Part shown: positions 1 through 64,000 of the stretch, piece after piece
Position numbering within the stretch: position 1 is the stretch's first letter
How the letters are laid out: each line of letters begins with the position of its first letter
NCBI GenBank assembly: GCA_047495785.1
Contig: JBLDXI010000016.1
Span: 868,001 to 932,000, forward strand
Length of the DNA stretch: 64,000 bases
Reading direction: 5' to 3'
Source of the DNA: Lepidodermella squamata
Lineage: Eukaryota > Animalia > Gastrotricha
Program-made: the position numbers and the translations under genes
The notes under the pieces: generated by a model
What the model was told of the DNA's origin: nothing
The model's input: the letters and a program-made list of their open reading frames with translations, nothing else
Databases searched by the model: none

Positions 1-477
1 AACGAAGAGCTGCATCTAAACAGAATACAAGTAATTGTATTGTGCATCATCAATGCAAGCTCAAGTGAAGGCATAGCCCAAAGCGCGGCTTGTTGCATCT
101 CAGCAAGAAGGTAGAAAATAAAAAATGCTCAAAAAGGGTCAAACTAAGCAATGTCGAGAAACGCGCATCGCCAAGATTATTGAAAATATTTCAGAAAAAC
201 CGGCTTGAACGTATTCAATAATGAACTCTAAACAGTTGGCCGCGCTGAATAAGGGGATTCAGCACAGAAATGAAGGAATCGCACTGGCTACGTTTCCGAG
301 CAACGTTACCGATGCCGATTCTCGCTCACGTTGCAGCCGCAAGCAAGCATGCCCGCCCAACTCCGACCTTGGGGGAAAAAAATTGGCATTTCTATCGCAC
401 CGATTATAGCGAAGGATAACAGTTGCCGAAAAATATCATTTCTTAACAAGTATATATTTATGCTTGAAAATTAAATA

Positions 478-520
478 TTTGGCGGGAATTTGGCAGCGCG
501 AAAAATCGGTTTGGCGGTTT
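478..520. promoter_or_regulatory. Cluster of E2F-like sites upstream of PCNA
   Basis: TTTGGCGGGAA (478-488), GCGCGAAA (496-503) and TTTGGCGG (510-517) within ~45 bp, ~430-470 bp upstream of the PCNA ATG; PCNA is an established E2F target. Confidence 0.5.
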
Positions 521-920
521 TTTGTCGATTTGATGGCGGATCGTCATTTCCTAGTGATGGGAGCGACGCAACACGCAACGAATTTCCGTCATGTTATTTC
601 AGAAAACAGACTTCGGGGGAGAAAATCAGTCGCGTTGAATTGTTGGATGTCCTCATTTTTATCTCAGTGGAACTAAATGAAACAACACCCGATTAGATTC
701 GTGCATAAATGTTTTCATGTTATTTCTGGCTAAATGCAGAAGCCATGGCCGGAAAGCGTCACCAGGTATTAACACGGCTCGATGGCCATCGCATGGTGCT
801 GTTTTCTTAAAAGTTATTTGCAGCAACGCGATTTACTGACTATTATTTCTATTATAATCAGTATTAAGCATCCGCCTGTGTTGCCTTGAGCCGTAACTTC
901 GAATTTGTATATTTATCTAG

Positions 921-1860
<940 letters not shown>

Positions 1861-2796
1861 ATCACGCCAATTCTCTCTTAACATTCTCCTCTACGCATTC
1901 TGATCTATGCTAATTTCATCATTGACACTACGCTTATTTCATGTGTTACTAACATCGATAATTTCTGCATGCTTAGATTTGTCTCTGCCCGGTTTTGACA
2001 AAATAAACCAGTGATAGGATTCACATGGATTGTTTTCGAGCTTTACCTGCGTTGAAATAGTTTTCAGCTTGTTCAATTTTGTTAGTAAAAACCGGAGTGA
2101 CGTCTAAAACATAATGGAAGCCTAATGCAGTAGAAAATTGGCACAGCTCTCAAGTGATAATCACCGCATCGCCTAGGACGGTGTTTCTCAAACCATTTTC
2201 GAACCTGGCTAAAAATTGTCGGCCGCATTGTCGCTTGAACCTTCAACCGGCCGCTTGCAATGATAAAATAGGACCTTCCTGGCCGCACGCCTTTAAAACC
2301 GAAAGACGAAGGTTTTGAGTGCGCTTCTATGCAGAAGATGGGTTTTAAATTGGGTTTTTAGGGGAAAATGCATTGACCAACATACAGGTATGGCGCCAAA
2401 ATATACGAGCGAAGCGATAATTTTTTTTAGAAAATTGTGGCTATTTATCATTCGGATAAGGCTAAATCCTCTGGAAATTTGCGAAAATTCCGTAAAATCC
2501 TGGATTATTGCCTTCGAAAGAGCCGTCCGGCCTCACACAATGATAGAGATAAGCAGACCTCTGCCGGCCGAAATAACTCGGTTTGAGAACCACTGGGCCA
2601 TGAACTTCGTTCAATCACGAAAAAATTCGATTCGAGTTGCGGTTAACAAACTCAAGTTAAAATAGCTTGACATTTCGCCTGTGCACTCGAAGAATTTCGA
2701 ACTCGGAGAAATAACTGACAATTGAAAGCGTGATCATCTTTATTTCCTTCCAGTGAACAAATTTTACAAAAAACATGAGAAAATTCTACGAATAGA

Positions 2797-3251
2797 TCAA
2801 TAGTTTAAATTTAGTTCATCATTGGCTGGTCGATACATCCATTCCGTAGCTTTCAAATCATCAACTTTTTTCAACAGCTCGCTCCAACGCTCACTTGCCA
2901 TTTCTGAAGGATAGATAGACAAATTATAAATCCGGATTTTTCGAAAATCAAACATACCTTTCAACACGACTCTCCTCTGTTCCGATGAGTCAGCGATGTG
3001 AGAAGTTTTGTTGAGCAGTGTATTAAAATCTGAAATAAAAATGTTTAGTATATGAGACGTGAAAAACGAGAGAACCTACCATCAGCCACCGGTGGGACAA
3101 TACGAGAGCGAGTTGCTGGTGCTCTAACCGGAGCCATGGCAATATCTTGGAAAGGTCTATTGCGGAAACTGGGCAGGGTCGTGGGGGTGACTGAAGGGCT
3201 AGAAACTGACCCGGATTGCGAACCGGAAGAACTCGCAGCAGGCCTTTGCAT
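2797..3251 (-). CDS. Small protein, APC/C subunit 16-like; exons 3251-3080, 3029-2958, 2903-2797
   Basis: Ser-rich N-terminus and C-terminal LLKKVDDLKATEWMYRP, resembling the ANAPC16 tail (LVEELEADEWRFKP); two phase-1 GT-AG introns keep frame. Confidence 0.55.
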
Positions 3252-4532
3252 ATTTAAAAATCCTCTAAAATAAACACAACATGTTTCAGTGTTCCACTTT
3301 CATTAAAACTTATATCTCTGCCTTAATATATAGTTTGTTCTCGACGACACGTGTTTTTCTCATCATCGCAAAGTTATATAGTTTTATCACTCTGTATGTA
3401 CATAATGCAGCGAGCATCATCATTATCATCACCACAAAACAGTTAGCCGAGAAATCTTTTTTGGTAAAAGTGCGTTTGTCTTTCATCAAAACCGCTCGCA
3501 AAAAGAGCACCCAATTAACAAGATTGTACGACGTTCGAAGCTGATGATAAAACCTCTTCCTCGTCCTCAATTAATCGCGGTTGTGGCACAGAGATCATCA
3601 CCTCATTCAGATGATATTTTCAACAGAGAAAACGCTCAAAACCGCGCGATATTATTGCCGCACATAACTGATTAATTGAGTCGGCCGCAACTAAAAGCCT
3701 GAACAATAGCAACATGTGACTTCCATATAATAGCGATAGATTTTCTTCAGTTTCAGACCTAAAAATAGCCAAACAAAAACAACTAGCATTCTGGCACTTA
3801 TAGCGTAATATAATTTGAAGAGAAATAGAGAGAGAGAGACAGAAGAAAAAGAGAAACGTCGTCATAAAAAATTCAAACAACCAGGCGAAAGAGTCAGGCA
3901 AAAACTTTCTATATTATTTTGTTGTTGTTCATGTCATTTCAATCAACTAAACGACCAAATATAGGCGTGTTTGTTCGATCTTCATCTTTGTCGTGCACGA
4001 AGTGGAAGCAAAAGGCACAGGCACGTTTTGTTTCGATTTTCCAATCCACTCCACAATAAAACATCGTGCTAATTTGTGTGCGGTTTTCTAGCTAGCGAGG
4101 TTACTTCTTTTGTTAACAAGTGCAGGGTCGAGAGAACATTAGGGAGGCTAAATGACTGAGATTCGGGGCGAGGCGATTCGGCCGAGAAATTAGAAAAAAA
4201 TAGCATTTGAAAGCTACAATGAATTAAAATCCATACAACTGAAAAGGCGAGTTGTTCGAGTGTGGTTAATCAAAAAGAAAGTAGTACAAAACTCCGACCT
4301 CCATTTAATCAGAGCTAACCTACTACGTACAGTCTAAAACCTTGAAATAGCACGGTTCATCTCCAGGAAGGCAAAATTCACGTAGACAAACAAGAAGAAA
4401 GTTTACGGCACATCAAAAATTAATTTGTCATTAGCTATTGACGCACACGCCACAGCTTATAACCTGGCTATATATGTCAAATAGATAGGTCCACGCGTGT
4501 CGTAGCAAAGTAGATCACAATACTGAATTGAC

Positions 4533-5623
4533 TTATACATGCTGAGCAGAGTTTAGATTCATGTTTGTTGGAGTTATCGTTGCCACACTAACCACCCCGG
4601 CCCCTACAGGAGCTGCTGCTGATGGTTTGCACAATGCTGTAGAAGCCGTGTGGCCCTCGGGGTATATGACTATTTGAGGGGGCGGCAGATTTTGTTGCTG
4701 CTCAGAACCGGACGAGCCTTCACAGAACCGCTGACCAGGCGGCCGTCGGTCTTGAATGTAGATGATTCGATTGTAAGTTCGCCACCTTCGACACAGCCTT
4801 ATGTACATTTTGCATTGCACATACATGAAAACAACCCCTGAAGAAAACCAGGCATGACAAATTATGACGAATATTCAATTTGCAACTTACCGCCAGTAAA
4901 ACCAACGGTTACAACCACCAATTTAGTCCAAAACGCCCAGCCATAATTTTTGCGATTGACCTCTTCAGCTGTTCTTTCCAGTAGCACCCAAAGAGACCAA
5001 ACCACGCAAATTAAGGCGACAATGTGGAAAGAAACAGAGCAGATGACTCGTCGACGCTCAACAGATGACAGATCCAGCTTACGCCATTTAGAAAATGGTT
5101 TACTCTCAGATGACATGATAAACTGGAACCGGCACAACTCGCAAGCTCGGGTCGACGATTCTAGGATCCACTTTTGAAGGCACGGGTGGTGGACAAATCG
5201 TAGAGAACCAGCACAAAGACATGGTTGTATCAAAGGGTGGTTTGTATCTCCCTCACTGTGGCATATCCGGCAGATATCTCCTGTAGCGCCGTCCAGCATT
5301 ACGTTGACACTGCTCGTATCTGTCACACTTTCACGAGGGACAGAAGGCGTCCGTAGCGATGCTAGACCACTGTCATCTTGATTGGCTGAGCCTGAGCAGA
5401 TATTAGAACGCAATGGAGAGACGTTTGAAGAGTCCGCTGAGACGTCGCCATGCATCGAAGGGGTAGGAGGAGCAGGAACAGGGGAAATCCCCGTACCCTT
5501 GATTACTTTTGGCTCAGCACTGCTCCCATTGGACAGTGGTTGCTGGGAGTCTCTGAGAACGTTGGAGATACCAGAGTCTCTGGACGCATCGATACCACCA
5601 CTGCTGGGTGGATCGGAGTCCAT
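4533..5623 (-). CDS. MARCH1/8-type RING-CH membrane E3 ubiquitin ligase; exons 5623-4891, 4837-4533
   Basis: RINGv CRICH...[20 protein letters not shown]...CELC, two TM helices, [21 protein letters not shown]. Confidence 0.93.
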
Positions 5624-6889
5624 TTAAAAATCTACAATGTCAAAATTGAATTTTACACTTGAAAGAACTGCATTCTTGGGAGACGGCGTACTCTCAGATA
5701 ACGCTGAGCGAAGAAATTCAAATTCAATCGAAAACATGCTGCTCCACCGGGACAGGAACCGCAAGGCGTATATCTATCATACTAGGAATCTCGAGACTCG
5801 AGTTAGCAAGATAAAACAGCTAGACAGAGTTAGGTAGCAAGGTTATCTCTTATCAAGATAAGCTCATATAAGCGGATTCATTCGGAAATAATGGTTTCCG
5901 GGTTTCGGGTTCCGAGTTCACCTTGTCTTGAACCTTGAACCTCCGCCATGGACGATGGACATGCGGGGAAAATTTGATCACTAACCAATAATAAACATTC
6001 AACTCTGTTATCAAAGACCCAAGACCTATTGCTAGGAATGCACGACAGCTAGAGAAGAACAGAAAGCTGTTTGGGGCTCCCGAAATGAAAGTTTGACTTG
6101 TTCGTCAAAGAGGTAATACCCGCCACATGAACTAAAACTGGGTAAAGTATCGACCGAAAGGCAACTCTTACCTTTGCAGCTCAGCCCTTTATCCTGTCCT
6201 CGGGAACCCATAAAAGCACTTAATAAAGTCAAAACCATTATAGTAAATAAATTAAATGCCTAATTTATTTCTAAAATCCAGATTTAAACACGTTTTATAT
6301 TGACTAAATTGATTTAATTTCAAGGACTGGTTGCATGTGTTCGGGGAACTTGCGAGCTGTTTTTGAAGTTCTGCTCAGTGGAGCTTCCTTAGAGTCCGGT
6401 TACACTGCTAAGAACTTGTTGCTCTTAATGATTTGTAATCAGGAGAAGTCATAATGGATTGAAAACAGACATAAACAACAGCTTAAACAAAGCTCGCAAG
6501 TCACTGCAGATCATTTGAACAGAGCGTAAGGCCACGCTAGGCACCATCTCCGTTACCTTTTTTAGTGCAAGTGGTTGGTTTTTGTGCGAGTGAAGGTGCC
6601 ATTATGGACTAATTACTTCTTGATACTTAGTATTATTATATTATAATACCATTTTGATTTGCAAATCTTCATTACACGAATTCGCAGATATTTTCACTTG
6701 AGGTTTATTTCCTTGAAGAAGTTTGGAAATGGTCTGGATCCGTTAATCCTAAGGCTCCCGATGAAAACGTTTGTTTGAGGTGCACGGTTGAACTAATTCC
6801 GCTGGTGAAAAGGGTTATTTGGTCGTATTCGTGAATCCGCATTGCTTCATAAATTGGCCAACTCGATGATGCTTACCTAACGGAACCTA

Positions 6890-8340
6890 GCAGCGGGTTT
6901 TCATCAGCACCAACTTCCACTTATCCGAGAAGTCTCATCATTTGTTATGGATTGTTATAGACCAATACTAGTTGATAGAAACAAAAATTACATTTGCATC
7001 ACCTTCCGTTGGCGTGCTGCCAAATTTTGCTGCTAAGTTCAGCTTTTACTATGTAAAATGGGTGCATCGATTTTGGACCCCATTTGTTATATCTGACAGC
7101 AGCACATAACAAACGTGAGAATTTGTTATATAACGTAACAAATGACGCTGATTGCGATGGTGATTTTTATTTTACCATCAGCATCACCTGGACAGGTGTG
7201 GATCGAAAAAACCAGGTATGGTGGCTTACTACTAGCAGGTAGGGTGCGTCCCATGACCGATTGTTTTGTTTCCATAACCGTCGTAGCCGAATTTCCGAAT
7301 TTCCGAAATTGATGAGCAAGAAAAGTAAGAAACTCGAGGGCATACATCTTTGAAATAGAAATTAATTTTCGTATCAGAATAAACCATAGCACTTGCTGGT
7401 CTTAAGTATTCCAAAATTTAAGAGTATCAATAAACAAATTAAACAATGATTTCTCAAAGAAGGTAACGAATATTATTGACTTTCTCGCACGAAAAGGTCA
7501 TATTAACAGAATAAAATATTATAGGTAATTATAAAATCAACATCACCAACGTTTTCAGGGCTACTTTTTATCTTCTAGAATTAAAATTCCACATTTGTTA
7601 CGTTAGCGCTGTCAGTTAAAAAAATATCGTAATCTAATTCAATTCAGACCCATTTTAAATTTGAATAGCCAGCTACGAATCACGTGGTCAATTAACCGCC
7701 AAGCCGTCAATTATATTCGTTAGACAATAGAGATGTTAATTTCTGCATCATTTTTTACCCTAGTGCACTCATTTAAATGTGAAGTTAATGTAACATAATC
7801 CAAGCTTCCGCTGCCAAGCAAGTAATTTTCATTGCAAACTGCCATAATCGACATTGAAATTGCAACTTTAGTTAAACTCGCTTTTATTTCTCGAGTTATA
7901 TGAATCGAAAGTTCGCAATACTTTGTGAAACATGGTAATTTACCACGGAGAATCCGAAAAAATTTATCTCGAGGTCATGGGACGCACCCTACCTGCTCAG
8001 GTAAGCCACCATACCTGGTTTTTTCGATCCACACCTGTCCAGGTGATGCTGATGGTAAAATAAAAATCACCATCGCAATCAGCGTCATTTGTTACGTTAT
8101 ATAACAAATTCTCACGTTTGTTATGTGCTGCTGTCAGATATAACAAATGGGGTCCAAAATCGATGCACCCATTTTACATAGTAAAAGCTGAACTTAGCAG
8201 CAAAATTTGGCAGCACGCCAACGGAAGGTGATGCAAATGTAATTTTTGTTTCTATCAACTAGTATTGGTCTATAACAATCCATAACAAATGATGAGACTT
8301 CTCGGATAAGTGGAAGTTGGTGCTGATGAAAACACGCTGC
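6890..8340. repeat. Long inverted repeat (~370-bp arms 6890-7258 and 7973-8340, ~715-bp spacer); foldback or non-autonomous DNA element
   Basis: Arms are near-perfect reverse complements (e.g. tcatcagcaccaacttccacttatccgag / ctcggataagtggaagttggtgctgatga); no clear TSD or transposase ORF. Confidence 0.85.
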
Positions 8341-10210
8341 CAAGTTCAAAGCGGTTGATGCTTAGCCAAAGACTTCATGAATGGTGTTAACTTGGCAATT
8401 GGAAACTCGTGTTGGATACGTCATACGTATGGCTGACCGGAAAAGCCAGAAAATGGTTGGGATAGCTCTGATCGGTATCCTATAGTATCCGTTGCGTCCC
8501 ATTTTTAGCGCGGCTACGCACTAATGAATATGAAGTTGGACAATTGGCTTTTAAAAAATATTATCCATCTCGGATAAGAACCATTTTCTGCATTACTTTT
8601 TGTGAAAATGGCAGGATATAGGTAATTTATGGAAAATTGCAACAAGCCAGCAATGCAATACAAAAAGAAAACCAGGACATGAGACAACCATTGAAACTTT
8701 ACTTTTCAAAACTTGCAAACAAACTCACAAACACTTAACTCATGTTTTATACATAATTTATAATCCATATTTTTATATTAGGTGTAGCATTATATTATTA
8801 TTGACTTTGGATGCCGCTTATAGACAAAATAAATGCACACAGCGCATACTATTTGATAGATGTTACATCATTTCTCGCGTACATCGGCATTTCACGAGGA
8901 AAACCAGGCGCACTCGAATCTTAAAAGCGCGAATTACAGGTGTCTTCACACTGAGCCCACCGTAAACCACAGGTGCATATTCGCTATCATAGAAAAACTA
9001 GCTTGAATATCGTACAACGCCGTTTAGTGGAGAGAGAGATAGACAGCATAGCTTTGAAATTACGAAGAAGAAGAAATAGCCGTTAATTTGTTAGCTTATA
9101 CTTCAATTAGAAAACAGATCAAATTGAATTTTTTCTTTGCATGGAATATAGCAAGATGTTCATTTTATCAGACGATATTCATACATTATCATGGTCCACA
9201 AAGCACACGCCGCATGCTGCATTTCATCATGTACTTTGGGTGCTCTAACAACAGGCAATGGTCATGTTAACAGAGAGTAAAAATTCGGAATTGTTTTTCC
9301 CCTAGAAACTATAAGCTGAAGAAATCAAACAACATTCATCAATTTTTTCGACATATCGGCCCACCGCGAAATCAGCCGCATTTCGAAATTTCTTCATAGA
9401 ATGGGTTTCACGTCGAAAAGGCACCCATCACAAGTGTTCGACAAACAAAATGAACTAGCGCTAATTATCGAGGATTGGAAAAAATCGACAGGCATCACAA
9501 AAGCACAGGTCAGCCTGGTTTCAATTATAATGATGATAACATAAGAATCAATAGTCGCAACAATTCTCGCACCAGGTGAGAAGCAAGAAATAGAGCTAGA
9601 TATGGACGAAATTTTGAGTCAACTGAAAAAATACGCCGGTGGTGAGTCGCAGGGTTGAATTTTTGGTTATGACTCGACTACGGTGTCATTTTTAAAACAG
9701 GTTAAAGCGAAATGACTAAATCATGCGGCAAGAAGGAGACGATAGGTACGCTGGGATATATCTATTCAATAAAAGCAATCTTCTTTTTTTATTACGAAGG
9801 AATATAATGGAAAATTGTTTGTGCTGTGTTTGAAATACGTTGATATAAAAAATAATCTATCATTATTTCATTCAATATATATCATGATCGAGGAGGATAA
9901 TCGCGCGCTCGGGAAAAACATATTCATTTTTAATAAATAAATATAATAGAATAAATAGACGAATTTATTTGAGTGAAGTCACAAACTAATCTATTCTTAT
10001 GTTTCACACGCATGTTATGACGTCGCAAAACAGATCATCGTGCCGTCCATCGTTTGACACATTCATTCATTTTTGTATACAACAGCGTTGCAACGACGGA
10101 AAAAATAATAAATAAATAAATGAATAAGAACTTGACACATAGAGAGAGAGAAGAGAATAAGAGAGAGAGAGAAATTGACGTTAAGAAATGATGATTGTCC
10201 TTTGAAATAA

Positions 10211-12207
<1,997 letters not shown>

Positions 12208-12642
12208 CTAGAAAAACACAAAATTAACATTAAATCCCGAAATTTACAAAATTTAAGATTATAATTATTTTAAAATAAATGGATAGTGCTGAATTTCACC
12301 ATAATTCTTCTAGTTAAGGCTTCAAGAGAGAAAATTCCAGCTTCCAGGACTATATCGTGAGCATTTTTAGATCTCTTTGCTTCAATTTTGAAATCGGCTC
12401 AAAGATTAAAAGAAGCAATCGAACGTAAATTTTGACAGGCAACAAAACTAATATTTCAATTAAGTCATTTTCTCAATTCGACAGCCCAAGTTTAGAAACA
12501 GATAATTTTTGTAATTTCACGCTCAAATTTGTTCAATTCCTTTCTATATTAATAAAAATTATAAATTCCTTATTTTATCAAGGATTCCTCACAAAATCGG
12601 CAATATCACTTGTATAATAACAAGCCGCACGAACCCCTCAAT

Positions 12643-14300
12643 CATAGACAATGATGTAACAGATCGGACACTCACGCACTTGCCTGTTGTCGTTAAACCA
12701 TAAATTTTCACACTAATTTAAATGCATTGATTTAAAAGGTGGAAAAAGATGTACATCTCCAATTTTTTTTAAATTTTCATAGAAAGAATCTCCGTCTTTC
12801 AAGGATTCCAAAGATCAAAGGCTCATCGCGCGATTCGATGCCGTTGATTTTTAAATTGAAAAACAAAAATGTGCATTGAAATTTAGTTGTTGAGTCCTTT
12901 CAATTCATTTTTTTCGCGTGGCCACATGTTTCTTTCCTCTTAAAACACAAACACAGATGGCGCCATTTTGTACTTTTTTATTATTACACATTTTCGAGCA
13001 TGAAAAGCGAGAAAGCGAGTCAAAAATTTAATTAAATTAAATATTTCCAGGGTGGCTACATGTTCTGATTTTGAGCTGCTTTCCGTATTTTCATCGGCTG
13101 TTTCGTATCGAATTGGCGCATTCGAATTGGTGCTAGGAGTGTACCAGATTTTCTCGAATGATTGATCGCCGAGTTTTAATTATCGAAACGATAGGTCACC
13201 AATGATGGGCGAGTCAGACTAAAATGAAAAGAAATTACCAGCATTTTCTCCAAACCTTATTTTTCTTACCATATCGTGCCATCGTGGGTTCGAAAGCTGA
13301 AGCATTCAACTACGCGACATGGTGTTACAAGACTCGAGTCGCAGCGAATAGATAGAGCCCGAGCATTTCTTCCCCGATAAGGGGCAGCGAAGCTTCATTT
13401 TGCATGCCTTTCTGAAGCAATTAATTCTTGGAATTCAACTTCATCTCTGCTTTGCAAACTTTAAAAAGAAAATGAACATCATCAAACAAAATTCAATGTA
13501 AAAAGGCAGTTGTTTACAGGGTGCACGAAAAATTTCGATATAATTTTCTAATGAATTTCGTAATAATTTCTGAATTAGATCTCCGAGTTTTTTTTAATAA
13601 AAATCCTTATAAATTTATTTTAAAATGGCTCCGGAATTTATATTAATTTGAAATAATTCAAAATATTTTCGACCATAAAATAAATATTCGTATCTAAAAA
13701 TTATGAAAATTATGCACGGTAAAAAATGCTACAGTCATTATTAGGCTGGAAATATTAGGCGAACTTCTCAGGTTTTAAAGCTTTGAAAATGTCGAAAACT
13801 TACAGCCAAAAATATGAAATGTCACTGGTTTTTAAATGAAGGAGGATTCAAACTGTATAGTTGTCAGGTGGGATTTCTAAAGAAAGATTTCAAACAGAAA
13901 CCGATGATAATTTAAAAAATGTCCCCTGAGCTCTCGTGGCTCGTGCTAAAGGGTTGAATTTCAAGTGTGTTGTTGATTCCCATTTGCATTAAAATTTCTC
14001 ACCACAACTTGTTTTTTCTTCGAGTGAATAATGAGTCATGATTACGCAACACAGTTTTGCATGGTGCTAATAATCGATTTTTCGATATTGATTTTCTCGA
14101 CAACGAAGCCGAATCGCGCGACGGGGTTCGGTTTATTATGGCCGTAAAAAAATGCCCGATTTTCTGATATTTTTTTCAAGAATTTATGAGATGTACATAT
14201 TTTCGGCCGGATTTATAATGGCCGATCCACGGTACAAAGTTCATAATTAAATTTCAATGCGAAGTGTGTGAGTGTCCGATCTGTAACATTATTGTCTATG
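12643..14300. mobile_element. Non-autonomous P-superfamily-like DNA transposon, 1658 bp, with 39-bp imperfect TIRs
   Basis: Left end CATAGACAATGATGTAACAGATCGGACACTCACGCACTT (12643-12681); reverse complement of 14262-14300 is CATAGACAATAATGTTACAGATCGGACACTCACACACTT (3 mismatches); 8-bp TSD for this family seen at 18532/18571; no transposase ORF. Confidence 0.8.
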
Positions 14301-14433
14301 CTTTATGTATTTGCGCGCAATAGTGCTCTCAAGCCGATACCTGAAAGTCGTTTTGACATTATGCAGAATACATGAAATTAAAAGAGTGTGAGAAATTATA
14401 TCGGAGCTCCTCGTGGATGCCAATCGGAAAGAA

Positions 14434-14919
14434 TTACGATCTAAATAGTGAAAAGCAGTGAAGTGTCGATGTTTCCGAACAACTTGTGCGGTTAATCATG
14501 CCGCAAAAAAACTTCGGTACCGTTATCCATGGAACGGAGGCATACTCCGTAGCAAAAGAATTAAATAGAAAAACAATGACAGTTCCCAACACGATGCAGC
14601 CGAGTAGTATGGATAAAAATGTCATTATCAGCCCCCATGGAGTGTTAGAGGGTGTATTAGGATTGTTGGATAAGAGACATAGTCACCGCTCGTAACTGAT
14701 CAACATGAAGATCCAAATATAGATTGAGAACCCAGAGTTGTCATTACCCAGGCCAGCCCTGTGCATAACCAGGCTGGAGTGTCCCAGTAACCAGAACCAG
14801 CAGTTCTTCCGCCCAAATAGTGGACCCATCCAACAAAGAATGGTCTTGATTCGTTATAGCCTCGGTAGAACCCAGGCTTCGTTCATGTAAGCTCGGTTTG
14901 CAAATCTGGAGCTGTCCAT
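14434..14919 (-). pseudogene. Inverted copy of the class A GPCR pseudogene
   Basis: Mirror image of 17921-18406. Confidence 0.8.
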
Positions 14920-15583
14920 AGCTTGAGAATACAGGTATGATTTCGCCTCTCAATGCGAAGAGGATTTAGCTGATTTTTACTCGGTTGTGTTACTCACCGC
15001 GCGCGCCTTCCGCTTATTTGCTCATGCGTTGTGCGTTATGCGAATGCTCTTATTTTTCATTGAGTGGAATTCGGACGGATGCAAAACAGTCTACTTCTCA
15101 AGAGAGCATTTGCGCACGCCCAACAAAACTTAAATTGTCGAAAACATAATCAATATTCAACATTTTTCAAGTCTCAGTTTGCTTCATGGACTAATGCAGT
15201 TTTCTACCTACGCTCATCTGAAGACCGAAGACTGCTAATCGTGGATCGCTGCGCGCTGTAGACTCTAGATCCTAGATCGCCCGTAGCAACATGTTGATCT
15301 TGTATCATAGATTATGAACAGTTGCGGATTTCGAAGAGCAAGATTTCAGGCTGACCAGGAACGGTCTCCTAGACTTGCCCTCCTATGACACTGCACTGTG
15401 TACATTTATTTTATTCGAAACGTGCTTTAAAAAATAAGGAAAATGTTGTGTCATGTATTTGAAGAGCAATAAAAAGGGCCAGTTTCAGCAAGTTTACTTG
15501 TAGTTAGCTTTCGGTCCACCTGCGCCGGCTTCATAACGGCTGAAGATTCCGGTGAGTGCCATGGGTTTGGGTTGGGTCGCGAA

Positions 15584-17256
15584 CATAGACAATAATGTTA
15601 CAGATCGGACACTCACACACTTCGCATTGAAATTTAATTATGAACTTTGTACCGTGGATCGGCCATTATAAATCCGGCCGAAAATATGTACATCTCATAA
15701 ATTCTTGAAAAAAATATCAGAAAATCGGGCATTTTTTTACGGCCATAATAAACCGAACCCCGTCGCGCGATTCGGCTTCGTTGTCGAGAAAATCAATATC
15801 GAAAAATCGATTATTAGCACCATGCAAAACTGTGTTGCGTAATCATGACTCATTATTCACTCGAAGAAAAAACAAGTTGTGGTGAGAAATTTTAATGCAA
15901 ATGGGAATCAACAACACACTTGAAATTCAACCCTTCAGCACGAGCCACGAGAGCTCAGGGGACATTTTTTAAATTATCATCGGTTTCTGTTTGAAATCTT
16001 TCTTTAGAAATCCCACTGTTCTGATTTTGAGCTGCTTTCCGTATTTTCATCGGCTGTTTCGTATCGAATTGGCGCATTCGAATTGGTGCTAGGAGTGTAC
16101 CAGATTTTCTCGAATGATTGATCGCCGAGTTTTAATTATCGAAACGATAGGTCACCAATGATGGGCGAGTCAGACTAAAATGAAAAGAAATTACCAGCAT
16201 TTTCTCCAAACCTTATTTTTCTTACCATATCGTGCCATCGTGGGTTCGAAAGCTGAAGCATTCAACTACGCGACATGGTGTTACAAGACTCGAGTCGCAG
16301 CGAATAGATAGAGCCCGAGCATTTCTTCCCCGATAAGGGGCAGCGAAGCTTCATTTTGCATGCCTTTCTGAAGCAATTAATTCTTGGAATTCAACTTCAT
16401 CTCTGCTTTGCAAACTTTAAAAAGAAAATGAACATCATCAAACAAAATTCAATGTAAAAAGGCAGTTGTTTACAGGGTGCACGAAAAATTTCGATATAAT
16501 TTTCTAATGAATTTCGTAATAATTTCTGAATTAGATCTCCGAGTTTTTTTTAATAAAAATCCTTATAAATTTATTTTAAAATGGCTCCGGAATTTATATT
16601 AATTTGAAATAATTCAAAATATTTTCGACCATAAAATAAATATTCGTATCTAAAAATTATGAAAATTATGCACGGTAAAAAATGCTACAGTCATTATTAG
16701 GCTGGAAATATTAGGCGAACTTCTCAGGTTTTAAAGCTTTGAAAATGTCGAAAACTTACAGCCAAAAATATGAAATGTCACTGGTTTTTAAATGAAGGAG
16801 GATTCAAACTGTATAGTTGTCAGGTGGGATTTCTAAAGAAAGATTTCAAACAGAAACCGATGATAATTTAAAAAATGTCCCCTGAGCTCTCGTGGCTCGT
16901 GCTAAAGGGTTGAATTTCAAGTGTGTTGTTGATTCCCATTTGCATTAAAATTTCTCACCACAACTTGTTTTTTCTTCGAGTGAATAATGAGTCATGATTA
17001 CGCAACACAGTTTTGCATGGTGCTAATAATCGATTTTTCGATATTGATTTTCTCGACAACGAAGCCGAATCGCGCGACGGGGTTCGGTTTATTATGGCCG
17101 TAAAAAAATGCCCGATTTTCTGATATTTTTTTCAAGAATTTATGAGATGTACATATTTTCGGCCGGATTTATAATGGCCGATCCACGGTACAAAGTTCAT
17201 AATTAAATTTCAATGCGAAGTGTGTGAGTGTCCGATCTGTAACATTATTGTCTATG
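15584..17256. mobile_element. Rearranged derivative of the P-like element carrying two right ends
   Basis: Starts CATAGACAATAATGTTACA (right-type TIR), 433 bp of inverted right end joined to internal sequence from 13061, ends in right TIR ...TTATTGTCTATG. Confidence 0.75.
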
Positions 17257-17920
17257 TTCGCGACCCAACCCAAACCCATGGCACTCACCGGAATCTTCAG
17301 CCGTTATGAAGCCGGCGCAGGTGGACCGAAAGCTAACTACAAGTAAACTTGCTGAAACTGGCCCTTTTTATTGCTCTTCAAATACATGACACAACATTTT
17401 CCTTATTTTTTAAAGCACGTTTCGAATAAAATAAATGTACACAGTGCAGTGTCATAGGAGGGCAAGTCTAGGAGACCGTTCCTGGTCAGCCTGAAATCTT
17501 GCTCTTCGAAATCCGCAACTGTTCATAATCTATGATACAAGATCAACATGTTGCTACGGGCGATCTAGGATCTAGAGTCTACAGCGCGCAGCGATCCACG
17601 ATTAGCAGTCTTCGGTCTTCAGATGAGCGTAGGTAGAAAACTGCATTAGTCCATGAAGCAAACTGAGACTTGAAAAATGTTGAATATTGATTATGTTTTC
17701 GACAATTTAAGTTTTGTTGGGCGTGCGCAAATGCTCTCTTGAGAAGTAGACTGTTTTGCATCCGTCCGAATTCCACTCAATGAAAAATAAGAGCATTCGC
17801 ATAACGCACAACGCATGAGCAAATAAGCGGAAGGCGCGCGCGGTGAGTAACACAACCGAGTAAAAATCAGCTAAATCCTCTTCGCATTGAGAGGCGAAAT
17901 CATACCTGTATTCTCAAGCT

Positions 17921-18406
17921 ATGGACAGCTCCAGATTTGCAAACCGAGCTTACATGAACGAAGCCTGGGTTCTACCGAGGCTATAACGAATCAAGACCAT
18001 TCTTTGTTGGATGGGTCCACTATTTGGGCGGAAGAACTGCTGGTTCTGGTTACTGGGACACTCCAGCCTGGTTATGCACAGGGCTGGCCTGGGTAATGAC
18101 AACTCTGGGTTCTCAATCTATATTTGGATCTTCATGTTGATCAGTTACGAGCGGTGACTATGTCTCTTATCCAACAATCCTAATACACCCTCTAACACTC
18201 CATGGGGGCTGATAATGACATTTTTATCCATACTACTCGGCTGCATCGTGTTGGGAACTGTCATTGTTTTTCTATTTAATTCTTTTGCTACGGAGTATGC
18301 CTCCGTTCCATGGATAACGGTACCGAAGTTTTTTTGCGGCATGATTAACCGCACAAGTTGTTCGGAAACATCGACACTTCACTGCTTTTCACTATTTAGA
18401 TCGTAA
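17921..18406 (+). pseudogene. Internally deleted, frameshifted paralogue of the GPCR at 20536
   Basis: atggacagctcc...gcttacatgaacgaagcctgggttct...gaatcaagaccattctttgttggatgg and tggatcttcatgttgatcagttacgagcg align to 20536-21200 with deletions and stops. Confidence 0.85.
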
Positions 18407-18531
18407 TTCTTTCCGATTGGCATCCACGAGGAGCTCCGATATAATTTCTCACACTCTTTTAATTTCATGTATTCTGCATAATGTCAAAACGACTTTCAGG
18501 TATCGGCTTGAGAGCACTATTGCGCGCAAAT

Positions 18532-18578
18532 ACATAAAGCATAGACAATAATGTTACATCATTGTCTATGACATAAAG
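18532..18578. mobile_element. Transposon excision footprint: 8-bp TSD ACATAAAG + 31-bp fused TIR ends + ACATAAAG
   Basis: ACATAAAG|CATAGACAATAATGTTACATCATTGTCTATG|ACATAAAG; first half is the right-type TIR, second half the left-type TIR. Confidence 0.9.
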
Positions 18579-18917
18579 TTAATTTTATTTTAACGGGATG
18601 CTCGGATCCACAGTCATTTACAGCAAATGCTATTTTTACCCGATCGCAGTAGTTTGCCGCGTGACAACATTTACTTTTTCCGTGTAATTGGAATTTTCGT
18701 GTATTAAACCTCTGATTTGGCTAATTATAGAAAAATAGCCCGATTTAATGACGTATTCTATTACACGAGCGCCTTGTAAATAAGCTTGAATCTGCAAATA
18801 AACCCGAATGCAAATAAAATCAGTGGATATTTAACTTCTACGAAATACATTATTTTGAGATTAAACTTGAAATAACTTTGCGCTAAGACTGATGTGAATT
18901 ATTCGCAAAGTTCTTCA

Positions 18918-20057
18918 ATGAAGCTTTACTACAGCCTCATTTGTGCGCTCTTCAACGCGGAATGTGCGCTTGCTCGAAACCCAAACTGGAACATTTCAAG
19001 ACTTCACTCTCTCATACAAACGCGCCGAGATAATGCCCACGTGACAGGACGCGACCCGCCAAAATTGAATGAACGGGATGTGATATCCCTAAACTTTACA
19101 TTTCGAGCGCTGGTTTTCATTTCTTTGGATGAGATAGGCGAAACACTCACAATTCTGCCAGATTTCCAACTCAAATGGCAGGATCCGTTCTCGAAATGGG
19201 ACGACATCAAAGACTTTGAAGCTATCACTGAGCTAGCTATGAACCCACGAAGCAACTGGGTGCCTAAGCTTCTACATATGAACAACGCCGAAGACATTTA
19301 TACAACGGTGAAATACGAACAAGACCTTGATTCGATCCACTTGTGGCGTGATGGGGTTGTCCTATTCTACCCACCTGTGCCAGCAATTACAACAGTTTGC
19401 CCGCTTGACTTTCTCCGCTTCCCTTTCGATGAGCAGACTTGCAATTTCAAATTCGGCTTCATGGAGTCATGTGCTGACGTTGAACTCGGCAATATAGCTA
19501 TTCTGGTTGGTATTCCATGGAAGAAAATCGAGTTCTCATCGGAAAGCTCACAGTGGTACGTGATTGATAGTCGAGCGATTCTGAATAGGAAGTGCGGCGC
19601 GTTTAACGAGGCAGCCCAATTCAGCATCACCCTCAAACGCCGCCCGTTACAGTTCATTTACAAAGCAGTAATTCCCATGGCTTTTCTGATGCTGCTCCAG
19701 TTAGCAACCTTCGGAATTCCGGCTAGTGCCTCGGACCGGTCCGCTTATGCAATGACTTGCCAACTAGCGTTGGGGGTTCTTCAAACAAACATAGATAGCA
19801 AATTGCCAACAACTTCGCAGCTGAGCTACATTTGCATAATTTTCACTATTCAACTCGGCATTGCGACTGTCATCACAGTTTATGCCTCAATTTCCTGCTA
19901 TGTCTACAACAACTTGATAAAGAAGTGTCACAAGCAGGACCGTAAGCTGTTTCTGATTAGAGCCGTCAACATCAGCGATGCGGCGTGCTTTTCTTTCTGT
20001 GCTCTAGTCATTATAGCTTCGTCCGCTATATACATCGCGAAAATGCAAACTGATTGA
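18918..20057 (+). CDS. Intronless Cys-loop ligand-gated ion channel subunit (divergent nAChR/5-HT3-like)
   Basis: Signal peptide, WQDP, WVPKL, Cys-loop CPLDFLRFPFDEQTC, LKRRP followed by four TM segments. Confidence 0.9.
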   Translation: MKLYYSLICALFNAECALARNPNWNISRLHSLIQTRRDNAHVTGRDPPKLNERDVISLNFTFRALVFISLDEIGETLTILPDFQLKWQDPFSKWDDIKDFEAITELAMNPRSNWVPKLLHMNNAEDIYTTVKYEQDLDSIHLWRDGVVLFYPPVPAITTVCPLDFLRFPFDEQTCNFKFGFMESCADVELGNIAILVGIPWKKIEFSSESSQWYVIDSRAILNRKCGAFNEAAQFSITLKRRPLQFIYKAVIPMAFLMLLQLATFGIPASASDRSAYAMTCQLALGVLQTNIDSKLPTTSQLSYICIIFTIQLGIATVITVYASISCYVYNNLIKKCHKQDRKLFLIRAVNISDAACFSFCALVIIASSAIYIAKMQTD

Positions 20058-20535
20058 ACTTGTCTGAAAAGATTAACCTGGCTGTTCAAATGCACGCCGA
20101 CGGGAAATATTCGTGCCGAATAATAAACACCCTGAGTTCATTATCCATGACATTTTTCATGAGTCATCCGAAAGAGATTTCAAGCTGCTTAAATGCAGGT
20201 GTCAAGAAACGTCTTTCAGATATTTAGATTATCGCGAAAAACTGCAGCGGGATGAACAAATTGTATGAGATACGATCTTCTCTTGTTGTTGCTTTTTATT
20301 CAGTTTGAATTTCCAGAGCGGAAGCTTTTTGCAATCAGTCAGCATTCAACAAGGAAATTCCACCTGCGATCGAACCTGTCCTAATGGAAACATCGTGCGA
20401 ATATCAAATTGTTGAACGGACGATGGTGTTTAGTTGCGAACGGTGTTGAGAGAATATCGTATTATCCTGCATAAAATTGTCCACATATTTGGGTATGCGC
20501 ACTGAGAGGTAGAATCCTAAACTGTTTTTCAAGCG

Positions 20536-21735
20536 ATGAGCAGCCTTAGCTTTGAGAAGCGTGCTTACATAAATGAAGCATGGGTTCTTGCTTCGAGCTC
20601 CAGACGGGGCTATAATGAATCGAGACCATTCTTCGTCGGATGGTTCCACGATTTAGGCGGACGGACTATAGAGGAACGCGCTATGTTCCCGATAATCTAC
20701 CTCGTCGTGACCATCCTCGTGATTGCGACGAGCTTTGTGAACGTGGTTACTTACTACAAGCGCAAAGTCCGCCGTGATTTCTTTGTTCTAACCGCGATTC
20801 TTGCTGCTGTGTCGATATTTCACGCTGTTGGGATATGTATAGCCCTGTGGATACCTGTTCGAAGTGGTTATTGGGAAGCCCCAAGTTGGTTATGTCCCGG
20901 AATTTCTCTGGTCATGTCAACTCTGGGCTGTCAATCAACTTGGATCTTCATGCTTATCAGCTACGAGCGCCGCATATGTCTCTTATCCAACAATTCTCAT
21001 ACAACGGCAAATACTAGAAAGGTTACGGTGATGGCATTTCTATCTATCCTGTTAGGCTTCATCGTGTTTGGCACTGTCACGTTTTATCCATTCGATAGTG
21101 CTACGGCAGAGTATGCTGCAGTCCCGTGGATAGCTAACGGTACCGAAGTTTTGTTTTGCGGCGTATTTACCCACAAGCTTATCGGAAACATCGACACATC
21201 ACTACTGCTTGTCATTTACTTTGCAATGCTTTCTGTAGTCATTCCTAATAACGTAATTGCATTTAATTATTGGTGAGTATTCAAATAACTGGAGCCATGT
21301 AAATCAATTATATTTCTTTACAGGCAAATATTCCGCAAGTTTCGGGCTTTCAAGAATGATTTGATCTCAAAGAACAGAACTGGGACGGTATCACCAAGCT
21401 TGAGTTCAATTGTTCGTCCTCAAGCCCTTTTGGCTAACTGGCAGCGGCTTGAAATGTTCTACATGTACCAGTCGTTGGTGTCCTTTGGGGCTTTCTCACT
21501 TTTCCACATTCCGCTAACGTTTAGTTTGATCTGCCTACTACTCTGGAACGGCGCTGGGCCAGATTACCTATCATCAACAGCTCATCAGATGTGTTTTCTG
21601 GCTTACTCGATCGAGATGGCTATTGCGCCTGTTATCCAGTGTTTGAAACCTAGCTTTATCGATGATCTAAAACGTCTTTTCAAGATGCTTCGCTGCCGCA
21701 AGACAACCGTTTTCCCGTTCTTACACCGTACATGA
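20536..21735 (+). CDS. Class A GPCR, FFAR4/GPR120-like orphan; exons 20536-21272, 21324-21735
   Basis: Seven hydrophobic segments, TM3 Cys and ISYERR (DRY variant), TM5 IP...FNYW, TM6 FHIP. Confidence 0.8.
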
Positions 21736-22012
21736 CTTTCCATCTCTCATCATTGAATTTGCATGACTCTATCTTGTTTGGATTTTGTTTGAAAATAGGA
21801 TTTTTTGCCTCGATTTGTTGACTTTTCCGCTAGTTTCGAGCCCATACTTTTGTTAGTCCCTATCAATCGCATATATCTATCGAGGTACCTCCCTGCAAAA
21901 CTCTATCGACTTCTTAGTTTTCGAGTATGCCTAATCATTCTATACTGCTTGAAGGAACGTGTCACCCCTTATCTTGGGATAGTCCCGAATGACGGTACTT
22001 AAGGACGGAATG

Positions 22013-22197
22013 GGTCAAATAAAATAAGCGTGGCCCAATGGCATTGTAGCCTCAATCGCCTTGGTCCATTCCTCGCCGTCGAAACGATGGTCAGTGTAGG
22101 AAGTCTTGCTTAGGACAAATAACAATAAGTAACGAATGAATTCAGCTCGACCACGGCCGTTGAAATAATGTAAAGTGTAGGACAGCTTTATCAGCAC
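22013..22197 (-). pseudogene. Truncated duplicate of the sigma GST at 48625-49327
   Basis: [13 protein letters not shown]...TMPLG nearly identical to the intact gene, ATG lost, coding sequence fused directly to the GST 3' flank (ggtcaaataaaataagcgtg); 22240-22510 matches GST upstream 49540-49815. Confidence 0.9.
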
Positions 22198-23389
22198 TTA
22201 TTTCTTGAATAGATCTGGTGATCAATTTACTTTGAGAAGGTTTTTTTATATTGAATATTTCGATGCGGAAATAAAATAATAACTATAAGATGACCGCCAC
22301 GTGGTGATTGCGACGCAGATCGAGTCACGTTCATGGCCGCCTGCTTTGGTGGTGACTCACCATAAGCACTCGACCATCTTAGCTCCTCCAAGCCAAGTTT
22401 GTTGGTACATAACTCAAAAATTCACAAAATTACAGAATTACAATAATTCATAATACTATTTACACCAGTCTTTTTATAGCCACACGACAGGGCTATATTG
22501 TCATTTAAGACGATCATATCGCGACTTGCGCGCCAGAACAGTGTGTCGGAAATAGAAAACGAATGGCGTAATCCATTCGATAATCCATTCAGAGGCGACT
22601 GAAAGCGTCGTATGACGATTTGTGATGATGAGCCGAGAAAGATTCGAAATAATAACGGTCAACCTTCAAAATAAGGCGGTCTCAAATATAAGACGGGTAT
22701 TTAGACTTGGTTTGAAAAAGGACAGCCCCAACAATTCGGGCAGAACTGAAATTTCTAACAATTGCGAAGTTTTACTTTTTCCGGTTTTGAGTTCTTTGTC
22801 TGTTGGGCGAAGTAAATATTTTCGGCATCATTTCATTTTAATTGGAGAATAGTGTGTTACTGACTGATTAAATCTTTCCAGATCATGTGCGCTCCAGATC
22901 AATAAATTAATGTTAGTACTGAGGAGCGGCCATGTTTATGTTAAATCTAGTATTGGCATTTTTTACTAGCCACGCATCTCGTCGACTCTACATACAGTAG
23001 CCTTTACGAATTACCCATGGAATAACCGATAAGATCCATAACGTGCGAGTACTTGTTGATAGTGATAATCCTAATCATTTCAAGATTTTACCATTGGAGC
23101 AGCGCATTACAGCGATTATAATTTCACACCCGGCGATCGATTTTTCATGCTATAACTGACCAACTGCCTGCTAAAAAATCGTTGCTCAGTGCAGCAATAA
23201 TATTCCATCGATTTCAAGTGTTTTGTTTTCATACAATCTATTGCTCTGTAATCCTGCTCCAAGCGATGAGCTCACTACATTACACACATTACTACACGAT
23301 CTGCAAACAATGTAAAATACGATTATTTTACACCATGCTTTATAAAGGGAAATAGCTTTCGATTTTTCCGCAAAAGCTAAAATGAAAAA

Positions 23390-24611
23390 ATGATTCACAA
23401 TACCTCGAACTACATCGGAAAGTCATGGGTTTACGGCTACTTCCCCGAACGTGGCTTCAACGAAACGAGGCCTTACTTCATCGGCTGGTACCACGATCTA
23501 GGGGCGAAAACGGTCCAGGAAAGGCTTTATTACAACCTGGCCTACGCTTTCATGACAATGTTTGTAATAGCCGGAAATCTTACGAATTTCGTGGTTTACT
23601 ACGAACGAGATGTGCGGCGTGATTTCTTGATGCTGACAGCTATCCTCGGTTTCAGTTCAGCCTTGTTTTGCATAATTCAAACTCTCGCACTCGCGGCTAC
23701 AACGCCAAGTGGCTATTGGGAAAATGGAAAATTGTCATGCCAGATTGTCATGCTGCTCAACGCTGCAATGGGATGCCAGACTACCTGGATCTTCGTAATT
23801 ATTAGCTACGAACGGCGGCATTGTTTGACATATACTGTTCCTAATCCTCCGACTCAAACTGCCCGGGTAAGATCGGTGATTCAGAATACTAACTTGTGAT
23901 CTTGCTTTTTCCATCTTTAGGTGCTGATTTTAGTTGTTGTCTCTTTCTTATTTGGGTTCTCATTTTTCACTTTGGTCACTTTTTATCCACTCGATGCGCT
24001 AACTGTTGAGGTTGTCCAACTCTCTGACGGCAGAATGGCAACAGTTTGCGGCTTTTTCGACCACAAAATCTATGATGAATATGGAACATCCACCTTAATA
24101 GTTTGCTACTTTGCAATCTGTGCGGTGTTACTACCGACCGCTGTCATTGCTTACAATTACTCGTAATTTATTTGGTTATTAAGAGAAATGTTTCTACGCT
24201 CTTTATTATAGGATGATTTTCCGCCACATTCGTCGGGTCAAAATGCAGCTGAACAGAGCAACGGTGAAGTGGCAAAAACGGGAGATTTTCTACATGAATC
24301 AAACTATTGTATCGCTCATTGCCTACAGCCTGTTTCATGTGCCCCTGCTGATCACGATGGCTCTCGTAATGTTTTACAACACCTTGGGACCGCAAATTGT
24401 CTCGCCTGGGATGTTAAAGAATTCAGTTCTGATATTTATGCTAGAGAACGCTATTGTTCCTCTAATTCAGAGTTTGAGTTCTGACAGTTGGCAAAGGTTA
24501 AAGAGCTTGTGTTATAAGAGAGATAGAAAGCGGAATAGTTCGAATTCACAGAGCAAAGATGAAGCGTCGACAAGTTTCAATGTGAAGGTCAACCTGAATG
24601 ATGACCAGTGA
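23390..24611 (+). CDS. Class A GPCR paralogue of 20536; exons ~23390-23866, 23921-24162, 24212-24611
   Basis: ISYERR, shared N-terminal RG(F/Y)NE(T/S)RP(Y/F)F(I/V)GW(Y/F)HDLG motif, seven TM segments, GT-AG introns. Confidence 0.8.
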
Positions 24612-24997
24612 ACTTGAAATAAAGCGTTCACATATACAAAGAGTCTATTCTATGTGCTCTTTCATCGTCGAAATTCGTGTTATACTATGTTGCACCAAAG
24701 CATTTGGGAAATTTGATTGATGTCGCCGATCGAAATATTCTGACGGTTTTGCTACAGTTCGGGGTTTTTTAGCCTTTTTGCGGAAATCATATTATTCCGC
24801 TGTGAAGCCGACTCATTTTTTAAGAAAAGCTAGTATAGTTTTGAACCATGCGCGTCTTGCGACCAGTAAACTCCGTACAGATTTGGCAACGCAACTATCA
24901 CAACTACCCTGTCAATATCCTAAAATCAATGAAGACCAACATTTTACGACAATAAGCTGCTCCGTATTCACTAAAAGAGCACCTTTCTTGTGTAAAA

Positions 24998-26539
24998 ATG
25001 TTAACCGTACTAGTTATACTGTTTGAAGCTCTGGTCTCGTCGACAGAGTCTCAGGAATATCTGGCACAAGTGCGGTCCAACTTCGCCGCTTTACCGACAC
25101 CTTTGCTTTATTGGCCAATGAACAATTTGTTTGGCTTTCGCGACATTTCTGACAACAAGATAGACGCGACTTTCCAAACAACGGCCCCAGTATTGGCTGC
25201 TGGACCGTTTGGAATGCCGAATACTGCATATGAGACGAATAAAGCTGACAACACGAGTTGGTTCGAGACGAAATCGCCCGGCTTTCTCGCCCTGACTTCT
25301 TTTACTGTGGCTGGTCATGCCATCATAAAATCGAGGGCGCAAATATTTGAATTCGCCAATGGAACAAGCTATTTTTCGATTCTATGGCGATTCAATGCGT
25401 CTAATCTGAATAGCCTTTATCCAAACCTTTTAGGCGCGTATGCCGGGAGTACGCCCTACTTACAACTACCTTGCGACTTTTCCGACTGGCGTTTTGTCGC
25501 GTTTACATTCAATGCAGCGAATAGAACCATCACGGCTGTTTGCGATGATGTGTTCAGCTCGCCCCTGGTAAAGGCTGCTTTACCACCACTGGCGGATACA
25601 TTGCTTATGGGCAGGCGGTATGTGAACTGTTAACAGAAACCTACTGCTAAATGCATAAAAACCTCTTGTTTAGCTACGGAAGTGTTTTGGACGGCGGGTT
25701 CAACAATCTTTACGCCTGTGTTTCAGTATTCAACACAGCGCTGAGCCAGGCGGAGCTTGCCACTTTACGATCACAGTGTCAACTTATCAACCGTAATCTT
25801 CAAATTTCGCATATTCTTAAGGGTTTTTGAGAGTCATTTCAGAGATCACCTGCCCTTCAAAATGCATCGCTGGCAGTTGCGTCGGAGACTTGAACGCTAT
25901 GGGTGGCTATCGTTGCACTTGCCAAGACGGTTGGATAGGTTGGGATTGTTCTGTCCGTTAGTTTTCATGGTTATTAACAATAATTCCCAGCTTATGTTAT
26001 CTGAATAGCCATCTGCTCGCCACCTTGTGGTCTTGGTGGTAGTTGCGTCAGTCCTAATAGTACCTGCAGATGTTCTCCAGGCTGGATTGGTAGCCAGTGT
26101 GAAACGCGTGCGGAACCATGAAGGTTTATTTATTCTTTAATTCGATATCCCCCTATTTAGCATTGTGTCCTACTGGCTGCTCGAACGGTGGCACTTGCGT
26201 TCGACCGAATCGATGCAACTGCAGCAATAATTGGCTGCCACCCGATTGCTCCATGCGTAAGATCAATTTAGTAGGAATTCATTGTTACATATTGAATGAA
26301 CAGCTAATTGCAAGAATTGCGAAAGCCGAGGCAACTGTAAAGCTCCTAGAACTTGCGATTGCAAAGCAGGATGGACAGGCCCAGATTGCTTCAACAGTAA
26401 GTGAATTCAACAATTTAACAAATGAATGCTTATCTCTTTCAACTTCAGGGATTGAATGTGAGTTCTTTCTTCAGGATCATAACTATTCCTCTATCCTTTT
26501 CCCAGATTAGCTGTTTGCTCGGCGAATGGCTGTAAATGA
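24998..26539 (+). CDS. Secreted LamG/concanavalin-A-like domain + EGF-repeat protein (multi-exon, 9-nt microexon 26449-26457)
   Basis: Signal peptide, YWPMN...GPFG...WRFVAFTFN LamG-like motifs, then CSNGGTCVRPNRCNC-type EGF exons; ends SVCSANGCK*. Confidence 0.8.
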
Positions 26540-26946
26540 AGAAATCTGAACTCTGGATTCGTCCTGTTAATCCTAGTAATATATTCACAGCTGACATAAA
26601 AAATAAATACAAAAAATGTCGTAATTTATTGTTGTTTTTAACGACAAGTGCTTGCAAAAAAGTAAAGTAGCTTTCTGTTTTAAGTTCCTTCAAGGATTTT
26701 TTGAACGCATTCAACACGATGTTATCCGTCTGTTTCCTAACTCAAAGCAGTCATTTTTCGGTCCTTTTTACAGGAGAAAGAAATCAATAAGAAGAGAAAC
26801 AATCAGAACAAAAGGCGCTCCTGTTGTTGAATAGTAATAATAAGACAAGAACAGATGTTCTAAAAGAGATGCGAAATAAAATGACACCAGGCTAAGTCGA
26901 TGTTATCGGGATTGTGAAGGTTATTTGCCGATTCGTAATACTTTTC

Positions 26947-27267
26947 TCAGAAACAAAACGACCGCGAAGAACCGCCGCGAAATTCGAACTGGCGGCACTC
27001 TTCGAGCATGCGAACTTCCGCCAGTTGCCGCTTCTTCCAAAGCATTTCTTCCGGCGTTGGGGGACTGTTTTGATTGTTGTTCGAAGGTTGCAAGGGTTGC
27101 ACGGCGCCCGAGGTGAAGACAACGCCCTCCATCATTTTACCACCATCACTGCTCGTGCTGCTGCAGCTGCTGCTAAGATCGTCCGAGTCCATAGATTGCT
27201 GCGGCACTTTCAGCCCGTTGATGAAGTAGTGATGGCCATCGTAGTCGATGCGGCAACTTCTTTCCAT
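26947..27267 (-). CDS. Hypothetical 106-aa protein
   Basis: ATG-initiated ORF, GC-richer than flanks, splice acceptor at 27365, low-complexity Ser tract and helical-looking LWKKRQLAEVRMLEECRQF; family not recognised. Confidence 0.5.
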   Translation of the reverse strand: MERSCRIDYDGHHYFINGLKVPQQSMDSDDLSSSCSSTSSDGGKMMEGVVFTSGAVQPLQPSNNNQNSPPTPEEMLWKKRQLAEVRMLEECRQFEFRGGSSRSFCF

Positions 27268-29299
27268 GATGACTGATGTTGACTAGCACGACAAGATGTT
27301 CTTGTTTTAAGCAATCAGCCGCTTGAGGGCGATTGTAAGGAGGTAACTCCCGCCTTTAATTTGTCTAGAAAATGACATAAAGATTTAAATATCTGAAGAT
27401 TCTGCAACTTATGAGCTAAGATGAATAACTGGGGTAACTTCAATAAAGATTTCGAAACAAAAGGATGAAGGCCGCATAACTAGCTTGGGGGCATTTTCTG
27501 GCTCCAAATGACGCATTTTAGAGCCGATGTGCTCCCATGTGCATTCATTGACGTCAGATTAAGCTAAAGTTTGAACTAGCTCCCATAGTAAATAACACCT
27601 AATACACGTGAAATTAGCTGAACACGTTTGTTCAACATATTTGCCTAAGAATGGTGGTGTGTTCCTAAGGATAAGCCAAAAATACAATAGGATAGGCAGT
27701 CACGTAAAACATCAATAAAACTTGTGAGTTGTTTTGGCATTCAAGATTTTCGCCAAAAATTGATCTACCACACCTATGTTTTTTTGCTGTACTGATAAAT
27801 TATTAATCACCCGTGAAAAGTAAGAAAATTTTCCTCGCGCGCTGAATAAAAAAAACCGATATTTTTTTCCCGCCCCTGACGTCATTATTGGGTTCACATA
27901 ACTTCTGATGGGTTGGGGGTAAATTACGCATGCTTTGAATTTTTTCAAATGCTAGAATAGTCTTTTTTCATTGCATTCATGTGTCACGCATGACTATGGG
28001 CGCTCTCGTTAAGAAATGAAAAATGGGTCTGCGATCATTGATTACTGACATTCTAGATTCTAGAAAAAATCAACCAACCAAGGAAACACAGGAAAAAACT
28101 GGAAGTCGGTAAGTAGGACATGTTTTACTTGGCTCTGGTTTCAGGCACATGTTCAAATCAATCAGTACAGAAAAAGAATTATGGAATAAGGTGTGGCATA
28201 TAAAGCGAAAAGCAATCAGGCAATCAGGCGCATTATGCTATGATTCACTCGTTCTCGACCCTGCCAATTCTTTTCCGTTCTAGCTGGGTAGTATAAAGAG
28301 GTTTTCAGGTAATCGCGCGTTGTGGTACGTGCGAACCTGTGTTCTTTATTAAGCCCACGTTTTTTATGGTTTCATACTACAACAGATGCTGCGTAGTGCG
28401 CCATGCCGCGTGTGAGAGCGTTTTTTCTCTTGGTAAAACAAAGCGCCTGGCGGAAGCGATTGCGTGACTGAAAGCGAACCGCCAGGCCAGGCAAACACCG
28501 GTGTACACTGATTGTTATTTTGAGGGGCGGTAAGCGAGAGCCCTTGACTATTGTTTGGCTGAAACGAGGCGGAAATCAAGAGTGACAGACGGGTTATATT
28601 TCTCAATTCGCCTACAGATGGCGTGAATATATTGTTTGCTATCAGGAAGGCGGAAGAAAATTGCCCGATTTCGGCGAGACACGTTCCACATCATCAATCA
28701 TAATCAGGGACAGCATACTTATAATTCGATTAATTAAAAATAACAGGAAATGAAAGCTGGTTAAAAACTGGAACGCCGTTTTTTGTAAACACCTTCTAAT
28801 TGCTTTTATGCCTAATTTTTAGGGACACAGACGTAACTTGTTAGGTTCCTGGGATTTCCTTGGCCATTTTTTTAAATCAAAGTGAAGCATGTGACGGAAA
28901 TCGTGTACCAAAATGTCGAATTACATATTCAAAGAAAGAAATCATCATTGCAATCAGAGAAACTTTGGACGCTGGTTTGAGATTGAAAAACAATAAGCAA
29001 TAAAGGAGTACACGAACGTTTGATCCAGCCCAACAAGTTTGCTGATTGCTGATTTTTCGGTCAGTCAAGCAATCCTTGGAAAATCCAGCTTGTTGTAAAT
29101 TTGGGAATTTATGGTAATTGAATTTAGCTTCACAGGGCCCGCTGCTCCTGTGTAAGTCCTTATTCCTTATTTTGGTCTTCATCCAAGTATGAAACTCCAG
29201 GCATAGATTGTTTTTCCGAGACCTTACTCCAACCTTCTCGAGGAAATTACTATCCGTTGCAGGAAAGGCATAACGAGAAATTTATGGCCGCGCCTGATT

Positions 29300-30484
29300 T
29301 TATTCATATGCTTGAATCATTAACATAACGAGTGCGATATCAAAAAGAGTAATGCAAGAAACTACAATAGAACCAGCTACAAAGTCATAAAATCTCGCAC
29401 AACTAACGCCGAGGTACCATCCGAAAATCTTCTTCTCCTGCCTGAGAAGTTTCCGATCCATGGAGCTTAATAGCAGCGTGTAGAAAGTCACTAGAATGCC
29501 TGCCAGAAATTTAGCTGTTACCATGTAAATCAAATAGACTGGCTCGGATGTTATCGGTAACATACTGGTGACCAAACTCAAATTAACAGCACAGGCGAGT
29601 ACAACTGTCATTGCGAAACTCGGCCTCTCCACTGTGAAAGGGCTCAAGAGCAAGCCGCAAACTTGCAAGGCAAACAGCCCAACAGTTGGTAGGAATACGT
29701 TGTAGACGTAATAGTTATATTTGCGCCTGAATCGAACCGTGTAAATGAGCCGTGTGATGTTTAGAGGGTAACCATTAGTTTCGACGACGATTTCTCGCCG
29801 CACTGTAAACGGCTCTGCTACTTTCCAAATTTCCGAGTCGGCGATAAAATTGTTCCTAGCCGAAGCGTCGATCTCGAAGTTTAACGGGTAATAAGTGACA
29901 AGCTCAGCCCATTCCAGCGAGCTAAATACTAGTTCGCAATGCAAAAGATCGAACGGAAATGTCTGGAAAGAGAAATTCGAGCATAGAACGTCTATTCGCC
30001 CGCTTGAACCCCACACACCCGACATTGAGAGAAATGGATACACATAAATGTCGCTGTAACCAGCTTTCTTTGGGAAGGGATCTTCGAACAGAGTCAGATG
30101 GTTCATAACAGGGTGCCATGTGAATTCGTTGGAGAGACGCGTCACCATTTCATAAGGTTTTACCCCAGCACATTCTTCTTCCGAAAGCAATTGAGTACAA
30201 GAAGGGGCGTCACATGGGAAGGGCCACGAGTAGCTTACAGCCGCCAGCATAGAGAGCCGTTGATTGATGTCATCAATTTTGATGAATCTGTAAAGCGAAA
30301 ATGCAACTTTGACTTGAATTGGATGGATCTTTCTGGCCACAAATTCGCTCGGCAGATAGCTGGAAGAGGCGGCAGGGCATATTTCGAGTATTCCATTACG
30401 CAATCGTTCCGCTACAGTTATATTGACAGCCCTTGCCCCATATAAAACACCAATCGAGCAAGTTAACATCAATTTTAGAAGCAT
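29300..30484 (-). CDS. Intronless divergent Cys-loop ligand-gated ion channel subunit
   Basis: Signal peptide, WHPVM, CSNFSFQTFPFDLLHC, FRRKYNYYVYNVFLP, four TMs including LPITSEP. Confidence 0.88.
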   Translation of the reverse strand: MLLKLMLTCSIGVLYGARAVNITVAERLRNGILEICPAASSSYLPSEFVARKIHPIQVKVAFSLYRFIKIDDINQRLSMLAAVSYSWPFPCDAPSCTQLLSEEECAGVKPYEMVTRLSNEFTWHPVMNHLTLFEDPFPKKAGYSDIYVYPFLSMSGVWGSSGRIDVLCSNFSFQTFPFDLLHCELVFSSLEWAELVTYYPLNFEIDASARNNFIADSEIWKVAEPFTVRREIVVETNGYPLNITRLIYTVRFRRKYNYYVYNVFLPTVGLFALQVCGLLLSPFTVERPSFAMTVVLACAVNLSLVTSMLPITSEPVYLIYMVTAKFLAGILVTFYTLLLSSMDRKLLRQEKKIFGWYLGVSCARFYDFVAGSIVVSCITLFDIALVMLMIQAYE

Positions 30485-30574
30485 ATTGGCAGCTAATATA
30501 TACTTAGTTTAACACATTTGCGTATAGATGAGTTGATGTTTACTCAGGTTTATTTGCTTGATAAGTTTCAGTAA

Positions 30575-32542
30575 TTACTCATCGCATAGCTTATCATTCA
30601 TGAAACATCTCTGATATCCGGGGCATTTCTTGGCTCCTTCTTTGCATTCGCTACATCCATCTTCGTCCACAGCATCGCGGCAGTCGGCAAAGCCATCGCA
30701 ATGTTTGTCCAAGGGTATGCATCGGAAGTAACTAGTTCTAACATCGATGCATTTGAATTGTTCCCTGTTGCAGTTTGGGCAGTCTAATTCATCGGTTTCA
30801 TCGGGACAATCGATCAAGCCATCGCATTGTTTATGTTCTAAAATTAGGTATTTTAAGAGAGGTTTAGATTCAGGCAGAAACTTACGATGGATGCAGATGC
30901 TTGAATTTCCGCATTTTACAGGACGATCGCTCGGGCACTGAAAAATCGGGGGAAAAAATCATGGCTTGCCGAAGTTTTTCCAAGTTTATCGGCTCACCTT
31001 TTGGCAGTGAGTTTCATCACTCCGATCATGGCAATCCAACTTCCCATCGCACAAACCCTGAATTGTGCTGAGATGGTCCCATCCAAACCTCGCGTCAAAA
31101 TGCTTCACACATTCGCCATTGTCGCAGCTCAATTGATGGCTCAGGCATGGGCAGTTTTGCAGTTCGTCATTGGAACAATCCCACCGACCATCGCAAACCC
31201 GATTTCTCCGAACGCATGACCCATCTGAGCAGAGAAATGACTCAGAGTTACACGGACAGTTCTGCTCATCGGTTGTGTCTTTCGAGATTTCGTCACAGTC
31301 CGTTATTCCATCGCACTAAAGAATCACAGCTTATCATTTGACCTCATTTTTAGGACATGAAATATACCACTCGGGATCTCGGGATACATCGATCTGAAGT
31401 TGCGCATTTCCTCGCTCCAGATTTGCAAACTAATTTGCCGATTAAAATTGCCTTCTTCATACAAATCACAAAATTCATACAAACCTGTACAATTCGCTTC
31501 ATCGTTACCAAGAACGCAATCGATGATGCCGTCGCACCTTTGAGCCTCGCCGAAGCAATTCTCGTTGCCTGTTGGTATACCATTCAAGCAGAAGTAAGGG
31601 CATCTTGACGGGCAGTCGTTTTCATCTGATCCATCCTTGCAATCGATAATCCTATCACATCGTCCGTTGATGGGAATGCATTGCCCATTGGTTTTACATT
31701 GGAATTGAAACCGTTTGTGGCAGGTTTTACATGACATTTCGTCTGAACCATCTGAGCAATCGTTCTGGCCATTGCAAATGCGACTCGAATCTATGCACTT
31801 CAATCCGTTTTTGCATAGAAACTTTGTCGGGCCGCAATTTGGTGGACTAATGGATACAACGCAATCGCTTTCATCTGAGCCATCAGTGCAGTCGTTAGTC
31901 CCATCGCAAAGCCAGCTTTTGCGGATGCATCTCGATCCATCCTTGCAAGAGAACATCCCATAAGCGCAGGTAACATTCACTCCGGGACATTCCATTTCGT
32001 CAGCTCCATCCGGGCAATCGAAATCTCCGTCGCAGACCCAACCATCGTCGATGCATTTTTTAATACTTTGACATGGGAAGAGATTTCGTCCGCAGTTGAG
32101 CTTTGTCCCTGATGGGCAGCTTAAAGGATTCTCATCTGTCCCACCTGGGCAGTCTAGTTGACCGTCACACAGCCAGGTTTCTTTCACACATTTCGCGACA
32201 GAGCAGTCACAAGCTCCATCACAGCCTGAAAAATCGCTGACTTTAGCGAAAATATGTGATAATTACGCCGAAAAGCATACATCTACAGTTAGTTTCATCC
32301 TGGCCATCAGGGCAATCCGATGCGCCATCACATACGGCTCGTATGGGCAAGCAAGTTGAAGTAGCCTTGCAGAAATATTCATATGGTAGACATTCGGGCG
32401 AGTCACCATCACCTCTCCGTGGTCGTTTGAATTTGCTATTATCTGTATAGTTTTTGTAACGTGAAAGAGCCAAAGCTGTGTAGCAGATTTCAAGCAGAAG
32501 TAATGCCAATACTAAAATCGCGACGTGTCCGGGTTTAGTCAT
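30575..32542 (-). CDS. Secreted LDL-receptor class A repeat protein (roughly a dozen LDLa repeats, multi-exon)
   Basis: Signal peptide then repeated C...C...CDG..DC.DG.DE..C units across GT-AG spliced exons; last repeat incomplete (LCDE*). Confidence 0.88.
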
Positions 32543-32969
32543 TGCTATATTCAGGTCCAGCTAAGCAGCCGATTCCTGAATACGTCCAGTAACATGACGT
32601 AGGTGCAGAGCACTTTTGGCTCCTGCGTAGACACTGGACACTGGACAATAGGCCGTACTTGACTCCGTTTATTTACTGTTCTACGCCGAGCTGACCATTC
32701 GTGTCAATGAATGAATAGACCGGATGGAAACTGGTTAATGCCGTTTTTCTGATTGATTTAAGTTAGCTTGAGCCAACAGCTAAGGATTGATATTATAGCT
32801 TTAAGATAAATCCCAGTTTGCGAAGTAGGACCTAGGGTGTCCTTTCGGGTATTTTTCAGACCAAAGGTTAAAGACATCAAAAACATTTTTATTGAGATCA
32901 GTCGTCAACGAGATTTAACGAGAAGCAGCTATTCAAGCCAGTTCTTGGTGATTCGAGTATGAGGCTTAT

Positions 32970-35075
32970 TCAACTGCAACCATTCGCCGAGCAAACAGCT
33001 GGACGTGAAATAGTTGAATTCTATGATAATAATTGATACGTGTCTACTCACGTTGAATCCCTGAGAAGACAAACAATTCTAAATAATCTTTATTCCCGCA
33101 GTTCAACTCACTGGTGAAGCAGTCGGATCCGGTCCACCCTGCATTGCACTCGCAGGTTCGTGGAGCGATGCATTTGCCACGCCTTTCGCAGTTGCTGCAG
33201 TTGGCTATAATATAAAAGATCATGCGTCATTTTCTGTCATTCATGACAAAAGCATACGCATCGAACAATCGGGCGGCAGCCAGTCGTTGCCACAGCTGCA
33301 TCTATTAGGCCTCAAGCAAGTACCGCCATTGGCGCAGCCCGTCGGGCAAAAAGCTGAACAGTGGATTCAGTAATAATAAAAAAATCAATTTCAATAATTC
33401 TCATACGCGTATCGCACTGATTGCCGGTCCAGCCTGGAGCGCACTGGCAAACGTTGGCGTTGGCGCAAACGCCGCCCAGACCACATGGAGGTGAACAAGT
33501 AGCTAGAAAAAGATGAATCCCTAATCCATAAACAATGACTATGTAGCGATGGAAACTTACGAACAGAACAATCCCAACCTATCCAACCGTTCTGACACGT
33601 GCAACGATATCCTCCCATAGCATTGAAGTCAGGTACGCAACTTCCAGCGATACATTTTGAGGGGCAGGTTATTTCTGCCGCAAATTGGTGAATGTGATCA
33701 AAGTTTTTAAGTGGAATTTGAATGAGCATATACGGTTAATAAGTTGGCACTGCGATCGAAGTGTAGCAAGATCGCCTGGTGACAATGCAGTGTTAAATAT
33801 TGAGACACAAGCGTACAGATTGTTGAAGGCGGCATCGAGAGGCCCTCCTAACCTGAGAAAATTAAAACGAAATTCATTAAAAAAACGAACATCCTGACAA
33901 ATTCGATCTAAGCGGGGTCATCGCTAAACTTTTTAGGGACACGAGTTCAAGCCCATAGAAAAACGAGGTTTTCAAAGTTCGATTATTAGTAGAATAATTG
34001 TGGGATGCTTGTGTTCTATACAGTGTTCCTCATAAGTAAGGCAACCAAAGAAAGTTCAGTGATAAGGGACCAGTATGTCCCCTATTTCTGAGCCAGGTAA
34101 AATACCAAAAATTACCGAAGCGTTCTCACCGCGTTTTTCCGGAATCTCTTCGGTGAAATCGTAGAAAATGTATACAAAATTATGCTATAATTTAGTAAAA
34201 ATACCTGGAATTTCCCTACAAAAAGGGAAAAAATCAATACGTAGTTTGAAACACCCTGTAAAAACGAACCCAAAGAAACTACAGGTTGAAGAGGGATCGC
34301 TGATAAAAATTCTGTCTAATTTCAATCATTACCGAGCTAAGTTCTGATTAGATTTTTTGTTGAGGTTTTCCTCGGTGAAATTTAGTTCTTTTAAAGAAAG
34401 GACATTTTTCAAGATCTCAGAAAGATTCAGATTTTTGGTTTCCCATATTTTCAACGTTTACCTTCTTCCCATTATCAACGTATCAGCTGATACAGGCGAG
34501 TCAGTCTTCACCAGAGGTTGGCTAACAACGCCATCGCATAGCGTTGTAACCGTTTTATTCGCCGCATTGTAAGTATACGCTACGAAGCGCCAGGTCGATA
34601 AATCGCAAGCAACTTGCAGCACTGGCACGTCGCCAACTTGGGCGCCCAAAAAATTAGGGTACATATTATCCGCATCGTCATATTTAAATCGCCACAGAAA
34701 TGACGTAAAAGTTGTTCCATTGATAAATTCGAAAATTTGCACTCTTGACTTAATGATCACGTGACCCGCCACCGTGAAAGACGTCAATGCGGCAATTTTT
34801 GGTGATTTCGTTTCGAACCAACTCGTATTGTCAGCTTTATTTGTCTCATAGCTACTATTTGGCGTGCCGAACGGTCCAGTTACTAAAACGGGGGCCGTTG
34901 TTTTGAAAGTGATATCCATCTTGTTGTCAGAAATGTCTCGTAAACCAAACAAGCTGTTCATCGGCCAGTAAGCCACGGGTTTCGGTAAAATTGCAAAGTT
35001 TGCTTGCAGCTGGGCAACATAATCCTGGCAATTTGCAGGTGATGATGTGATGATTGCGAGAAATAAAGCTAACAT
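32970..35075 (-). CDS. Paralogue of the LamG-EGF protein at 24998 (9-nt microexon 33060-33052; ~600-bp first intron)
   Basis: High amino-acid identity (YETNKADNTSWFETKSP, ITCPSKCIAGSCV), same exon structure, ends PVCSANGCS*. Confidence 0.82.
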
Positions 35076-35385
35076 TATTTTATTGTCTGAAATAAAAAGT
35101 GAGTCGGCCTAACAATGCGATTTCTTTCTCACTTCCCTCGGCTTCAAGCTTGATGGACAAGATTGGTGATAGACTGCTCCGAATATAGAATGGGTGATAG
35201 ACCATAAAATCGATCAAATTTACCCCAGACTTTATAAGCGAAAATATCGATTTCGACAGGGCTGACATTAAGTAATTATTATTTTATTTAAAACACAACA
35301 AAAATTGGGGTTTTTTTTAGCAAAAATTAAGGTGCGAGCAGGTACATTTATCGAAACAAGCAACAAAGGATATGAAACCAATGAG

Positions 35386-36864
35386 CTATCGCCTTATCAT
35401 GGAAAATTTAACGATTTCCTCCAAATCGTTCAGCAACAAGTAATCTTCAAGGCATCTCGGCAGGTCCAGACTTTTCACGGCATTTTTTCGGTCCGGAACC
35501 CCGATTGGCAGATTTTCCAGCACTTTTGAACGAGCCAAAGCCTGCAATCGCCGCGGGAAACAGAAATGAAGAAATTCGACCAGGTTTTTGACGGCAGCCA
35601 ATTTCGTCTCGAGTACAATCGAATTCGCAATTTCAGGCCGGCGGCGGTTGGTCTGCGAGCTGGAAATTACTTCACGGTTCAGGGTGTCTAATAGTTTGCT
35701 ACGGTCAAACGAATTTGAAGAGCAAATTTCCAGCAAAAATGATATGATAAAATTAGGCCTTTTCGCGATTGAGAAGTCATTTTTAGCCCGTTCGAAGCAT
35801 TGAAGAAAAGGATTTTTCGATAAAATCGACGAAATTCCAGTTAAATCGCCGGGTAGCACAGCGCCGGCTCGAAGTAGCGGTAGAATTGCGAACGCCATTA
35901 CGCTGTTGAAAATTTGAAAATCCAACATGTACATGAGCAATGGGTCGAAACAAGCCCTGAGAGCCGTGTTCAGTTCCGATTTTGGAGTTGCTGATAGAAA
36001 TAATTCAGCTCCCTCGGCGTCGAACATCATCGCTAGCATGATCGTATTCCGAACTGCATGATCTCGAGGCGATTTTTCGTTAATTTTATAGAAAAATCGA
36101 CATTTTTTCTGGCGATTTTCAAGAATTCTGTCAACAATTTTCGGCTGGTCTGAAATTGATTTGGTCCGATTCTCGAAAATGGAGCTATCAGGTTTTTTCG
36201 CGCCGTTTTTGATCAGGAATTTGAGAATTTGGCTCAAGAACGGCCCGTCAGGCCTTGATGGGAATCGATCTTCGAAGCAGTCGATCACATAACCAACTAA
36301 ACCAGCTTTATCGGTGATTCTCAGGCTGGAATGGGGCGATGCGCCATTTTTCAGCAGAACTTCAAGTCCGGGGAAAAATTGCTGTTGAATCGACAATCGA
36401 ACCAACGAAGTTTTTACGCAGCTTGGAATATCGGACATTTCAGCCAAGATTTTTTCCAAATTTGTCGAATCTTGCTCCATGACGTAGCAGCAGAGTAAAA
36501 TTTCGATTAGAGGACTGAACTGCGATTCGCTGGATTTTTCACGAAATTTCGAAATAATTTCAATAATTATTGGATAGACGCGTTGGTTATGTCGATCGAG
36601 AGGCATTTTGATGACCAGGCGATCGTGTTTAGGCATGTCAAGATGGAGCTCGTGGTCGAATAGAGGTAGTTGTAGCTTCAGAGGCTCGAGATCGATTGTG
36701 TTCGGTTCAGATTCGGGTTCCATTTTTGTCATACTTGCAAGTTGGCCGTTAGTTTTATCAATAATTCTTCGAGCCAGTCTGAATAGCTGCTGATCGTAGC
36801 CACGCGAGGAGAGTTGACATTTTCCACGGCAAATAAACAGCTGATGAATGGGGTTCACAGCCAT
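35386..36864 (-). CDS. SOCS-box protein with degenerate ankyrin-like repeats (ASB-like), single coding exon
   Basis: C-terminal PRRLQALARSKV...LDLPRCLEDYLLL SOCS box; LEVLLKNGASP, FLIKNGA and LLRAGA ankyrin-like helices. Confidence 0.8.
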   Translation of the reverse strand: MAVNPIHQLFICRGKCQLSSRGYDQQLFRLARRIIDKTNGQLASMTKMEPESEPNTIDLEPLKLQLPLFDHELHLDMPKHDRLVIKMPLDRHNQRVYPIIIEIISKFREKSSESQFSPLIEILLCCYVMEQDSTNLEKILAEMSDIPSCVKTSLVRLSIQQQFFPGLEVLLKNGASPHSSLRITDKAGLVGYVIDCFEDRFPSRPDGPFLSQILKFLIKNGAKKPDSSIFENRTKSISDQPKIVDRILENRQKKCRFFYKINEKSPRDHAVRNTIMLAMMFDAEGAELFLSATPKSELNTALRACFDPLLMYMLDFQIFNSVMAFAILPLLRAGAVLPGDLTGISSILSKNPFLQCFERAKNDFSIAKRPNFIISFLLEICSSNSFDRSKLLDTLNREVISSSQTNRRRPEIANSIVLETKLAAVKNLVEFLHFCFPRRLQALARSKVLENLPIGVPDRKNAVKSLDLPRCLEDYLLLNDLEEIVKFSMIRR

Positions 36865-37451
36865 AAATTAATTCCGATCTAGAACAAAGGAGTTCAATAA
36901 AAGGATTTTTCCTTGAAAATTCATCAAGTTTAGGGTGTCTTGAATAAGGACGAAGTAAGGAGCATTACAGTGAAAACAAACCTCTCAATATTTGCCTTCT
37001 CTAGCGTGTTACCATTTTGTTATTTGTTCGGATTCTAATTCTGTATTACGCGCCAAGTGGAGTCGAACGCGAAATTTCTCTGTTTATTAGCCAAGTTACG
37101 CGTTACCAGTTACGTTAGAGGTTATGTTCTGACACCATTTGTGGCTCAAATCATTGAGGAAAGTTCGTTATCAAAACTCCTGTTATAATGATTTAGCCGA
37201 ATACTGTACCTTAAAATTACTTCATCTTATTTACATAAAATAAAGATAAAGAAACAATTAAAAATTAAATGGATATAAAGTGAAATAGAATATAGCTCAC
37301 CCTCTTTGTTGAAGTAATGGGATGCAAAGATTCCGTACCCCGAGCTCTCAACGATATGGTCAAATACCTTGGGTGAACACCTTTTCAAATAAAAATATTT
37401 ACGGACAATTTTTATATATTTTTCCAGGTACAGCGACAAAACAGCAACTTC

Positions 37452-37598
37452 GCAGAACAGCAAATGCGACGAAACAGAATTTGTTTATTTTGCGACAAAA
37501 CAGCAAAAAATTACAATGGAAAATATGGATCGTGTTCCTGCTGTTATACCGCAAGTTAACAAATTTGCTGTTTTGTCGCATTTGCTGTTTTGGCTATT
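37452..37598. repeat. Small inverted repeat built of GCGACAAAACAGCAAA subrepeats (MITE-like remnant)
   Basis: gcagaacagcaaatgcgacgaaacagaatttgtt vs aacaaatttgctgttttgtcgcatttgctgttttggc. Confidence 0.5.
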
Positions 37599-37862
37599 TT
37601 CTGTTATTACGGTCTGCCCCATCCGGAAAATGGCTGACCGGATGGTAAATGGTTTGGTACTGTTCAATATTTTGCCTTGCGCCGAATTTTTCTGTTCTCA
37701 TGAGCGAGTTCCATCGAAGGATTTCATATTCATCATATGAAACATTTTATTCACGGAAATTCGAAGAAAGATTCTCTCGTAAATTTGCATGATGTAGTAT
37801 AATTATTGTTAAAAATCATTGCTTAGTTAGGGTAGAAAAATTCAATTATCCCCTCGATGTCT

Positions 37863-38621
37863 TCAGTAGTACTGACGAAAGGCAAATTTTGCAGGCGACA
37901 GCTTTTGGATGCCGCTTGGAGTGACACCCCGTTTTTGCATGTCCGCGAACCTCGTGCCCCGCTTTTCGATGTTCGCGAACTTCGTGCCGCGCTTTTCGAT
38001 GCTGCTACGAGTGACACCCCGCTTTTGCATGTCCGCGAACCTCGTGCCCCGCTTTTCGATGTTGCTATGGGTGACCCGCTTTTCCAACTCGTCCTCTTGG
38101 TCGTAGTAAATATCGTCGTTGACAATGTCGAACTTGGTGTCCTGATCTTGCTCTCCCTCTTCGTCGTCGTCGTTGAAGCCCAACTCGAGTGGCTCTTCTT
38201 CTTTCTGACTCTGTTTATCCTCCTCAAATTGGACATCATCGAAATCGCCCCAGCAATCGACGGCCTTGCCATCACGGCTGAACTTAACATCGCATTTGCC
38301 GAAGCATTGAACTACAGTGCAGTTCAGTTTCTTCAATTCCTCTGTAAACCAGGGGTAAAACCAGATTATAGATTATAGTTATAAAAATTATTAGAAATTC
38401 TTACTTGAGCAGATAGGGCTTTGAAGAACGAACGCTGATTTCAACATGAGAGGGCACAGATCTTCCGGGCAGTTCTTTTTCGCAACTTCAGGCGTGGAGC
38501 ATTTTGCGAATTCTGCCGAGTTGCCCCAATCGTCGCGGATCGCCCTAATACGGCTAGGTCTTGCGACTACCATGGCGAAAACAGCCATTAGGACAGCGCC
38601 GAAAATATTGAGGTTTGTCAT
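37863..38621 (-). CDS. Secreted neuropeptide/prohormone-like precursor; exons 38621-38405, 38341-37863
   Basis: Signal peptide, 8-Cys region, acidic spacer, six KR-delimited 7-8-mers (VTHSNIE, GTRFADMQ x2, GVTRSSIE, GTKFANIE, GVTPSGIQ). Confidence 0.8.
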
Positions 38622-38693
38622 TGTGCGAATAAAAAAATTTCAAGTATAGAAAGACTGCGCGAAAATTTGTGGTTCTAGAGACTTTTCTCGCCA

Positions 38694-38700
38694 TTTTATA
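38694..38700 (-). promoter_or_regulatory. TATA box of the neuropeptide-like gene
   Basis: TATAAAA on the minus strand ~75 bp upstream of the ATG. Confidence 0.5.
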
Positions 38701-39689
38701 CCAGGGACATGCACTAATTAGGGAGTTTCGCAACTCTTCCGAACCAGTGATTCCACTTCTTGACAGGTGACCATTTATCTTCGCCGCTTTATGCGGCGTG
38801 GAAATTGCGTTATAGCAGAAAAATGAGCGGCAACCCGTTAATTTTTATTACCTGTCTTATTTCGCATGATTAGCGATTATCACACGTCTGCGGTTTTTTA
38901 TGCGCCGCAGCGCGCGTTGCGTCGCGGATTTTGCTACGATGAGGTCGAATAATAATGTCTTCCAACTCCCGAGGCATCACAAATACGACCGGCTGAATGC
39001 AAAAATTTATAAGGTGGAGTTCGATCGAATTGTGAAAAACAATTCTGAACTTTCTGATTTTATGACTCTTTACTACGTCAGGAGTTTCATGTTTTTAAGT
39101 GAAAAAAAAACAAAGAGTCCAAAGGAAAGTCCTCTCGCATTTTTAAATGAGATTGAAACAATTTGTGATGCTGTTCTTGTGACTTGTAAGTAGATTATTG
39201 ATAAAAAAACGTGTGCCGCGGTTAAAATTATGTATTTCCTCGAAAGATTTGGAAATATGGCATTTTACTAATTTTTAAAAACTTGATATTTTTTTAATTT
39301 AATAATTCGAATACGATTTTCGCTCCAAATGAAACCAGGGGACCCGCTACGTTGAAATCCGCTTGGAAGATTTTTCAAAAATTAATTAAAATTCGGATCG
39401 CCCTGAATGCAGGACGAAAGCTTCGGAACCGTGCAGGACGAAAGCTGGAAAAAAATTATGAAAAAACTTTTGCTACCAAATTTTTTCCTTGAAGTTTATT
39501 CAGCCAGTATCGGCAGTTTCGACAATTCAGACACTCGCGCAAATTCTTTTCATTTCGTCCTGAAAAAACCGACACTTTTTCTCTGATTTTCCCCTTTGTT
39601 AGGCAATCAATTGCGTAACCTACAGCTCACGGCTCAGTCTCAGTTCAACTTCGAGCTCTGTTAATAATTTATTTTTGCTTTACTCAGCC

Positions 39690-40728
39690 ATGAATTCTAC
39701 AACAGCTCCAAACCTTGATTCTTTCACCCATCATGCGCCGGAAGGCTCGCAATTCGACATGGCCTACGCCATGTCACGTGACTTCTTCGCCGGCGCCGTT
39801 GCCACCGGGGCCGGAAAATTTCTTTTCGCCGGTTTTGAGCGCGTTAAGCTCTACAGCAGCCTGGTTTCTCAGCCGCACTACGACCGCCACTTTTGGTCCG
39901 ACAACCTGCGCATCCTGCCCCGTACCATGCTCATCGACGGCATGGCATTTTCTTTCTACGATCACTACAAACGCGCGTTTCAAACCACGCGAAGCACGGA
40001 TTCAGGCGTTGATTTTTACAAATTTGCCGGCGCCAACTTGGCGGCTGGAGCTGCGGCTGGTTTGAGCACGGTTCTCATTGTCTATCCTGTTACATCGCCG
40101 ATATTGGAGCTGGACGAGACAAAACCTGTCGGCCATCATCGGCCCAAAACTTACCAAAAAGCTGTTATCGGTAGCATTTTAATTTAATTTAATTTTCAAT
40201 TTTTAAATAATTTTCATGAATTTTATGAATATTTTTTAAATATTTTTAAGAAAATCATAAACTCATAAATTATTATTATTTCAAGCTAAACTTCGATCGC
40301 ACGGTTTTTTCGGGGTTTACCGTGGCCTGTTGCCTTCCCTCGGCTGTTCCGCCCTGTACCGAGCCGGTTATTTCGGTTTCTACGACACAGCCCAAGGTTA
40401 CTTGAACACGTACCCTGGCAACTCGAATTTCATCACCGATTGGACCATTGCCTGGCTGACTACAACCGCAACAGCCTACCTCGTCTACCCGTTTGATATG
40501 GTCCGCCGTCATTACATCGGCATGCACGCTGAGGGTAGGGGCCTGCATCGCCAGCCTTCACTGTGGCGCGCTGTTGAAAGTGTCCGCAATGAGGGCGGTT
40601 TTTACAAGGGCGGTCTGGCTAGTGGTATGCGAAATATTGGCGCGTCTCTGACTCTTGTTTTTTACGGAATTGTCAAGAAAAACATGAAACAACATGAGGC
40701 TTTTGAAGACCAAAGGCACAGTGCCTAA
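39690..40728 (+). CDS. Divergent ADP/ATP carrier-like SLC25 protein; exons ~39690-40170, 40286-40728
   Basis: DFFAGAVA, NLAAGAAAGLST..IVYP, YRAGYFGFYDTA, YPFDMVRR. Confidence 0.82.
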
Positions 40729-40787
40729 ATTTAAAAAAATGTAAAACACAAATTCAATGGTATTTTTTTAATTTTTCATAGAAAAAT

Positions 40788-41639
40788 ATGGAAAATTCGA
40801 ATTTTGATTTGAAAAGAAGTGTTTATTTCAATGATTTTGCGCGTGATTTTATGGCGGCTGGTCTGGCAACTGTGGCGGCTAAAACTGTAATTTCTCCCGT
40901 AGCGAATTACGTCGAAATGGCAACAGAACTCAGTCAAAACCGTTACATGGCCTACTGGTCCGGAAATGTCCTCAACATCATGCGTGGCGTGCCTATCGAA
41001 GGTTTTACGTTCGCTTTCAACTCGAAATTTCGCGCAGCTCTTCTTCGCCAAACTGACGATGAAATGACAGATTTTCCCCACTCTCCGCAGCGAATTTTCG
41101 CGATTAACCTAGCTGCCGGAGCTTTGGCTGGCGCGACAACTGTAGTTACGCTCTACCCGATGTACTCGGCGTTTGGCGCAAGTTTTTCCGCGACAGATAT
41201 TGGCGAAAAACTGACAAGTCTAACAGATAGTAATTACACGCGAAGTTTTCGAGGCTGGTATCGCGGCTTTTTACCGTCGCTTCAATGCGTGACCGTGTAT
41301 CGAGCGTTTTATTTTGGCCTGTATGAAACGCTGATATCAGCTTTTTCACAGAACAAACTCGACCCGCCTGGGTTTTTCTTCTCATGGGCTATTGCTCAAA
41401 CGACAACGCTAACAGCCAGTTTTATTGCCTATCCTTTTGACATTGTTCGACATCGGCTGTCAGTTAGGTATGGGTCTGGGTTGACGTTGTGGCAATGCTG
41501 GGTCAAAATTTGGCGGAAAAATGGCGTCGCTGGGTTTTATCGCGGGGTCGGCTCGAGTGCAATTCGAACTGTCGGGGCCGCCCTTTTATTACCCATCTAT
41601 GACCTAATTCTTTCTCAAATGCGCAAAGAGGTTCAATAA
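40788..41639 (+). CDS. Second divergent ADP/ATP carrier-like SLC25 protein, intronless
   Basis: DFMAAGLATVAAKT, YWSGNVLNIMR, YRAFYFGLYET, SWAIAQ, YPFDIVR, GFYRG. Confidence 0.85.
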   Translation: MENSNFDLKRSVYFNDFARDFMAAGLATVAAKTVISPVANYVEMATELSQNRYMAYWSGNVLNIMRGVPIEGFTFAFNSKFRAALLRQTDDEMTDFPHSPQRIFAINLAAGALAGATTVVTLYPMYSAFGASFSATDIGEKLTSLTDSNYTRSFRGWYRGFLPSLQCVTVYRAFYFGLYETLISAFSQNKLDPPGFFFSWAIAQTTTLTASFIAYPFDIVRHRLSVRYGSGLTLWQCWVKIWRKNGVAGFYRGVGSSAIRTVGAALLLPIYDLILSQMRKEVQ

Positions 41640-42175
41640 AAATTTCTTATAATTTTTAGTGAGGTTAAAATGCTTTTATTACTTGACAAGCTCGATACAG
41701 AATTTTAATTCAACGAGCATTAGACCACCTGACGAGAGCACGTGCTCTGTCGAGCGGTATTTTCGTAATATGGCGCAGCTAGTTTTCTGAATGAGATGCA
41801 CGTGTTGAAAAAAACAACTGAACCTGCTCACTCGTTTCAGACATTATTCAGGCGATATTATGAACGTGTAATGTTGTCTTGACTTATAATCAGTTTAAAA
41901 TAACAAACACCTGTGGCAAATCTAACTCGACATTTGAAGAGAGAATTCAGTGCTATTCTTTAGAATTTATAGAGACTCCGATCTAATTAATCGATTTTGT
42001 AGCCTCTATATGCCCTGAGGGTTACGGCTCATTTATTCAGAACACTCTAGGTAGATTTTCCCCTCGAATTACCACTCGGCATAGCATATGAATAGCATCG
42101 AAATAGCACCAAAATAACATTGTAGAAATTTTCTCAGATTTATGCGCACCTTGATTTTACGCTTGACTGAACATC

Positions 42176-45100
42176 ATGGATAATATTGATTCTAGTTATT
42201 ATCGAAATTTCTTGCCTATTTGGGTGACTTCAACGCCCGATTTCGCCAAGTACGAATCTGAATCCTTTAAAACTACCGGGCGGCCGAATTTATCAATGGC
42301 CGACTTTTTACGAGCAATCACGAAGCTATTCGAATTGAGTCATGGACCGGTAGACAGCGCCGTTATGGAGCGACTACTCGGCGTCATTTGCCGATCAGGC
42401 GCTTTGACACCGGCCGAATGCCTTCAAATCACTAAAGAAGTCAGTCCTGAAACGCGACTCGAGAAAATGTTTCAAACTCTGGCATTGCATGACGAAATTC
42501 GAAATTTCGATTTTTTAAGGTGGGTTTTTTCATTTTTGTTGACAAATTAATGGCGAAATGTGTATTTCAGGGCTTTGCGAACACATGGAATTCGGGCTTT
42601 GGTTGATGATCATAATTTATTGCCAAAGGCGGACCAGGGCATTGTCGACACGATAACAGAATGCCTCATCGAAAATACAAGGTTTGCAATTTTTTTAATT
42701 TTTACCTGGGGTCCAATCACTTAAAAAATGGCTAAAATTGAGGTTCCAGCGATACATTTTCCCATTTTGTTTCAATTTCCTGATCAATAATGATTCACCC
42801 TGCGGTTTTTTCTTCAGCTTCCTGGTACCGTTAGATAACTATAGGGCTCTGATATCGGATATCGGAAATCACTGCTTTGTAAAATCAAAAATCGATACAG
42901 GAAATCGATATCGACTTTGCTCCACACTCTTAGGGTGTCTAATTGGCACCCTTCAAGATTCAATATGCATTTTTATTTTTTCAAGAATTCCTCGGCTGGG
43001 GAAATTTCCGACTATAAGTGCCGATTTCCGACTACAACGCATCGAACAAAGCGCGATTTATAGTGCTGTTGAAAAATTGTTGGACCAATCTACAAGGCTT
43101 AATACTGGTGAAGAATTTTTCAGGATTATTTCATGATCAATTTCACAATTTTTTTGCTGTAGAAAAAGTTCTGTGGCTAGTTGGGGATGCTGGCCTTGGC
43201 ACCACCTCGCTGGTCACAACTATCGCTTACGATTCGAAATTTCTCGCCGAAAAATGTCGAGTTGCCAGTTTAATTTGGCTCGATATGCAACAACTATCGC
43301 CACCATCTAGCGGAACCCGGGCTTCAAGTAACTCCTTAATCACCGAAATCGGCCGGTTATTGCTTGGCGCCGATCAGGTGACAGCTTTCGGCATTGATAG
43401 CCTGGACCTTGACAGCCCAGCATCGGCCCTGATTAACCAGACTCTTCTCGCGAAAATCAACGATCACATTGCTCGGAATGTATGCCTCCTACCCGATCAG
43501 TCGATATTAATCGTTGTCGACAGTGTTACGGATATCGAAGCCTTGGCCTATGTTATAGCTAATCTAAGTCCTGTAGTTCGTTGCGTCGCGATTTTGAACA
43601 AAAAAGTTGGATTACAGACGGACGAAAAATTGCCGCTAAATTGCATTGAGATTTCGAAAATTCCCGATTCGCAAATGGCTCAAATATTGGAAAAATCATT
43701 GCCGAGTCAAAGCAATGTCCCAAAACTAGCGAAATTATGCAAAGGATCGCCTTTGATTGCTTCGCTGATAAAAAGTAAATTCGAGATTGATAACACGGGA
43801 GGGGACGATTTGATGCAATTCAGCGATGATTCGATCGATTCACTTGCTCTGAAATTGCTGGATTCGATTTTGGTTGGAAATTCGTTTTGGCGATCTTTTC
43901 TACTGTTCGAACCCGGTGAAGCTGTTGATATAGATGATTTAATGCTCATTTGGTATAGACTCGAAATATCTCTGAAAAAATTTGAAATTCGATAGTTTTG
44001 TTTAATAGGAAAGTTGGACGGCCTGAAGCTGAGCGACGTTGCCAGGAGTTTTGTCGAAAATCCCTAATCAGGCCACTTATCGATGGCGAATTTATTTCAT
44101 CCGAATCAACTGACAAAGCTAACAACAAGTTGTTCTGCGTTCACTCGATCGTATTCAACGCTACCCTTCGCCTGGCTGCTAAGCGTCAAAATCTCAACTT
44201 GAATAGGTATATTATTCCGAAAACCAGGAAACTTGAAAGAATTATAATTTTGAGAAATTTGAAAATTGAAATTGAAATTTTCCATTTTATACGAATTTCT
44301 GGAGAACTACAGTTTTCAAGAATTTGCATAATTTTGACAAATTGATAATAATTTTCTCATTAATTATTGATTTTTAGGGAATTTTCTATTAGTGTAATTA
44401 AAAAAGTTGAATTTATATTTAAATTTTTAGTTTTTATCTTTATTTTTAATTTTAGTGAAAATGTTTCTGAAATGCGATGTGCAATGATATCAGCCGCGTT
44501 TATAGCCGAAAACGGAAATATTGAGTCGACCTTCCACGAGGCTCTGCGACTCGGCAGGAAACGACTCTTATCGAAAATCATCGCAATTGTCGAATCAGCC
44601 GATTATTTGTGGCGATTTTCCGAGTGCCAGCTAATCGTCATCAATTTATGCGACTATTTTTTTCAACACGCTTACGGCTTCTTACTCGAAGATCAAAATC
44701 CTCACAACGAATCGCCAATTTTCGAATCGACGTGGTTAGAATTATTCAGCCGATTTGTGAACACCCTGGCTAAGGATGAACGTCGATCATTTGGTATAGT
44801 CAAGTCTTTTGGTCTGATTTGCGCGAGGTCAAAGGTCGCGGAAGCTTTCATCCGCCAATCTTTCGTCTACTCGACATCTTACGATGGTTTTGACTTGGTT
44901 AAAATGTTGATTGAAAGTCAACAAATGGCGCCGTATCGGAAGGGTCTTTTAACCGCGAATGAACCAAGATTCGGGCGAACTGCGTTGGTAATGGCCGCAG
45001 CTCGAGGTTTGCCTGGTTTAACCAGGTTTTTACTCGACTCAGGTGCCCATCCTGGTACTAAGGATGCTCATGGGAAAACAGCGCTAATCATCGCATTGGA

Positions 45101-48100
45101 ACATGGCCATCTCGAGGTAGCAAAAATGTTGTACAAGGAAACCAAAGTTCATCAGCCTAAAAATGGCCACGCTACCCTGATACCCCTAATCAGTGCGGCT
45201 TTGAGTGGAAAATCGGATTTGGTGAAATTTGTGTTGGAGCAGAAGGAATTTGAAATCAACGCCGTGGATGATCATCGAAGGACTGCCCTCATGGCGGCTG
45301 TTTGGAGTCGAAATCCGACAGTTGTTCAACTTATTATCGAAGCTGGTGCGGATTTAAACGCAATTGATGAATTCGGGAAAACTGCCTTAAGGTATTGTAA
45401 TACTTATTCAATCTGGAAAAATACATTTTTTTCTTTTATTACAGCCGAGCAGTTTACGATTCCAATACAGAAATCGTGAAGATTTTACTAGATCGCGGCG
45501 CCGATGTAAATTCGCGCGATAAAAATGGCCGATCGCCTCTAATGTTAGCAGCCAGTGGTGATAACGTGGAAATTCTACGATTAATGCTGCTTCAGAGCAG
45601 CGCTGTTTCGGGCCTGAAAGCTGTTGATAAGCATGGAAGAAGTGCCTTGCAAATCGCTGCTTGGAATGACCAGCTTCCAGCTGTTGAAATGCTTCTCCTG
45701 GCGTGCCCTGCGACTCTCAATTTCAAGGATAATAATGGCGTATCAGCGCTGTAAGTTGAAAATTTTCAATTTATTTTGATTAATTTTTTAATTTTAATTT
45801 TAATTTTTTCGGTAACTAACGACTTGATTATGATTAATTGTTAGTTAATTTTTTAATTGTGATTTTTTATTTATTTTTGCATTTCTTTCTCTAGAATTGC
45901 CGCAACTGAGAAAGGCAACGTTCCTATTATTCGATTGCTGATAGAAAAAGGTGCCGTAGTCGATGCTCAGGATGAAAACGGGCGAACAGGTTTAATGAGA
46001 GCGGCCGAAAACGGCCATCTCGAAACTTGCCAAGTCTTGATACAACTCGGAGCGAATGTCAATAAAACCGACCACTGCGGTCTGACCGCTTTACATCTTG
46101 CTGCCGAGGCTGGGCAGAGCCATGTTGCCAAGGCGCTTCTTGAAAATTACGGCGCTGACCCGGGTTTAGTTGACGAGTGTAACTCGACAATTCTTAAAAC
46201 TGCGTGCGAAAATGGGTTCATCGACATTGCGAAGCTGTTGCTCGCTAGGTCCAAACAGTCACTGATTTCCGTTGCGGATAACTACGGCCGAAATGCGTTG
46301 ATGATGAGTTCTCATCGAGGTATAGCTCGATTTTTTATCTTTTCTCCGAATTCTGATTTTTTTTAAATTGAAATATAGGTGATGTGTTAATGTCAAAGTT
46401 GTTGCTTTCGACGGGTCTCCTAGACATTAATGCGACGACTAATGACGGCCTCACTGCGTTGATGATGGCTGTCAAGAATAACCATATCGCCGCGGTTCAA
46501 TTATTGGTTGAATTTGGTGCGGATATCGAAATGAAGTATCGAAAAACTGGGGCTAGCGCATTAAGTAATTCGATTACACCCATGACCCAAATTGGCCCAA
46601 CATTATTTTTTCAATTTTACAGTTCTGACTGCTTGTTTCGGACACACGATGATTGCTCAGTTTTTGCTGAATAGCGGAGCGAACGTTAATTCGCGGGATA
46701 ATCGTAAGCTATCTTTCAATGGCCATCATTTTTTTAATTGAATTATTTATTAAGGAGGATTCACATCTCTCATGATAGCGGCAAAAAATGGTTGCTCTAA
46801 TCTTGTCAAAATTTTGCTGCAATTTAAGGCCAATCCGATGCTATTCGATGATAGCCACAGGTAAAAGGCTACCGGACCTGAATTTATTCGGAAGGCAACA
46901 AATTTATTATAATATTTTGCATAATCAAGGACTGCCTTGATGCGCGCAGCTTCGAATGGCCACATCTCAGTCATCCAGATGCTTCTGAAATCTTCAGCTA
47001 AAACAGACATCGAATGTCTGATCGACCAAACTGATCAGCGTGGGAAAACTGCTCTCGTTAAAGCTGCTGAAAATGGCCATGTCGCTTCAGGTGAGTCTAT
47101 TTATTGGCTACAAATTCACAACTAATTTTGTGATTTTTTTTCAATTTTCGCAGTGAAAATTTTGCTCTTGTTTGGCGCACGCGACGGCGTATCTTCGGCA
47201 ATCCTATCAGCTGCTTCTAATGGCCATGTCGAAGTGTTAGAGCTGCTCTTCAACTGCGGCCTCGACGCTGATATAATGCCGCAAACATCAATCGACGCGT
47301 TATTCGAAGCGATTCGCAGTGATCAACAACAAGTTGTCGAGTATTTAGTGAAAAAACGCGCAATTGACCCGAATTCGAGAGACAGCGAGGGCAATATTGC
47401 GCTAATAATGGCCGTCGAAGATGGCAACATCGAAATGACCCGGATTCTTGTAGAAAATAGAGCCGATGTGAATTTGAGTGGAAATCATGGATACACCCCA
47501 CTTATCATCGCCGCAAGAGAGGGCCACATTGAAATCGCTAGGTAATTAATTAAAATTAAAATTAAAATTAAAATTAAAATTAAAATTAAAATTAAAATTA
47601 AAATTAAAATTAAAATTAAAATTAAAATTAAAATTAAAATTAAAATTAAAATTAAAATTAAAATTAAAATTAAAATTAAAATGGGATTTTCAGGCTTTTG
47701 ATTCGGAACGGCGCCTCCCTGCACCAGACCGACGAGTTGAAAAATTCGGCTTTAATCGTGGCTGCTAAAAATAGACGCGCGAAAATTGCGAGATTATTAA
47801 TTGACGCTGGGGTGGAGATGAATCATCAAAATGTCTACAAAGAAACAGCTCTTATTGCCGCTGCTCGAAATGAAGACATGGCCCTAGTCCGCCTTTTACT
47901 CGAAAGAGGTGCCAACGTCGACCAGACAGACCAGCATGGCTACAACGCCCTGCTTATCAGCGTGTGGAAGGCGAATAGTTTGATGGCGAAGCTGTTACTC
48001 GATGCCGGTGCTGATATCGAAGCAAAAGATGCCGATGGTTACAACGGACTGATGTTGGCGGTTAAAAATCACGACACCGCAACAGCGCGGATTTTAATCG

Positions 48101-48321
48101 ATCGTGGCATTGATATAAATGCGACGAATACGCATGGTTACACTGCGTTGATGGTGGCGGTTTTGCGGGGTGATTTAGAGGCGGCTGAGCTGTTGCTTCA
48201 AGCTGGAGCGAACCCGGCGATTAGCGATGCGAATGGCCAATGCCCTGCTCAGGTAGCGTCGCGGAAATGCGGCGAAGAGTGGCGTGTGATTTTCAATAAC
48301 TGTAAGCATCACCTTGTCTAA
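42176..48321 (+). CDS. CED-4/Apaf-1-like STAND protein: CARD-like + NB-ARC + ~26 ankyrin repeats (multi-exon)
   Basis: Helical N-terminal domain, ENTRIPR linker, Walker A-like LVGDAGLGTTS, Walker B ILIVVDSV, CKGSPL (GxP), WHD LMLIW...FCVHSI, then G.TAL..AA repeats; junctions from exon 1 into the first ankyrin exon checked in frame. Confidence 0.8.
47545..47682. repeat. (ATTAAA)n microsatellite filling an intron
   Basis: More than 20 perfect hexamer copies between the GT donor (~47542) and AG acceptor (~47693). Confidence 0.97.
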
Positions 48322-48624
48322 ATCGTGTAATCGTTGTTGTAAAATACCGGTTACTTTGTTAAATTGAATCACTGGATCAGATATTGAATAAATTGTTTTG
48401 TTGCGTTTGCCTTCATTTTTACATGGTGATCTAGATGTAAGAACTCATAGTGAACGAACGTGTCACCGAATACTTATTATCTGAAAAGCCCGGACTCATG
48501 AGCGGTATAGGTCAAATAAAATAAGCGTGACCGAAAAAGAAAAAAACGCCACCTTAAAAATAATATTGCTTATCTTTATTCTTATTCAAGCAAAATCGCG
48601 CATAGCTCTGCAGCATGCGCCGCA

Positions 48625-49327
48625 TTAAAACGGAGTGTTGTTGTCACGAGTGGCGATGTAGGCTGCAATTTCAGGCGACTCGTTGATAGCCTTGGCCAGA
48701 GCAGTTAGTCCTGGAAATTTCTCCCATATTTTCTGGGCATCAACAATTTTGTCCCGCGGTGCAGCGTCGTAAATTTGTGCCAAAAAAGCGTCAGCATAAG
48801 TGTACTAAAATACACAAAAACTCGATAATTTTCAGTTAAAGGAATGAAAAAAAGAGTTGATTTACCCCGTCACCACCGGCAAGGTTTCTACCGCCGTTCT
48901 CTTTGACGCGACGTTCCAAGAAGCCGAGAATGCGAGGAATTAATTCGTCGGTAAGCTGCGTTAACAACTTGGCTTTCTTCTCCGCATCGCTTTCACCATA
49001 AACTTTCCCGAAGAAGTCCAAAAGTTCGCGTAGGCTTTCGAAGGCTTCGTCAGCTCTAGCTGTCTCTTCGGGCGATTTTCCAGCCATACCGGTTACTCGG
49101 CCAACATAGCGGGCAATGGCCCCGCTTTGAACAATGTGAAACGTTTTGCCGTCCTTAGTGACCTCGAGGGCAGGAACTTGGCCCAATGGCATTGTAGCCT
49201 TAATCGTCTTGGTCCATTCCTCGCCGTTGAAACGATGGTCAGTGTAAGGAGTCTTGCTTAGCACGAACATGTAACGAATGACTTCAGCTCGACCGCGGCC
49301 GTTGAAGTAATGTAAAGTGTAGGACAT
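48625..49327 (-). CDS. Glutathione S-transferase, sigma class; exons 49327-48866, 48804-48625
   Basis: [49 protein letters not shown]. Confidence 0.95.
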
Positions 49328-50058
49328 TATCAGCACTTTCTCGAATAGATCTGGTGATCAATTTACTTTGTGGGTAATACTCTGCATATAAACACCGTAA
49401 ATTAGTTAGCTGTAGTGAAAAAGGCGTCGCTCGGCCCGATAACTTGGTTAGTTGGTCATTAAAAGCAAATTATAGGGAGACAATTTTAACGAAGACTGTT
49501 ACTTCATGAGATATGTGCGCACCTATTTCTGAGAAAGCTTATTTTTGAATATTTCGACGCAGAAATAAAATTATATAGATGATCGCCACGTGGTGATTGC
49601 GAAGCAGATCGAGTCACGTGAATATTCATGGTCGCGTGGTTTGGCGAATCGCCATAAGCACTCAACCATCTCAGCTCATCCTCCAAGCTAAGTATGTTGG
49701 TACATCACTCTGACTTCTGGAGTGTGCCAGGACACAAAATTACAGAATTACAATAATTTAGAATGACACCAGTCTTTTTATAGCCACACGGCAGGGCTCT
49801 TTTTGTCATTTAAGTAATACGATTAGCATTGTGGACCGAATTTGTTCCTCCTGTACTTGACACAGCCGCCTTTTACCGAGGCTGACGAAAATCGCACAAG
49901 AGAGTAGAAAATTCACAGGCCCAGGAGGGCAACATGTTTTACTTTAAAGCGGATCGTTTGTTTTTCATTTCTATGAAGACCCAAATCACTGAATTATCTG
50001 AATGAACCAAGCTGAAATTGATAATTTTAAAACCAAATACAAAATTTGGGGAAAACGT

Positions 50059-50351
50059 TTTTCATCCGACCAATGTCTTATTTCATCCGACAACTAAAAA
50101 TGTGACTAAAACCAGCTGACTTGCTTTTTCATATTTTAAAAAATTACAACAAAAAAGTGATAACTCGGATCGCCATGAATCTTTCACCATAAAATTCCGC
50201 CGGTTCAGGGGCCAAAATAGGGTGCATAAAAGGGGTATGCCCCTGCGGAAAATCGAACTTGGGGAAAATCGAGAAAATCGATATTTTCATGTTGGATGAT
50301 TTTAGTCGCATTTGGTTGTCGGATGAAATAAGACATTGGTCGGATGAAAAA
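50059..50351. mobile_element. MITE-like element with ~60-bp TIRs
   Basis: ttttcatccgaccaatgtcttatttcatccgacaac vs gttgtcggatgaaataagacattggtcggatgaaaa; TSD not resolved. Confidence 0.7.
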
Positions 50352-50581
50352 AGTCACACCCAAAAAGTCACCCCAATCTCAAGGCCGGAGTTCCCTGAGT
50401 CTTCTCAAATTCACCGACAGATCATCATTATTGCAAATTTATTCATATGGTGCAGTTACGATTTGTTACATTTTGCAAAATCAATCAAAGTGTTTATGTC
50501 GGATATATAACTTACAAGTCTTGCTTTTCTAAGACTTACAACAGTTCATAACAGTAGTAATTAACTTGGAACGCTTGGTCT

Positions 50582-53071
50582 CTAATTGGGAGCATCAGTT
50601 CCAACGGCGATGCTGACGCTACTACTAAGACTGACATCCTTAACCAGACCAATCTTAGACAAACCCATCATTATCGTGCGCCGTTGGAAAAGCACGATCA
50701 GCCCGAAATTACTCGCAAGCGCGTAAGTTGTCATTATCGCGATTAGCCCAACCGGGGACATTTCAAAAACAGCCAACGCAAATGCGCACAGCAGAGCAAT
50801 CGACGCGAGGAAATACAGCGTCAGGGCAATGTTTTTCACCTCCTGATGGCTCAACTCCTCGATAAGAGCTTCGCCGAAATTAACGTGATGAGCATTTGAT
50901 TCACGCTGATTAGCCGCAATGGATAGCCTCGCGACAGAATTGCGTGTGTTATTGGAACTTTTCCGATTCACATTTCGCGAGACGGCGGCGGAATTAGGCG
51001 GACGTCCTCGCTTTTTGAAGGATCCGATAGCTGCGATGACAGACGCAAATAGCAGCAAGCCCTGAAGAGAAACTAGAACGATTGCAGATTTCGGATGGGC
51101 ATCTCCACTGTCGAAGGAACAAATGTACGAATATTCATTGAGTATCGTATCGGAAATTTCGTTGTACGAACTTTTCGTGACAACAATAGATTTCGGCATA
51201 AATTCTGCGAGGTACCATCCTTCAAGTAGACAGGAGTCGACAAACATAAGACTCGAAAAGATTGAATAATGAAGCTTTTCATTCCGATCCTCAGGTCGGT
51301 GCCTGAACCCCCAGAGTTTGAGGAATAAAGCTCCGATCATCGCAGAAAATCCCATAAGAAACAACGGCGGAACACCAATGCAAAAAGTTGAAAGTTTCTC
51401 CTGATCCGAGCTGTCTAAGGGGAATAGAAAAACTGATACCGAAATAGCTGTCGCCCCAAGGGTTGCCAAAAGGTTGAACCAATTGAACGTAGGCGAGGAA
51501 TGCCATGTCAAAAACCCAACCACCCAGTTGAAAAAGACAAAAACTGCCGTAGCGATAATCATGCCCAATACGATGTCTGGTCCTACATGTCTCCTGATGT
51601 CAACTTCCAATGGCTCGGTTAGAGGGGGCCTGCCATCAGGGGTGGCCCATTGCAACGGATTGAGTCGCGTGAAAAATTTGTTGATGTCACTGTTGTAGCG
51701 ATCAAGCTCCCTTGAAACTAGAACAGGCTTTCGAGAGCCCTTCGCAACTTGGAGTGCAACGATTGGAGGGTTTAGACCTTCATCTGTACCGTTGACAAAC
51801 GCATCTCGGCCAAAAACTCCGGAAGTATCAAGTTGTTTCGTGTTCCTCCGAATCAACTCTGTAAGTTCTTCTTTCCGACTCGGATCAGCAATCAGGTCTT
51901 TCAAAGTTTCATTTTGTCGATTCAGCTCTAACTCGGCGTTGTGGAGGATTCGAGCGCCCAGAATGACGTCTTGGAAACAAAAGATTCTCCAAGCATAGGC
52001 ACCCATTCGGCTCGCGAAGTCTGGAACTCGTTTCATCATCAAATCATTGAATTGGCGTAGCGTGAATCCGATCGTGTTCAATGAGTCCATTGGTACGGAA
52101 GTTGCTTGGAAATCAGGCCCGATGTACAGCGAACTTTCCGCAAATTCTTGCAACATCTTACGAGTGCAATTCGGTGGTAGGACCGCCGTATTAGCGACAT
52201 CGATCCAGGAGTTGAACATCCATATGATATGAGGCCCATACAACCCCTGACGGTGAGCTTCGCAAGCCATAGCCGGGCAGAGGTTGACGTAGCAATTGGC
52301 GTAGATGACCCTTACATCGGCAGCTTTCAGCCGGCGCAGCGATTCTGCCGGGTTATCGAAATAGAACTCCTCCGCCGCGATCTTCTTCCCAGCGGCTAGT
52401 TCTGCCTTAGCGAAGTAGATGAAGTCGTCATACGTTGTTTGCACGGCATCAGCGAGGTAACCGATACGGTTCCATCCGACTAGATTCATGATTTTCGCGC
52501 GGAATTTCTCAACCTCGAGGAAGGACGGGGCGAAACGGTAGAAATTTGCGAATCTTTTTCGATTGGTGAACTGAGGTTCCGTGCACCCAACTACAACATT
52601 TATGAACCCATAACTCTGCGGCATTCTTGAGGCAGTTGTGCATGTCGGTGAACAGATACCTCCCAGATAAATCGGAGGGACATACGCTTCACTCGCGAAG
52701 GTTTCGTTCACCGGCAACGATGCAACTCCGAACGTCTTCGAGCTCGGGACGACAGGTTTCAGGTTTTCGTACATGTTTATCGTGGTTTTCAGAGCAGCAA
52801 CTGCTAGGCACTGGTCGTCGGCCATATCAATTTGAATTTTGTAATTCGGAAGGATATCAGGGTTTGCGTTGATAGCGTCCAGAGCGATTGTTGAAGCTTC
52901 CGTGCACATGTTGCCCATCGGGTTAACCGGCCCACCTAGCGGAGCATTCATCGGAATCTTAAGGGTGTATTGCTTATCGGCTATTGTTCCTTTCAAGATC
53001 CCGAGCATCATCACCAGCAACACTTTTCGGCTTAACCAACCCTGGAAAATCTTTGTTTTCAAGCTGCTCAT
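50582..53071 (-). CDS. GABA-B-like class C GPCR, copy 1, intronless
   Basis: Venus flytrap (ALDAINANPDILPNYKI...DDQC, GICSPTC, CEAHRQGLYGP.IIW), W..DG.PP linker without cysteine-rich domain, seven TMs. Confidence 0.9.
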   Translation of the reverse strand: MSSLKTKIFQGWLSRKVLLVMMLGILKGTIADKQYTLKIPMNAPLGGPVNPMGNMCTEASTIALDAINANPDILPNYKIQIDMADDQCLAVAALKTTINMYENLKPVVPSSKTFGVASLPVNETFASEAYVPPIYLGGICSPTCTTASRMPQSYGFINVVVGCTEPQFTNRKRFANFYRFAPSFLEVEKFRAKIMNLVGWNRIGYLADAVQTTYDDFIYFAKAELAAGKKIAAEEFYFDNPAESLRRLKAADVRVIYANCYVNLCPAMACEAHRQGLYGPHIIWMFNSWIDVANTAVLPPNCTRKMLQEFAESSLYIGPDFQATSVPMDSLNTIGFTLRQFNDLMMKRVPDFASRMGAYAWRIFCFQDVILGARILHNAELELNRQNETLKDLIADPSRKEELTELIRRNTKQLDTSGVFGRDAFVNGTDEGLNPPIVALQVAKGSRKPVLVSRELDRYNSDINKFFTRLNPLQWATPDGRPPLTEPLEVDIRRHVGPDIVLGMIIATAVFVFFNWVVGFLTWHSSPTFNWFNLLATLGATAISVSVFLFPLDSSDQEKLSTFCIGVPPLFLMGFSAMIGALFLKLWGFRHRPEDRNEKLHYSIFSSLMFVDSCLLEGWYLAEFMPKSIVVTKSSYNEISDTILNEYSYICSFDSGDAHPKSAIVLVSLQGLLLFASVIAAIGSFKKRGRPPNSAAVSRNVNRKSSNNTRNSVARLSIAANQRESNAHHVNFGEALIEELSHQEVKNIALTLYFLASIALLCAFALAVFEMSPVGLIAIMTTYALASNFGLIVLFQRRTIMMGLSKIGLVKDVSLSSSVSIAVGTDAPN

Positions 53072-53658
53072 GGCTTTAAATTGATAAAATTATAAAGTTA
53101 TGGTCTGGGATTTCAGCAATGTTTCAGTAAATTTAGAAGCCAGCACTCCGATAATGAAAAGCCATAGGAAAATTCGCTGAAAATGTAGCTTTCAATTTTT
53201 GCAAAGTGATATATTTTGGGCTAATTGATCTGAGGAAAAATACCTTGCAGGGTTGTCCCAGACAGCATTAAAAAGTGATTACAGCGAAGCACGGCTGCTG
53301 AATGTAATACGATACTGGCATCGCCTTTCGGATAGAGCATTGACGACAATTCATCAAGTAAATGCGCACTAGGTAAATCAAGTGATTCACAGTACATTTC
53401 TGCTATCAGCCTTTAGTCAACTTTCTAATGGGCTCGAGAGTCCCCTATCGAACGTAAACATTTTACGAATTGACAAAACGGTAATTAAAGAACTTAGGTG
53501 AAAATTTCTTGGACACACTGTATTAACAGATAAAACGGTTCACGGAAAGAAACAGTATTTAGCCTTCGCTCTCGATCATTTCACCGTTTCCGAAAATCTT
53601 GCATCTAATTTCTAGCCGTTGTTGCCTCTACATACAAAACATCGGTTCTGGCCCGGTG

Positions 53659-55974
53659 TCAACATCTCCGATTCGAATTGCCTCTCAACTTGACGCAAGT
53701 TGCGATTGATTCATACAAAAACATCAACATAACTATCAAATTAGTCGCGATTACGTATACAGACGTAACAATAAACAATGCCGAATCACTTGATTGGAAA
53801 CCGGAAAATGCAAAAGACGAGATGAGAACAATAGATACCAGGCCATATACGGTCAACGCATTTCCTTTAGCCAACGCTTGTTCCATGCGATGACTTAGTG
53901 TGGTTTCAGCAATATACGAGAGATTTGATCTGTTTGTCAACCTGCTTGCAGCGGACCTCGGCCGGTCCTTTGTTCGAAAAGATGCGACTGCAAGAATAAC
54001 AGCTGATAGAATCAGACCAGCCTGTAGACACATCAGAGCGATCGCGGAATAGGAAATGTGTGATGTGAAAGAGCATCGATGGACCACCTCGGTGATGTTA
54101 GTGTCATATGCCTCATCGTCCCAAATTGTTCTGATGGCTGTAGCAGTTGGTTTGAATTCGCCGAGGTACCAAGCTTCGATTAGACAAGCATCTGCCATGA
54201 GAATCATGATAAGGAAGCAATAGCCGTAATTCCTATGCTTATTTCCGCCATCAAACTTGATGAGGCAAAGCTTGATAATTAAAGATCCGATTACGATTGA
54301 AAATCCAAACGTCATCAGAGGACCAAGAGCTGTACAGAAAATCGTCAAATTTGACTGGATTGAGTCGTCCCGAGGGTAAGTGAAAACAGAAATCGAACAG
54401 AGGGTCGAGCCGATACAAATCATCGTATTGAGAGTTGCGGACTTATCGATTTTCCGTAACCTCACGATTAATCGAATGGTCCAAACTGCGACTAAGCTAA
54501 TAGCAGTTGAAGTTATCATTGCTGTAAACACCTTGGAGCTCGATTTTTTCAATCGTATGATTTCGACGGGCTCTGTTCTTGGTGGTTTGCCGTCAAAAGT
54601 GGCCCATTTTAGCGGTGATAAAATCTGGAAATACTTTTCTATATTTTCCTCACTTCGATTTCTAGTGATCAGAGCAGTAGATCGGGCTCCTTTCACTTGT
54701 TGCGCAATGACAAGAGGTGGACCAATGGACTCGAACTGTCTATCGACGAATCCAACATCATACAGAAGGCCAGTAGCTTTAATGTTCTCCGTGTTGACTC
54801 GAATCAACTCACGAAGCTCCGAACTTCGGCTTGAATTTGTGATCAAATCTTTGAGTGTTTCATTCTGATTATTCAGTTGAATCTCAACTTTGTGTAGAAC
54901 TGAGGCCGCAATAATGACATCCTCGGCGCATATAAGTCTCCAAGCGTAAGCGTTGTGACGTTCAAATTCAGGAATTTTAGTCCTCATATGATTTAGGAAT
55001 TCGCCTCGAGTTATTCCTATCTCAGTTCGAATATCGTCTGGTCGAGATTCCCCGCTCACATCTTGACCAATATATAGCGAGAACTCAGCAAATTCGAGAA
55101 GTATTTTTCTCGAGCAGCCAGCTGATACAGGAAGATTGGTGAAATCAATCCAGGTGTTGAACATCCAAACATACTTAGGGCCAGAAAGGCCGATTCGGTG
55201 AGCTTCGCAAGCAACTGCCGGGCAGTTATTAAAATAGCAGTTTCCCCAGATTACTCGGACATCGGCTGATTTCAGCCTGGCTAAGGACTCAGTTGGGCTA
55301 TCTACAAAGAACTCCTCAGCTGCAACTTTCTTCCCAGCAGCGAGAGTAGCCCTCATGAAAAAAACAGCATCTTCAGGTGTCGTTTGAACGGCATCAGCTA
55401 AGTATCCGATTTTATTCCAGCCCATGTAGGTCAACAGTTTTGCTCTGAATTTTTCAACCTCAATAAAAGATGGCGCGAAGCGATAGAAATTCGGGTATAG
55501 CTTTCGATTTGTGTAGCGTGGCTCATTGCACCCGATCAGAATATTGATGAAACCGTATTGCTGGGGCAGGCGAGCTGAGACTGAACAAGTAGGGGAGCAA
55601 ATTCCTCCGATGTATATGGGAGGAACATAAGCCACGCTCGATTCAGTGAAATTCTCTGGTACGATCAATGTGCCCAGTACCTGTGAAGCTGGTAGAACTG
55701 GTTTGATATTTTCGTAGATCTGCAGAGACATTTTGGCAGCGGCGGCGGCTGAACACTGATCGTCGCCCAAATCGATTTGAATTTTGTAATTTGGCAGGAA
55801 ATTCGGATTTGAGTTGATTGCTTCGAGAACGAATTTGAGGGCTTCGGTACACATTGGGCCCATAGGGTTGACTCGACCTCCCAATGGCATCGTCATAGGG
55901 ACTTTCAAGACAAAACGCTTTTCGCCAGCTGTGATAGTTGTCAAGACAAGTAGGATAGCTAAGGAAACGTGCAT
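53659..55974 (-). CDS. GABA-B-like class C GPCR, copy 2, intronless
   Basis: Same VFT + 7TM architecture, 771-aa ORF with signal peptide. Confidence 0.9.
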   Translation of the reverse strand: MHVSLAILLVLTTITAGEKRFVLKVPMTMPLGGRVNPMGPMCTEALKFVLEAINSNPNFLPNYKIQIDLGDDQCSAAAAAKMSLQIYENIKPVLPASQVLGTLIVPENFTESSVAYVPPIYIGGICSPTCSVSARLPQQYGFINILIGCNEPRYTNRKLYPNFYRFAPSFIEVEKFRAKLLTYMGWNKIGYLADAVQTTPEDAVFFMRATLAAGKKVAAEEFFVDSPTESLARLKSADVRVIWGNCYFNNCPAVACEAHRIGLSGPKYVWMFNTWIDFTNLPVSAGCSRKILLEFAEFSLYIGQDVSGESRPDDIRTEIGITRGEFLNHMRTKIPEFERHNAYAWRLICAEDVIIAASVLHKVEIQLNNQNETLKDLITNSSRSSELRELIRVNTENIKATGLLYDVGFVDRQFESIGPPLVIAQQVKGARSTALITRNRSEENIEKYFQILSPLKWATFDGKPPRTEPVEIIRLKKSSSKVFTAMITSTAISLVAVWTIRLIVRLRKIDKSATLNTMICIGSTLCSISVFTYPRDDSIQSNLTIFCTALGPLMTFGFSIVIGSLIIKLCLIKFDGGNKHRNYGYCFLIMILMADACLIEAWYLGEFKPTATAIRTIWDDEAYDTNITEVVHRCSFTSHISYSAIALMCLQAGLILSAVILAVASFRTKDRPRSAASRLTNRSNLSYIAETTLSHRMEQALAKGNALTVYGLVSIVLISSFAFSGFQSSDSALFIVTSVYVIATNLIVMLMFLYESIATCVKLRGNSNRRC

Positions 55975-56450
55975 TTTTCGTAGCTATGTCAAGCCATAAT
56001 CATTCCCCATGATGGCTTTAATACTCCGGCTATCAATTATTTCAGTTTCATCGTTCCCGGCATGTGTCGTAGGTGGTTCAAGCATCAGACAGTCGCACGA
56101 CGCATTTGTACTGATATAATTGGCCGAAACTACGTAGACGGTTAGGCTTCCCGTGGGAGTGTGTACTCGATTAACATGCCTTCCTAATTGTAATGGCTCG
56201 AGTTGCATGACTCGGCGGCATACTAGTAACTCATCATTAGGCCTAATGCAATCAGAAATGCGAGAGGCAAGAAGCAGGTAATCAAGGGATTCTCTCCGGT
56301 GTTGAAGGCAGAAACGAGATCTGGGGCCACTGAAAATGCGAAGTCCTAGGGTGTTTTCAGGAGCTGATATCGCTGATATCACTAAAGATACTTTCATTTC
56401 TACGAGAGCGACAGTTTTCTTAGAGAAGGCATAATTACGAAGGCGATCGG

Positions 56451-56685
56451 TGTGGCGAAGCCACCTGTTGAATGTTGAATTTGAAATTGGCGGTCGACCT
56501 TGACCGAACTACTTGGAAGTTTATTGTACCGCCAAATGGCGAATGATGATTGGTCGAATCGTTGTATTTAAACCTTCTGTAAATATTATATTGGGGTTGA
56601 AAAGATTGGAGAAATAAACTAGAGATCGTGATTAACGTGTTTTATTGTTGCCAGTAGAACTACTAGCCTTGGTCTTCTCGCCACA
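56451..56685. mobile_element. Solo LTR, 235 bp, 5-bp TSD ATCGG
   Basis: ATCGG|TGTGGCGA...TCGCCACA|ATCGG; TG...CA inverted termini, internal TATTTAAA and AATAAA. Confidence 0.85.
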
Positions 56686-56950
56686 ATCGGCGATAATCCG
56701 CCTCATATCATGCTGCACTATGCCGTCGGTTGGGAAACTGCTGTGAACTGACGTAGTATGATTCGCATTGTTGCGTGACTCAACTAACATAATTATGCCT
56801 AATTCAACAAGAAAAAAATGGTCCGAATTCGAGTCCTAAATTCAAAGGGGCATCCTCTGATTTCGGACCATATTGTTTCCTGTAACAAAGCAAAAAATTG
56901 AAATTCATTGAATTTATTGGGAACACTGGCAAGAGGCAAGATTCACTATA

Positions 56951-59257
56951 CTATTCACTACAAGGAGCAATATTCTCAGTTTGCGGAAATCTGTGGCCCC
57001 GATCATTTCTTTGTTTCGGATGATCTTTCAACTTATTTTTAACCTTCATTGCTGCGCGAATTTCTTGATGAAACATGAATATTATCATCGCATTAGTCGC
57101 GATCGCATATACCGCTACCACAATAAATAACGAAAATTGATTGGAAACAAAGCCTGATAACGCAAAAGCCGTGATGAAAACGATTGCTGACAATCCATAT
57201 ACCGTGAAGGCATTCCCTTTAGCATCTCGTTCCTTTCGCGTACTCGGCGTCAACACATTAGGCGGTATTTGGTAGTCCTGAATAAATCTACTGATCATCT
57301 TATTTGAAGAACTCTGCTTCTGTGATACATTTTTGCGAAGAGAAATAACTGCAATAATAACAGCTGATAAAATCAGACCAGCCTGTAGACACATCAGAGC
57401 GATCGCGGAATAGGAAATCTGCGATGTGAAAGAGCATCGATTGGCCAACTCGATGACATTAGCGTCGTCAGCGTCATCGTACCAAACTTTCTTCAAAGTG
57501 GTAGCAGTTGGTTTGAACTCGCCAAGGTACCAAGCTTCGATTAGACAAGCATCTGCCATGAGAATCATGGCCAGGAAGCAATATCCGTAATTCCTGTACT
57601 TGTTATCAGCATCAAACTTGATCAGGCAAAGCTTGACAATTAAAGATCCGATTGAGATGGAAAATCCAAACGTGATCAGATGACCAAGGGCTGTACAGAA
57701 GATAGTCAAATTAGGCTGGATTGAGTCATTCAGAGGGTAAGTAAACACAGAAATCGAACTGAGGGTCGAGCCAATACAAATCAGCGTATTGAGAGTTGCG
57801 GACTTTTGGATTCTCCGAAACCTCAAGATTAATCGAATTATCCAAACTGCAGCTAAGCTAATAGCAGTTGAAGCTATCATTCCTGAAATAAGTTTAGGGT
57901 TTGATTGTCCTAATCGCATGATATCGACTGGTTCTGTCCTTGCGGGTTTGGCATCGCGAGTGGCCCATTTTAGCGGTGATAAAATCTCGAAATACCTATC
58001 AATATCATCCACGCTTCGATTTCTTGTGACCAGAGCCGTAAAACGAGTCCCATTTCTCAGTTGTTCGGCAACCATTGGCGGACTAATAGCTTCAAAGTTT
58101 TTATCAACAAATCCTATTTCTTTATCAACAAATCCTATTTCATTAAGTCCAAAAGCTTTGATGTTCTCTGTATTGCTCCGGATCAACTCGCGAAGCTCCA
58201 CGGCTCGACTGGGATTCGCTATCAAATCTTTGAGTGTTTCGTTGTGGCCATTCAGTTGAAGCTCTGTTCGGTGTAAAATGGATCCGGCAATAATAACACC
58301 CTCGGCGCATAGAAGCCTCCAGGCGTAAGCGTTGTGCCGTTCAAAACCAGGAATTTTCGACCTCATATAGGACAAAAATTGACTCCTAGTGAAGCCAATA
58401 TCGGTCGGTGCATCAGCTTGTCGAAATTCCCCGCTCACATCTTGACCGAGGTATATCGATGAATCAGCAAATTCTAGAATCATTTTCCTGCTACAACCAT
58501 TCGGTACTATAGGAGAATTGGTGAAGTCGATCCAGGTGTTAAACATCCATACGATTTTAGGGCCGTAAAGACCGATTCGATGGGCCTCGCAAGCAACTGC
58601 CGGGCAATTGTTGAAATAGCAGTTGCCCCATATTACTCGGACATCAGATGATTTCAGCCTAGCCAGTGAATCAGCAGGGTTATCAACGAAAAACTCTTCA
58701 GCCGCAACCTTCTTCCCAGCAGCTAGAACAGCTCTCATGAAAAACACAGCATCTTCAGGTGTTGATTGAACTGCATCAGCAAGGTAGCCGATTTTATTCC
58801 AACCCATGTACCTTCAGCACAGCCAATCAAAATGTTGATGAAGCCATATTGCTGTGGCAGGCGGGCTGATGTTATACACGTTGGCGAACAGACGCCGCCG
58901 ATATAAAGGGGCGGGACGTAAGCTTCGGCCGATTCACTGAAATTATTGTGTGCCCAGGACCTGTGAAGCTGGTAGAACTGGTATGATGTTTTCGTAGATC
59001 TGAAGAGACATTTTGGCAGCGGCCGCAGCTGAACACTGGTCATCGCCGAAATCGATTTGAATTTTGTAATTTGGCAGGAAATTCGGATTTGAATTGATCG
59101 CGTCGAGAACGAAGCTGACAGCTTCGGTACACATTGGGCCCATTGGGTTGACTCGGCCACCCAGTGGCATTGTCATTGGAATTTTCAGAATGAATGGCTT
59201 ATCAGCTGCTGATTTCGCAGGGATGAGGGAGAGTAAAATTAACGACGCTACGTTCAT
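56951..59257 (-). pseudogene. GABA-B-like GPCR copy 3, disrupted
   Basis: ~14-nt deletion near 58950 gives a TAA at 58943; a second ~91-nt deletion near 58810 removes PRFTNRK...KVLT relative to copy 4; remaining 618 codons open. Confidence 0.85.
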
Positions 59258-60057
59258 TTGATCTGTGTTACCATAATATGTACTGGGACGAAGACTACTC
59301 GAAAAAACATCTTGAAAACAGTCTATATTATCGAGGCGATAAATTATCTATCGTGGAACGTGACGATTTGTTTATATGATTTGAGCACGTAGGTGATGTC
59401 TGAGATAGGATGGGTGAGTGGGATGGAAGTTTTAATTATTGAAGTACCCTTTTATCGTCAGTAGACAAATGAAAAGTGCCAATGTCAGACGTTTACTGAA
59501 TTTTGTTTTCCCCCTGCTATTTTCGATACGTAAATTATCTACTATTACAGAATTTAATCAATTTAAGAAATTCGATATTATCATGAAAAACAAAGTTAGT
59601 TCGTCTTGCGATTTCAAGTCGCAATTTCGCAATGCTAACCGTGATCGGAGTCATATTCGGCGGCCAAGCGTTCCTTGAAGCACCAGTTTTCGTCATTCCA
59701 TCGCGAAATTGATCTGGCCCAGCTGACATGACGCCATGAAGGACAAAGAATTTCGGGTCATTCGCGACTGTGGATATAATGACCTAAATAAAAAAAAATT
59801 AGGTTGAAAGACGAATCCAAGTTGAAATAAACCCTTGGCCAGAATTCTTGGCCAGATTTTTGACAATTTAAGGCTTGTCAATTATGGTGATTTTCGATCA
59901 TCGGCTACAATCTCAAAGTTGGGTCATACTGGGTAGAGCACATGGACAAAATTGATTCCCTGTTTTCTTGAACCTGTTTTCTTGATGTCTGAAATGGTTT
60001 CGTTATTATTTCATCTTTTTTGAATCTAACCGCACACTGTCGCCCACCCCGCGATAT

Positions 60058-60254
60058 CATATCGTTAGCGCCGTTGAGTAACTCGGATTTAGGCTTGTTT
60101 ACACCTGTTTCAAGGTCACGCGTGACAAGTAAAAAGGCGCCTTTTTAACGTGAATAAAAAGGCAACAACAGAACATTTTTTACTTGTCACCTATCAACTT
60201 GAAATACATATAAACAGGCCTGCATCCGAGTTATTCAACGGCGCTAACGATATG
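60058..60254. mobile_element. Palindromic MITE (~197 bp)
   Basis: catatcgttagcgccgttgagtaactcggat...atccgagttattcaacggcgctaacgatatg, with pairing continuing towards the centre. Confidence 0.75.
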
Positions 60255-60509
60255 CCATTGTCCTATACCTTAATAGTAACTGACCTGCAATTATATGTTG
60301 CCTTTCGATTTTCAACTATGTCGAGCTGCCCTCTCTTGGCTACAGCTCTTGAATAAATAAATAAATAAGTATATATATATAAAAAATCTCTATTTTTACT
60401 ATCATCACATTATCATTTCTCCGTTCCAATTATTATGCAAATCATTCATAGCCTCAATCGCGGCTGGCTTGACAATATTCGACAATTATCATATCATGTT
60501 TCAAGCCCG

Positions 60510-62840
60510 TTATCGATATTTCCGTTTCGAATTATTTTTCAAAGTTGCACAAGTTGCAAGCAACTCGTACGAAAACATGAATGTAACTATTAAATTACTT
60601 GCGACTGTGTATAGCGACATGACAATAAACAACGCGAATGCGTCTGTATTGAAAACTGAGAAGGCGAAAGACGAGATGAGAACGATTGAGACCAGGCCAC
60701 ATACGGTGAGAGAGTTTCCTTTCGCGCGGACTTTTTCCAGGCGATGATTTAGGGTTTTTGTAGCTACAAAAGAGTCGTTTGATCTGTTTGTCAACCTGCT
60801 TATAACATTCCTCGGCAATTCTTTTTTTCGACGAGCAACAAACGCAAGGATAACAGCTGACAAAATTAGGAAAGCATGAATAACAAAAGTTGCGATTGCA
60901 GAGTAAGATACCGGTTTTTCTCGCAATGAGAAAGAACATCTATTGACCGACTCTGTAATTTGCGCATCGAAAACTTCATCAGTCCAAACATTTTGGAAAG
61001 CCGTAACAGTCGGCTTAAATTCACCTAAATACCAGGCTTCAATAAGACAAGCATCTGCCATGAGGATCACGATCAGGAAAAAATATCCGTGATATTTATA
61101 CTTGTCATCAGTATCAAACCTGTTGAGGCAAAGCTTGACAATTAAAGATCCGAAGACGATGGATAACTCGAATATAATCAGAGGGCAAAGAGCTGTGCAA
61201 TAGATTGTCAAATTCGACTGGATCGAGTCGTTAAGAGGGTAAGTGAATACAGAAATCGAACTGAGGGTCGAGCCAAAACAAATCAGGGTATTCATTGCGG
61301 CAAACTTTTCGATTTTCCTTATATTCATGATTAATCGAATCAGCCAAACTCCGGTGAAGCTTAAAGCAGAAGAAGCTATAAATGCCGTAGTAATCCTACC
61401 ATCTGATTGTTTCAGGCGTGCAATTTTGACTGCTTCCGCCCTGGGGGGCTTACCATCAAAAGTGGCCCATTTTAGCGGGGACAAAATCTCGAAATATTTG
61501 TCCATATTTTCCTCACTTCGATTTCTTGTAACAAGAGCAGTAAAACGAGTCCCATTTCTCGGCTGCTCAACAACCAGAGGTGGGTTAATCGATTCGAACT
61601 GCCTATCAACAAATCCTACTTCGCTAAATCCGAATGCTCTGATGTTCTCAGTATTGCTTCGGATCAGCTCTCGAAGTTCTGAAGCTCGACTGGAATTCGC
61701 TATTAGATCTATTAATGTTTCGTTTTGACTGTTCAGTTGGATCTCCGTTCGGTGAAGAATTGATCCAGCAATAAATAAATTTTCGGCGCATGCAAGCCTT
61801 AATGGGTATGCGCTGTGCCGTTCAAAATCAGGAATTTTCGACCTCATATGGGACAAGTATTGTCTCCTTGTAAAACCAATATCATTTGGCGCATCAGCTG
61901 GGCGAAATTCTCCATTCATATCCAGACCAAGGTATATGGATAAATCAGCGAATTCTAGAATAACTTTCCTGCTACAACCATTCGGTACTATAGGAGAATT
62001 GGTGAAGTCGATCCAAGTGTTGAACATCCATACGATTTTAGGGCCGTAAAGACCGATTCGGTGAGCTTCGCAAGCAACTAAAGGGCAATTGTTGAAATAA
62101 CAGTTTCCCCAGATTACTCGGACATCGGCTGATTTCAGCCTGGCTAAAGATTCAGCTGGGTTGTCAACGAAAAACTCCTCAGCAGCGACTATTTTCCCAG
62201 CAGCTAGAACAGCTCTCATGAAAAACACAGCATCTTCAGGTGTTGATTGAACTGCATCAGCAAGGTAGCCGATTTTATTCCAACCCATGTAGGTCAACAC
62301 TTTGGCTCTGAATTTTTCCACCTCAACGAAAGAGGGCGAGAAGCGGTAGAAATTTGGGTATAGCTTTCGATTTGTGAAGCGAGGCTCATTGCATCCGACC
62401 AGGATGTTGATGAAACCATACTGCTGAGGCAGGCGGGCTGATGTTATACACGTTGGCGAACAAATGCCGCCGAGATACAGGGGTGGGACATAGGCTTCGA
62501 CAGATTCACTGAAATTATTCGCAGGCAGGGTCAATGTTCCAAGTACTTGAGATGCTGGTAGAACTGGCTTAATATTTTCGTAAATCTGAAGTGACATTCT
62601 GGCAGCGGCCGCGGCTGAACACTGATCGTCACCTAAATCGATTTGAATTTTGTAATTAGGCAGGAAATTCGGATTTGAATTGATCGCCTCGAGAACAAAG
62701 CTGACAGCTTCGGTGCACATTGGGCCCATTGGGTTGACTCGGCCACCCAGGGGCATTGTCATTGGGATTTTTAGAATAAAAGGCTTTTCCCCACCTGCGC
62801 TAGCTATCAAAACAAGAAGGCTCACTGAAGAAACATTCAT
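60510..62840 (-). CDS. GABA-B-like class C GPCR, copy 4, intronless
   Basis: Open VFT + 7TM ORF; signal peptide from MNVSSVSLL (62840). Confidence 0.9.
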   Translation of the reverse strand: MNVSSVSLLVLIASAGGEKPFILKIPMTMPLGGRVNPMGPMCTEAVSFVLEAINSNPNFLPNYKIQIDLGDDQCSAAAAARMSLQIYENIKPVLPASQVLGTLTLPANNFSESVEAYVPPLYLGGICSPTCITSARLPQQYGFINILVGCNEPRFTNRKLYPNFYRFSPSFVEVEKFRAKVLTYMGWNKIGYLADAVQSTPEDAVFFMRAVLAAGKIVAAEEFFVDNPAESLARLKSADVRVIWGNCYFNNCPLVACEAHRIGLYGPKIVWMFNTWIDFTNSPIVPNGCSRKVILEFADLSIYLGLDMNGEFRPADAPNDIGFTRRQYLSHMRSKIPDFERHSAYPLRLACAENLFIAGSILHRTEIQLNSQNETLIDLIANSSRASELRELIRSNTENIRAFGFSEVGFVDRQFESINPPLVVEQPRNGTRFTALVTRNRSEENMDKYFEILSPLKWATFDGKPPRAEAVKIARLKQSDGRITTAFIASSALSFTGVWLIRLIMNIRKIEKFAAMNTLICFGSTLSSISVFTYPLNDSIQSNLTIYCTALCPLIIFELSIVFGSLIVKLCLNRFDTDDKYKYHGYFFLIVILMADACLIEAWYLGEFKPTVTAFQNVWTDEVFDAQITESVNRCSFSLREKPVSYSAIATFVIHAFLILSAVILAFVARRKKELPRNVISRLTNRSNDSFVATKTLNHRLEKVRAKGNSLTVCGLVSIVLISSFAFSVFNTDAFALFIVMSLYTVASNLIVTFMFSYELLATCATLKNNSKRKYR

Positions 62841-63868
62841 TTTTTCGTAGAAGCTATGAAAATTCAAAATCAGAGGGAATCCTTTCTTAAGATGACTTAA
62901 TTACTTCGGCGTTAGCTATCTCACATCAGTCTTAGCGTGCTGCACTATGCCGTGGGCGTGTCAGAAGATAGGGAACTGCTGTAAAGTTATGCAGTATAAT
63001 CAGCCGATATTATGAAGCCATATATAATTCACCTAGGATGTGGCACGCTTCGCATTGCTGCGTCACTCATCGAAACATAATTAGGCCTAATTCGCCAGAG
63101 ACAAGCAATCAGGAAAGAGACAAGTATCAGAACGAAGCTCATCGCCTGTAAGAAGGAGAACAAGTACCAAGCGAAATGACCCCAACGGAAAATGCACATC
63201 ATCAGGCCCACCCAAGTTTCCTCCACGCGCCCGCTCTGCTTTATCGACGCAATGCAACAAGCTGTGCTGATTTGTAAATGCGTTCTGTACTCCGGTACAC
63301 GAGATGACAACCGCATCGTATTAAAAAATGCAGGCTATATATAATAATGACATTGAATTTACAAAATATCCTGCTTCATGCGTATGTAACGGGCTCGAAT
63401 GATCTCGGCAAGAGACGGCGGACGACTTCGACAACTGGCAGCTTTTAGTTATAGTAACTTCCTCATTTGTGCACCTCACAACAGCATTAGTAGGTTTTAT
63501 ATCAAGGGCTATCAGTGCCTTTGGCTTGAGTAACAGCCCGATTTACCAACAAGATGGCGCCGGATGAATTCACGTTGATGTTTAAGCTGAACGAAGAGCT
63601 ACAGCTGCCGTAATTTCGAACCAATGTTTAAACCGACCTACACGTCCGAGCGAGACTAAGCATGCCGTACCGTGGCCCGCACTTGTGGAATCAAATGCCT
63701 TCGAGCGTTCACGAAACGGAGTCAGCAAAGGCGTGTCGCCAAGCTGCTTATCTACACTACTGCAACATTAATGCCGTGTCGCTCTACTCTGATTGTTGAA
63801 TATTCATATATTTTCACATTTTTCATGTTATGTTGAATGCTTTATGTTGAATGGGGAAAATGCTTTCT

Positions 63869-63982
63869 GCCATCAATTTTGGGACTTTCACCATCAAATT
63901 TGGGCTTTTACCAACGAAACCAATGTCGCCATCAATTTAGGTACTTTCGCCAACAAATTGGCTTTTCTCGCCAACAAATCCG
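63869..63982. repeat. Degenerate ~21-bp minisatellite
   Basis: GCCATCAATTTTGGGACTTTC / CCATCAAATTTGGGCTTTTA / GCCATCAATTTAGGTACTTTC / GCCAACAAATTGGCTTTTCTC. Confidence 0.6.
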
Positions 63983-64000
63983 AAAATACCCGCTGATTTA

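Follow-up and report, generated by a model that had tools for sequence, protein, structure and literature searches.

The locus described here raises the question of how a 1658-bp DNA transposon, two further pieces of it, and two mirror-image copies of one host segment came to lie side by side, with all joins but one falling on a transposon tip. The window is the whole analyzed stretch of 64,000 nt from Lepidodermella squamata (contig JBLDXI010000016.1, hereafter C16, positions 868,001-932,000), and window positions are used unless a contig is named. According to a repeat search and direct reading, positions 12643-18570 have the order A-B-C-D-C'-B-C-D'-footprint, with the following features:

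12635-12642: p, a copy of target site CCCTCAAT, adjoining the left tip on its left; the second copy is C32:645676-645683, right of a right tip
12643-13060: A, first part of the complete element
13061-13867: B, middle part of the complete element
13868-14300: C, last part of the complete element
12643-14300, plus strand: complete element A+B+C, 1658 bp, assigned as non-autonomous to the P superfamily, with its left tip at p and its right tip at a reverse-complemented ACATAAAG site
14301-15583, minus strand: D, inverted copy of a 1283-bp host segment, 0 mismatches to D'
14301-14308 and 15576-15583: the ends of D, t' (CTTTATGT) and q' (GTCGCGAA), respectively
15584-16016, minus strand: C', 433 bp of the right end, reverse complement of C, with its tip adjoining q' and a private base at 15936
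16016-16017: junction J4, element position 13868 (inverted) joined blunt to position 13061
16017-16823, plus strand: second B
16824-17256, plus strand: second C
16017-17256, plus strand: second B+C, covering the right-hand 1240 bp of the element, with the right tip adjoining q (TTCGCGAC)
17257-18539, plus strand: D', the host segment as originally oriented, beginning with q (17257-17264) and ending with t (18532-18539)
18540-18570: footprint of 31 nt, flanked by two copies of ACATAAAG
18571-18578: second copy of target site t (ACATAAAG)

All copies of B, C, and D are identical, the sole exception being the one base in C' (equivalent to 13948 A>G). In the window, 6 occurrences of the TIR-tip pattern were counted versus 0 expected by chance, and the flanks at the tips read CCCTCAAT-left tip, right tip-CTTTATGT, GTCGCGAA-right tip, and right tip-TTCGCGAC. 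The only junction away from a transposon tip is 16016/16017, where the sequence, read directly, contains no microhomology. These results agree with a preliminary description of the locus in every coordinate of the repeat structure, in the flanks (including the end at 14300, which on re-reading still lies on the reverse complement of the target-site duplication of the footprint), in placing all boundaries of D on TIR tips with 16016/16017 alone being internal, and in the duplication of 1.28 kb of host DNA. That description also proposed a middle element with two right ends and mirror-image flanks; these tips and flanks are indeed seen, but the structure is probably better read as two joined aborted re-replication arms, as set out below.

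As for the contents of D, a short ORF lies there together with a truncated pseudogene of the 7TM family. The earlier label of GPCR pseudogene is plausible but weakly supported: the 7tm_1 matches of intact neighbouring paralogues are sub-threshold (E-values 1.4e-4 and 0.011), and the copy in D carries stops and is without ~80 residues.

The element encodes nothing and has 39-bp imperfect TIRs; perfect 8-bp target-site duplications surround 6 of the 6 other copies checked. An autonomous copy (G000:C15:3663775-3668042) has 39-bp tips identical to those of the window element, and in a profile search its 467-aa ORF matches PF21787, PF21788, and PF21789 (TNP-like RNaseH_N/GBD/RNaseH_C) above cut-offs. 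The ORFs scanned contained no THAP domain. Judging by its sequence, the window element is thus a non-autonomous P-superfamily DNA transposon. The footprint carries a further mark of the family: 17 nt of the right tip and 17 nt of the left tip, overlapped over TTA, predict a 31-mer equal to the one observed, and the identical 31-mer with 8-bp duplications is present at three other loci (four in total). Staggered donor cleavage by 17 nt has been described for P-type transposases (PMC7776569), and the 17+17-3 nt footprint appears to be its signature, donor cleavage itself being read indirectly from the footprint.

The preliminary description suggested looking for a reciprocal junction with a right tip next to CCCTCAAT, and such a junction exists at G000:C32:645675/645676. 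The left tip of the same element adjoins TTCGCGAC, so that C32 reads TTCGCGAC-element-CCCTCAAT, which mirrors the CCCTCAAT-…-TTCGCGAC order in the window. This C32 element is 100% identical to the complete element of the window. Target site p is shared by the window (12635-12642) and C32 (645676-645683), and q by C32:644010-644017 and window 17257-17264; each new 8-bp duplication is therefore split between one left and one right tip belonging to different element copies and contigs. With CCCTCAAT and TTCGCGAC at the tips on C32, the tip junctions can all be assigned in pairs to three target sites, each with an 8-bp duplication.

Both sites can also be seen, or rebuilt, in their unfilled state. 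Contig C7 is a divergent collinear copy of C32:616568-644018 followed by the sequence from window position 17257 onward, unbroken, and has one unfilled TTCGCGAC (q) and one empty t-like site. This comparison shows that the left part of C32 and D' of the window were once contiguous around a single TTCGCGAC. As regards p, the site lies between two parts of a calcineurin A gene:

11761-12230, minus strand: calcineurin A downstream exons, with YRMYKK in the translation, matching residues 286-333 of PDB PPP3CA
C32:645871-646716: calcineurin A upstream 281-aa exon, covering residues 20-286

The intron rebuilt from the window and C32 is GT..AG, in frame, with a single CCCTCAAT, which shows that p was once a single site within the calcineurin A intron. 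Thus, of the earlier statement that the left end at 12643 abuts unrelated DNA, the abrupt junction holds, but the DNA beyond it is the other half of this intron. The split gene is the only close calcineurin A gene in the assembly, and the exchange must therefore be heterozygous or tolerated. A search of the assembly for an intact allele of p or q, an alternative haplotig, or a simple insertion at either site found none.

Taken together, the locus is on balance probably a record of three successive P-superfamily transposase events acting on the 1658-bp non-autonomous element. In the first, the element would have inserted in the ordinary way at ACATAAAG (site t), in reverse orientation. In the second, taking place in S phase, the transposase would cut the right tip on one sister together with the left tip on its partner and insert them at TTCGCGAC (site q), 1283 bp away and still unreplicated, while the donor flanks would anneal via their 17-nt overhangs to leave the 31-nt footprint. 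The fork would then copy the new right-tip/q junction into both arms and stop at 433 nt and 1240 nt, respectively, and the two aborted nascent arms would be end-joined, blunt, at 16016/16017. The expected product, QL-q-[ABC-D-C'/BC]-q-D'-footprint, is a composite insertion with a perfect q duplication around it, in which the D copies of the two sisters would lie in mirror orientation. In the third event, involving the complete left element, a left tip and a right tip, each from a different sister, would have inserted at CCCTCAAT (site p), in the calcineurin A intron of another chromosome region, giving C16 (the window) and C32 as reciprocal products. We infer the sequence of the three events, that the tips came from sister chromatids, and that re-replication took place and ended in end joining; for the exchange of the third step, ectopic recombination or a mis-join may also be the explanation.

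Replaying the three events in silico reproduces 9000 of 9000 bases of C32 and 13000 of 13001 of C16. With the p/q exchange undone, the locus has outer termini, inner duplications of element plus flank, one non-tip junction without homology, and an 8-bp duplication around the whole. The proposal of the preliminary description that hybrid-element transposition lies behind the inverted duplication is accordingly supported, as it needs the fewest events for the duplication, the footprint, and the exchanged flanks. A narrower version is put forward only tentatively, namely P-superfamily transposition-coupled re-replication and then a hybrid-end reciprocal translocation, heterozygous in the sequenced lineage, by which the sole calcineurin A gene is split.

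Several related schemes were rejected. A G2 hybrid-end insertion from a single element into q gives only dicentric or acentric iso-chromatids, and the S-phase version is preferred. Sister-chromatid hybrid insertion from a two-element chromatid straight into p predicts C'-B'-A'-q'-QL' after D, which is absent, and a composite insertion formed at p predicts p at both composite ends, which is not seen. As for the private base, the third full copy, on C24, could not have been the template of C', because it differs from the window element at 13838 and 13909, not at 13948.

Ordinary transposition combined with recombination offers a different explanation, in which normal insertions occurred at t, q, and p and ectopic recombination between identical copies produced the reciprocal translocation. 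The mirror duplication would then come from an inversion between two inverted copies, unequal end-joining, and a separate excision. In a variant, a q element and the t element on one chromatid supplied the right and the left tip, respectively, for an insertion into p, followed by break-induced repair with a U-turn, and Ac is indeed known to use directly oriented ends on a single chromatid. The element is active, with several identical copies, and exchanged target-site duplications also mark ectopic recombination, as argued for Galileo (PMC2775673). Moreover, since the breakpoint copies are 100% identical, a crossover between them would be invisible, and with all copies identical the hybrid-end insertion of the third step is indistinguishable from ectopic recombination. 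Such a history, however, requires 5-7 independent events versus 3, demands separate ad hoc steps for the 807-nt offset, for the footprint, and for the presence of an identical right-tip/q junction on each arm, and is at odds with an assembly that lacks any simple insertion at p or q. These routes, taken jointly, are considered unlikely.

An artefact of assembly or library preparation, consisting of a mis-join through the identical 1658-bp copies (a C16/C32 swap), a chimeric fold-back read at 16016/16017, or both, appears more doubtful still. Read clean-up was incomplete, as PacBio barcode was left at 65 places of the assembly, among them the points where C16 and C32 start; the exchange disrupts calcineurin A, an important gene; and the left part of C32 and the right part of C16 resemble halves of one ~0.85-Mb divergent block, with outer ends that are contig ends. 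On the other hand, both the 1.66-kb repeat and the 5.9-kb complex are well within HiFi read length, C' has its private base, and the remaining junctions fall exactly on transposon tips with a consistent 8-bp logic, which artefacts do not give. The arms also differ beyond D, site t being occupied on the left and excised on the right; as they are not mirror images there, one folded molecule cannot yield both. While untrimmed barcodes occur elsewhere at contig ends and internal sites, neither the fold-back centre nor the window contains one, and the centre is an 807-bp loop free of adapter rather than a zero-spacer palindrome. A missed-adapter mirror read was rejected on the same observations: no barcode in the window, the 807-nt central loop, and arms unlike at site t. 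The three transposase events stay the preferred reading.

To our knowledge, most of what is known of alternative transposition comes from engineered or selected alleles of Drosophila and maize, and so complete a case is rare in a natural genome. With natural rearrangements, too much time has usually passed for recombination to be told apart from the action of a transposase. At the present locus, all junctions are preserved at single-base resolution, as are both empty sites and the reciprocal product, and one locus would display a P-type route to a mirror-image host duplication, a two-right-ended derivative, a deterministic 17+17-3 footprint, and an arm exchange. If the proposed reading is true, this is a natural, base-resolved case of transposase-driven karyotype change. 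For genome annotators, it means that calcineurin A carries a gene-breaking rearrangement in the assembly. As far as we know, re-replication composite insertions have been demonstrated for Ac alone, a hAT element, and for no element of the P type, and the locus is suited to asking whether the hAT re-replication route also serves P-type transposases.

Among known systems, Galileo, also of the P superfamily, is found at natural inversion breakpoints of Drosophila buzzatii, where chimeric copies proved ectopic recombination (PMC2775673). Similarly to the present case, the element lies at both breakpoints, target-site duplications are exchanged, and unrearranged chromosomes show the empty sites. 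In contrast to the Galileo inversion, the locus here combines an arm exchange with a mirror duplication, and its copies are identical, which makes the chimera test uninformative. Hybrid element insertion of Drosophila P elements (Gray, Tanaka & Sved 1996; Preston, Sved & Engels 1996, both cited in PMC2775673 and PMC3744419) involves the same transposase superfamily, 8-bp duplications, left and right ends from different chromatids, flanking duplications, exchange of flanking arms, and a footprint where donor flanks rejoin, all of which have counterparts here. It differs in being known from genetic crosses, whereas the present case was found in the assembled natural genome of a distant animal, and its classical model is without the replication step that the first such event here needs.

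Maize Ac/Ds elements produce inverted duplications by sister-chromatid or reversed-ends transposition, with reciprocal translocations among the known outcomes (PMC3744419; PMC4270019), and composite insertions of Ac formed by re-replication have internal junction homology of 0-9 bp (eLife 2014, PMC4270019). Ac belongs to the hAT elements, its cleavage is of the hairpin type, and its footprints are small, in contrast to the P-type element with 17-nt staggered cuts here; the re-copied element segments here are also small (433 and 1240 nt), and the case is known from an assembly rather than with a twin sector. Nevertheless, as in maize, flanking DNA is duplicated in inverted orientation, termini flank duplicated segments of transposon plus flank, there is a single internal junction, and an 8-bp duplication surrounds the whole.

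The repeat complex of the window has the order A-B-C-D-C'-B-C-D'-footprint, C' and D' being reverse complements of segments C and D. Repeat analysis and sequence comparison bear out both this arrangement and the coordinates assigned to it in the preliminary description:

12643-13060: A, left part of the 1658-bp element
13061-13867: B, middle part of the 1658-bp element
13868-14300: C, right part of the 1658-bp element
14301-15583: D, segment between C and C'
15584-16016: C', inverted C
16017-17256: second copies of B and C
17257-18539: D'
18540-18570: footprint, 31 nt, flanked on both sides by ACATAAAG

The tip motif, which marks the element ends, occurs 6 times in the window vs 0 expected by chance. 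Copies of B, of C, and of D are completely identical, apart from one base private to C' (window 15936), a difference lost to rounding in the repeat tool. This base lies 80 nt away from the blunt junction 16016/16017, the only junction of the complex off a tip, and could be a repair or re-replication synthesis error, or a later mutation.

As for the neighbouring features, window 18894-24166 contains a single-exon Cys-loop receptor-like gene (Neur_chan_LBD, E 3.8e-22), followed by tandem divergent rhodopsin-like 7TM genes with sub-threshold 7tm_1 matches; a truncated member of this family lies in D'. An element with 347-bp terminal inverted repeats (99% identical) occupies 6883-8347 and has many 92-98% copies genome-wide, and 52000-63000 is a tandem array of ~3.4-kb units with 67-85% identity, also found on contig C7 at lower identity.

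Beyond the window (C16:868001-932000), the assembly (G000; 121 Mb, 151 contigs) contains 2 full-length copies of the 1658-bp element, one on C32 (identical) and one on C24 (2 differing bases), as well as ~80-89% related copies and short derivatives. Perfect 8-bp duplications are present in 6/6 other copies checked. A 4268-bp relative, apparently an autonomous P-type element, has the same 39-bp tips, an 8-bp duplication (CCTATAGC), and a multi-exon TNP-like transposase gene; its 467-aa ORF matches 3 TNP-like (P/THAP9 transposase) Pfam domains above cut-offs, and no THAP domain was detected among the ORFs scanned. The footprint consists of 17 nt of the right tip and 17 nt of the left tip, overlapping by complementary TTA ends, as expected after cleavage with a 17-nt stagger, a trait that sets P transposase apart (PMC7776569). 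The identical 31-mer lies between 8-bp duplications at 3 further loci, and repair after excision in this family thus looks deterministic:

G000:C15:3663775-3668042 (L037 775-5042): apparently autonomous P-type element
G000:C2:891516-891548: footprint copy, direct repeats ACCAGCAC
G000:C17:2595263-2595293: footprint copy, direct repeats ACTAATAA
G000:C9:4751698-4751730: footprint copy, direct repeats CGCGGAAT/C

TNP-like domains, 8-bp duplications, and the 17-nt stagger signature of the footprint together indicate a P-type, recently active family, of which the window's element is a non-autonomous passenger. MITE-like derivatives of ~252 bp with both tips, 81% similar to the right end, number at least 20 among the matches listed (e.g., G000:C54:1809712-1809963 and C31:133749-134000).

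All tip junctions sort into 3 target sites, t (ACATAAAG), q (TTCGCGAC), and p (CCCTCAAT), each with 1 left tip, 1 right tip, and an 8-bp duplication, and the tips paired at each site come from different element copies. In the window, p adjoins the left tip at 12643 and the right tip adjoins q at 17256/17257; the C32 copy, with q at its left tip and p at its right tip, is the exact reciprocal of these orphan flanks. The reciprocal junction proposed in the preliminary description, a right tip beside p, was thus located by genome search.

Two independent lines of evidence show that the four flanks once formed two intact loci. A divergent region of C7 (74-98% identity) is collinear with C32:616568-644018 and continues without interruption into sequence matching window 17257-41016, with one copy of q and one empty t-like site; collinearity continues 240 kb further left, and rightward to the right end of C16, the window's contig. 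On the minus strand of the window lie exons of calcineurin A that start at PPP3CA residue 286, and the exon for residues 20-286 lies on C32 immediately right of the element. Joining the window up to 12642 to C32 from 645684 restores a ~630-nt intron with GT..AG ends, in frame (Q-D-G-G-Y-R-M), with p ~190 nt inside it. Both p flanks are single-copy in the assembly, which contains no second close calcineurin A gene (next match 51% identical). Junctions and empty sites are observed directly.

C32-left (644 kb) and C16-right (205 kb), whose outer ends are contig ends, jointly match C7 at ~1.46-2.37 Mb. A ~0.85-0.9-Mb collinear block is present twice (C7:1.46-2.37 Mb vs C32:1-644 kb plus C16:885 kb-end; 74-98% identity), the p flanks being single-copy; it is a divergent haplotype that escaped collapse or, alternatively, a large segmental duplication. 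One possibility is that C32-left and C16-right belong to a single divergent haplotype block whose counterpart haplotype is C7, and that two near-identical haplotypes have been collapsed in the p region. On that reading the exchange would probably be heterozygous, and the genome may hold an intact calcineurin allele that is absent from the assembly.

The most economical history for C16 and C32 would comprise three events. After simple insertion of the element at t, a right tip from one sister and a left tip from the other would insert together into q, 1283 bp distant and still unreplicated. Annealing of the donor flanks would create the footprint, and re-copying by the fork would place the newly made right-tip/q junction in each arm, accounting for the identity of junctions 15583/15584 and 17256/17257. 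Synthesis would halt at different points, 433 nt along one arm and 1240 nt along its counterpart, and blunt joining of the two at 16016/16017 would give [ABC-D-C'|BC], a composite insertion bracketed by a perfect duplication of q. In this scheme we infer that the tips came from sister chromatids, when the jump took place, and how the fork behaved. Finally, the complete left element would enter p by classical hybrid element insertion, producing C16 and C32. When these steps were scripted and replayed, starting from the inferred empty loci, the resulting sequences equalled C32 at 9000/9000 bases, and C16 over 13001 bases except the one private base.

Ordinary insertions combined with ectopic recombination between identical copies appear unlikely: such exchange would yield the same exchanged duplications, but the mirror duplication would require 5-7 events by ordinary insertion. 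In Galileo, ectopic recombination was proved by chimeric copies (PMC2775673), whereas the copies here are identical and that test is blind.

An assembly or library artefact, which we regard as improbable, is favoured by an 18-mer (ACACATCTCGTGAGAGTA) left at the C16 and C32 starts and in 63 other places, which implies incomplete read clean-up. Its 65 untrimmed sites include many contig ends as well as internal positions (e.g., C16:1-18, C32:1-18, C15:531921, C15:536492), and it may mark adapter-containing chimeric reads. Over its first 16 nt it agrees with a PacBio-style barcode, taken here to be bc1003. The barcode, however, implies HiFi reads, which would span both the 1.66-kb repeat and the 5.9-kb complex. 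Moreover, the fold-back centre is an 807-nt loop without barcode, the arms are unlike at t, which is occupied in one arm but excised in the second, C' bears its private base, and every other junction follows transposon logic.

The hybrid-end transposition proposed in the preliminary description is thus supported, with the reciprocal C32 junction, the empty sites, and the replay added. The mechanism class is already known, from P hybrid element insertion and from Ac sister-chromatid and re-replication events; this case is notable for its completeness. The composite insertion matches both the inverted flanking duplications ascribed to sister-chromatid transposition (PMC3744419) and the structures left by transposition-mediated re-replication of maize Ac, in which internal junctions have 0-9 bp homology (PMC4270019). 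This suggests that P-type elements, too, can take the re-replication route.

Follow-up and report, generated by a model that had tools for sequence, protein, structure and literature searches.

A probable excision scar of a P-type element and its genome-wide counterparts in the gastrotrich Lepidodermella squamata

P-superfamily elements and the 31-bp unit in the gastrotrich window

In Drosophila melanogaster, P transposase cleaves the 3′ strand right at the end of the element and the 5′ strand 17 nt further in, leaving 17-nt 3′ extensions; insertion creates 8-bp duplications, and end joining or homologous repair closes the donor break (PMC7776569, PMC10983969). P-like elements are already known outside insects as zebrafish Pdre2 and vertebrate THAP9, which belong to the same superfamily and show 8-bp duplications and internally deleted copies (PMC7776569, PMC10983969). 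Also known are the rearrangements marked by exchanged target-site duplications (TSDs) of Galileo, a P-superfamily element of Drosophila buzzatii (PMC2775673). No other feature of P transposition is as odd as this 17-nt staggered cut, and to our knowledge its biochemical mapping is confined to the Drosophila enzyme.

Here we analysed a 64-kb stretch of L. squamata DNA (the window) in which 47 bp at 18532–18578 read directly as the 8-mer ACATAAAG, a 31-bp near-palindrome and ACATAAAG again. The two 8-bp TSD copies (18532–18539 and 18571–18578, plus strand) enclose a tip-to-tip fusion (18540–18570, plus strand), to which the inverted right and left tips of the element at 12643–14300 contribute at most 19 nt each. 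In the 31-mer, the initial 19 nt match the inverted right tip (A at position 11), and the final 19 nt match the inverted left tip (G at position 11). The halves have 7 nt in common (TGTTACA), and at positions 13–19 the right tip of the element reads TGTTACA while the left tip carries TGTAACA. An earlier note on this DNA had described a near-palindrome with diagnostic bases at position 11 inside an 8-bp TSD, and the match to both element tips confirms that description. The window contains six occurrences of the 15-nt tip motif, where 0.23 are expected from shuffles, and none of 100 shuffles reached six. We consider it very probable that 18532–18578 is a genuine scar from the cut-out of a recently active P-type element. 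The window also holds an inverted repeat of 347 nt at 6883–7229 and 8001–8347, with 99% complementarity, a 771-nt spacer and no obvious TSD. No part of the window resembled human DNA.

The left flank of the scar (17257–18539, 1283 bp) is present a second time as a 100% identical inverted copy at 14301–15583. At the junction 14300/14301, the intact right tip of the element adjoins ctttatgt, the reverse complement of ACATAAAG. This flank joined to an element right end thus represents the occupied state of the scar site in the same window, and the orientation of the element at the junction is that predicted by the scar. The scar sits in a 100%-identical fold-back, and the link between occupied and excised states may reflect two alleles rather than one molecule. 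When the assembly was searched for another haplotype of this site, only the window itself and paralogues of 73–87% identity came up. Among these, the contig 7 paralogue (80–87% identical) reads through the site without the 31 bp and without a second ACATAAAG, and represents a paralogous empty site. The scar lies ~320 bp upstream of a Cys-loop receptor open reading frame (18894–20057, plus strand) that was recognised by its neurotransmitter-gated ion-channel ligand-binding domain. Paralogous, partly tandem Cys-loop ligand-gated channel genes occur in the window (18894–20057 and 20536–21703) and on contigs 7, 12, 15 and 32; the scar and a second insertion site, ttcgcgac, are located in or between units of this gene family.

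The gastrotrich family shares with Drosophila P (6p5a/6pe2) an 8-bp TSD, tips starting with CAT and a transposase in which a GTP-binding insertion domain interrupts the RNase H fold. Further points in common are non-autonomous copies with internal deletions, local hopping and aberrant transposition involving two elements, and the donor scars probably resemble those of Drosophila P in retaining up to ~17 nt of each inverted repeat. The two differ in host, Drosophila being an insect, and in sequence, to which the gastrotrich transposase is only distantly related (E = 3e-9 over the core) and in which no THAP domain was detected. The terminal inverted repeats (TIRs) of Drosophila P are 31 bp and perfect, whereas those of the gastrotrich family span ~39 nt at 95% identity. 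Unlike those of Drosophila P, the gastrotrich tips are asymmetric at positions 11, 15 and 16, so that the overhang ends can pair and the scar is almost invariant. THAP9 proteins differ in having a THAP domain, and zebrafish THAP9 showed excision but no integration, with repair products in cells that had larger flanking deletions, whereas the gastrotrich genome contains many clean scars and fresh insertions.

Full copies and the encoded transposase

The TIRs of the family measure 39 nt with 95% identity. The 23 full copies examined range from 1.4 to 4.3 kb; perfect 8-bp TSDs flank 15 of them, and six of the eight with mismatched flanks belong to partner-swap sets. Five copies of 4.27–4.28 kb contain a long open reading frame encoding a P-type core, with a split RNase H fold and a GTP-binding insertion domain. 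When the transposase exons were scanned separately against Pfam, L055:1504–2907 matched PF21788 (E = 1.4e-26), PF21787 (3e-14) and PF21789 (3e-5, at the curated cut-off), and L051 gave the same result. The sole match to a solved structure was Drosophila P transposase (PDB 6p5a, E = 3e-9), covering the D...H..KL.R and QD..E motifs. Four of these five copies are mutually 99.93–99.98% identical; the fifth, on contig 15, shares its exact tips with the window element, to whose ends it is only ~86% identical. The 1.6–2.1-kb copies correspond to the 4.28-kb copy minus internal segments, at 98–100% identity. With copies that are 99.9–100% identical, and with occupied and excised states at identical flanks, the family looks currently active, which supports the recent activity that the earlier note had proposed.

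A THAP domain was not found in any open reading frame of the 5′ part by Pfam at E values up to 5, nor was the THAP C2CH pattern present in six frames of two subfamilies. A THAP domain, if present, may be split over small exons. The sole conserved coding block in the 5′ part starts at L055:619 and opens with a helical region poor in cysteine, after which comes a long helix resembling the leucine zipper of P transposase. An AlphaFold model of the N-terminal exon, built from a two-sequence alignment, had a mean pLDDT of 53 and was helical overall, with only a long helix (residues 143–197) predicted confidently.

The other family with 8-bp duplications, hAT, leaves scars of flank-derived palindromic bases without tip sequence. 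The Pfam scan gave no hAT domain on any open reading frame, and the scars here consist of tip sequence rather than flank-derived palindromic bases; the hAT superfamily was rejected on both grounds, and the tips bracket a P-type transposase, in agreement with the earlier note's assignment. That note had called the enzyme a P/THAP-type transposase: the P-type catalytic core stands, given the matches to PF21787, PF21788, PF21789 and 6p5a, whereas the THAP part of the label does not, as no such domain was detected. Judged from sequence, the elements are members of the P superfamily by their catalytic core, their 8-bp TSD and their TIRs with internal-deletion derivatives. GTP-dependent cleavage and strand transfer are predicted from the presence of the GTP-binding domain.

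A stereotyped scar series and the geometry of the cut

Genome-wide, the tips gave ~100 matches, against 0 for a control pattern, in the assembly of 121.2 Mb and 151 contigs that was searched. Two exact 10-nt tip ends lying 0–30 nt apart defined 20 tip-to-tip fusions across the whole assembly, comprising 15 of 31 bp, two of 32 bp and one each of 30, 25 and 39 bp. In the 40–110 bp range (tip ends 31–90 nt apart), the sole match was a 60-bp compound scar (contig 20:3201529–3201588), in which a 13-nt tip, 16 nt of filler and a 31-bp unit lie inside the duplication CTAACCAC. The next size class above the scars begins at ~1.4 kb. Perfect 8-bp TSDs border 14 of the 20 scars, all of them distinct and with unrelated flanks; the six exceptions are two with one or two substitutions, the compound scar and three in rearrangements. 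Three more 31-bp units with a mutated tip also lie in 8-bp duplications, two perfect and one matching at 7/8. Neither tip is kept over 20 nt or more in any scar, and retention is at most 17 nt where it can be read unambiguously. The 8-bp TSD of the earlier note recurs through the genome, and footprint lengths cluster as that note had required, with no duplication longer than 8 bp among full copies or scars, a tight cluster at 31 bp and no tip beyond 19 nt; each refuting condition that the note had named turned out in its favour. One scar (contig 16:655677) sits in one arm of a hairpin-like inverted repeat of 340 bp (contig 16:655636–655975), the other arm of which shows the site unfilled, with the 8-mer present once and differing at one base.

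We propose that an element of the 12643–14300 subfamily inserted at ACATAAAG with its right end towards the left flank, duplicating 8 bp, and that a P-type transposase, presumably encoded by one of the 4.27–4.28-kb relatives elsewhere, later excised it. The transferred strand would be cut at the element boundary and the other strand probably ~17 nt inside the element, leaving each flank with a 3′ overhang of tip sequence. With the tips differing at position 16 (A versus T), the overhang ends would be complementary, over 3 nt for 17-nt overhangs and over up to 7 nt for longer ones. The overhangs could then anneal in one register and be sealed by a putative repair pathway, giving the stereotyped 31-bp scar within the duplication. 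The element probably reinserted 1283 bp away in a local hop.

In the window subfamily, the last 3 bases of 17-nt overhangs would pair fully (TTA/TAA), and 17 + 17 − 3 = 31, in line with the earlier suggestion that tip asymmetry makes the overhangs complementary. In the major subfamily, two of the three bases would pair, the unpaired one being the 3′-terminal base of the left overhang. At this mismatched position, major-type scars carry the right-tip base in nine cases and the left-tip base in two, a split that is not significant and whose direction fits that expected if a mismatched 3′ end is trimmed. The 32-bp scars are compatible with 17 + 15 or 16 + 16. Positions 13–19 of the two tips are mutually complementary (7/7, or 6/7 in the major subfamily), so that overhangs of 16–19 nt all give the same product and the stagger is bounded rather than fixed; given the 7-nt common core, each tip may have contributed 12 to 19 nt. 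A stagger of ~16–19 nt fits the sequence data, with 17 nt fitting best. The 17-nt value in the earlier note agrees with scar lengths and tip retention, as any value from 16 to 19 nt would, which is in keeping with that note's own caveat that a 7-nt overlap does not fix the overhang at 17.

A third subfamily has the same tip sequence, CATAGACAATAATACAAGATCGGAA, at both ends (contig 15:2047221–2053634, contig 60:432819–435064 and other sites), and its scars are irregular only, of 25 and 39 bp (n = 2). We looked in the 39-bp scar for retention of exactly 17 nt; it keeps 15 + 16 nt plus filler and does not fix the number. Identical tips accompanied by irregular scars fit the idea that pairing of the overhangs determines the product, and these two cases hint that tip asymmetry makes the scar uniform.

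Rearranged flanks, alternative readings and significance

Three sites share their flanks in exchanged combinations. The 4282-bp copy at contig 31:129719–134000 lies between actcaggc (x) and tctgaacc (z), the 1597-bp copy at contig 10:1928249–1929845 lies between tcaacgac (y) and actcaggc (x), and the 31-bp scar at contig 10:1773114–1773144, 155 kb from the 1597-bp copy, is flanked by the reverse complements of y and z, with its left tip on the z side and its right tip on the y side. Hybrid-element insertion is a process defined for P elements (PMC2775673 and references there), and all six half-junctions as well as the tip orientation fit such an event using the ends of two elements. By this reading, two elements would each have supplied one end, the first its left and the second its right, for a joint insertion at x, and the z and y flanks left behind would have been joined. 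With elements of unequal length and a third junction of just 31 bp, the set is not explained by misassembly. In Galileo, the inverted repeats are very long, the duplications measure 7 bp and inversions have been ascribed to ectopic recombination; in the gastrotrich set, by contrast, one scar connects the flanks of two different donors, which speaks for hybrid-element insertion.

In another arrangement, at contig 10:1357804–1364382, two scars enclose a host segment of 3.8 kb within a single 8-bp duplication, ACCCGGAC. In local positions of contig 10:1357004–1365400, the scars are at 801–831 and 4646–4677 and an element is at 5599–7379. The inner flanks of the segment are the reverse complements of the flanks of this single element, 0.9 kb away, which now occupies the former place of the segment. 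The configuration resembles a host fragment that two element ends had set free and that was then trapped in an excision gap, the two donor copies having collapsed into one. Such sets of mismatched flanks suggest that chromosomal rearrangements, too, are driven by the family. Five or six of ~22 scars are located 0.9–1.8 kb from a full copy of their own subfamily, where ~0.02 would be expected by chance, a proximity that agrees with the local hopping known for Drosophila P; apart from the window, these loci are free of a large inverted duplication.

These arrangements bear on the origin of the 31-bp unit. Were the unit a minimal mobile element (a micro-MITE), each 8-bp duplication would record insertion of the 31-mer instead of an excision, and both the high uniformity of the unit and the separate 8-bp duplication at each copy would be accounted for. 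However, the same site is also occupied by a full element against the same ACATAAAG 8-mer, and the unit at contig 10:1773114 has two different flanks with partners on two full elements, which is impossible by insertion and identifies it as a joint between donor ends. The 31- and 32-bp units that bracket the 3.8-kb host segment, the five or six units close to a full copy of their own subfamily, and the requirement of Drosophila P for internal transposase-binding sites beyond the tips (PMC7776569) likewise argue against a mobile 31-mer, which strikes us as a most unlikely origin. Transposase-free deletion, through slippage or microhomology repair between the 7-bp direct repeats (TGTAACA) located 12 nt inside both ends, predicts exactly the 31-bp sequence observed. 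Such deletion would nevertheless have had to occur in at least 17 independent events, with three tip variants, between one and the same repeat pair across 1.4–4.3 kb, while no other internal deletion endpoints fall at 40–110 bp. The repeat of the major subfamily is imperfect (6/7), yet the register is unchanged, and the 30-, 32- and 60-bp scars, with trimmed ends or filler, resemble end joining of broken ends; we therefore hold this route to be very improbable. The layout of 12 + 7 + 12, with 12-bp inverted arms and a 7-bp asymmetric core at both element ends, would also suit a recombinase target of the loxP or FRT kind, with entry and exit by site-specific recombination. Each unit, however, lies inside an 8-bp duplication of its own, paralogous empty sites lack the unit, scar variants of 25–39 bp occur, and the enzyme encoded by the elements is a DDE-type P transposase, with no tyrosine or serine recombinase alongside it, all of which makes a recombinase target extremely unlikely. 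Excision of a P-type element remains our preferred reading of the unit.

The structure of the fold-back at 12643–18570 is a separate matter. The window reads, in order, a left flank ending in ccctcaat, element E1, segment F, element E2, segment F′, the scar and the right flank. E1 (12643–14300, plus strand; left tip at 12643, right tip at 14300) is a non-autonomous element of 1658 bp of the same subfamily, with mismatched flanks (ccctcaat / ctttatgt); it is 100% identical to a copy at contig 32:644018–645675 and 99.88% identical to a copy on contig 24. F (14301–15583, minus strand) aligns as the 100% inverted copy of 17257–18539 and starts with ctttatgt against the right tip of E1. E2 (15584–17256, plus strand) has two right ends, in that a 433-nt inverted right end (15584–16016) is joined without microhomology at 16016/16017 to the right-hand 1240 bp of an element (16017–17256), and its flanks (gtcgcgaa / ttcgcgac) are mutual reverse complements. 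F′ (17257–18539, plus strand) is host DNA between E2 and the scar, and corresponds to the 3′ part and downstream spacer of a paralogous Cys-loop receptor gene unit. The flanks of the contig 32 copy, ttcgcgac and ccctcaat, are the missing partners of the window junctions at 12635–12642 and 17257–17264, and in the contig 7 paralogue the left flank of that copy and the start of F′ form one continuous ancestral sequence that was split at ttcgcgac. This continuity allows three normal insertion sites to be reconstructed, the halves of which are swap-connected across two contigs. The swap between the window and contig 32 reflects either a reciprocal exchange between loci or a wrong assembly path through identical copies. 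Single hybrid-element and fold-back events were considered for 12643–18570, and none reproduces all the junctions, 16016/16017 being left unexplained.

The fold-back may be the product of aberrant transposition or an artefact of assembly from amplified DNA. The published L. squamata assembly (122 Mb, 157 contigs) was made from multiple-displacement-amplified DNA, and its authors name inverted chimeras as a known risk (PMC11660948). With the scar taken as real, E1, the inverted duplication and E2 could have arisen from two alleles and an inverted multiple-displacement-amplification chimera placed in one contig. The arms are 100% identical over 1735 nt, the junction at 16016/16017 makes an inverted U-turn across an 807-nt gap and lacks microhomology, and E1 and the contig 32 copy have swapped flanks, all of which speaks for such an artefact. 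Against it, the reported HiFi reads of ~13 kb would span a 1.66-kb repeat (PMC11660948), and the swapped flanks elsewhere, which involve elements of different length and a 31-bp scar, go beyond misassembly and show that aberrant transposition does occur in this genome. We put the chance of an artefact somewhat short of even. Neither reading of the fold-back affects the scar itself.

More speculatively, the divergence of the tips at position 16, and in one subfamily at position 15 as well, may have evolved so that the donor overhangs pair, in a THAP-less and currently active P lineage that reshapes chromosomes through hybrid-element insertion; we regard this combined interpretation as rather unlikely. 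If the overhang-pairing part were true, excision would leave a programmed, nearly invariant 31-bp scar and a cleanly resealed chromosome. The host animal is reported to reproduce mostly without sex. In the published repeat annotation of L. squamata, most repeats are unclassified (PMC11660948). What is new here is an apparently active spiralian P family, a stereotyped natural scar series fitting a long stagger and a clean signature of hybrid-element insertion. A distant spiralian relative of Drosophila P thus offers a natural series of ~20 donor scars with lengths compatible with the geometry of a 17-nt cut, a footprint series that is directly comparable with cleavage assays.

Follow-up and report, generated by a model that had tools for sequence, protein, structure and literature searches.

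Does the span from 42176 to 48321 of the 64-kb window (the whole stretch of DNA that was analysed) hold one gene, and is its product, as an earlier note on this DNA had proposed, an Apaf-1/CED-4 relative in which ankyrin repeats replace the WD40 sensor? We found that this span, on the + strand, is a single 14-exon gene with GT-AG introns and is phase-consistent throughout. The ATG lies at 42176 and the stop codon TAA at 48319-48321, limits identical to those the note had proposed, and the spliced frame of 4782 nt is unbroken across the 14 exons. The product is 1593 aa long, or 1553 aa if M41 is the start. M41 (ATG at 42296) rather than M1 may be the true start, because the protein of a relative described below begins at the aligned Met and because the depth of run X2 is about 0 over 42150-42329. 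The exons are as follows.

Exon 1, 42176..42519, + strand: possible 40-aa N-terminal extension (M1 to M41) and most of the N-terminal helical domain (residues 41-114)
Exon 2, 42571..42681, + strand: last part of the N-terminal helical domain, then one more helix (ALRTHGIRALVDD...ECLIENT)
Exon 3, 42986..43107, + strand: linker ahead of the P-loop strand (IPRLGKFPTISADFRLQRIEQSAIYSAVEKLL), with a phase-consistent splice; aligns to exon 3 of L001
Exon 4, 43163..43952, + strand: predicted NB-ARC nucleotide-binding domain and helical domain 1, with the first part of the winged helix
Exon 5, 44009..44206, + strand: predicted winged-helix domain with a conserved His (FCVHSIV, H501)
Exon 6, 44456..45391, + strand: putative HD2-like helical domain (residues about 522-690), then the first 4-5 ankyrin repeats
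Exons 7-10, 45445-45750, 45895-46319, 46379-46564 and 46623-46703, + strand: ankyrin array, continued
Exons 11-14, 46755-46860, 46930-47090, 47154-47541 and 47694-48321, + strand: remaining ankyrin array and the stop codon TAA

Contigs of run X2 omit 42520-42570, 43108-43162, 44207-44455 and 46320-46378, that is, four introns, and their loose ends agree with three further junctions (46564/46623, 46860/46930 and 47090/47154), which brings the X2 support to seven introns in total, 44206/44456 among them. The large introns had zero X2 depth, and the joints were absent from the DNA run X1. The X2 joint makes the 44206/44456 junction real, so that a single transcript carries both the NB-ARC part and the ankyrin part; this was the junction that the earlier note had wished to see confirmed, and its reading of one spliced gene is borne out by the 14-exon frame together with the X2 contigs. 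The gene is intact and expressed. The read evidence spans 42150-47540, with the last intron outside that span, and an (AAAATT)n repeat lies at 47548-47682. An alternative acceptor for exon 6, in phase at 44378, conflicts with the joint that X2 shows at 44456 and with the collinear alignment to the intronless relative, and was ruled out. When the window was compared with the related DNA in run X1, the differences listed were 29 synonymous, 6 non-synonymous and 5 intronic, and this synonymous excess indicates that the gene is under purifying selection.

An exhaustive phmmer search of 1.84 billion representative proteins returned one match, P0001, a single cluster from environmental animal contigs. 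The relative's protein (P0002) is collinear with the window protein over its full length, with 31-48% identity per domain and about 40% overall, and its coding sequence is intronless from the Walker A region onward, a part across which the window gene has 10 introns. Exon 1 and its counterpart in the L001 relative are 36% identical, the intron position at exon 2 is matched by one in the relative, and exon 5 is 48% identical and collinear without indels. A word-index search with residues 1-480 of P0002 found its own cluster only, a metagenome contig scan with alignment A1 gave 585 pattern matches and no relatives, and tblastn detected no paralogues within the 64-kb window, L001 or L002. Elsewhere in the window lie Class C GPCR, Cys-loop receptor, SOCS-box and LDLa genes, and these, together with an Inturned gene adjoining the relative, mark the DNA as that of an animal.

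What kind of protein is encoded by the central exons? In Pfam, NB-ARC and NACHT reached just E 0.06-0.12 with exon 4, under the cut-offs: the NB-ARC family (PF00931) scored 12 bits (E 0.1-0.12) against a 23.5-bit cut-off, with the match confined to the P-loop strand, and NACHT had E 0.06. The relative gave NPHP3_N alone here, also sub-threshold (E 0.0024). Searches of the PDB by phmmer and with profiles (exon 4, alignment A1 and the helical-domain-1/winged-helix segment) found no STAND match even at E<=10, and a word-index protein search with exon 4 found no match. The Atlas feature search with exon 4 returned NB-ARC clusters exclusively, at 0.93-0.96.

Motif positions were set by the secondary-structure order of the model described below and by the established order of NB-ARC motifs, and the NB-ARC motifs claimed in the earlier note were found to hold in part. 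A GxP motif, CKGSPLIA (385-392), and a winged-helix His in FCVHSIV (498-504) are present and invariant in the relative, their putative equivalence with the named GxP and MHD/LHD motifs being drawn from position, and a Walker B-like strand, SILIVVDSV (306-314), keeps the first Asp. What did not stand are the catalytic details. The Walker A region reads GDAGLGTTS (200-208), with the Lys replaced by Thr at T206, and the relative has the same replacement (GNPGQGTTT); the second Walker B acid is lost, as it is in the relative (LIVIDSV); and the sensor-1 Arg (TTR) is absent, the following strand being AILNKK in the window and GICNSS in the relative. All three NTPase changes are thus common to two proteins that are about 40% identical, and synonymous changes fall also within the T206 and T207 codons of the degenerate P-loop, with no other change there in the X1 copy. 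Loss of the Walker A Lys is no proof that nucleotide binding is lost. The conserved loss of all three features argues against a classical nucleotide-driven apoptosome, and the motif states speak against hydrolysis.

Broken catalytic motifs, and a central module that lies below every curated sequence threshold, could also come from a decaying gene or from an annotation artefact made of chance frames or exons of separate genes. This is very improbable indeed, given the 4782-nt spliced frame, the spliced contigs, the synonymous bias and the identical broken motifs in an intact relative.

The fold of the central module was examined with an AF2 model made from the relative's segment with a 5-row alignment, and not from the window protein (pLDDT 66, pTM 0.48, with the P-loop region scoring below 50); a single-sequence AF2 model of window exon 4 had a pLDDT of 40 and was unusable. 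The order of strands and helices in the model was that expected of a P-loop core, helical domain 1 and a winged helix, the last comprising elements 244-311, which lie within the Apaf-1, NRC2 and Dark alignments. Foldseek placed Apaf-1 first (3shf, E 1.6e-8, then 3sfz, 1z6t and 5juy), followed by NRC2/NRC1, CED-4 and Dark; the NRC proteins scored 1e-7 to 1e-6, Apaf-1, NRC and CED-4 together spanned 1e-8 to 1e-5, and NLRP3 and NAIP ranked under the NB-ARC proteins. VIA-align gave Z 13.6 over 302 aa for NRC2, 12.0 for CED-4, 11.4 for Dark and 10.3 over 305 aa for Apaf-1, and its alignments for NRC2, Dark and Apaf-1 cover 280-305 residues. The Atlas shape search returned NB-ARC families at a TM of about 0.5. 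A differing domain arrangement kept the TM-scores low (0.2-0.36). The HD2-like region (model residues 321-479) is all-helical and falls within the Foldseek alignment to Apaf-1 of ~510 columns, a stretch where helical matches are unspecific, and VIA-align coverage ends at residue 363. The agreement of Foldseek, VIA-align and the Atlas shape search supports a predicted Apaf-1/plant-NLR-type NB-ARC STAND fold for the central module, in line with the STAND NTPase that the earlier note had proposed.

Does the protein then serve as an apoptosome adaptor, the equivalent of Apaf-1/CED-4 in this lineage, in which a divergent CARD would recruit a CARD caspase and ankyrin repeats would take the place of the WD40 sensor? 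Apaf-1 is the top match in Foldseek and the sole family aligned across all four subdomains, whereas VIA-align puts a plant NLR over the apoptosome proteins, and the residues with which Apaf-1 binds and exchanges nucleotide are lost in both orthologues. The N-terminal helical domain (~95 aa) matches a death fold in size, shows a six-helix pattern by eye and is conserved in the relative. Pfam at E<=10, however, assigned the N-terminal domain of both orthologues to no family and detected no CARD, and a PDB profile search with alignment A3 found no death-fold chain. The domain is interrupted by an intron in the window, and the feature query was its exon 1 piece; the language-model features of this piece gave weak matches (best 0.81), with two CARD-bearing Atlas clusters at 0.78, but exon 1 of the orthologue gave Atlas families that were unrelated and mutually inconsistent. 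The CARD assignment of the earlier note thus found no consistent death-fold signal in Pfam, the PDB profiles or the Atlas features, and we regard the apoptosome adaptor as distinctly unlikely. Even less probable is a working replacement for Apaf-1 with a death-fold head, independent of nucleotide, whose ankyrin solenoid would sense a conserved endogenous death signal other than cytochrome c.

The ankyrin array had strong Pfam support. A custom repeat HMM identified 25 ankyrin repeats, and one more lies in a gap at 1296-1330, giving 26 from residue 693 to 1561; the ~26 repeats that the earlier note saw in place of WD40 were counted correctly. The Pfam Ank families matched exons 7-14 with E 1e-8 to 1e-40, Ank_2 matched exon 6 at E 1.7e-24, ankyrin alone passed the thresholds on all pieces searched, and WD40 and LRR were both absent from the protein in Pfam. 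Between the window protein and its relative, two sequences in all, the concave-face repeat positions 5, 13 and 14 are conserved at 0.46-0.62, versus 0.04-0.38 for helix-2/back positions. Partial conservation of positions 13 and 14 is a general trait of ankyrin repeats.

Some plant sensor NLRs, paired with helpers, typically have degenerate P-loops. The window protein could be an NLR-like innate immune receptor, whose ankyrin repeats would sense a pathogen molecule, or which would act as a degenerate-P-loop sensor paired with a P-loop-intact helper. Its architecture is NLR-like, and corals have NB-ARC/NACHT-ankyrin proteins with death-fold heads (PMC4083563). But the gene lies alone, being the sole one of the NB-ARC-ankyrin kind in the 64-kb window and without a tandem cluster; all 26 of its repeats pair one-to-one with those of the ~40%-identical relative; the 29 synonymous differences outnumber the 6 non-synonymous ones; and the ankyrin concave face is more conserved than the back. 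The solitary position, repeat collinearity, synonymous bias and concave-face conservation together suggest a conserved partner, not an arms race, and the conservation of the concave face in particular is easier to reconcile with such a partner than with a pathogen sensor that diversifies. We therefore think an immune receptor unlikely.

On balance, the product is probably a three-part STAND protein, with a helical head, an Apaf-1-type NB-ARC module and a 26-repeat ankyrin solenoid, that would work without an ATP-hydrolysing switch; judged from its motifs, a hydrolysis-independent STAND scaffold seems the most likely reading. For partner binding, oligomerisation and output we infer the following course. 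The NB-ARC module would not act as an ATP-hydrolysing switch. The ankyrin solenoid would bind a conserved endogenous partner or ligand, probably keeping the NB-ARC closed, and once that partner or ligand is engaged, the NB-ARC scaffold would open or oligomerise. The N-terminal domains, once clustered, would then recruit a downstream partner via homotypic or adaptor contacts.

Such a scaffold shares with Apaf-1, Dark and CED-4 the predicted order of a small N-terminal helical domain, a nucleotide-binding domain, helical domain 1, a winged helix, a further helical domain and a repeat sensor. It differs from Apaf-1 and Dark in having ankyrin repeats and not WD40 propellers, and from all three in lacking the Walker A Lys, the second Walker B acid and the sensor-1 Arg; its head is a candidate CARD at most, and sequence similarity to the three is too low for HMMER. 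With the plant proteins NRC2 (8rfh), NRC1 (8bv0/6s2p) and ZAR1 (6j5t) it shares the predicted NB-ARC fold, the GxP and the winged-helix His. Unlike plant NB-ARC receptors, however, it is encoded by an animal gene, has ankyrin repeats and not LRRs, carries a putative extra HD2-like domain and a degenerate P-loop, and has no CC/TIR head. From animal NACHT-LRR NLRs it is set apart by a sub-threshold NACHT match and the absence of LRRs.

Parallels are also found among invertebrates. Corals have NACHT/NB-ARC proteins with CARD, DED or Death heads and ankyrin, TPR, WD40 or LRR tails, according to PMC4083563, which cites Hamada 2013; Apaf-1 homologues with exchanged heads and sensors occur in amphioxus, sea urchin and Nematostella (PMC2246300); and shuffled heads and repeat tails are described for placozoan and other invertebrate NACHT/NB-ARC proteins in PMC4083563, PMC2246300 and PMC6321704. 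Like these, the window protein is an animal STAND protein with a small helical head and a repeat tail; unlike them, in a comparison with their published description, its NB-ARC is missed by the standard Pfam/InterPro searches that found them and its NTPase motifs are conserved in a dead state. The suggestion of an undescribed animal architecture was thus overstated, going by what PMC4083563 and PMC2246300 report of coral, amphioxus, sea urchin and Nematostella proteins. The architecture class is already established in animals, and the window gene belongs to a known receptor class as an unusual variant.

The gene's NB-ARC has diverged past the curated models, yet the gene is transcribed and under purifying selection, and each of its repeats has a conserved counterpart in a distant relative. 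It offers a natural test case of whether an animal STAND scaffold can signal without nucleotide hydrolysis, like some plant sensor NLRs. If the front domain were a CARD, the sensor of an apoptosome would be exchangeable for ankyrin repeats. The gene shows, too, that NLR-like genes of small invertebrate genomes are undercounted by standard domain searches.

On the plus strand, the open-frame chain spanning 42176-48321 resolved into a single phase-consistent GT-AG model of 14 exons, with a coding sequence of 4782 nt that specifies a protein of 1593 amino acids. Introns were 51-71 nt long in 10 of 13 cases, and the ankyrin repeat register was unbroken over every exon junction.

Exons of the gene model (window coordinates)
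42176-42519, plus strand, exon 1
42571-42681, plus strand, exon 2
42986-43107, plus strand, exon 3
43163-43952, plus strand, exon 4
44009-44206, plus strand, exon 5
44456-45391, plus strand, exon 6
45445-45750, plus strand, exon 7
45895-46319, plus strand, exon 8
46379-46564, plus strand, exon 9
46623-46703, plus strand, exon 10
46755-46860, plus strand, exon 11
46930-47090, plus strand, exon 12
47154-47541, plus strand, exon 13
47694-48321, plus strand, exon 14

Most of the last intron (47542-47693) is taken up by a perfect (AAAATT)n microsatellite, about 135 nt long (47548-47682).

We compared the gene with two public sequencing runs, X1 and X2, over 42150-47540, a span that ends short of the last intron. 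X1 was DNA-like, covering the introns and showing no joints. The RNA label of X2 is a guess, and the run behaved as RNA: its depth was absent from the large introns, its contigs jumped 51, 55, 249 and 59 nt at the GT..AG borders of introns 1, 3, 5 and 8, and its loose ends at 46564, 46861/46928 and 47090/47151 continued into the adjoining exons. The 249-nt skip confirms the 44206/44456 junction, which the earlier note had singled out, and therefore the NB-ARC and ankyrin parts share one transcript. X2 bears out seven of the 13 introns, the other six being 42682-42985, 43953-44008, 45392-45444, 45751-45894, 46704-46754 and 47542-47693. The listed differences between the window and a related copy in X1 were 29 synonymous, 6 non-synonymous and 5 intronic, and the first two counts confirm the reading frame and show purifying selection. 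The gene is thus real and expressed. The X1 copy, which may belong to another strain or haplotype or be a duplicate, was 90-99% alike to the window over the compared span, with intronic indels such as the loss of some 20 nt near 44317-44337; no second copy of the gene was found in the 64-kb window.

Searched exhaustively with phmmer, 1.84 billion representative proteins yielded a sole match, P0001 (1376 aa, 38% identity, E 5e-37), whose 90% cluster holds one further sequence, P0002. The contigs behind both are eukaryotic and belong to ENA metagenome assemblies. Neither a second protein search nor a scan of JGI metagenomes added any relatives. Inturned and a USP-type protease lie beside the relative, and its contigs are therefore from an animal.

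Gene of the relative on the two environmental contigs
L001, 9350-14140, three N-terminal introns in places corresponding to those of the window gene
L002, 911-5692, likewise

The full L001 gene model has four exons and is intronless from Walker A on; the donor of its third intron could be 9926, 9935 or 9944, all in frame. From M41 onward the window and L001 proteins are collinear throughout, with no repeats gained or lost, and identity was 31% in the N-terminal domain, 32% in the linker, 36% in the nucleotide-binding domain and helical domain 1, 48% in the winged helix, 34% in the HD2-like region and 43% in the ankyrin array. Because the relative starts at a Met aligned to M41 (ATG at 42296) and X2 depth was near zero across 42150-42329, the model's first 40 residues may be untranslated. 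The two orthologues differ greatly in intron content: the 4.1 kb from Walker A to the stop hold no introns in the relative versus 10 in the window gene.

Sequence searches with the central module were nearly silent. In Pfam, NB-ARC and NACHT reached just E 0.06-0.12, covering the P-loop strand alone; PDB sequence and profile searches relaxed to E<=10 still returned no STAND proteins, and a word-index protein search with exon 4 gave no match. By language-model features (Atlas), the top clusters for the module were all NB-ARC families (0.93-0.96). A single-sequence fold of exon 4 failed as a structural basis (pLDDT 40), and the structure model was built on residues 1-480 of P0002, a segment encoded without introns, with window exons 4-6 as alignment rows. 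In this model (pLDDT 66, pTM 0.48), strands and helices follow the order of a P-loop core, then a helical domain, a winged helix and finally another domain that is all helical. Foldseek against the PDB placed Apaf-1 on top (3shf at 1.6e-8, then 3sfz, 1z6t and 5juy, about 510 aligned columns each), followed by NRC2/NRC1, CED-4, a TPR-STAND protein, ORC/Cdc6, NLRP3 and Dark. VIA-align over 48,161 chains gave NRC2 (Z 13.6, 302 residues), CED-4 (12.0), Dark (11.4, 281 residues) and Apaf-1 (10.3, 305 residues), and the ESM Atlas shape search gave, at TM about 0.5, NB-ARC proteins of the bacterial AfsR/TPR kind and NB-ARC receptors of plants. TM-scores were low (0.2-0.36) because subdomain placement differs; the model itself is of moderate quality. 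The agreement of these three independent searches supports a predicted NB-ARC STAND fold for the central module, as had been proposed from the sequence, and the finding that would have refuted the earlier note, a central domain outside the STAND NTPases, was not made.

The central module was read motif by motif in the two proteins.

Motifs of the central module, from the sequence and the alignment with the relative
Walker A: window GDAGLGTTS, with T206 in place of Lys; relative GNPGQGTTT
Walker B: window SILIVVDSV, with Ser in place of the second acid; relative SILIVIDSV
Strand normally ending in the sensor-1 Arg: window AILNKK; relative GICNSS
GxP: window CKGSPLIA; relative invariant
Winged-helix approach: window FWRSFLLFEPGEAVDIDDLM; relative identical apart from Ala in place of S437
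Winged-helix His: window CVHS; relative invariant

Of the NB-ARC motifs listed in the earlier note, GxP and the winged-helix His are present, and the Walker A Lys and the second Walker B acid are replaced. Codons 206 and 207 showed only synonymous differences in X1. Structural landmarks are retained and catalytic residues lost, and both states are conserved over about 60% sequence divergence. The pattern is the signature of a putative pseudo-NTPase scaffold and not of decay; decay or artefact, which the replaced residues might have suggested, is essentially excluded. The best reading of the protein is a hydrolysis-independent STAND scaffold.

The N-terminal domain is conserved (31-36% identity to the relative from residue 41 to about 135). 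An intron position after 'DFL' is common to both genes, and the next two match in the alignment of the proteins, one preceding the linker exon and the other the P-loop strand. By eye, the segment shows about six helices with CARD-like spacing, a resemblance of pattern only. Pfam found no families at E<=10 for the domain of either orthologue, and a PDB profile search found no death-fold chains. Atlas features of the window domain gave a top score of 0.81, with CARD clusters at 0.78, and those of the relative's domain gave unrelated families that were inconsistent among themselves. With Pfam, PDB profile and Atlas results all negative or inconsistent, the CARD head is unproven. A true apoptosome adaptor, to which the Apaf-1 structural matches would lend themselves, needs both a CARD and some route around the dead P-loop, and we regard it as improbable.

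Pfam ankyrin families matched the ankyrin-bearing pieces at E 1e-8 to 1e-40. A self-built repeat HMM found 25 units and one more lies in the gap at residues 1296-1330, which brings the array (residues 693 to 1561) to 26 repeats and bears out the earlier count of about 26. Concave-face repeat positions 5, 13 and 14 were identical between window and relative in 46-62% of repeats, versus just 4-38% at positions 17-22, 25, 26 and 30; this contrast comes from two sequences only and is weak evidence. Because the concave face is the better conserved, it points, weakly, to a conserved binding partner rather than a diversifying pathogen sensor. An immune receptor of NLR-like type, or a sensor with a degenerate P-loop and a helper partner, would fit the altered Walker A and the likeness to plant receptors; given the conserved face, we consider it unlikely.

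Gene, transcript, fold, motif states and constraint come from the results above; for the hydrolysis-independent scaffold we infer the following steps downstream of them. The ankyrin solenoid would bind a conserved endogenous partner or ligand and restrain the NB-ARC; its engagement would let the NB-ARC open or oligomerise, and the clustered N-terminal helical domains would then recruit an output.

The NB-ARC of the window protein is predicted to fold and to work like those of Apaf-1, CED-4, Dark and plant NLRs. On three counts the protein falls short of the Apaf-1 family: it lacks WD40 repeats, it lacks the Walker A lysine, and its CARD is unproven. Fungal NLRs joining NB-ARC or NACHT to ankyrin repeats are established. 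In coral NB-ARC/NACHT proteins, according to PMC4083563 (citing Hamada et al. 2013), heads of the CARD, DED or Death type occur with tails of LRR, TPR, ankyrin or WD40 repeats. In amphioxus, sea urchin and Nematostella, homologues of Apaf-1 have DD, DED or TIR heads, with TPR replacing WD40 (PMC2246300), and a placozoan has 39 NB-ARC genes (PMC6321704). Shuffling of heads and tails is on record for animal NB-ARC/NACHT proteins, and the ankyrin-for-WD40 swap is not in itself new. The earlier interpretation therefore survives in part: the gene, its NB-ARC STAND fold and 26 ankyrin repeats in one transcript stand, while the CARD is unproven and the architecture belongs to a known class. What sets the protein apart is an extremely divergent NB-ARC, NTPase motifs that are conserved in a dead state, and public data that offer almost no relatives.

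The neighbours of the window gene are unrelated to it (a mitochondrial carrier, a GST, class C GPCR-like genes and Cys-loop receptors) and differ from those of the relative (Inturned, USP, MFS), so that synteny is not shared.

Genes flanking the window gene
40788-41639, plus strand, mitochondrial carrier gene, apparently intronless (Mito_carr E 2e-27)
48836-49336, minus strand, GST-like gene (GST_N E 2e-7)

Four large tandem ORFs on the minus strand at 50582-62867 (50582-53071, 53659-55974, 56951-58807 and 60510-62867) look like a class C GPCR-like gene array. Three carry an ANF_receptor ligand-binding domain (E about 1e-21), one of them also 7tm_3, and the third in order (56951-58807) had no Pfam matches. 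Neur_chan_LBD, the ligand-binding domain of Cys-loop ligand-gated channels, was found in two ORFs, at 18894-20057 (plus strand, E 4e-22) and 29300-30484 (minus strand, E 1e-7). On the minus strand, a 492-aa ORF (35386-36864) ends in a SOCS box and is otherwise without a recognised domain, and a 287-aa ORF (31324-32187) contains four LDL-receptor class A repeats.
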